Positions 1 to 32,006 of a DNA stretch of 32,006 nt are shown one piece after another; within the stretch, counting starts at the first letter, position 1; the number at the start of each line of letters is the position of its first letter. The stretch lies in NCBI GenBank assembly GCA_035764995.1, contig DASTYM010000445.1, positions 1 through 32,006 on the forward strand, given 5' to 3'. Position numbers and translations under genes: made by a program. This DNA comes from Cyclobacteriaceae bacterium. Its GTDB lineage: Bacteria; Bacteroidota; Bacteroidia; Cytophagales; Cyclobacteriaceae. A model generated the notes under the pieces. The model did no database searches. It was not told where the DNA came from and was given only the letters and a program-made list of their open reading frames with translations.

Positions 1-387
1 CGCAGCGGAAGAAGATAATCCCGAGCCTACCGGTATGTTACCGCCAAATACACAATTGAATGGTGCAACCGTGAGGCCTCGATCAACAAATTGCCGAAGC
101 ATTCCCAATAAGTAGTTTGCCCAAGCAGGGCCTGCCACCGGTTTTGGGTTCTGGATGTCGAACTCAAACAACTCATTATAATCTATTGAGTATGTAGTAG
201 ACTTTCCGTCAGAGGGTGCGATTGCAAAAATGATCTCTTTATCAATGGCAGCAGGCATAACAAAACCATCATTGTAATCGGTGTGCTCACCAATCATATT
301 GATTCGGCCAGGGCTTCGAATCAGCAATGGTTCCTGTTTAAACCGGGTAATGAAATGTTCCCGTAAGGATTGGTATGAGGTGGCCAC
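1..387 (-). CDS. galK: galactokinase, N-terminal 129 codons (partial, continues beyond window start)
   Basis: Absent from the ORF track because it is open at position 1. Reverse-strand translation from GTG (387-385) gives VATSYQSLREHFITRFKQEPLLIRSPGRINMIGEHTDYNDGFVMPAAIDKEI...FGGNIPVGSGLSSSAA. GRxNxIGEHxDY is the galactokinase signature and PxGSGLSSSAA the GHMP-kinase ATP motif. Confidence 0.85.
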   Translation of the reverse strand, partial: MATSYQSLREHFITRFKQEPLLIRSPGRINMIGEHTDYNDGFVMPAAIDKEIIFAIAPSDGKSTTYSIDYNELFEFDIQNPKPVAGPAWANYLLGMLRQFVDRGLTVAPFNCVFGGNIPVGSGLSSSAA

Positions 388-509
388 AAGAAAAAATCAG
401 CTTCAGTTTACAAGGAATCATGAAATAAAAAAAGCTCCGCAATCGTTTGCAACAAAAATCAATGCCTTTCGCTATTTCAAATTTGTCTGCTTTTAGCTAT
501 TTATGTGAT

Positions 510-1049
510 ATGCGAAAGCTGCTATCCTGCCTGTTTATCTTTCTGATGTTCCTGAACGTCATGGGATATTATTGGGTATTAACCGGAATGCAGTTCCATT
601 CTGTTCGGTCTCTCGAAAGCAGATTGAATGCCGATAACTATCAGGAAGCGGAAACCGTTACCTTTAAGTTTCATCTCGCTGTCCCCTATTTCACCAATCA
701 GGATTTTGAACGTGGTGAAGGCCAGTTTGAATACAATGGTGAATATTATCACCTCGTGAAAAAATCGTATGCAAATGATACCCTGCAGTTAGTCTGTATA
801 AAAAATCACGACAGCAAGCGCATCAATACCGCCTTAAATGACTTTGTTAAAACTTTTACTGATCAGCCCACTAACACCGGAAAATCTTCCGTGGAAATTT
901 CATCTCTTATAAAAGATTATCTACAACAGCAGTTTTCTATTGCGCACGCTACTGAAGGCTGGACCAGCACGATTTGCTTTTCGTTGCCGTCAATAGGTAA
1001 GCCGATTTCTTTCCACACAACCGTTATCCAACCTCCCGAGTTGGCTTAA
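510..1049 (+). CDS. hypothetical membrane-anchored protein
   Basis: ORF 447..1049. The ATG at 510 gives MRKLLSCLFIFLMFLNVMGYYWVL, a plausible N-terminal TM/signal anchor. No recognisable catalytic motif. First gene of a co-directional trio. Confidence 0.45.
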   Translation: MRKLLSCLFIFLMFLNVMGYYWVLTGMQFHSVRSLESRLNADNYQEAETVTFKFHLAVPYFTNQDFERGEGQFEYNGEYYHLVKKSYANDTLQLVCIKNHDSKRINTALNDFVKTFTDQPTNTGKSSVEISSLIKDYLQQQFSIAHATEGWTSTICFSLPSIGKPISFHTTVIQPPELA

Positions 1050-1212
1050 TCCTTCTCTTATTGGTCAATTCATCATCTTGAATGATGACAATACTGTATG
1101 ACAGTCTGAAATCTGTCGTGATCAATCTCACAATTATTATTTCCTGATTATCCAACCTTTGTTTTTAACGAGCGAAGGTTAGCAGGACTTGAAGATTTGT
1201 AAACCTTAAACT

Positions 1213-2130
1213 ATGAAATATACTTTTACACTATTACTCATTTTTTCACTGGCCGTCTGTGGCTATTCGCAAACACTCACAGACGGATTGATGATGTCGA
1301 AAGGCAACTTGTGCACAGGCTTCATGTATTCACACGACAAATGGAAGAACTATTGGGAGGGTGAACTGGAGCGTGATAACGGTAACATTGGCGAGATCAC
1401 TACACAAAGCATCACGTGGGTTGGTAACTACGGAATCACCAATAAAATCAATTTGATTGCAATGGTTCCCTATGTGATGACAAAGGCCAGTCAGGGTGTT
1501 CTTCATGATATGCAAGGCATTCAGGATCTTTCTATTGGCGTGAAGTATCACTTTTTTTCCAAAGCCTGGGAAGGTAAAAGCACTTTCAAGGCCTTCGGTG
1601 TTCTCAACTTCTCTACACCCCTGACCGATTATACACCTGATTTTCTTCCGTTGTCGATTGGGATGGCTTCCACCAACTTATCGGGGCGATTAACCACTTA
1701 CTTCAAACTTGACAAAGGCTGGTTTGTAAATGCTTCAGGTGGTTACACCATGAGAAGTAATGTTGAGCTCGACAGACCCTCCTACTATACCGGAGACCAA
1801 TTGTATAACACGAATGAAGTGGACATGCCAAATGTATTTGATCTGTTTGCAAGTATCGGTTATCTGAAAAACGGATTACAGGCTGAATTAAATCTCATGC
1901 AACAAAATACTTTAGGTGGTTATGACATCCGCAGACAGGATATGCCTTTTGTTTCGAACAAAATGAATTTCACAAAGGCGGGCGCGCTGGTGATGTATTA
2001 TTTGCCACAGGTTAAGAACCTGGCATTGCGTGCTGCCGGAAGTTATACACTCTCGGGCCGTAACGTTGGTCAATCAACAACCATCATGGGCGGAGTTCTT
2101 TACACTTTTCACTTTTCTAAAAACGATTAA
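1213..2130 (+). CDS. putative outer-membrane beta-barrel protein (Phenol_MetA_deg-like transporter?)
   Basis: Signal peptide MKYTFTLLLIFSLAVCGYSQ, alternating hydrophobic beta-strand pattern, aromatic-rich C-terminal strand (GGVLYTFHF). Its stop is 2 nt before the next start. Confidence 0.5.
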   Translation: MKYTFTLLLIFSLAVCGYSQTLTDGLMMSKGNLCTGFMYSHDKWKNYWEGELERDNGNIGEITTQSITWVGNYGITNKINLIAMVPYVMTKASQGVLHDMQGIQDLSIGVKYHFFSKAWEGKSTFKAFGVLNFSTPLTDYTPDFLPLSIGMASTNLSGRLTTYFKLDKGWFVNASGGYTMRSNVELDRPSYYTGDQLYNTNEVDMPNVFDLFASIGYLKNGLQAELNLMQQNTLGGYDIRRQDMPFVSNKMNFTKAGALVMYYLPQVKNLALRAAGSYTLSGRNVGQSTTIMGGVLYTFHFSKND

Positions 2131-2132
2131 TC

Positions 2133-3725
2133 ATGAAAGCATTTAAAATACTCAGCCTTGTAGCAATTGTCCTGATGTTTGTTACTTCTGCGTGCGAGGA
2201 AATTGATAGTGCAGAACATCTGAAACTCCTTGACCCTGATAACGTGGATGCCAATGCGGGCTCATGGACGATGATTCTTCCAATCACCAACAACCAATTT
2301 GCAGCTTCGGTGCCAGCACCTGCAGCAACAACAGCGCCTGCTTATATCAATGAACTTACCGCAATCAAAACGGCTCAGGCAAGACTCACCAGTTCGGAAA
2401 AGAAAATCGTACAATATTGGGGTGCTGGTGGTGTGTTGCGTTGGAATCAGATTATGCGCGAGCTTGTTGCAAAATATGCATTAGCGCCAGCCCCGAATGC
2501 AGATGGCACGTATCCCGTTCCAATTGCTGAAAATCCATGGGGCGATCCTGCATTCCCATTTGCTAATCCTCCTTATGCCGCCCGGGCTTATGCTTATGTT
2601 TCAATTGGACAATATGAAGCATTGAAGTCTGCCTGGTATTTCAAATATCAATACAATCGCCCTGCACCTTATGTTACTGATCAGGGTGTACAGGCTTTAT
2701 TGCCTCAATCGACTTTACCTTCGTATCCATCTGAAGATGCTGTTCTTTCAGGTGTAACGGCTGAGTTATTAAAATTACTTTTCCCCGGAGAAGTTGACTT
2801 TATCAACAGCAAAGCTTCGGAACAACGCTATGCAGCTATGTGGGCTGGCAAAGCAACTACAAGTGATATCTCTGCAGGACTCGCGCTTGGTAATGCAGTT
2901 GCAGGCTATCTCACTGCACCTGGTACAGGTCGTTTCAGAACAGATGGCATGGGTGCAGCCGGTGGTACCAAGGCACAATGGGATGTGTTGATCGACTCAG
3001 CTAAACTGCATTACACTAAAATTGGTATTGATGCTTCCAATGAAATTTTCTGGAAGAGCATGGATGCTCCTGCACGACCACCGATGCTCCCGTTCTTTGG
3101 AAATGTAAGAGGCTGGTTTCTGACACCGGACCAATTTAAAGCGGAACGAGCAGCTCTTGGTCCACCTCCGTCAACATCTTCCGAGCAAATGAAAGAAGAG
3201 TTAGCCGAGGTGTATAATGAAACAGAAAAAGTGGATCGCGATAAATTACACATTGTACACTTTTGGGCTGATGGTGGCGGCACTTATACACCACCCGGGC
3301 ACTGGAATGATATTGCTGCCGATTATGTGGAAGAAGCTAATTTCAGCGAAGTGCGCGCTGCACGTGCTTTCGCATACCTGAATGGAACCATGCTCGATGC
3401 AGCTGTCGGATGTTGGGGCGTTAAATATTATTGGTTCAATCCACGGCCATCACAACTTGATCCGTCAATCAAAACATTGACCGGACTGCCGAATTTTCCA
3501 TCGTACACTTCAGGGCATTCAACATTCTCTGCATCGGCATCAGTTGTGTTATCGTATTTGTTCCCTGCTGGTGCAGCTACATTTCAAGACTACCTGAGAG
3601 AAGCTTCTATCTCAAGACTTTATGGTAGGATTCACTACCGTACAGATATTGAAAAAGGAAATACACATGGAATAGCCATTGGCAATTATGCTGTAACATT
3701 TGCATCCAATGATGGAGCGAATTAA
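2133..3725 (+). CDS. PAP2-superfamily lipoprotein, vanadium-dependent haloperoxidase / acid phosphatase-like
   Basis: Lipobox (MFVTSAC) plus the three PAP2 motifs: KYYWFNPRP (KxxxxxxRP), PSYTSGHS (PSGH), SRLYGRIHYRTD (SRxxxxxHxxxD). Confidence 0.8.
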   Translation: MKAFKILSLVAIVLMFVTSACEEIDSAEHLKLLDPDNVDANAGSWTMILPITNNQFAASVPAPAATTAPAYINELTAIKTAQARLTSSEKKIVQYWGAGGVLRWNQIMRELVAKYALAPAPNADGTYPVPIAENPWGDPAFPFANPPYAARAYAYVSIGQYEALKSAWYFKYQYNRPAPYVTDQGVQALLPQSTLPSYPSEDAVLSGVTAELLKLLFPGEVDFINSKASEQRYAAMWAGKATTSDISAGLALGNAVAGYLTAPGTGRFRTDGMGAAGGTKAQWDVLIDSAKLHYTKIGIDASNEIFWKSMDAPARPPMLPFFGNVRGWFLTPDQFKAERAALGPPPSTSSEQMKEELAEVYNETEKVDRDKLHIVHFWADGGGTYTPPGHWNDIAADYVEEANFSEVRAARAFAYLNGTMLDAAVGCWGVKYYWFNPRPSQLDPSIKTLTGLPNFPSYTSGHSTFSASASVVLSYLFPAGAATFQDYLREASISRLYGRIHYRTDIEKGNTHGIAIGNYAVTFASNDGAN

Positions 3726-3794
3726 AAATATTGTTTAAACTCATTTACCCGGTGAAGTCATAAGGCATCGGTTAAGGTAGTAGTTTAAACACAA

Positions 3795-3832
3795 GTGCCC
3801 GGTGAAGTCATAAGCATCGGGTACTTTTTTTT
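3795..3832 (+). terminator. intrinsic terminator after the haloperoxidase-like gene
   Basis: 10-bp stem gtgcccggtg/catcgggtac (two G-U pairs), 10-nt loop, then T8 (3825-3832). A decayed copy without a T-run lies at 3733-3772. Confidence 0.7.
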
Positions 3833-3846
3833 ATTTGTGCATAAAG

Positions 3847-3880
3847 AAAAAACTCCTCTTGTTTTCATGAGGAGTTTTTT
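3847..3880. terminator. bidirectional hairpin terminator
   Basis: A5-actcctc-(10 nt)-gaggagt-T5, lying between convergent genes. Confidence 0.55.
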
Positions 3881-3897
3881 GTAATCGAAATCATTAA

Positions 3898-4389
3898 TCA
3901 TTTCTTGGCTACAAGCGTATTATGAAAGGACCTGATCTTCCATTCGCTATTCGTCTTCAATAAGAGAAGCGTAATCGTTGATGAATTTGTACCTGCTAAT
4001 GGCCCGGAAGGAGCATCAAGAACAGATGAAGCCTGTACCAAAATTACATCAGGATCGATTGCAATTGCCTGCGTTAACTGATAGACTATTTTACTGTCTT
4101 TGTAAATACTGTTGAAAATTCCCTGGTGGGCTTCACCAATGTATGCAGAACTTGAATTCTTGTGAAGAGTCCCGCGGATATCTACAAATTCAGTCGGGTC
4201 AGCGAATGATTTTGCATAGTCGACTCCATTCGCATTATTCCAGGCGGCTTCAAGCGTTTTAAGAATACCTGTAGAGATTTCGGCTGGTTGCATAGATGTG
4301 TTGTTTTTGTTTTTTGAACGATTGGTTTGTCCGTAGCTGCCTATTGCTATCAATGCCATGGCAAGCAGCGTGAGTGAGATTGCTTTCAT
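3898..4389 (-). CDS. secreted NTF2-like protein (SgcJ/EcaC / DUF4440-type)
   Basis: Signal peptide. The pattern ...LEAAWNNANGVDYAKSF..FVDIRGTL...EWKIRSFHNT is typical of SnoaL/SgcJ-type NTF2 folds. Lies 37 nt downstream of the AhpD-like gene. Confidence 0.5.
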   Translation of the reverse strand: MKAISLTLLAMALIAIGSYGQTNRSKNKNNTSMQPAEISTGILKTLEAAWNNANGVDYAKSFADPTEFVDIRGTLHKNSSSAYIGEAHQGIFNSIYKDSKIVYQLTQAIAIDPDVILVQASSVLDAPSGPLAGTNSSTITLLLLKTNSEWKIRSFHNTLVAKK

Positions 4390-4426
4390 ATCGATTTATT
4401 TTATTTTTTTAAAAATTTAAATTGTC

Positions 4427-4942
4427 CTAGGCCTTAACAGCTTTTTGTTGTTGGACAGAAACGAGGTAATTGTTGACAAAATTTGAAATGGTTTTCAGTG
4501 AAATCAATCCAACGATTTCAATTACTTCTTGCTCTGATATTTTTTCTTCAGTAAAGAAATTCAAAACCAAATCAGGGTAGACACCATTGCCGGAGTAGTA
4601 AATGTATTCGGCCGCCTTTAACAATTTACTCAGGCGATCAATGCTCGTTTCTTCTCCACGAAGGATTGCTTGCACATCATCGTCCGTTACTCCTGCTTTT
4701 TTGAGCAGGAACGAATGCCCTTTCATACATGACTCACATTTATTGAGTGCAGAAATTCTTAACTCAATGGCATTTATCTCCACTACCGAAAATGAAGACT
4801 TTTCCATGGTTTGAGTACCAACCAGGTACATGTAGGCTAGCGGCACACTGCGCTCGGCCATTCCTTTGATTACGCCAGGCACCATCCCAAAACTCTCGGT
4901 TGAGAGTGCATAGACAAATTCCTTGGTTACTGTTGTGTTCAT
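4427..4942 (-). CDS. carboxymuconolactone decarboxylase (AhpD-like) family protein
   Basis: CESCMKGHS (CxxC..H) motif of the AhpD/CMD family; about 170 aa, all-helical composition. Confidence 0.65.
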   Translation of the reverse strand: MNTTVTKEFVYALSTESFGMVPGVIKGMAERSVPLAYMYLVGTQTMEKSSFSVVEINAIELRISALNKCESCMKGHSFLLKKAGVTDDDVQAILRGEETSIDRLSKLLKAAEYIYYSGNGVYPDLVLNFFTEEKISEQEVIEIVGLISLKTISNFVNNYLVSVQQQKAVKA

Positions 4943-4986
4943 AGTTTCAATTTTTAAGGTTTAACATCTATTATTTTTTTAATTAA

Positions 4987-4998
4987 TTGATATATCAA
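4987..4998. promoter_or_regulatory. putative MarR operator, copy 2 (ttgatatatcaa)
   Basis: 12-bp perfect palindrome (13/14 match to the site at 5454-5467) in the 73-bp gap upstream of the AhpD-like gene. Confidence 0.45.
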
Positions 4999-5015
4999 CT
5001 ATATAGGCAAATTTT

Positions 5016-5450
5016 TTACTCCAGGTTCCTGATGATTTTTTGAAGGCTCATGCGTAATTGTTCTTGTTCTTTGTCTTGAAGGGTCTCTATCCCCTTCTTC
5101 CGAACCTTCTTTACCACACCAAATGCCTGCTCCATAAATTTTTGTCCGGCCGGAGTTAGTACCAGTTCATGGACCCGCTTATCCACCCCAGGTTCTTTCC
5201 TGATCAGCTTCTTTTCCAGCAACAAATCCAGAATGCGGGTAATTGACGCCCGATCCTTAAAAAGAGCATTGGCCAGCTCAATTTGCGTTATACGATCAGA
5301 ATCATTGATTTTCTTCAACACGAGCCATTGGTCTACTGTGATATTAATGCCAGCCTCGTTAAACCGAACCTGCGAATATCTTCGAATGACCTTGTTTGTC
5401 TTCTCCAGGAGGTAATACAAAACGTCCTCTAATTTTTGATCTGTAGTCAT
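5016..5450 (-). CDS. MarR-family transcriptional regulator
   Basis: 144 aa. Winged-helix core ...ITVDQWLVLKKINDSDRITQIELANALFKDRASITRILDLLLEKKLIRKEPGVDKRVHELVLTPAGQ is the canonical MarR pattern. Confidence 0.85.
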   Translation of the reverse strand: MTTDQKLEDVLYYLLEKTNKVIRRYSQVRFNEAGINITVDQWLVLKKINDSDRITQIELANALFKDRASITRILDLLLEKKLIRKEPGVDKRVHELVLTPAGQKFMEQAFGVVKKVRKKGIETLQDKEQEQLRMSLQKIIRNLE

Positions 5451-5453
5451 ATT

Positions 5454-5467
5454 GTTGATATATCAAC
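5454..5467. promoter_or_regulatory. putative MarR operator, copy 1 (gttgatatatcaac)
   Basis: Perfect 14-bp palindrome 3 nt upstream of the marR start codon and 3 nt downstream of a -7-like box (tacctta on the minus strand, + coordinates 5471-5478). Confidence 0.5.
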
Positions 5468-5643
5468 GGTAAAGGTAATGGAAAAGTTTCAAAAATTGCT
5501 TTGATTTTGGATTCTTGGGATTAAAGGATTTTCTGGGGTGGCATTTCGCTTGAGATTCAAGTCCCAGTGGCTCAGGAAATTGCTATTTATCTAATATAAA
5601 CAGCTATGGAAAAAATTAGCGAACTGCGATCAAAATTTTAAAA

Positions 5644-5651
5644 TATCTTTG
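5644..5651 (+). promoter_or_regulatory. Bacteroidota -7 promoter box TAtcTTTG
   Basis: Matches TAnnTTTG, 17 nt upstream of the ATG at 5669. Confidence 0.4.
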
Positions 5652-5668
5652 TCTAAAACCTGCATGAT

Positions 5669-7483
5669 ATGATTCGTTCACGATTACTCCTTTTCCTGGT
5701 TATTATTATTTCAATTTTTAAAAGTTGTTCTACCATTAAGCGGAGTGATTATGAGGTAAAAGTGAGGACCTACCTTGATCAATTCGAAAAGAATCTGACT
5801 TCATCGGACGAAGTTATATTAAGGCAATTTAACGTTGAGAAAAGCTCGGAAACTGTGTTAAAAGCAATCCGTGTTATACAAAACAAAGGGCTGGGGAAGG
5901 ATAGCATTTTGGTAACTGTCAATTTTAAAAATGCCGCCATTGTTTTTGAAGAGGTTGATATTCGTGTTGAGATAACCTCACATCTGAAATCTATTGACCC
6001 CGCCTTTGTTCTTGAAGAGGATGTTGTGTTCACCTTGTGGCTAACGTCTGATGATGGTGATCTCACCATAACAAAAATTGATGCCGACCCCCTTTATAGC
6101 GGATACTGGAGAGCTGTACATGAACTTGCTAACCGAAAGGATCGCGAAAAAGCGTTGAGCTCAAGGAAGATTTTTATCGATCAGGCAAACAAACTCAAAG
6201 AAACATATGATTCTGTTGTGTGGTATGCACGCTATAAGGATAGTATATATTACTATGTAGCAAACGGGAAATTTGAGAGTTATTTTTTTAAACAAGATCA
6301 ACAGCACCCACACACTTTTACCATGGGCCTTGTCAGTGAAACGGGACGCGTGATTGTCCCACCAACTTACGATCTGATAGGTACAATCGGTTTTGAACAG
6401 CCTGATATCGTTGAAGTGATAACGGATGGACGAGTTGGACATTATCGTATGGATGGCGAAGAACTTGTTCCTTCCGTGTATGATTGGATTATTCCCTATT
6501 CAGAGGGGGATAATATGTATGCTTTGGCCCGGCAGGATACCACCGAAGGCTGGCTGGATATGTCATATTCTTTTCATCCGGGATTCCCAACTGAAACAGC
6601 TCAGAAATACATACGTGAATTTCAGTTTGGATCAAACCTAAGTGTAAGTAAAGAGACAAAAACAATGGCTGAAAGTCTGAACTTTGAGAGGATGGGTTTC
6701 GGAACGGTGATTCCACCTGCACACTTCGTTCAAAGTGGCATTTTTAAACAAGTCATTTCTTACATTCACTTAGGCAACTCTGATATGTATTATGAGGGCA
6801 CAGAATACGTCAAAACAAAAGGTTCATTGTTTGAACGTATTACCGAAAATATTTCGGCTCTAATAGTCATGGTTGAAACAAGGTATCTGGGTGGTCGGGA
6901 AGAATTTTATCGTTATCAAAATCTTACCCTCATGGATAACAAGGGTAATCCAGTCTTTCAGGATGAACTCTACGAAGGAAAGAATACTTTCCGGCTTATT
7001 GATAGCACACTACTTGAACTTGAGACTACAGCCCTTGCCAGTGTGGCAAGTGAATATTGGGATATGGGAGATTCACCAGGTGACTGGAATCCGCCACAAT
7101 TCAAATATTTTAGGATTTCACCGGAGACCAACACGTTAGTAGCCTTAACATCTCATCGGCAATATGACTGCACCGAATTTGTAAAATTAGACAGCTCTTA
7201 CCTGACAGGTGAATTTGTATCATGGGATAATGAACGAAAGGAATCACGTACCAACAGTTTTGTAACAAAGGAAACGCTTATAGAGATGCGCAATGAAATA
7301 TTGGCGAGTTATAAATACACTTTTAACGACCCAAAAATACTTGAGAATTTCGAGCACCGCGAATGGTATGTTATGGCATATGATGATTACGATGATTTTT
7401 GGGACGATATGACAGAGATTGATCGTCATAACCTTACATTCCTGGAAAGCATGATTGGAACGCTACGAAAAAAACCTATTTGA
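5669..7483 (+). CDS. lipoprotein with WG-type repeats and C-terminal YARHG-like domain
   Basis: Lipobox (IFKSCS). Repeats of the type GLVSETGRVIVPPTYDLIG / GHYRMDGEELVPSVYDWI. C-terminal MRNEILASYKYTFNDPKILENFEHREWY resembles the YARHG domain. Confidence 0.5.
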   Translation: MIRSRLLLFLVIIISIFKSCSTIKRSDYEVKVRTYLDQFEKNLTSSDEVILRQFNVEKSSETVLKAIRVIQNKGLGKDSILVTVNFKNAAIVFEEVDIRVEITSHLKSIDPAFVLEEDVVFTLWLTSDDGDLTITKIDADPLYSGYWRAVHELANRKDREKALSSRKIFIDQANKLKETYDSVVWYARYKDSIYYYVANGKFESYFFKQDQQHPHTFTMGLVSETGRVIVPPTYDLIGTIGFEQPDIVEVITDGRVGHYRMDGEELVPSVYDWIIPYSEGDNMYALARQDTTEGWLDMSYSFHPGFPTETAQKYIREFQFGSNLSVSKETKTMAESLNFERMGFGTVIPPAHFVQSGIFKQVISYIHLGNSDMYYEGTEYVKTKGSLFERITENISALIVMVETRYLGGREEFYRYQNLTLMDNKGNPVFQDELYEGKNTFRLIDSTLLELETTALASVASEYWDMGDSPGDWNPPQFKYFRISPETNTLVALTSHRQYDCTEFVKLDSSYLTGEFVSWDNERKESRTNSFVTKETLIEMRNEILASYKYTFNDPKILENFEHREWYVMAYDDYDDFWDDMTEIDRHNLTFLESMIGTLRKKPI

Positions 7484-8121
7484 TGATCGCTGCATTTCGG
7501 TGGGCAGGGGTTTGGGTGTTAGGTGTCATTTTACTTTTTCTGATCACCTCTTTATCGTTCAATGCACTTTCATACATCAACTTCGATTCCACTTACGGCT
7601 TCCTTCGCCTAAAGCAAGCCGCCATTGCAACAGGCTGGTACCTCCCGGCCTACTATTCACATGTGCTTGCCGCAGGTGTTATTCTCACAATTGGTTTTTT
7701 CCAACTCAACACGCGCCTGAGTCTTAAGCGGAAAAAGCTTCATCGTTTCGTTGGAAAATGCTACGCATATGGAATTCTTTTCTTTGCAGCACCGGGCGGC
7801 TTAATCATGAGTTTCTTTATCAACCGGGGACCCTGGGTACTTACAAGTTTTATCCTGCAATGCACATGCTGGTTTGTGTTCACCTTGCTGGCAGTGATCA
7901 AAATTCGCAGTGGAAAGATTGCTGAACATCGTCAATGGATGTGGCGAAGTTATGCACTTACCTTTGCTGCTGTTACACTACGACTTTATGTTTTCATGTT
8001 TACCTCTTCCTTTGATTTATCAACACCAGATGCATATGGAACGATTGCATGGGCGAGTTGGGTAATAAATCTTGTGGCTGTTGAAGTGTGGTTGAAGTTT
8101 AATACAAGATTTAAAATCTAG
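7480..8121 (+). CDS. DUF2306-like polytopic membrane protein
   Basis: Six predicted TM helices, with HRFVGKCY and EHRQWMWRSY motifs as in DUF2306. ATGA start/stop overlap with the previous gene. Confidence 0.5.
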   Translation: MMIAAFRWAGVWVLGVILLFLITSLSFNALSYINFDSTYGFLRLKQAAIATGWYLPAYYSHVLAAGVILTIGFFQLNTRLSLKRKKLHRFVGKCYAYGILFFAAPGGLIMSFFINRGPWVLTSFILQCTCWFVFTLLAVIKIRSGKIAEHRQWMWRSYALTFAAVTLRLYVFMFTSSFDLSTPDAYGTIAWASWVINLVAVEVWLKFNTRFKI

Positions 8122-8181
8122 GAAATCCAATTTTTTCTTTGTCGCTGCGCTTTGATATGATCCCTGTTTTATCAAAAGGCT

Positions 8182-8189
8182 TATCTTTG
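8182..8189 (+). promoter_or_regulatory. Bacteroidota -7 promoter box TAtcTTTG
   Basis: TAnnTTTG 14 nt upstream of the phnA ATG. Confidence 0.4.
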
Positions 8190-8203
8190 CAAAAAAAATT
8201 GCA

Positions 8204-8560
8204 ATGCCAGAATCTAGTAAATGCCCTAAATGCCAATCAATTTATGCCTATCCTACCGGTACATCCATGATGTGTCCTGAGTGCGGACATGAATGGAACC
8301 CGGATGAACTTGTAAAAGCCGAAGAATCAACTACACAAGCCGATTCATCTGTTGTTAAAGATGCCAATGGAAACATCCTGCAGGATGGCGACACGGTTGT
8401 GCTTATCAAAGACTTACCCGTGAAGGGAGCCTCCAAGCCAATTAAGGCAGGAACCAAAGTGAAGAACATCAAACTTACCACCGGAGATCATAATATTGAC
8501 TGCAAGGTTGAGGGATTTGGGGCTATGGCGCTTAAGTCGATGTATGTAAGGAAGGGGTAA
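8204..8560 (+). CDS. phnA: zinc-ribbon protein PhnA/YjdM
   Basis: CPKCQSIYAY...MCPECGHEW followed by VKDANGNILQDGDTVVLIKDLPVKGASKPIKAGTKVKNIKLTTGDHNIDCKVEGFGAMALKSMYVRK. This is near-collinear with E. coli YjdM as I remember it. Confidence 0.9.
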   Translation: MPESSKCPKCQSIYAYPTGTSMMCPECGHEWNPDELVKAEESTTQADSSVVKDANGNILQDGDTVVLIKDLPVKGASKPIKAGTKVKNIKLTTGDHNIDCKVEGFGAMALKSMYVRKG

Positions 8561-8619
8561 GACGTAAAATGTACCGGGAGAATAAAAATCCCTAATTTTA
8601 CCGATCTAATTTTCCTGAA

Positions 8620-10464
8620 TTGAAACATATTTTTACGTTGCTGCTTTCACTGGTCGTGGGAGTAGTTGCCCAATCACAATCCAAGTCATTTCCGATTGAT
8701 CACCGCCATCACCTGGAACTGCTGGGGACGGCTAAGGATTCACTTTACCAGCAAATAGTAGATCGCTACGATCAATACATTCGTGAGAACCCTCTGCATG
8801 TAAAAGTGCAGCTGGAGCGATGTAAGTTTATCCAGTATGCCTACTACGATGAGTACGAAGAATACAATCCGAACGAAGAAGCAGCAGAGGAATGTGCCCG
8901 GAAATTACTGAGCGCATTTCCTGAAAATCCGGAAGCTATGTTGTACGCCACCAATTTTTTGTATGGCGACACCCTCTATAACTACCTCGTTCACCTGGAA
9001 GGATTAGCTGAATTTGACTCGGGGGCATGGAAGGACTTCCGTTGGGACATTCATCAACAATTAGCCTATCAATATAATTATGGTGAAAGAGAAGATCATG
9101 ACATGGTAATCCTGTATGGTCTTAAGGCGATGGCATCCAATGATTCGCTCGATCTTTCCGCCATGGTGGCTGAATCCTATCAAAAGCAAAACAATAAAGA
9201 ACTGGGCGTTAAAATTATTCTGGAACACTTTGATTCTACAAATGGAGCATGGGAGTTAAATAGAAAAGCCCAACTGTTGCTGGAGTTTGGTGAATCAACC
9301 AAAGCAATGGAACTATTCCGACTTGCAGCGCTGCGTGACTCCGTGAATGAAAATGCAAGCTTGCTGGCAAAGGCTATGATTGAAAACGGGTTGATTGCTG
9401 AAGCACGCGACTATCTGGTGAAAGCTTACAAAACGGGAGGGCAATGGCAGGAGGATGAACACCTGTTCGATCTCCTTAATTATGATATTCAATATGGAAC
9501 GGCTGACTCCGCCAGTGCTACTTACCGCAAATTTACAGCCTCACATTTCTATAACGACCCGGTTGGCCTGTACCGATTGAGGATGATCGCTAAAGCCCCA
9601 CTCATGGGCTGGACGTTTGGAGACATCGGAAGAGTGTTACTTTTTGTTGCTGCAATTATCATTGTTTTGATTGTCCCCTACCTGTGGGTTCTACCTATTC
9701 ACTACATCGGGAATTACCTGAAGCAAAAAGGGAAAGTTTTTGACGATGCCACATTCCGCTGGACCTTAAGACACTTTTGGATAGCGTGTTCCATTTGGTT
9801 CTTTTGCGATGTACTTACTGTCATCTTGTTCGACTACCCGGTTATTATATCCTGGTTCAATGACAAGTTTACCAGCGAGGGATATGAATTAATCAGTAAT
9901 CACTATGCGAATCTTACGCTGTTTTTTTCATGTGTAGTCATGTTGTTCACATTTATATTCTTGAACTGGGAGGATATCACACGCTTTTTTCTTAAGCTCC
10001 GTTCAAACACCGGGTTGATTTGGAAAGGCATTGGCATAGCCTTTCTGTTACGCTTTGGTTTTGGAATTTACTATGTAGTGTTAAAGCTGTTTGGTATCGA
10101 TTTAAAGGTGAATGCATCCGGTTTTGCAAGCGTTACAGATTCTGTTGTTTCAATCAATCAATTTTATCATCCCTTGTTGGGCTTGTTGATCGTAGCAATC
10201 ATTGTTCCCATTTATGAGGAGATTTTATTCCGTGGAGTCTTCCTTTCGGCATGCCAACGCAACATGACATTCTATGCAGCTAATATTTTACAAGCAATTG
10301 CTTTTGCATCATTGCATGATGATTACCGGCTGCTTCCATTTTACATTGCCTTTGCCATGGCAGGTGGTTACTTTACTCGCAAGACAGGCAGTTTGATTAC
10401 AAGTGTATCCATGCACATGACTAACAATTTACTGGTGTTTATTGGTATAGTCTTTACACACTAG
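8620..10464 (+). CDS. TPR-like N-terminal domain fused to CPBP (CAAX/Abi) intramembrane protease
   Basis: TTG start; a stop lies 27 nt upstream in frame and there is no ATG within the signal peptide MKHIFTLLLSLVVGVVAQSQ. About 320-aa helical-repeat region, then about 8 TM helices with the CPBP motifs YEEILFRGV, FASLHD, HMTNN. Confidence 0.75.
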   Translation: MKHIFTLLLSLVVGVVAQSQSKSFPIDHRHHLELLGTAKDSLYQQIVDRYDQYIRENPLHVKVQLERCKFIQYAYYDEYEEYNPNEEAAEECARKLLSAFPENPEAMLYATNFLYGDTLYNYLVHLEGLAEFDSGAWKDFRWDIHQQLAYQYNYGEREDHDMVILYGLKAMASNDSLDLSAMVAESYQKQNNKELGVKIILEHFDSTNGAWELNRKAQLLLEFGESTKAMELFRLAALRDSVNENASLLAKAMIENGLIAEARDYLVKAYKTGGQWQEDEHLFDLLNYDIQYGTADSASATYRKFTASHFYNDPVGLYRLRMIAKAPLMGWTFGDIGRVLLFVAAIIIVLIVPYLWVLPIHYIGNYLKQKGKVFDDATFRWTLRHFWIACSIWFFCDVLTVILFDYPVIISWFNDKFTSEGYELISNHYANLTLFFSCVVMLFTFIFLNWEDITRFFLKLRSNTGLIWKGIGIAFLLRFGFGIYYVVLKLFGIDLKVNASGFASVTDSVVSINQFYHPLLGLLIVAIIVPIYEEILFRGVFLSACQRNMTFYAANILQAIAFASLHDDYRLLPFYIAFAMAGGYFTRKTGSLITSVSMHMTNNLLVFIGIVFTH

Positions 10465-10517
10465 TTATTCGCGGTCCCGATATTTATCGGGATGCCGCGA
10501 TCTCACTCAGACTCCTC
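10464..10517 (+). repeat. REP-like hairpin element, degenerate copy with nested palindrome
   Basis: gttattcgcgg-[tcccgata tt tatcggga]-tgccgcgatctcactcagactcctc. Outer stem tcgcgg/ccgcga, inner 8-bp-arm palindrome at 10475-10492. Confidence 0.55.
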
Positions 10518-10552
10518 AATAGTTCGGACTCTTCACCACATCTCATTGAGGC

Positions 10553-10572
10553 CCCCGGCACTATGGCCGGGG
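10553..10572. terminator. GC hairpin between convergent genes
   Basis: ccccggc-actatg-gccgggg; no clear T-run. Confidence 0.35.
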
Positions 10573-10586
10573 ACTTACTTAGTTAA

Positions 10587-11405
10587 TTAATAAAAAAACT
10601 GTTCTTGCACAATCTTCCCATTCTTCACTTCATACATCATAATCTGATTGAATTGCAACCGGCCGAGGCCTTGTACTGTGATATCGACCTCGCGGGCAAC
10701 GGCAAAGTGGTTGGCGCCTATAATGGGTGTTGATGTTTTCCGGTGATGCGCTGCTTCAATACGCTTGACCCACTCCTCGCCTTTCTTGCGTACGTTTGCT
10801 TTACCCTCTGTTCTGCCAGGAAGGAATTTCGAAGTTGGCTCCACGCTACGAACATCATCTGCAAAAAGTTCGTCCTGGATTTCAAACCATTTTTCTTGTT
10901 GAGCCAACTCATTGAAACGTAAGGCTACTTCATGAGTGGTGTACGTTTTTTCTTTTGCGTTGGGTAGGCCTTTCCCTGTGGCAAGTAACTGCACCAAGCT
11001 TTTCGTGAGGTATTGCGTCCATCCCGCTGTGCAGGCGCTGTAGCATTCATATTCCGGCACGAGGCCTACATGCGTAAAATGCAATTGCGTCTGTTTACCT
11101 TGCTCCGAAATTTCAAAATTGACAACCGTATTTTTCCATTCCTCCGTTTTGTCTTGCGTAAAGCTGAAATAGTTCTCTAAAATCTGCCACACAACTTTCT
11201 TATCAGGAATAACTTCAATCAATTTGATTTTGCACCGATGCATGTCCTGATAAGCATAATCAAACTCATCGTTGAGTTTAGCAGTGTTACCTTTGATGTC
11301 CTCCGACCACCATCCGCGTACGTTAGTGATAGCGTTGAAGACGTCTGAAGGGGTTTTGTCTGTGGATATTGTGAGAGAGAAATTTTGGTCTTTCATATGT
11401 TGCAT
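10587..11405 (-). CDS. SRPBCC (AHSA1/START-like) domain fused to NTF2/SnoaL-like domain
   Basis: The N-terminal half is paralogous to ORF 11614..12072 (SDVFNAITNVRGWWSEDIKG vs [20 protein letters not shown]; LIEVIPDKKVVWQ vs [13 protein letters not shown]). The C-terminal about 120 aa looks like a SnoaL-type fold. Confidence 0.6.
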   Translation of the reverse strand: MQHMKDQNFSLTISTDKTPSDVFNAITNVRGWWSEDIKGNTAKLNDEFDYAYQDMHRCKIKLIEVIPDKKVVWQILENYFSFTQDKTEEWKNTVVNFEISEQGKQTQLHFTHVGLVPEYECYSACTAGWTQYLTKSLVQLLATGKGLPNAKEKTYTTHEVALRFNELAQQEKWFEIQDELFADDVRSVEPTSKFLPGRTEGKANVRKKGEEWVKRIEAAHHRKTSTPIIGANHFAVAREVDITVQGLGRLQFNQIMMYEVKNGKIVQEQFFY

Positions 11406-11520
11406 GTTTTATTGTTTAATCCGTTTATTAAAAGCTACAAGCTGCAAGCCTTATGCTTCAAGCTTGTTTTGGCTTCGAGTTATGAGTTATGAGTTTCGAG
11501 CCTTGAGTCTTAATCCCTAT

Positions 11521-11576
11521 GTCATCGCGGACTGCATGTGCTGTTGGATGTGGGTGATCCGCGATCTATTCGGAGG
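11521..11576 (+). repeat. REP-like hairpin element (C-type stem)
   Basis: gtcatCgcggA...TccgcGatctattcggagg. Confidence 0.7.
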
Positions 11577-11613
11577 ACCGTTCCTCAATTCCCTCTACTC
11601 CTATACTCCTAAT

Positions 11614-12072
11614 TCAAGCCTCAAGCTTCGCTCCCACCGGAGTTGGTTGCCCCTTTCCTGTCTCAATAAATAATAGCAGGCTCTCCTTCAAATAATAATT
11701 CCAACCATTATAGCAATCATTATAACATTCGATGGTAGGAACGAGACCCTCGTGCGTGAACTTGATTTGCGTTTTATTTCCCTTCGTGGAAATCTCGAAA
11801 ATATTTTTAGTGCCAGTCCATTCGCTTTTGTTACTCAGGAAGTTCAGTTTGCTGGCCATCACTTGCCACACGATTTTTTTGTTTGGAACAACCTCGATCA
11901 GCTTGTGTTTGGAATAGTGAACGTCTCCGAAAAAGGTAACTTCAAAAACATCGTTCAGCTTTTGCGATTTGCCTTTAAAATCTTCCGACCACCACGAAGG
12001 CACGTTATTGATTGCGTTGAATACTTCTTCCGGGGATTTAATTGTTGTTAACGTTAATGTGTAGTTGTTCAT
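11614..12072 (-). CDS. SRPBCC (AHSA1/START-like) family protein
   Basis: 152 aa, paralogue of the N-terminal half of the neighbouring gene. Confidence 0.65.
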
Positions 12073-12224
12073 AGTTTCCGTTATTTATTTGTCTCGTGTT
12101 TAGCCACAAGCCGAGTTTTGAGCTTGCCTATTGCCATTTGCCTACTGCTTCTGCTTTGCTTACTGCCTTCTGTTTTGTCTTGAACAAATTTATTTTTCAA
12201 TACTTGCTTTATAGGGGTGCAAAA

Positions 12225-12256
12225 TGGACATTGTTACGGGTTGATTTGGACATTGT
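12225..12256. promoter_or_regulatory. direct repeat tggacattgt x2 (22-bp register), candidate AraC-type operator
   Basis: Copies at 12225-12234 and 12247-12256 in the divergent region between the SRPBCC gene and the AraC-family gene. The second copy abuts the -33 position of the TAccTTTG box. Confidence 0.35.
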
Positions 12257-12264
12257 CTAATTTC

Positions 12265-12272
12265 TACCTTTG
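12265..12272 (+). promoter_or_regulatory. Bacteroidota -7 promoter box TAccTTTG
   Basis: TAnnTTTG match. If used, it gives a leader of about 260 nt containing the REP-like dimer before the ATG at 12540. Confidence 0.35.
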
Positions 12273-12361
12273 TGGTGAGAATTAATATCTGCCAAGTTGG
12301 GGGATTTCGAAGGAGTTAGGAGTTAAGTAGATTAAGTAGATATGGAGTCACTGCCTAATAC

Positions 12362-12418
12362 GTCATTGCGGACGGCACGTGCTGCGAGGATGTGGGTGAT
12401 CCGCAATTTATTCGGAGG
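12362..12418 (+). repeat. REP-like hairpin element (T-type stem), left half of inverted dimer
   Basis: gtcatTgcggA...TccgcAatttattcggaggg. Confidence 0.7.
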
Positions 12419-12433
12419 GCATTATACCATTAA

Positions 12434-12483
12434 GAAGATCGCGGATCTCGCTCGTTCCTCCTGCACAACCGTCCGCGATGACG
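12434..12483 (-). repeat. REP-like hairpin element (C-type stem), right half of inverted dimer
   Basis: Reverse complement reads gtcatCgcggA...TccgcGatcttc. Confidence 0.7.
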
Positions 12484-12539
12484 TAACAAAAAAAGCTTGA
12501 GACTTGTGACTTAAGATTAAACATCAACGAAATAAAGAA

Positions 12540-13526
12540 ATGAAACATCTAACCATCCTCGTCCCAAATGGCCAAAACAATCTCAGCAGCATTGTTGGTG
12601 CTTATAAAATATTCACACGAGCTAATGATAATTGGAAAAAGACCGGAAAGAGGGAAGTCTTTAAGAAAATTGAACTGGCTGGACTTTCAAAGAAAGTAGA
12701 GTTTTACGGTGGGTTGTTTAACGTGAAACCTCACCTCTCCATTAGTGAAATCAAGAAAACGGATCTCATTATTATCCCTTCCTTGAATCATAATTATCAT
12801 ATAGCTGTGAAAGAAAACAAATTGATGGTTGAATGGGTTGAGAGGCAGTATAACAAAGGCGCAGAGGTCGCCAGCATTTGTACGGGTGCGTTTATGCTTG
12901 CTTCGTCCGGATTATTGGACGGAAAGAGTTGCTCTACTCACTGGTCGGCAGCAGAAAGTTTCAAAGCTCAATTTCCTGATGTGAATCTGCAGGTAGACAA
13001 ATTGATCACAGATGAAAAAGGAATCTATACTAATGGTGGCGCCTACTCCTTCCTTAACTTAATCCTATACCTGGTAGAAAAATACTTCGACCGGCAAACT
13101 GCAATTTTCTGCTCAAAGGTTTTTCAAATTGAACTTGACAGACAAAGCCAATCCGAGTTCGCCATTTTCACCGGCCAGAAACAGCATGGAGATGAGATGG
13201 TGCAGAAAGCCCAAGCCTACATTGAAAGCAAACTGCACGAAAAATTATCCATCGAAAAGCTATCCGATAAGTTCTCTGTAGGCAGGCGCAACTTCGACAG
13301 ACGCTTTATCAAAGCCACCGGAAACACTCCTGTGGAATACGCACAGCGCGTAAAAATTGAATCGGCCAAGAAGGCGTTTGAAACAAGCAGGAAAACTATT
13401 CAACAGGTAATGTACGATGTTGGATATTCTGATGTGAAGGCGTTTCGTGAAGTGTTTAGGAAAATTACAGGGATGTCTCCTTTGGAGTATAGGGGGAAGT
13501 ATAATAAACAACTAGCTCTTAGCTGA
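12540..13526 (+). CDS. GlxA-type transcriptional regulator (DJ-1/PfpI domain + AraC HTH)
   Basis: N-terminal class-I glutamine-amidotransferase-like/DJ-1 pattern (ASICTGAFMLASSGLLDG), C-terminal AraC HTH (..LSDKFSVGRRNFDRRFIKATGNTPVEYAQRVKIESAKK...VGYSDVKAFREVFRKITGMSPLEYR). Confidence 0.85.
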   Translation: MKHLTILVPNGQNNLSSIVGAYKIFTRANDNWKKTGKREVFKKIELAGLSKKVEFYGGLFNVKPHLSISEIKKTDLIIIPSLNHNYHIAVKENKLMVEWVERQYNKGAEVASICTGAFMLASSGLLDGKSCSTHWSAAESFKAQFPDVNLQVDKLITDEKGIYTNGGAYSFLNLILYLVEKYFDRQTAIFCSKVFQIELDRQSQSEFAIFTGQKQHGDEMVQKAQAYIESKLHEKLSIEKLSDKFSVGRRNFDRRFIKATGNTPVEYAQRVKIESAKKAFETSRKTIQQVMYDVGYSDVKAFREVFRKITGMSPLEYRGKYNKQLALS

Positions 13527-13648
13527 TAGCCGATGGCTGTTAGCTATTAGCTCCAGGTTTGTTCGATTATACTATATGTCTAAACGCGAAGCGACAAATT
13601 ACTATGGCTAATGAATAATCATTAACTTTCGCATGCCAACCCCTTTTT

Positions 13649-14377
13649 ATGAAAACTCTCACTGCGCCAATCGTGGCATTGCTATGTGTTGCCTGCGCCT
13701 CTCAAGGAAGCAATGAAACAAGTTCCAACGATTCCACGGCTGTCGACAGTACGGCTGCAATCACACAAACAGTATCAACGCAGGAAGCAGAACAACCTGG
13801 CGAAGCAGGTGAAAGTTATCCGGATGAAGATATCAGTATGCTTGATGTTCGTTATGATTCCTGTAAACAGGCGGTTGAATCACTGGAGCAAATTTATCGG
13901 GTTGATATCTCAACGAGCCAGTATGAAGCAGGCTCTTCCGTTACCTGGTACTTTGACACGAATTTCAAACCACTCTATTTCAGTATGGAATGGTCGGCAG
14001 AAGGTAACGAGGGCTCAACTGAACTAGTTATTTCTGATGAGACAGTTATATGCGCAAAAAATGAGGAATACAATACTTCCGAAAAATGGACCATCCAAAC
14101 AGGAGGCTATCGACTTACCTACGGTGATGAAGAATCAAGTATTCCAACCGACTCAACTTTCCTCTATAATCAATTCGGTGATTCTCAAAATGAAGCGTTA
14201 CAGGGATTTCTCAAAACACTGATGGCTGTTTTGGCTGAAGCAGAACTTGTTGGGTCAGAGGGCAGCAACTTCATTCTTAAAACAGAGCGGGTTGTAAACT
14301 ATGGTGGAGAGTTTACTGAAACGACTAACGTAACGATTGACAAGAATCTCTACACGGAATGGATGGGCGGAGAATAG
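13649..14377 (+). CDS. hypothetical lipoprotein
   Basis: Lipobox LLCVACAS followed by an acidic low-complexity linker. No recognised domain. Confidence 0.45.
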   Translation: MKTLTAPIVALLCVACASQGSNETSSNDSTAVDSTAAITQTVSTQEAEQPGEAGESYPDEDISMLDVRYDSCKQAVESLEQIYRVDISTSQYEAGSSVTWYFDTNFKPLYFSMEWSAEGNEGSTELVISDETVICAKNEEYNTSEKWTIQTGGYRLTYGDEESSIPTDSTFLYNQFGDSQNEALQGFLKTLMAVLAEAELVGSEGSNFILKTERVVNYGGEFTETTNVTIDKNLYTEWMGGE

Positions 14378-14435
14378 CAGCCGAGAGCGATAACAAGGGC
14401 TGTGCAACATCAAACAAGCAAGGAAAGACAGGCAA

Positions 14436-14858
14436 CTACTCTCCCACTTTTTTCAACTTAAACGCAGGTCTGCCCTCTTTTGCACAACTCTCACCAATCG
14501 CATAGTCTCCAACAAGCTCACCATTTTTAAGCCATGCATTATATCGAAACACTTCTCCGTCAATTCTTTTTCCGAAGAAGTGAAACTTGTTAGTGGAGCA
14601 TAGGCTGGCATCAGCAAAAGCCTTACCCGGCATGAGCGCTGCATTCGTGATGCTTACTTTCAGTTCGTTGTTGGTTTCATAAAATTTAATGAATAATGAA
14701 TAGGTTCTCGCATTATCCACAAACTCCCCCTTCCACTCTCCCAGCAGGGCATGCATTTTTTGTACATCGGCCGGAGATGCTTTTTGGTTACAGGATTGAG
14801 CGTTACCATTTGCTGCCATAGCGAGCAAAACAAGGATAGTGAGGCTGATCTTGTTCAT
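14436..14858 (-). CDS. hypothetical secreted protein
   Basis: Signal peptide MNKISLTILVLLAMAANGNAQ. No recognised domain. Confidence 0.45.
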   Translation of the reverse strand: MNKISLTILVLLAMAANGNAQSCNQKASPADVQKMHALLGEWKGEFVDNARTYSLFIKFYETNNELKVSITNAALMPGKAFADASLCSTNKFHFFGKRIDGEVFRYNAWLKNGELVGDYAIGESCAKEGRPAFKLKKVGE

Positions 14859-15051
14859 GATTATTGGGCCTTTGTTGTAGGATGATGCTGAGGTAAAAAA
14901 AGTTGTCTGAACTTGTGATTTATCTGATTCAATGATCCGCTGATTTGCTCACCTTTGCGGTAGGCTTGGACTTAGAACTAAATTTAATCCACATGTGTTA
15001 GGAAGGATTAAACTTCAACTTAACAAATTCAACTTTAACAAAATCATACCT

Positions 15052-15519
15052 ATGACTACGCTTGACATTTGTCTTTTACAATGGGACACCTACAACAACA
15101 GAATGCAAAAGGTGCTTGACACTATCTCCGATGAAAACTTTAACAAACCCGTAGTTGTGGGAGCCAACTCTCCTTCCTGGATTCTTGGGCATCTGGCAGA
15201 TACTGATGATAAACTCCTTGAATTGTTTGGCATTCGTAAAAGATTGTATCCCGAGCTGGAAAAAATTTATCATCACGAACGTGGCACTAACCAATCTGGT
15301 CACCTGCCTAAAGCTCAACTGATCACCCAATGGAAAGCAATTCTGGCCGAACTTAATCGTTCATTTAAAGCAATGAGCGAAAGCGACTGGCACGGACGGC
15401 ACCTGGCTGTATCGGAAGAAGATTTTAAAAAAGAACCCCACCGCAATAAGCTCAATGTGATGCTGAGTCGGGTTTCGCATAAGGCTTCGCATTTGGGGCA
15501 GGTAGCGATGCAGAAGTAG
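15052..15519 (+). CDS. DinB-family (DinB_2) protein
   Basis: The ATG at 15052 is preferred over the TTG/GTG-extended ORF from 14995. HLADTDDKLL and HKASHLGQ histidine motifs fit the DinB four-helix family. Confidence 0.65.
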   Translation: MTTLDICLLQWDTYNNRMQKVLDTISDENFNKPVVVGANSPSWILGHLADTDDKLLELFGIRKRLYPELEKIYHHERGTNQSGHLPKAQLITQWKAILAELNRSFKAMSESDWHGRHLAVSEEDFKKEPHRNKLNVMLSRVSHKASHLGQVAMQK

Positions 15520-15581
15520 CTGTGAGCGCTGAATTAGGCCACAAGCTGCGAGCTTCAAGCCACAGCTCTGCTCCATTTCAC

Positions 15582-15637
15582 GTCATTGCGGGCAGCAGGT
15601 GCGTGGGTTTGTGCGTGACCCGCAATCTATTAGAAGA
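15582..15637 (+). repeat. REP-like hairpin element (T-type stem), left half of inverted dimer
   Basis: gtcatTgcggG...CccgcAatctattagaag. Confidence 0.7.
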
Positions 15638-15653
15638 TTCGATAAAGAGCATG

Positions 15654-15701
15654 AAGATCGCGGATCTCGCTCCATCCTCTACACATGCAGTCCGCGATGA
15701 C
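15654..15701 (-). repeat. REP-like hairpin element (C-type stem), right half of inverted dimer
   Basis: Reverse complement reads gtcatCgcggA...TccgcGatcttc. Very similar to the 12434-12483 copy. Confidence 0.7.
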
Positions 15702-15868
15702 GTTGGCTTTAAAAAAGTTTGTAGCTTGAGGCTTTACTCAAATTTCAATGTCGATAATTAAGCATAATGCTTACTTCCTCTTCAAACCTCGCTCAACAAT
15801 TTCAGCCTCAAGCTCTTCGTTGACACCTAAAAGCTTATAGCTTGAAGCTTAAGGCTTGAGGCTATTCC

Positions 15869-17995
15869 TTATTTCTTCTTAAACAAAAGCTTCATCTCAC
15901 TGAAATTATAAGCTGCATTTAAAAATTCCACTACGTTTTTCCACTGATCTTTTGGAACGTAGTTTACGCTGTAATACTTGTTGGTTTCAATGAGCACTTT
16001 GCCGCCTTGCACTTTTGCCGTGCTGGTAAAGCCGCCTGATTTGTGTTGAACTTTTGTAGTGAGTTTATCAACACCCTCTACCGTATAGCCCTGGGGAATG
16101 TCAATAGCAATGGTATTCACAAATGAACGTGCATTGCTGAAGTACACATTCGTTTTACGGGCAAGTTCTTCACCATCGATTTTAACCTGTGCTTCAATTA
16201 ATTTTCCGGCATCCATCAGGTAGTGCGGACCGGTTTTCTTCATCAGCGCATCTGTTTCGAATGTATAGCCATACTTCATGGCTGGCGCATCGTCATACCG
16301 GCCGGTTTGCTCAATAACTATATTTCCGGGGTTCTCAATTTTAAATTCATAGTCTTCTTCGATGGATCGCTTCAGCGCATCAGTTTTTCGAGTATCACGC
16401 TGGTCCATGTATGCTTTTTTCAGCGCCAGCTCCTGCTTCTTACGTTTAATGGGTTCATTCGTAAACTTTGCATTTTCTTCTTTTTCATAATCATAGTAAT
16501 CTATAAAGCTGTACTGGTCGAAAAGTTTATTACGGCCCATCAGATCTTTCTTCACGGTCAGTTTGGCTTTGCTCATGTCGGTGATCTGCACCTGCACGTT
16601 TACTTTTGCCTGGTGATCAGTACTGGTCAATACAGGCAGGGTAATTTTTTCACCAATCCATTTAGAGGATGATTCGAGCCCGTTAAACGCGTAAGCTTCG
16701 GTACCTTCGAGAGATTCACTGAATGTACCCGGCAGCGTGTAAGCATCGAATGGTGACAGGTACAAGTAGTCTTTCCCTTTCTTCACCCGGATAAGCCAGT
16801 CGAGTTCGTTTTCCATAATGATATCGTCAATCCTGGAAATTTCTCTGGACGCTCCCACGATCACATCATGCTCAATTTTCTTCTTTTTGAGGAATTGATG
16901 GAATACCGGCAGGAACCTCGACTCCCTTATCGTTCCGTCTTCATTACCTTCCCATACTTTAGGTTCAGCATATTTGAAGTATAATTCATTCCTGAGGTAG
17001 TAGTATGCCTTGGTAGCAACCTGAAAAGGATCAGTAACATCTTTGAGACTGGCTTTATCATATTTTTTGAGCTGATCAAGGTCATAGTATCCACCCGAGC
17101 CCGAAGACATACGCTGGGTAAGGTCGGTGAGTTCCTGTTTTGAAACACTCGTCTTGGCCTTTTTCACTTCTCCCAGCAATACATCGAAATGTTCAGCCAT
17201 TCCCTCATTGACGGAATAAGCGGCACGAAACTTAATAGTGGGTAGCTCACGGTATTTATAAATCCAGCGTTGGTCTTCCACGCTCTCCATGTTAGAGCCC
17301 TCAATGGAATAATACTCCTCATCGTTCTTTTCATCAGTAATAAGCTTAAACTCTGGCGCACCATTCACTGATTTAATATTGATGTAACATTTTCTGCTAG
17401 CCCGAAACTGAATCTTATAATTCATGATGGGATACTGATCAGGAATGCTGTAGATGACAGGCTGAAAAAATAAAATATAGCTCAAGATATCCTGTGTTTC
17501 CTCCGTACACAGGTAGTAATCGAGAATATCGCCCGGCTCAAGACCAGGAATTGCAATTTTATTATATGCTTGTTTTCTGCCGTTAACAGTCCTTTCCATT
17601 TTCACAGCTTTGGAGATGTCAACGATGGTTTCTTTGCCATTGGGTTTAATAACCTTGTAGCCTACAAACACATTATAGCCGAGGCTGCTCACGTCAAAAC
17701 TCATTTCAGAATATTTATCCACCGCGTTTTTATCGTTGAGTCGAATGCGATAATGGGCATAGTTATTTTCCTTCAGCAGTTTTGCCATCAAGACTTTACG
17801 GTATTCAAACCGGTTCATCTGCGCGATGATCACTGCTGATTTACCTGCCCAGTTTTGCGGAATATCTTTAATAGCAAAATTCTTATCACCGGAGTTCCAC
17901 ATTTCTTCTCTCAGCTCCTCTGCCCTGTCGGGAGGTGCAGCAAAAAGAGAACTCAATTGACATGAAATAAAAAGTAGTAGTAAAATCTTTTTCAT
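15869..17995 (-). CDS. DUF3857/DUF3858-type secreted protein, transglutaminase-like fold without catalytic Cys
   Basis: Signal peptide. Collinear with the downstream paralogue, but the segment aligned to YGDCKG...DNHMI reads ESRFLPV...ELDWLI, with no Cys or His. Confidence 0.6.
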   Translation of the reverse strand: MKKILLLLFISCQLSSLFAAPPDRAEELREEMWNSGDKNFAIKDIPQNWAGKSAVIIAQMNRFEYRKVLMAKLLKENNYAHYRIRLNDKNAVDKYSEMSFDVSSLGYNVFVGYKVIKPNGKETIVDISKAVKMERTVNGRKQAYNKIAIPGLEPGDILDYYLCTEETQDILSYILFFQPVIYSIPDQYPIMNYKIQFRASRKCYINIKSVNGAPEFKLITDEKNDEEYYSIEGSNMESVEDQRWIYKYRELPTIKFRAAYSVNEGMAEHFDVLLGEVKKAKTSVSKQELTDLTQRMSSGSGGYYDLDQLKKYDKASLKDVTDPFQVATKAYYYLRNELYFKYAEPKVWEGNEDGTIRESRFLPVFHQFLKKKKIEHDVIVGASREISRIDDIIMENELDWLIRVKKGKDYLYLSPFDAYTLPGTFSESLEGTEAYAFNGLESSSKWIGEKITLPVLTSTDHQAKVNVQVQITDMSKAKLTVKKDLMGRNKLFDQYSFIDYYDYEKEENAKFTNEPIKRKKQELALKKAYMDQRDTRKTDALKRSIEEDYEFKIENPGNIVIEQTGRYDDAPAMKYGYTFETDALMKKTGPHYLMDAGKLIEAQVKIDGEELARKTNVYFSNARSFVNTIAIDIPQGYTVEGVDKLTTKVQHKSGGFTSTAKVQGGKVLIETNKYYSVNYVPKDQWKNVVEFLNAAYNFSEMKLLFKKK

Positions 17996-18001
17996 CGGAG
18001 A

Positions 18002-19909
18002 TTATTTGGCTTTGGTAATGACAATCTGGTCGTTATAAATTTCTTTCAGTTCTTTGATACATTCGTTCCATACGGAGAATCGCTTCTTTTTTACGATTCC
18101 ACCCTTTACCACAATTTCGTTCTGGTAATGTACTTCGTTGCCAACTTGTTTGAACGTTACGTTAAAAGCAAAGTCGTCATACACTTTGCTCATGTTTTTG
18201 GGCACGTGTGAAACCTTGTAGCCGGGTGGTACTTTGAATTTTTTGATTGTTTTTGTTTTTACTTTCCGGTTGAAATAGAAATCCGTTACGCGGTCATCTT
18301 CCATTTTATGGTTCTGATACATCTTGGCCCAGTCGATGTCGATGTAAATATCATTATTGAACTTCGACACTTTATTGCCCAGCACAAACTTGTATTTTAC
18401 ATTCAGCGGGTTCTCGCGGTCAATGGCCGGTGCCTGGGTAACTTCTACTTTGTCGGTATTGGAATAGTCGCTAACCGCTAACGTGCTAAACAGTTTCTTT
18501 TGATCTTCGTTGCGTACGTTGGTAGAAAAGTATAACACGCTCTTCTTGGCTTCACCATTCATCACCAGTTCCCCCTCTCCTTTCAGTGTTTCATTTTCAA
18601 GCACCAGCGTCTCTGAACGATCAATGCTGTTTGCTTTCTCATCCGCCACCGGCACAAACTTCCGGATAAATTTAGGCCCATCTTCAATGAGCATTTCCTT
18701 TCCCTGAATGCGCTCTGCATTTTTGCCGAGGGCAATGTATTTTTCGGTCGAATCCAGTATGTAGAACTTGTCGTTGATGAATACAGTACAAATCATGTGG
18801 TTGTCGACACTGAGGGAAGGAATATCGTAGGTGTACGGGATGCGATTCGTTCCAATCCAGGTGAGGCGTGCATCAAACCCGGCAAGTTTCAGCATCTCTT
18901 TGGTGAGGTTAGCCATACCTTTACAATCTCCATAGCGATTCTGGTATACGGCCTGCGCTGTTTCTGGTCTGAATCCTGCGATGCCATCTTCAAAGGCGAT
19001 GTATTTTATGTTATCCTGAATCCAGTAGTAAATCGCGCGCATTTTTTCTTCGGAAGTTTTCGCGTTAGCTGTGAGACGTTCCACTTCCTGTTTCAATACT
19101 GCAGGATCATTGGAAACCTGCTTTACCAGATTTGAGTACCAGTCGTACAAATCGTTCACGGAAGACAATACATTCTTTTTTCCAGATGATGTTGTAAACT
19201 CTTTTGTGAGTACGATAATATGAGGATAATAGTAGAGTGCTCCCAATGAATTATCCTCATTTTTTTGTGCCTCGAGTCGTTTTGCCTTAAAGGTGTAAAC
19301 TGTTTTCGTGCCAAGCGTTGTCTTGTTTTTTGTAATATCGAAGCCTTCAAAATTCTTTTCAACAAGTTCGATGTTGATGTTCGCAGGTACCTCAACGGTG
19401 ATCTCCCTGTTTTCTATCGGTCGGCTGTCGTGAAAGAAGAGATAGGTCAGGTATTTGGGATCATCGTACTTTACCTTTGAGTTCAGCGTAATCTCAGATC
19501 CTTCATAGAGGAAGTTCATTAAATAAGAGCACACTTTTGAGTCTGAATAAAAAATATCACCCACTTCGTAGTTGCCACACGCGGTTTGAGGCCTGATGGT
19601 TTTTCCTGTGGTAGTATGCTTGGCGCTAAAATCTTCTATTTTTATGTGGTCATTATAATAAACGTGCTCAACATGATCATAATTTCCTTCCAGCGCGATG
19701 AGGTCATGCTTTTCCTCGTTGACTACATTTACTTTTTCGCCCGAAACTGAGAAGGTGTAGCCTGAGGTGTAGGTACTGGCCACTACTTTGGCCTTTTTAT
19801 TCTGCGGATAGGTTTTAAAGAGTTTGGCTTTTTCAACATTGGTGTTTTTTTGTGCTGTCACTGTTATGGAACACAGGATAGCCAGGAAAAACAGGAATGA
19901 ATATTTCAT
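18002..19909 (-). CDS. DUF3857 domain + transglutaminase-like cysteine protease core + DUF3858
   Basis: Signal peptide. Transglutaminase core RYGDCKGMANLTKEMLKLAGFDARLTWI...VDNHMICTVF...YILDSTE (Cys-His-Asp). Confidence 0.8.
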   Translation of the reverse strand: MKYSFLFFLAILCSITVTAQKNTNVEKAKLFKTYPQNKKAKVVASTYTSGYTFSVSGEKVNVVNEEKHDLIALEGNYDHVEHVYYNDHIKIEDFSAKHTTTGKTIRPQTACGNYEVGDIFYSDSKVCSYLMNFLYEGSEITLNSKVKYDDPKYLTYLFFHDSRPIENREITVEVPANINIELVEKNFEGFDITKNKTTLGTKTVYTFKAKRLEAQKNEDNSLGALYYYPHIIVLTKEFTTSSGKKNVLSSVNDLYDWYSNLVKQVSNDPAVLKQEVERLTANAKTSEEKMRAIYYWIQDNIKYIAFEDGIAGFRPETAQAVYQNRYGDCKGMANLTKEMLKLAGFDARLTWIGTNRIPYTYDIPSLSVDNHMICTVFINDKFYILDSTEKYIALGKNAERIQGKEMLIEDGPKFIRKFVPVADEKANSIDRSETLVLENETLKGEGELVMNGEAKKSVLYFSTNVRNEDQKKLFSTLAVSDYSNTDKVEVTQAPAIDRENPLNVKYKFVLGNKVSKFNNDIYIDIDWAKMYQNHKMEDDRVTDFYFNRKVKTKTIKKFKVPPGYKVSHVPKNMSKVYDDFAFNVTFKQVGNEVHYQNEIVVKGGIVKKKRFSVWNECIKELKEIYNDQIVITKAK

Positions 19910-20242
19910 AGGGGCCTCGAAATTTTAGCTATTGGGTTACAAATAAAGCAGATATCGACCACAAAAGAACCAAACCTTTTGGATTCAGTTTTGTCAGAAA
20001 TAACGAATTTCTTACAGCGGGGGTGGTTTTATTTAAAAATTGGTTTTACAATAGGCCAAAGGGACTATTTGGGCTTAAAGCTCTCTCAGGACACCATTTT
20101 AATGAGGACAACAATAGAGCTTCAAGCTTTTTGAGCTTCGAATTGCTAGCCCGAGCTTTGCATACTGCCTAATGCCTACTGCCTACTATATTTATTTGAG
20201 CTTAAAGTCTCAAGCCTCAAGTTGCAAGCTCTCTCGCGGCAT

Positions 20243-20298
20243 GTCATTGCGGGCTGCTGATGTAGTGGCAGTGCGCGTGAACCGCAATCTATTCGGAG
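20243..20298 (+). repeat. REP-like hairpin element (T-type stem)
   Basis: gtcatTgcggG...AccgcAatctattcggagaa (one stem mismatch). Confidence 0.65.
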
Positions 20299-20340
20299 AA
20301 TTCGCTACATGAGGTTTTTCCTGGGTCAATTGGTTTAACT

Positions 20341-20348
20341 TACTTTTG
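20341..20348 (+). promoter_or_regulatory. Bacteroidota -7 promoter box TActTTTG
   Basis: TAnnTTTG 26 nt upstream of the greB ATG. Confidence 0.4.
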
Positions 20349-20374
20349 CCATTTTCAGCGCACCGAGCATAACC

Positions 20375-20878
20375 ATGAAATCACTCTTAATCACTCCCGA
20401 AGGTCTTGAAAAACTAAAAGCCGAGCTCGATCACCTGTGGCGGGTAGAGCGGCCGGAGACAACCCAAAAGGTTTCGTGGGCTGCAAGCCTTGGTGATCGT
20501 TCTGAAAATGCAGATTATACCTACAATAAAAGACGCTTGCGCGAAATTGACAGACGCATCCTTTATTTGCGCAAGTGTATCGACAACCTGAAAGTGGTCA
20601 GCTACTCTCCTTTCCAGGAAGGCAAAGTGATGTTTGGTGCCTGGGTGGAAATCGAATCCCGTCCCGATAACCATCAGGGGCCATCGCGAGACAAAAGCAT
20701 GAAAAACCGTTTCCGCATTGTTGGGTCTGAAGAACTTATTGGCGCAAAAGATTACATCTCTGTTGACTCTCCCATGGCCATCGCGCTGATGAAAAAGGAA
20801 GTGGGCGATGAAGCGATTGTGAAGACTCCTACACGGGATTTTGTTTGGAGGATTACGAAGATTGAATATCAGAAATAG
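20375..20878 (+). CDS. greB: transcript cleavage factor GreB
   Basis: ITPEGLEKLKAELDHLWRVERPETTQKVSWAASLGDRSENADYTYNKRRLREIDRRILYLRKCIDNLKVV closely follows E. coli GreB as I remember it, including AASLGDRSENADY. Confidence 0.9.
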   Translation: MKSLLITPEGLEKLKAELDHLWRVERPETTQKVSWAASLGDRSENADYTYNKRRLREIDRRILYLRKCIDNLKVVSYSPFQEGKVMFGAWVEIESRPDNHQGPSRDKSMKNRFRIVGSEELIGAKDYISVDSPMAIALMKKEVGDEAIVKTPTRDFVWRITKIEYQK

Positions 20879-20992
20879 ATTAGTCCATAGTCAATAGATT
20901 AGTCCATAGTCATTAGTACATAGTACCTGGTACTTAATAACAAAGACTAATGACTAAAGACTAAGGACTAATGACTAAGTACTAATGACTAG
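20879..20992. repeat. long imperfect low-complexity palindrome (tagtc-rich arm / gacta-rich arm)
   Basis: Left arm has tagattagtccatagtca twice. Right arm has gactaatgacta-like units three times, the reverse complement of the left-arm words. Centre at gtacctggtac. Confidence 0.6.
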
Positions 20993-21054
20993 CCTTCTCG
21001 TTGTGTTCATCTAATTTAAGTTCTAATTTAGACTGCACTTTTAATCCATCCATT

Positions 21055-21639
21055 ATGAAATACCTCAGCTTACTATTTTTCATTGTCCTGTTTGGCGAAG
21101 TAATGGCTCAAATTCCATCTGCAGAAATACAGATCAAAACGGCCACGCTTGCAGCACCTGAAGATAAACGGGCAGAAGCGATGGTTTATGGATACAATGC
21201 AAAAGGCGAATTTGTAGTGCTGCGAAAAGGTAGCAATGAATTGGTTTGCCTTGCCGATAATCCAAATCAAAGTGGATTCAGCGTGTCATGCTACCACAAA
21301 GACCTGGAACCTTTCATGGCGCGAGGGAGAGAATTAAAAGCAGCAGGAAAATCCTTTCAGGAAATATTTGACATTCGAGAGGCTGAAGCCAAGTCAGGAA
21401 AACTTGTTATGCCGAAGCAAGCCTCTAATTTACAAGTCTACTCTGCTCCTGCAGAAGCATACAACGCTACAACCGGTGAAGTGACGAAAGGTAATTTCAG
21501 ATATGTCGTTTATATTCCGTGGGCAACTGCAGCCAGCACCGGACTTCCAACAAAACCCGAAGCTCCAGGCATGCCATGGATCATGGATCCGGGAACACAT
21601 CGTGCGCACATCATGATTGATCCGCCTACGAAGAATTGA
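21055..21639 (+). CDS. hypothetical secreted protein
   Basis: The ATG at 21055 gives signal peptide MKYLSLLFFIVLFGEVMAQ; the track ORF begins at an upstream TTG. No recognised domain. Confidence 0.45.
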   Translation: MKYLSLLFFIVLFGEVMAQIPSAEIQIKTATLAAPEDKRAEAMVYGYNAKGEFVVLRKGSNELVCLADNPNQSGFSVSCYHKDLEPFMARGRELKAAGKSFQEIFDIREAEAKSGKLVMPKQASNLQVYSAPAEAYNATTGEVTKGNFRYVVYIPWATAASTGLPTKPEAPGMPWIMDPGTHRAHIMIDPPTKN

Positions 21640-21692
21640 GTCAGAATTTACCGGATTTTAGAATTTTCAGAATTAGTCCTCTCTCCTTACGT

Positions 21693-21764
21693 GTCATTGC
21701 GGGCAGCGGAGGGGGTGGTCCCGATAGCTATCGGGAGTGCGTGACCCGCAATCTTTTCGGAGAA
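21693..21764 (+). repeat. REP-like hairpin element (T-type stem) with nested perfect palindrome
   Basis: gtcatTgcggG...CccgcAatcttttcggagaag. The loop carries the perfect 18-nt palindrome tcccgatagctatcggga (21719-21736). Confidence 0.7.
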
Positions 21765-21859
21765 GTCGGTATTACAAAATAGAATAACCCAAAGATTACA
21801 TTTTTATTATCAATGGATTACAGGGAAATATTCCGTATTGCGATATGCAATAATTGCTG

Positions 21860-22075
21860 TTACCCCTTAAACAACTCTATCAACGGCTCTTCCAGGGCAT
21901 TGGCTACTTCATTCAGAGTATAGAGTGTAGGATTGGTGTTTCCGCTTTCTAAGCGTTCGATGCTTTGACGATCTTTGATGCAGGCGCGGGCAAGATCTGA
22001 TTGCGTCCACCCCTTTTTCTTACGAAGGTAAACGATTCGCTTTCCAATTTTCTTGGCCAGTTCTTGTTTTTTCAA
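21860..22075 (-). CDS. XRE-family (Cro/CI-type) HTH regulator
   Basis: 71 aa, TTG start. IGKRIVYLRKKKGWTQSDLARACIKDRQSIERLESGNTNPTLYTLNEVANAL is a textbook HTH_3 pattern. Confidence 0.8.
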   Translation of the reverse strand: MKKQELAKKIGKRIVYLRKKKGWTQSDLARACIKDRQSIERLESGNTNPTLYTLNEVANALEEPLIELFKG

Positions 22076-22326
22076 ATCGATCCTGTTTTTCTAAATGAAA
22101 GTTCAGCTATGCAGTAAAAAAAAGTGTCACCATATATGCTGCATGTGCATTTAGAATGCTATCTTCACACCAACATTCAAGAGATTGGATTAAGAAAAGA
22201 ACTCAATTCTTTAAGACGGTTAAAAAATCCTTCCAGAATCCCCTACCGTGTGTAGGATTTCATTCCCCAACTAAAACTTAAAGGCTTAGGGCAAGGGCAT
22301 CTCAGGGGTTTGATGCTGGATTTTTG

Positions 22327-22391
22327 GAGGGGTTGGGTGAATGAGCCCTTCACCTTGTCTGCCGGGCAGGCGGACCCCCCTCCTATTTTTA
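22327..22391 (+). other. GC-rich compound stem-loop followed by a T-run (candidate terminator or small-RNA 3' end; possible boundary of the low-GC block)
   Basis: Closing stem ggagggg (22327-33) / cccctcc (22377-83) encloses two hairpins: ggtgaa-tgagccc-ttcacc (22336-54) and gtctgc-cgg-gcaggc (22357-71). It is followed by tattttta on the + strand. Confidence 0.3.
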
Positions 22392-22416
22392 ATGACCAAC
22401 TTGTCCCGACAAAATA

Positions 22417-23411
22417 TCAGTTAAATATGTTGAATCTAACTTTGTAGTGATAGGACAAGTATTCATTTCCTAAATCTTTTCTTCGGTATGCTAACGGTTG
22501 ATTATGAAATGGATTTTTATCGTCTATATGTTCAATTAAATTATTTGATGGATTTATCGCTATTGACCCGTAATCAAATTCTGTGTGATGAGTGGGACAA
22601 AGAATAATTATATTTTCCCTCACATCAGGGCCTTGATGTTCTCCCCCTAAGGGCTGAAGATGATGCCCTTCTGAATAGTAACCTGTATTCGGAAGTAAAA
22701 TATTGCTGCCACAAATCTGACACATCCAATTATTCTCCTTCTTGATATTCCTACTAAGCTCGGTATCTCTTATTATTCTTGATACGATTGTATCAACTCG
22801 ACCTGGAGGATTATAGTCGGGATTTTGGGGTTCATTTAAAGTTGGAATAATTTCCTGACTACCAAACACCGGATTAAATCTAAATGTATCGGACCAATCG
22901 CTGAACAAACGATAAAGGTCTCCAGAACATCTTGCGATATATCTTTGGGCAACTCTTAGTTGCTTTTCTTTACCATATTCATTAAAAAAGAATTTAGTTG
23001 ACCCTTTCGTATTTTTCTCAATGAATGATCATAGGATTTAAAAAAATCCGTGACGAGAGCAGGTTGACTCAGCCTTACAAAATTTATCAAATTTATTCTC
23101 TGATATGGACCCATTTTGTTCCAATTATCCGGATGCGGGGGAGCAAATGAACTCTCAAGCAAAGTAGAACTGACGATAGAGACCCCATACCAATGATATT
23201 GATCATTTACGTCAACAAGATGAATTATTAAATCTCCATGACTTATCTGACTCATTATTCTCCATGCTCGAGCCCGTTTTTTATCCCAAACAGGGCTCCA
23301 TAAACATGTCCCCAATTCCCAACCAGTACCACCATGCCTTGGGTTGGTTATTTCGATAAACACACTTTGTCCGTAGTTTAATTCTGGTAACAAGCTGTGG
23401 AGTTTTAGCAA
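22417..23411 (-). pseudogene. reader-like (PUA/EVE-type?) domain + HNH endonuclease, interrupted by a 1-nt frameshift
   Basis: ORFs 23411-22956 (TTG start) and 22908-22417 are in different frames. The second frame is open upstream to 23028 and reads SFIEKNTKGSTKFFFNEYGKEKQLRVAQRYIARCSGDLYRLFSDW.., overlapping the end of the first. C-terminal HNH finger: CQICGS...EGHHLQPLGG...ENIIILCPTHHTEFDYG. Confidence 0.6.
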
Positions 23412-23613
23412 TATTACTTAACTACCCCTTGATAAAGACTTTTTTGTAAAAAAATTCTTGATTCTCCGACTTTCATGACCTTGCAGCGATTGGTCATTTC
23501 TCTAGTAATTGATTTTTGGTCCTTATTTATTAGATTTAAACTAGGAGCCCGTTTTTGCATAGCCGTGTGCTATGCGACATTGATTCATTCGAAATAGCCA
23601 GCCTATCCCCAAA

Positions 23614-25440
23614 ATGGCAAGTCACTACAAAATTCAAAAAAAGTGGATCGACAACTTCACCAAAAGTCCATTCGTAAATAGATCCACTGGAAAATTTAAA
23701 AAGGAAATAGCGATACAATGTTTTCACGGCAAAAGCGAAGATGCCTACGATGCTTCGTACCCCGAAAACTTCGATAACTTTTACAACACACATTATTTAC
23801 TGGGAAGATTAGAAGCTGTCGAAATAACCTTGAAATTTCTTCATTTCATTGGAATAAAACTTAACAAGCATGCTTTGGTATCTCACTTGGAAACCTTTCC
23901 GGATGAGTACCACAAAGTTTTGAAGAAGTGCTACTACCTATTTAGAACAATGACTAATTACAATGAAACACTAGACATTCATAATCCATATCACGACAAT
24001 TATTGGGATATTCAATACTTCATTAAAATCGAGTCAGGTCAAACTCAACTTGCGATCTTTCACGATGCTGATTTACCCGAGCTCTACAATAAAGTCCTAA
24101 AACTCCCTGACGGTTATGATAGCGATGAAGTAATCACAGAGCTTTTTAAGGATATCGAAAACTCCAATGATAGCTTCTTCATAACAGGTAAAGCTGGGAC
24201 TGGTAAATCGACCTTCATTCATTACTTTACTCAAAAGACCTCAAAGAAAGTTCTTTTAACAGCATTTACAGGTATAGCAGCCATAAATGTTGGTGGAGTA
24301 ACAATCCATTCCTTTTTCAAATTTCCACTTCGCTCTTTATTGCCGGGTGACGAAGAAATTAAAATCTTTCACGAGGATGACCAACGGAGAAAAATTATTA
24401 CTGAAATCGACACAATTATAATCGATGAAATTTCTATGCTCAGGGCCGATTTACTTGAGGCAATTGACTACTCGCTTAGAAAAAATGGAGGTGACGCGGG
24501 AATGCCTTTTGGAGGGAAGCAAATTTTATTCGTGGGAGACCTCTTTCAACTGCCCCCTGTAACTGATTCATCTGAGGTCGATAGATTTATATTCAAGGAG
24601 ATTTTCAACAGTCCCTATTTTTTTGATTCCCGGGCTTACAACGAGCTCAATCCTAAATTCTTTGAATTTAAGAAACCAAAAAGGCAGAAAGATGACTTGG
24701 AATTTGTTAAGCTACTGGACTCAGTGAGGGTTTGCGAGATCAGTGATTCAAATCTTGATAAACTCAACCAACAGGTGAATCCTAATTACGTACCGGACTC
24801 TAAAGATTTTGTCATTACCCTCACCGTAAACAATGCAATCGCCAATGAGGTGAATGAACACAGATTAAATGAACTTCCTTTCACAAAGCACATTTTTAAT
24901 GCAGACATAAAGGGCGAGTTTGATGAAAATCGATTTGCGACAAGTCCATTGCTAGAGCTAAAACAAAAAGCGCAGGTCATTTTCATAAAAAATGACTCCA
25001 CTGGTCAAAAACGCTGGGTCAATGGAACAATTGGAAAAATTGAGTTCATCACCGATGACATGATCGAAGTAATGCTTCCCGATAAAAGCGTTCACGAGAT
25101 AACGCGTGAAACGTGGGAGTTCCGAGGTTATAAATACGATAAATCAAAAAGAAAGGTCACATCGGAAGTAAAGGGTACGTTTACGCAATTCCCAATTAGG
25201 TTAGCTTGGGCTATAACGATTCATAAAAGTCAGGGTCTGACTTTCGACAAAGTAGTAGTCGACTTAGGCTCAGGAACATTTGTGAACGGACAGCTTTATA
25301 CAGCATTAAGTCGTTGCCGAAAATTGGATGGGCTAATTTTAAAACGAAAAATAAAACAACAGGATGTTATTCACGATAAGCGATTAATAGAATTCTATAA
25401 TTCTTTACTTAGCTCCACCAACAACACTAACCAATCATAG
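23614..25440 (+). CDS. Pif1/RecD-family SF1B DNA helicase with an unassigned N-terminal domain of about 185 aa
   Basis: Walker A ITGKAGTGKST; motif Ia LLTAFTGIAAINVGGVTIHSFF; Pif1 signature block IIIDEISMLRADLLEAIDYSLRKNGGDAGMPFGGKQILFVGDLFQLPPV; motif VI AWAITIHKSQGLTFDKVVVDL. Confidence 0.85.
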   Translation: MASHYKIQKKWIDNFTKSPFVNRSTGKFKKEIAIQCFHGKSEDAYDASYPENFDNFYNTHYLLGRLEAVEITLKFLHFIGIKLNKHALVSHLETFPDEYHKVLKKCYYLFRTMTNYNETLDIHNPYHDNYWDIQYFIKIESGQTQLAIFHDADLPELYNKVLKLPDGYDSDEVITELFKDIENSNDSFFITGKAGTGKSTFIHYFTQKTSKKVLLTAFTGIAAINVGGVTIHSFFKFPLRSLLPGDEEIKIFHEDDQRRKIITEIDTIIIDEISMLRADLLEAIDYSLRKNGGDAGMPFGGKQILFVGDLFQLPPVTDSSEVDRFIFKEIFNSPYFFDSRAYNELNPKFFEFKKPKRQKDDLEFVKLLDSVRVCEISDSNLDKLNQQVNPNYVPDSKDFVITLTVNNAIANEVNEHRLNELPFTKHIFNADIKGEFDENRFATSPLLELKQKAQVIFIKNDSTGQKRWVNGTIGKIEFITDDMIEVMLPDKSVHEITRETWEFRGYKYDKSKRKVTSEVKGTFTQFPIRLAWAITIHKSQGLTFDKVVVDLGSGTFVNGQLYTALSRCRKLDGLILKRKIKQQDVIHDKRLIEFYNSLLSSTNNTNQS

Positions 25441-25451
25441 AATTGCACCAT

Positions 25452-26495
25452 CTAGTTCTCGTCCTTATAATATAGTTTATAGTACTTCCTTCCATCTTCA
25501 TCGACCCCTCTTTCGATTAAATCTCGGTTGCCGTGGATATACACATGGAAGTTTTTATCAAGCTTTAATACGCTTTTAAAAATTCGTGCCTGCTTTTTAA
25601 CAGCGAAGTTGGAGATGGTGAAGCTATCGGCAATGTCTATTTCAGCTCCTTGCTCGTATTCAGATTTGTACTTTTTAAAGCGGTTTATCAAACCGGGCTG
25701 TTCAATTACTTCATTGGCAAACTCTTTAAAGTTGAAGGAGTCTTTTTCTTTAAAGAAGTTGATGGACTTATTCAGCAAATCGGCTTCATCGGCCTTTGAA
25801 AATTCTCGATCCTGTGATAGCTCTTTGGTTATAAAATTTTTAGCCAGCGATAATGTGTTTTGGGTGTGGCTGTAATCGTCTTTTCGATGTGTTAACTTGA
25901 GAAAAGTATCAACCCAATAAATGGCATCTTCTCCCCTGTTGGAATTGTCTACCACTACTGCGGTATAACCATTTTCGCGCTCCCTGTTAAAGATGATACA
26001 CCCTTTATCGAGTTTGTTAATGTTGATACCTTTATCGGTTTCTACTTCATAGATATCCTCCACCGGCCGAACTTTCAAAAATGTGTCTTTATTTTCTGAT
26101 TTGAATAGTCCAACCGCGTCAACAGTTTCGCCTTCAATCATGCAGTCCTTAAAATGAACTACATAAAACTCTCCTCCTTTGATTTTCGCATGGGTGCTTA
26201 CGTCATATAAATGCCGCGCCAGGAAAACGGATTGGTTATAAAGTCGGCCGGGGTTGTCGAAGACTTCACTTACAAACGTGAAGACCTCGTTGAGCTTTAA
26301 ATCGCCACTGCTGTGAAAGAGGTTAAAATACCCCTCAGATTTAAATGACGAGGTGAAGTATGACACGAGGGTTTTATTGAGCTCGCCTTCCACTTTAGTG
26401 ATTTTCTTTGAGAGAAAGATTCCATCATTGTTGGATTTGTTGCCAACGTTGTGGATGGCGAGGGAGGAGATCTCGGAGACTTGGAAACTACTCAT
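25452..26495 (-). CDS. nucleoid-associated protein, NdpA/YejK (NA37) family-like
   Basis: The N-terminus SSLAIHNVGNKSNNDGIFLSKK and a length of about 345 aa fit Bacteroidota NdpA-family proteins. This is recognition from memory only. Confidence 0.6.
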   Translation of the reverse strand: MSSFQVSEISSLAIHNVGNKSNNDGIFLSKKITKVEGELNKTLVSYFTSSFKSEGYFNLFHSSGDLKLNEVFTFVSEVFDNPGRLYNQSVFLARHLYDVSTHAKIKGGEFYVVHFKDCMIEGETVDAVGLFKSENKDTFLKVRPVEDIYEVETDKGININKLDKGCIIFNRERENGYTAVVVDNSNRGEDAIYWVDTFLKLTHRKDDYSHTQNTLSLAKNFITKELSQDREFSKADEADLLNKSINFFKEKDSFNFKEFANEVIEQPGLINRFKKYKSEYEQGAEIDIADSFTISNFAVKKQARIFKSVLKLDKNFHVYIHGNRDLIERGVDEDGRKYYKLYYKDEN

Positions 26496-26727
26496 GGTGT
26501 TGCGCGTGAATTGGGTGTCAAAAGTAGGTTAAATAGCTGCAAGCTTCAAGCCTCAAGCTGCAAGCTAGTTTGGGTACGAGATTGCGTTTAGCGTGTAAAG
26601 CTTTTTTGTTAGGGCACGCCCAAATCGTCTTCAGTCAATAGTCATTAGTCATTAGGCAGTATGTATTAGGTATTAGGTATTAGGAAGTAAATCTAATCAA
26701 AGGGAGGTGGTCTCTTCTTGAAATAAA

Positions 26728-27498
26728 TTAATACCAGTAAAACTCTAGCAACGTGATGCCCAGGTTGTAGGTGAAGTGACCGATTACTCCGTACCAGAGG
26801 GTGTTGTAACGATATCGCAGGAAGGCAAAGGCAAGTCCGAGGGGAACGAGCCAGAGCATGCTGATGAATGCGAGGTGAATGATGCCAAAAATAAAACTGG
26901 TGATATAGATTGCTCCAATCGGTGATGAAACGCGCTGCAGGTTGTTGAACATAAATCCTCTGAACGCTACTTCCTCAAAAATGGCTGGTTGAACACAGAT
27001 GAATAGAATGGATAAGAGCATCGGATAAGGTGTGTCGCCAAAAAGGTACGGGTTATAGAACACATCGTGGTCGCTGATCGAAATCTGAATGAGGTCGGCC
27101 AGGAAGAATATGCTTAGGCTGCCAAGTAGTGCTCCGAGAACAGTAAGGATTGCTACCGAAAACTTAACATTCGCAAAAGAGAAAAGCGGTTTTACTTCGT
27201 AGTGGTTGTAGACCCAAAAAACAATTACAATAACGATATCGATGACGCTCACAACAAGCATTCCGTTAATACCTTCCGGGAACGTAGATGTGAACTTGTA
27301 AACTATTAAGAGAATAAGTGTAATGAAATAGAATAGCAGTACAGGTCCAAGATGTTCGAATACATCGGTAGGATGATGGGCCTGTACCTCGTGCTTAATT
27401 TGTTTACCACACTTTCCGCAAAAACGCGCATCAGTCTGAATAACCGTTGAACAATGCGGGCATCGCGGGGAATCCGAAACTGTTTGTTCAAGCTCCAA
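26728..27498 (-). CDS. N-terminal zinc ribbon + CPBP (CAAX/Abi) intramembrane protease
   Basis: TTG start overlapping the upstream gene by 11 nt. CPHCSTVIQTDARFCGKCG ribbon, about 7 TM helices, CPBP motifs FEEVAFRGF, FGIIHL, GHFTYN. Confidence 0.75.
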   Translation of the reverse strand: MELEQTVSDSPRCPHCSTVIQTDARFCGKCGKQIKHEVQAHHPTDVFEHLGPVLLFYFITLILLIVYKFTSTFPEGINGMLVVSVIDIVIVIVFWVYNHYEVKPLFSFANVKFSVAILTVLGALLGSLSIFFLADLIQISISDHDVFYNPYLFGDTPYPMLLSILFICVQPAIFEEVAFRGFMFNNLQRVSSPIGAIYITSFIFGIIHLAFISMLWLVPLGLAFAFLRYRYNTLWYGVIGHFTYNLGITLLEFYWY

Positions 27499-28024
27499 CA
27501 GGTGCTGCTTTTAGTTTTTCTAACTCAGCCATCGAATGCTTCGCTTCCTGTGCTGAACGAATGCCTTTTACAAATCCGCCAATAAAAATAATTTTCAAGA
27601 TGATGCCCGAGAACATCGTGGTTGGATCAAGGAAAGCGTTCATCAGTTGTACAGTTATGTATAAGATCAGTGCGGTAAGGATCGCACCAAATGGATTTTG
27701 CGTGCACCATGCAGCCAGAATGAGATATATAATACACAAGACAACATTCACTACCATGCCTTGAAAATCTTCGGTTTCACCAAATCCCTGAATGAGGCCT
27801 TGAATAAGTGCGAACCCAGCCATCACCAATATGATGATGCGCGCTTGTTGAATTTTTTTATCGGCTTCTTTTAGCAATCTTTTTTGTGAGCCAATGTGTT
27901 CGCGGAAGATACGCTTCTCATCAACAGTACCAGCCATTGGGAAACTGCACTGAGGGCAAAACTTGAGAGTAGAATCGTTTTGAATGCGACAATTGTCGCA
28001 CACGATGGTTGAGGTTTGGTCCAT
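27488..28024 (-). CDS. N-terminal zinc ribbon + four-TM membrane protein
   Basis: The ATG at 28024 (MDQTSTIVCDNCRIQNDSTLKFCPQCS) is preferred over the TTG at 28063. A charged helix is followed by about 4 TM segments. Confidence 0.55.
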   Translation of the reverse strand: MDQTSTIVCDNCRIQNDSTLKFCPQCSFPMAGTVDEKRIFREHIGSQKRLLKEADKKIQQARIIILVMAGFALIQGLIQGFGETEDFQGMVVNVVLCIIYLILAAWCTQNPFGAILTALILYITVQLMNAFLDPTTMFSGIILKIIFIGGFVKGIRSAQEAKHSMAELEKLKAAPVGA

Positions 28025-28173
28025 AGGTTTCGCAAAACAGTGAGAATAAATTGGAATATGCAAATGGAATTATCCTGTAGGTTAGTCCAAGTGACTCACT
28101 TCATCAGCAATAGTCACAAAGGAGTATTAGCATTAGCCCAAAAGAACATCACTCCACCTAAGACACTAGCATT

Positions 28174-29610
28174 CTAATCTCGCTTCAACACTTCACGCAT
28201 ATATTCAGGCATGGTAGCGATTACTTTATTAAGTGTCGCCAATGCTGCACCCTTTTGCGTTTCATCGTCAAGGTTGTAAGCATAGTTATCGAACAGATAC
28301 GTCAGCAACACGCGGTTGTAAGGATCTAGCGCAGGGTCGCTCATCATGGCGATGAGTCTTTTTTCGAGGGCGGCTTTGTCGGCTGTGTCGGCAAGGGCGC
28401 GGCCGGTGCGGTTGATGGAACCGAAGTAATGATTATCGCTCACGTTTTCTACACGCAAGGTTGTGCCCAGCAGCAAATCAATTGCGGGGATGTCGAGTTC
28501 TTCGAGTTCTTTCAGATAAGTTTTGCGGCCTGCATAAGCATAGCTTCCGTCAGACACACGCTCGAAACGGTCGTTCATGATGTCGAGGTGCGAGCGCAGG
28601 AAGATGTCCCACTGGGCGGTTTCGGCTGCCAGTCTGCAGATGTTCATCGCATGGTAGCGCGGACTTTGGTCCTGGCTACATCCGCCAATCACTTTGCGGC
28701 CGCGCATGAGTTTGAGTGCATCAGCGGAAGACAAGTAACGGCCCACGTAAAACTCAAGTCGCGGATCGGAGTTTCTACTCTCAAACGCTTCATCGCGCGC
28801 ATCTGTCAGCACACCTTTCCAATAGCGTGAGGTTTGCATAAGGTCGTCAACATGCAACAGGCGCAGGCTGTCCCACACGTGAAACTTTGACTGGAACACT
28901 TCATACGCTGAATCGAAGTTTTCAACTTTATCGTAGTCGGGATACTCGGGCCGGCCGGGGAATGATTCGGCCCATTTGATGAAGTCATGTGCTTTTGAGT
29001 TCTCTGCAACCTGCTCATACACCTCTCCTTTTGCTCCGGCAAAGAAAATCGTGGCCGTGGTGTCGATCATGCAATCGACATACTGCACGAGGCGCGCGTA
29101 ATCGTAGGGAAGTTCAATGGATTGAAGGCTTAGGAGGTAAAAGGCTTCGGTGCCGTCATCGCTGATCAGCCATCCGCTAGTTTTATGGTTTGATTTTTTG
29201 TCTTTCACCGAAATGGAAAGCTGGTGCTTTCCGGGAAGGGATTCATATTCGATATACGCGATGTCCTTGTAATTCGTGTACTCGCTTTTTGTTACCCAAA
29301 CGTTTTTCTTCTTCACGTTACGCGGATATTTTTTTTCGAATTCCTCGAAGGATAATCCCGCTTCCATGAGCTTGCGAACTTCCTTGCCTTTGATGTCGAC
29401 ATAGTGGGCAAAACCCTGCGGCACGGAATAGTAGGGATGCGAGAGGTCGCATGAGCGGAATTTTAGATTCAGGGAATCAACGATGGTACCGAGTTGGTTC
29501 ATCGTGGCCTCGGTGTAGATGAGTCCGTTGGAGTTGATTTTGAATTCGTTGTATTGTGCAAACGAAGTTGTTGCAGTGAACGCGATGAAGAGGATGCTGA
29601 GCAGTTTCAT
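28174..29610 (-). CDS. hypothetical secreted protein
   Basis: Signal peptide MKLLSILFIAFTATTSFAQ. 478 aa with no recognised motif and host-like GC. Confidence 0.5.
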   Translation of the reverse strand: MKLLSILFIAFTATTSFAQYNEFKINSNGLIYTEATMNQLGTIVDSLNLKFRSCDLSHPYYSVPQGFAHYVDIKGKEVRKLMEAGLSFEEFEKKYPRNVKKKNVWVTKSEYTNYKDIAYIEYESLPGKHQLSISVKDKKSNHKTSGWLISDDGTEAFYLLSLQSIELPYDYARLVQYVDCMIDTTATIFFAGAKGEVYEQVAENSKAHDFIKWAESFPGRPEYPDYDKVENFDSAYEVFQSKFHVWDSLRLLHVDDLMQTSRYWKGVLTDARDEAFESRNSDPRLEFYVGRYLSSADALKLMRGRKVIGGCSQDQSPRYHAMNICRLAAETAQWDIFLRSHLDIMNDRFERVSDGSYAYAGRKTYLKELEELDIPAIDLLLGTTLRVENVSDNHYFGSINRTGRALADTADKAALEKRLIAMMSDPALDPYNRVLLTYLFDNYAYNLDDETQKGAALATLNKVIATMPEYMREVLKRD

Positions 29611-29833
29611 AACGGTTCAGGTTAGTTCTTATTCTATTAATGCGGTTGGCGCAAAAAAGTAACGATATAAGGATGCATAGATTGGGTGGTTTGCATAAGA
29701 AATTAATGAATTTTTGAGAGATTTTTGGAGCATCATTCCGGTGCAAACTGCAGTAGGTTGCCGGCCGGTCATGATGGCCTCGTTCATCCTTGAACCAAGC
29801 ATAAAATACTCAAACAAAGATCAGTGATAGAAT

Positions 29834-29863
29834 TTGCAAAGATTGGGACAAGCATTATTTTTG
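29834..29863 (+). promoter_or_regulatory. Bacteroidota promoter TTG-N19-TAttTTTG for tRNA-Thr
   Basis: TTG at 29834-36, 19-nt spacer, TAnnTTTG at 29856-63, 12 nt before the tRNA 5' end. Confidence 0.55.
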
Positions 29864-29875
29864 CACCTCCATTTC

Positions 29876-29948
<73 letters not shown>

Positions 29949-29958
29949 CTTGAAAATC

Positions 29959-29986
29959 AAGCACTTACAGCAGTAGGTGCTTTTTT
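29959..29986 (+). terminator. intrinsic terminator after the tRNA
   Basis: aagcacttac-agca-gtaggtgctt, with the T-run 29981-29986 that begins in the last two stem positions. Confidence 0.7.
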
Positions 29987-30021
29987 CGTTTTAGGGCAAA
30001 TGGTGGACGAAATTTGAAGGC

Positions 30022-30072
30022 TTAGTAGACAGTTCCGAGTAATTTAAGCTGCGCTTTGAGTTCCTTGAGACT
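30022..30072 (-). pseudogene. relic diverged copy of the last 16 codons plus stop of the DUF349 gene
   Basis: The reverse strand reads SLKELKAQLKLLGTVY*, versus the real C-terminus SLKELKAQLKLLRTVS* at 30109-30159. Most differences are at synonymous third positions. Confidence 0.6.
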
Positions 30073-30108
30073 GTATGTCAGCCTGCGCCAAGGCTACGGC
30101 TGACGAGG

Positions 30109-31962
30109 TCACGAAACTGTTCGCAACAGTTTTAATTGCGCCTTCAGTTCTTTGAGGCTGTCTGTAGCCGTGTTGATTTTTTCGTTGAACTCTTCCTTGT
30201 ATTTGTCGGCATTTTTGGACCGGCCAAAGAACTCGAGGTTGTTGCGCCAAACTGCGATGTCGTTTTCTACCTTCAGTATCTTCTTGCGGATGGCCTGCTC
30301 TTTATGATAGATTTTCTGGCCACCCATAGGGTCGTTTTTCAAATCATGCAGCTGGTTCTCGAGTACCAGGCGGCTCTTGTCCTCCTCACTGAGCCCCTCT
30401 ATGGAGTTCGTGAATTTTTGAACGGCCTCGTGGTAGCGGTTGCGGATGGTGTTGATATCCTTACGCGGAACAAAGCCGATCTGGTTAAAGCGTTCTTCGA
30501 TTTCTTTCAGCAGTTCGCGCGTGGCAGTTTTGTCGGCAATGTGTTTTTCAAGTTCGGCACAAATGGCTTCTTTCTGCTTCAGGTTTTCTACCTGCTCGCT
30601 CTCTTGCTTGCCTTGCTGGTTGCGCTTGGCATCGAAGAAATAATCGCACGCCTCTTTGAACTCCTTAAAAACTTTCTCCCTAAATTTTTCGGGCACAGGG
30701 CCAATGTTTTTCCACTGCTGCTGGATATTCTTGAGTTCGTTCGAGGCTTTGTCCCACTCCTGGCTATCTTTTAACTCGATGGCACGCTGCACCAATTCAT
30801 TTTTCTTTTTCAGATTGCTGTCGCGCTCTTCATCCAACTTCTTGAAGAAAACACTCTTGTTACTGAAGAATGTTTTAAAGGCCGACCAGAATTTCTTGTT
30901 CACTTCCTTCGATTTGCTCCTTGGGAGTCCGCCAACAGCTTCCCACTTCTTCTGGATATCCAGAACTTCTTTGGTTTTCTGGTTCCACTCTTTAATTCGG
31001 TCGGACTGGAACGATGTGTACGCTGCTACTTCATCGCAGAGTTTATTCTTATGTTCAAGATTCGCGTTGAGTTCCTGCTGTAATGTTTTGAGGTACTCGT
31101 CACGCCTTGCGTACACCGAGTCGGACGCAGTTTTGAAGCGTTGCCACACGGCCTCCTTGTCTTCCATGGGCACGGGGCCGATGTGTTTGAACTCGTGGTG
31201 GAATTCGTTCAACTCACGGATGGCATCTTTTATTTTTTCTACTCCGGCAAGTTTTTCGGCACGGGCGCAGAGTTCGAGTTTCGCTTCTAAATTCTTTTTG
31301 CGGTCGAGTTCTTTTAATTCAAAGTAGATGCTCTGGTTGTCGTAAAATCTGTCTACCAGCGCGTGGTAGTTAGCCCATAGTGTGCGGGCTTGTGTGCCCG
31401 GAACGGGCCCGGTATTTCTCCACTCCTTCTGCAGGTCTTTGAAGATATTAAACTGGTTGGAGGCATCCTGCGAATCAACGAGCTCGCGAAGTTTCTCCAG
31501 CAAATCTGATTTCTTGCGGTAGTTATCGTTACGCTGATCTTCCAGGCTGCGCAACATTTGTGTGCGCTTGTCCTTGATCTGCTTGAACGAGGTTTCGAAC
31601 TGTTGTGTGAGTTCGTCAACCTTATAGGAGAAGTCATCGGCTACGCCACCATCGAGAATGAAACGGTTGAGGGCAGCAGTGCGCTCACGGTCGCGGAGTT
31701 CATCGAACAGTGGCTTGATATCGCGGAGCACGCGATCGATTTTCTTTTGATCGCTTTCTTTGGCAAGTTCTTTAATGAGGTCGACAAACTGGGCTTTGGT
31801 GAAGTGGCTGTAGTCTACGTGTTCGTAATCTTCATCCTGGGCTTGTTCGGTGTCGTCCTTTTCGGAAAGGTCGGCCTCCGTCTGCAATACGGCATTGGCA
31901 TGGCTATCAACCACATCGGTCCCCTGTAAATAATCCTGTTCTTTTTCTCTGTCCATCTCCAT
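30109..31962 (-). CDS. DUF349 repeat protein
   Basis: Repeated units of about 70 aa of the type EW(K/R)..GPVP....E.VW.RF..A.D.F. The ATG at 31962 is preferred to the TTG at 31968. Confidence 0.8.
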   Translation of the reverse strand: MEMDREKEQDYLQGTDVVDSHANAVLQTEADLSEKDDTEQAQDEDYEHVDYSHFTKAQFVDLIKELAKESDQKKIDRVLRDIKPLFDELRDRERTAALNRFILDGGVADDFSYKVDELTQQFETSFKQIKDKRTQMLRSLEDQRNDNYRKKSDLLEKLRELVDSQDASNQFNIFKDLQKEWRNTGPVPGTQARTLWANYHALVDRFYDNQSIYFELKELDRKKNLEAKLELCARAEKLAGVEKIKDAIRELNEFHHEFKHIGPVPMEDKEAVWQRFKTASDSVYARRDEYLKTLQQELNANLEHKNKLCDEVAAYTSFQSDRIKEWNQKTKEVLDIQKKWEAVGGLPRSKSKEVNKKFWSAFKTFFSNKSVFFKKLDEERDSNLKKKNELVQRAIELKDSQEWDKASNELKNIQQQWKNIGPVPEKFREKVFKEFKEACDYFFDAKRNQQGKQESEQVENLKQKEAICAELEKHIADKTATRELLKEIEERFNQIGFVPRKDINTIRNRYHEAVQKFTNSIEGLSEEDKSRLVLENQLHDLKNDPMGGQKIYHKEQAIRKKILKVENDIAVWRNNLEFFGRSKNADKYKEEFNEKINTATDSLKELKAQLKLLRTVS

Positions 31963-32006
31963 GGTCAATATTCATTTCAACGCGTTTAGCGTAAATTTAG
32001 TAAAAA

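Follow-up and report, generated by a model that had tools for sequence, protein, structure and literature searches.

Modification-dependent type IV restriction enzymes are known in which a PUA-superfamily reader is joined to an HNH domain. The characterised PUA-HNH enzymes VcaM4I and TagI act alone (PMC7897488, PMC6765204), and open reading frames encoding PUA-nucleases are rarely found near methyltransferases (Lutz et al. 2019, PMC6765204). What physiological role bacterial Pif1 helicases have is a question that has long been open (PMC3113762). Genes of both kinds lie side by side in the window, the whole 32,006 nt stretch of Cyclobacteriaceae DNA analysed here. The first-pass annotation took them for a sensor-nuclease/helicase module of the kind represented by Gabija, Hachiman, Nhi and Hhe. 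If true, this would be a new defence system; the evidence presented here argues against it. The two genes are probably functionally independent neighbours in a short variable part of a Bacteroidota chromosome segment that is otherwise ordinary.

Locus organisation and base composition

The nuclease and helicase genes diverge from a common spacer, as had been described from the open reading frames and their coordinates (Table 1). A recount confirmed the first description that 11 nt (25441–25451) separate the stops of the helicase and of the convergent gene that follows it. Within the spacer there is no exact Bacteroidota -7 motif (TAnnTTTG), and its alignment with the upstream regions of nine helicase orthologues revealed no common element. 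A scan of the spacer for sigma-70-type promoters and terminators was uninformative.

Table 1. Features of the nuclease and helicase locus in the window.
Feature	Coordinates	Strand	Basis or remark
XRE-type HTH protein, 71 aa	21860..22075	-	Pfam HTH_3; 341 nt downstream of the nuclease gene, same strand
Type IV restriction endonuclease gene, PUA-like/HNH, frameshifted	22417..23411	-	Repaired product 331 aa
Linker and HNH (beta-beta-alpha-Me, CCCH zinc finger), McrA/TagI type	22417..22983	-	Pfam, PDB sequence matches
T6 homopolymer (A6 on + strand), frame break	22984..22989	-	Sequence and three-frame translation
PUA-superfamily (EVE-like) putative modified-base reader, with wrong-frame tail after the frameshift	22956..23411	-	AF2/Foldseek of homologue
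Divergent spacer, 202 bp	23412..23613	.	ORF coordinates
Pif1-family SF1B DNA helicase, 608 aa	23614..25440	+	Pfam PIF1
Helicase N-terminal domain (aa 1–141), predicted all alpha-helical; then disordered linker (aa 144–161)	23614..24036	+	AF2
Pif1 core with all SF1B/Pif1 motifs (aa 176–608)	24139..25440	+	phmmer, Foldseek, motifs
NA37-family gene	25452..26495	-	Pfam; 11 nt from helicase stop, convergent

A dip in GC had been proposed from five hand counts of 60 nt lines (21, 20, 27, 27 and 28 G+C). All five counts are exact, and the dip is present in a proper sliding-window computation. The 3024 bp region (22417–25440) has a GC of 0.373, compared with a mean of 0.4215 (sd 0.0217) for equal-sized windows across the contig. 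This is within 0.002 of the lowest 3 kb window of the contig. Windows as low as the region make up 0.14% of the total, every one of them overlapping it, and the lowest window that does not overlap has a GC of 0.390. The dip is genuine yet modest, at about 2.2 sd.

Among the 28 genes, the nuclease (0.369) and the helicase (0.377) have the two lowest GC values, with the rest ranging from 0.397 to 0.496. The two nuclease ORFs also have the lowest GC3 in the window (0.30 and 0.34), whereas the helicase GC3 of 0.389 is inside the range of several other genes (0.34–0.40). A foreign-looking insert of about 3 kb is therefore borne out as regards the low GC of both genes, while the third-position dip is strong for the nuclease only and the helicase is not clearly foreign by this measure. 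Searches for att-like direct repeats, a tRNA or an integrase flanking the region found none, and the boundaries of an insert could not be defined; it is the base composition that suggests insertion of acquired DNA.

A frameshifted type IV restriction endonuclease gene

The nuclease gene is split into two ORFs in different frames, 23411..22956 (151 aa) and 22908..22417 (163 aa). The addition of one T to the T6 run rejoins these frames and restores the homologous sequence ...QLNSFFNEYGKEKQLRVAQRYIA..., with a junction that fits the family consensus F[YF]xxYxxxxxLRxAQKYLA. After repair, 97% of the protein can be aligned to homologues of 321–335 aa, the best of which is 64% identical. Rather than one intact frame for both domains, there is a frameshift that separates the reader from the HNH domain and, as read, the gene cannot make the full enzyme. 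It is a pseudogene or an assembly error.

Homopolymer indels are a common assembly error, and restriction genes that are subject to phase variation are known. The break could be either of these and not decay, being a homopolymer error of assembly or sequencing, with the enzyme intact in vivo, or an on/off phase-variation switch. It sits exactly in the T6/A6 run, and the two halves of the gene are otherwise stop-free, retaining all invariant residues and the identity to intact homologues given above. A tract of 6–7 nt is, however, short for efficient slipped-strand phase variation, and we regard an explanation other than decay as possible but somewhat doubtful.

The likeness of the N-terminal 150 aa to a PUA-superfamily reader, noted at first from the sequence, is upheld by structure prediction. 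The AF2 model of an intact homologue (P0001) has a pLDDT of 90, with residues 1–181 confidently modelled (10-residue block means of 85–98). Its best full-length Foldseek matches are VcaM4I (EVE-HNH; E 2e-11) and TagI (SRA-HNH), and EcoKMcrA is also matched. The N-domain matches EVE/THYN1 (5j3e), MJECL36 (2p5d), PH1033, ASCH and YTH structures with TM-scores of 0.5–0.64 (target-normalised). Probabilities are mostly 1.0 for VcaM4I, TagI, THYN1-EVE, PH1033, ASCH and YTH. In the model, the N-terminal ~150–170 aa of the nuclease have a reader-like fold of the PUA superfamily.

No Pfam match to aa 1–200 of either the repaired protein or P0001 was found at E<=0.01, and the EVE, SRA-YDG, ASCH and YTH profiles do not match the reader domain. 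Since no named PUA family is matched by profile, the reader is classified at the level of superfamily and architecture only. Residues E14, H20, G21, G22, W25, W32, W44, D54, H58 and Y97 of the reader are invariant in 52 homologues. A homologue search with the N-domain alone returned its own ORF and one weak match, probably due to a word-index limit.

The complete HNH/CCCH finger that had been reported, with its catalytic His/Asn/His residues and CCCH zinc site, is confirmed by matches to the Pfam families HNH_2 (35.7 bits, aa 231–287) and HNH (23.3 bits), both above their cut-offs. The motifs CQIC (aa 231), GHH (249), ENII (266) and CPTHH (272) of the repaired protein are invariant in the same 52 homologues. 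Among PDB sequences, the HNH domain matches TagI (6ghs; E 4e-17, aa 202–296) and EcoKMcrA (6ghc; E 1e-6), and there are weak, partial matches of the nuclease to NCBIfam PT-DNA_restrict and PADLOC mREase_IV. Together with the PUA-like reader, this McrA/TagI-type HNH makes up the modification-dependent type IV-like architecture that had been claimed. The same HNH module carries other N-domains in the related proteins P0116 (Pfam EVE), P0114, P0111 and P0117, which is typical of the sensor shuffling among type IV enzymes.

The gene would therefore, if intact, encode a solitary type IV restriction endonuclease whose modification dependence is putative, by analogy with VcaM4I and TagI. As proposed from these characterised relatives, the EVE-like PUA domain would capture a modified base of the invading DNA in an aromatic pocket after flipping it out, and the HNH domain, probably as a dimer, would then cut nearby.

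Distribution and neighbours of the nuclease family

Intact homologues of 321–335 aa occur in many phyla, with members in the Bacteroidota, Firmicutes (Bacillota), Actinomycetota and Bdellovibrionales, and in one MAG labelled Woesearchaeota. This is a widespread type IV HNH family with an EVE-like reader that is missed by current Pfam models. Because the reader escapes Pfam, annotation pipelines call the members just 'HNH endonuclease'. The modification specificity of the family could serve epigenetic tools.

The context of full-length homologues was compared in 15 independent loci (20 fetched). A Pif1 neighbour was present in none of these, and there is no recurrent partner beyond genus-level synteny. 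On this basis, the nuclease is a solitary gene. The GC of the homologue is below that of its flanks in 13 of the 15 loci. Matches in PLSDB plasmids cover the HNH domain only, and the full architecture was not found there. A scan of the 28 proteins of the window detected no methyltransferase domain, in agreement with the published rarity of methyltransferases near such genes (Lutz et al. 2019, PMC6765204).

A possible regulatory companion of the nuclease is the XRE-type HTH protein, as an XRE-type HTH gene is directly upstream of the nuclease homologue in two other loci (L007 and L094). Support for this is weak: XRE-HTH genes adjoin the nuclease in 3 of 16 loci, their similarity is generic (~30% identity), and their position differs.

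The Pif1 helicase and its N-terminal domain

All of the Pif1/RecD motifs claimed for the helicase were located. These include the Walker A motif (aa 192–199), motif II (DEISM, 271), the Pif1 signature FGGKQILFVGDLFQLPPV (299–316), and motifs V and VI. The Pfam PIF1 (PF05970) match starts at aa 181 and scores 106 bits against a cut-off of 25.9. The core matches the PDB sequences 8bns (E 8e-108) and Bacteroides Pif1 5fhd/5ftb (E about 5e-76) by phmmer. Foldseek with the whole model gives E-values of ~1e-41 to 1e-39 and TM-scores of 0.87–0.89 (target-normalised) to 6s3i, 7oar and 5fhd; this search is dominated by the Pif1 core and is uninformative on the N-domain. By analogy with bacterial Pif1, the protein is predicted to unwind DNA 5'-3' in an ATP-dependent manner, and it probably does so autonomously, needing no nuclease partner.

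There are more than 8000 helicase homologues. The best 119, the protein itself aside, are 53–65% identical over 91–100% of the length, nearly all over 97–100%, with the closest relative at 65%. The helicase belongs to a large Bacteroidota clade of ~600 aa Pif1 proteins. The unassigned N-terminal extension is present as first noted and spans about 175 residues. Residues 1–140 are modelled by AF2 with a pLDDT of 80–95 (10-residue block means). Profile searches with this domain against Pfam and PDB sequences gave chance-level matches only.

A search for the N-domain among 1.84 billion proteins found 43 representatives. The matches are essentially always N-terminal, in proteins of ~600–1220 aa or in short fragments. 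None of 80 viral and 75 metagenomic loci with a Pif1 core carries the domain. Matches to the helicase in PLSDB plasmids cover the core only, the full architecture not being found. These sequence searches place the N-domain in one large Bacteroidota clade, to which it appears to be confined.

Helicase neighbourhoods and the defence-island question

Besides the window, 13 independent contexts of N-domain helicases were available, two of which (L177 and L259) are of the same lineage by upstream alignment. Neither a PUA-HNH nuclease of this family nor an HNH relative is present in any of the 13 or near the related Pif1 cores of 75 metagenomic loci. No neighbour of the helicase is conserved across the 13 contexts. 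Eight show neither mobile-element genes nor any restriction or known defence system, the helicase there being mainly among metabolic or regulatory genes, and one further context has a zeta toxin only. The first-pass annotation had held that orthologues sitting mostly alone in conserved housekeeping synteny would speak against a module. This is largely the case: most of them are alone among unrelated genes, although their synteny is variable, even within Chryseolinea, and not that of a conserved housekeeping locus.

The remaining 4 of the 13 contexts, about a third, have restriction or defence genes within about 7 kb. In L084, an integrase-HTH_17 core is followed by Pif1 and then by CBASS, AbiE and type I RM genes. 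L259 has PDDEXK_4 and type I RM genes, and L097 has HTH-M78 and type ISP RM genes. L177 has type I RM genes and an EVE-domain McrBC that is divergent from the helicase. Including the window, there are thus 2 of 14 loci in which the helicase diverges from a type IV system with a PUA reader, PUA-HNH in one and EVE-McrBC in the other. The presence of type I, type ISP, EVE-McrBC and CBASS systems beside about a third of the loci is a hint that the clade is found in variable defence regions.

Type I RM genes are near the helicase in three loci, directly downstream in one. By HsdM probe, they are in 3 of 13 N-domain loci against 0 of 75 sister Pif1-core loci (Fisher p = 0.0026, or about 0.018 with L177 and L259 counted once), with probes that were drawn from the positive loci and sister loci that are shorter (8.8 kb against 12.6 kb on average). 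As a published baseline, 4–8% of genes, for YejK-like nucleoid-protein loci, are within 10 kb of known defence loci (10.64898/2026.04.06.716658).

The N-domain Pif1 clade might itself belong to defence islands or mobile elements. Its helicases could act against invaders, either alone or as generic accessories, or could serve the replication or maintenance of integrative elements with defence cargo. The helicase flanks would then be a hot spot for the gain and loss of restriction systems, with the type IV gene in the window as such cargo. The four defence-flanked contexts, the type I RM counts set beside the baseline above, the variable synteny and a helicase gene that in 6 of 7 loci has a lower GC than its flanks are consistent with this. 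Against it are the eight contexts that lack such genes, the failure to find the N-domain clade on plasmids or in the viral contigs searched, and the size of a sample that is partly non-independent. In addition, several Pif1 paralogues, with an unknown housekeeping role, are often present in Bacteroidota (PMC3113762). On balance, we consider residence in defence islands or mobile elements unlikely. Still less likely, in our estimate, is that the clade is an unrecognised defence-island component, as a partner-agnostic helicase that occurs alongside diverse restriction systems and perhaps assists them, or as a marker or maintainer of an exchange hot spot. The hint of one large Pif1 clade beside restriction systems nonetheless provides a cheap and concrete hypothesis for large-scale neighbourhood statistics.

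That the two genes form one undescribed defence system, in which modified DNA is sensed by the nuclease and a translocating or unwinding helicase helps or licenses it to cut, by analogy with Gabija, Hachiman or Nhi, is very improbable and already largely refuted by the missing co-occurrence. It has in its favour the adjacency, divergence and low GC of the genes, the similar layout in L177, and partial PADLOC matches of the helicase to candidate-system helicases (PDC-S68 and PDC-M16A). These matches are to much longer models, of which they span only the generic SF1 core. In addition, the helicase is intact but the nuclease frameshifted, and the characterised PUA-HNH enzymes act without a partner. 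The adjacency is not conserved across unrelated genomes, whether the loci are selected by nuclease or by helicase, and the module first proposed is therefore not supported as a new two-gene immune system.

Two functionally independent genes remain the reading that we prefer, and the locus resembles a short piece of defence DNA that was acquired. The two genes would be adjacent because horizontally acquired DNA was inserted either beside the helicase or along with it. Some points weigh against this reading. The helicase GC3 is not clearly foreign, the helicase sample is of only 13 contexts, two of one lineage, and the McrBC genes of L177 stand in the same divergent arrangement to the helicase as the PUA-HNH gene in the window. 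With the four defence-flanked contexts, this layout may reflect a looser functional link between the helicase and restriction systems.

Comparison with known systems

The NA37-family gene next to the helicase invites comparison with PANGU, which is defined by a YejK/NA37-like gene in an operon with an effector, on the same strand and with a gap of <40 bp (10.64898/2026.04.06.716658). In the window the NA37 gene runs towards the helicase, and 232 bp separate it from the nearest upstream gene on its own strand, so a PANGU-like reading was rejected. Its GC3 of 0.483 is native-like, and it was not found beside the helicase orthologues.

The likeness to Gabija GajAB, Hachiman HamAB, Nhi and Hhe is superficial, consisting of a nuclease beside an SF1 helicase in low-GC DNA. 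Their helicases are UvrD-like, Ski2-like or Upf1-like, whereas that of the window is a Pif1 SF1B enzyme. They are conserved operons or fusions; the window pair is divergent and not conserved. In the PADLOC scan, neither protein matches a GajA/B, HamA/B, Nhi or Hhe model.

In the fold-search alignments, the helicase core (aa 176–600) is 34–41% identical to the solved Pif1s of Bacteroides sp. (5fhd/5ftb), Thermus oshimai (6s3i) and Sulfurihydrogenibium (8bns), shares all of the motifs, and is matched by the Thermus and Bacteroides structures with the high TM-scores given above. To these the window helicase adds the alpha-helical N-domain of ~141 aa and the disordered linker predicted for it.

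For the nuclease, the HNH domain is clearly homologous by sequence to those of TagI (SRA-HNH) and EcoKMcrA, and the order of reader then HNH is the same. In the fold search, EVE, ASCH and YTH are closer to the reader than SRA is, and the reader is unrelated to the N-terminal domain of McrA. The VcaM4I/TspA15I EVE-HNH group (PDB 6yex; PMC7897488, PMC6765204) is the closest, VcaM4I being the best full-length Foldseek match. The window nuclease differs from VcaM4I in being only ~15% identical, in an N-domain that neither Pfam EVE nor any other Pfam model matches, in a family linker that is predicted to be disordered and not helical, and in the frameshift of this copy. The layout is nevertheless the same, a linker joining an N-terminal PUA reader of ~150 aa to a C-terminal HNH domain of ~120 aa, and in both the enzyme is encoded by a single gene with no adjacent methyltransferase.

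Organisation and base composition of the locus

The nuclease and helicase genes are divergent across a 202 bp spacer, and the helicase stop codon lies 11 nt from that of the next gene, as described in the first-pass annotation, whose five hand-counted GC values were also exact on recount. This next gene is convergent with the helicase and belongs to the NA37 family. Positions of these and other features are collected in the table. With GC contents of 0.369 (nuclease) and 0.377 (helicase), the pair are the bottom two among 28 genes, the remainder being 0.397–0.496. The low GC that had been proposed for the pair persisted in a sliding-window computation, the 3 kb region being at 0.373 against a mean of 0.4215 (sd 0.0217) for equal-sized windows across the contig. 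The contig minimum of 0.3717 is within 0.002 of this value, in a window beginning 33 nt upstream, and the lowest non-overlapping window is at 0.390. By GC3 the nuclease is the sole clearly atypical gene (0.30 and 0.34 for its two parts). Helicase GC3 is low at 0.389, yet overlaps that of several other genes, and the NA37 gene is native-looking at 0.483. The other genes of the window are ordinary chromosomal genes (GreA/B, MarR, AraC, DinB, CPBP proteases, transglutaminase-like proteins and tRNA-Thr), with no further defence or mobility genes found elsewhere in it.

Features of the window and of loci carrying homologues (L-numbers)
Feature	Sequence	Position	Strand	Remarks
Helicase ORF	window	23614-25440	+	608 aa
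Nuclease ORF 1	window	23411..22956	-	151 aa
Nuclease ORF 2	window	22908..22417	-	163 aa; frame differs from ORF 1
Nuclease/helicase spacer	window	23412-23613		
T6 run	window	22984-22989		1-nt frameshift
NA37 gene	window	25452-26495	-	Pfam NA37, E 4e-33
Small XRE-type HTH gene	window	21860-22075		
Small XRE-type HTH gene	L007	9776-9997		
Small XRE-type HTH gene	L094	6649-6984		
~75-nt intergenic repeat	window	11507-11580, 12360-12420, 15568-15640, 20229-20300, 21679-21763		core GTCATTGCGGRC...GTGAYCCGCAATCTATTCGGAGA
Low-complexity intergenic arrays	window	20898-20991, 26627-26683		TAGTCAT/TAGTACT-like and AGCTTCAAGCCTCAAGCT-like units
Further low-complexity arrays	window	11433-11464, 15832-15863, 20199-20230, 26535-26566		
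Inverted array copies	window	~20947-20991, 26627-26683		
Genes listed with the two CPBP/Rce1-like proteases	window	26728-27498 (-), 27488-28063 (-), 8620-10464 (+)		
32-nt direct repeats (two)	window	3733-3764, 3783-3814		88% identical, 50-nt spacing
Integrative element, Cyclobacteriaceae	L084 (same in L085)	3549-17830		apparent core: tyrosine integrase, HTH_17 gene, two unknown genes, N-domain Pif1
Cargo after Pif1	L084			CBASS (CD-NTase, Cap15-like, HNH), SocA/Panacea antitoxin-like gene, AbiE (AbiEii), type I RM
Helicase flanks	L177			EVE-McrBC divergent from helicase; type I RM directly downstream
McrB	L177	3024-5645	-	N-terminal DUF8426 (PF28530) + EVE domains
Helicase flanks	L259			PDDEXK_4 + type I RM
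PDDEXK_4 (PF14281) gene	L177	824-1924		~370 aa
PDDEXK_4 (PF14281) gene	L259	8947-10080		~370 aa
Helicase flanks	L097			HTH-M78 + type ISP enzyme

Proposed association of the nuclease with the helicase

The nuclease and the helicase had been proposed to act as one sensor-nuclease/helicase immunity module; co-occurrence was not seen in loci sampled from either side. Full-length nuclease homologues were sampled at 13 loci from species-representative genomes, plus 7 metagenomic places that contribute two more independent loci, and in none of these is a Pif1 relative present within 7–10 kb. Among 13 independent contexts of helicase orthologues with the same N-domain (aa 1-141) and 75 sister loci, metagenomic loci of related Pif1 cores without this domain, neither this nuclease nor any HNH relative was found (0/13 and 0/75). 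None of PADLOC's Gabija, Hachiman, Nhi or Hhe models was matched. The pattern named beforehand as counting against the module, helicase orthologues mostly alone in conserved housekeeping synteny, is therefore largely what was found: the orthologues do stand without the nuclease, but their synteny is variable rather than conserved housekeeping. The two are best read as independent genes.

The nuclease homologues have no recurring neighbours beyond Chryseobacterium synteny, except that 3 of 16 loci have a generic XRE-HTH gene. Some homologues are solitary amid housekeeping genes (L090), and others lie in an island (L094) together with an integrase, GmrSD and an MmeI-like gene. The small XRE-type genes are beside the PUA-like/HNH gene in the window, L007 and L094, and in two of these three directly upstream of it, as controller-protein genes are. 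Their similarity is generic (~30% identity).

The NA37 gene encodes a standalone YejK/NdpA-like 37-kDa nucleoid-associated protein. Such proteins in operons with effectors are reported to be infection sensors in the PANGU systems (2026 preprint, 10.64898/2026.04.06.716658). A PANGU-type system was rejected here, the gene having no operon partner.

The helicase and its genomic contexts

Residues 176-600 of the helicase are a canonical bacterial Pif1 (Pfam PIF1, 106 bits; phmmer against PDB, E 8e-108 to Sulfurihydrogenibium Pif1, 8bns; Foldseek TM 0.87–0.89 to Thermus and Bacteroides Pif1). Every motif could be located, including the Pif1 signature; the first-pass annotation had likewise listed every Pif1/RecD motif. 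The clade is very large, with >8000 homologues found, of which the top 119, excluding the protein itself, have 53–65% identity over 91–100% (nearly all 97–100%) of the length; their sources include Chryseolinea, Cyclobacteriaceae and Mucilaginibacter. What bacterial Pif1 helicases do in the cell is still an open question (PMC3113762).

Residues 1-141 are predicted with confidence to fold into an all-alpha domain, after which comes a disordered linker. The domain is an orphan specific to this clade, with no profile match in Pfam or PDB. This domain is found in just 43 representatives of a library of 1.84 billion proteins, essentially always N-terminal, in proteins of about 600–1220 aa or short fragments. 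It was not found on plasmids, and the Pif1 genes lack it in 80 viral contigs and in the 75 sister loci.

The positions of N-domain helicases vary even between Chryseolinea genomes, and no neighbour is conserved among the 13 contexts. Defence genes are present in four of these (L084, L177, L259 and L097); by a published baseline, 4–8% of genes have a known defence locus within 10 kb (10.64898/2026.04.06.716658). L177 and L259 share the sequence upstream of the helicase and are thus one lineage with differing flanking cargo. In both, a PDDEXK_4 gene is found close to the helicase and to type I RM genes, but on one side of the helicase in L177 and on the opposite side in L259, which indicates that the flanks have been rearranged within the lineage. 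Type I RM genes, detected with HsdM probes, are in 3 of 13 N-domain loci against 0 of 75 sister loci (Fisher p 0.0026, or ~0.018 with L177 and L259 merged). These figures come from a small sample, with probes drawn from positive loci and with sister loci shorter than the N-domain ones. This excess should be seen as a lead, not a result. It suggests that the flanks of N-domain Pif1 genes are a variable region in which restriction genes are gained and lost, which would also account for the nuclease beside the helicase in the window. The most novel interpretation, an N-domain Pif1 clade associated with defence islands, is given a low probability.

Repeats and other features of the window

A ~75-nt intergenic repeat is present in five copies, one of which lies in the gap separating the lipoprotein and XRE genes, to the immediate left of the nuclease/helicase pair. 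It has a hairpin of 8–9 bp, with compensatory changes at two pairs, matched no family in Rfam, and looks like a REP/MITE-type element. Inverted copies of the low-complexity arrays flank a 5.6-kb segment containing the lipoprotein, XRE, nuclease, helicase and NA37 genes. Two CPBP/Rce1-like intramembrane protease genes are present, one of the proteins having an N-terminal zinc ribbon, as does the product of its overlapping membrane protein gene neighbour. The 11-nt overlap between the genes at 26728 and 27488 suggests that these are a small operon. The 32-nt direct repeats are intergenic, downstream of a PAP2-domain gene.

The nuclease and its relationship to known enzymes

Both nuclease ORFs are parts of a single gene, split by the frameshift. 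Addition of one T to the T6 run generates a 331-aa protein, 97% of whose length aligns with >100 proteins of 321–335 aa (best identity 64%) from Bacteroidota, Firmicutes, Actinomycetota, Bdellovibrionales and one Woesearchaeota MAG, and the repaired junction matches the family consensus. The frameshift may have arisen by decay of the gene, by misassembly or through phase variation.

Pfam identifies HNH_2/HNH alone, at aa 231-287, and the closest sequences to this module are those of TagI (E 4e-17) and EcoKMcrA, both type IV enzymes. The AlphaFold2 model of an intact homologue (P0001; 52 sequences; pLDDT 90) shows an N-domain rich in beta structure, joined by a disordered linker to the HNH domain. 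In Foldseek searches of PDB its top match is the EVE-HNH enzyme VcaM4I (E 2e-11), followed by TagI. The N-terminal domain had been guessed to be a PUA-superfamily reader; this is right at the superfamily level, since the domain alone returns EVE/THYN1, PH1033, MJECL36, ASCH, McrB N-domain and YTH structures, but no Pfam PUA-family profile matches it.

In P0116 the family's C-terminal HNH module is joined to an EVE domain that Pfam recognises, and in P0114, P0111 and P0117 to other N-domains. Sensor swapping on one nuclease module is a pattern typical of modification-dependent enzymes (PMC6765204). In P0114 a precomputed annotation places DUF8426 on the HNH module, although a Pfam scan gave no DUF8426 match. 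Its presence in both the L177 McrB and, by annotation, P0114 suggests that DUF8426 may be another exchangeable DNA-modification sensor.

By analogy with VcaM4I (PMC7897488), the reader domain would flip a modified base into an aromatic pocket, and an HNH dimer would then cleave near it. Residues W25, W32, W44, D54, H58 and Y97 are invariant in the family, consistent with such a pocket. The nuclease differs from VcaM4I and TagI in that its reader subfamily is outside Pfam coverage and the window copy is frameshifted, while its PUA-HNH type IV architecture is the same as theirs. The locus contains nothing categorically new, being a known kind of restriction enzyme beside a common helicase.
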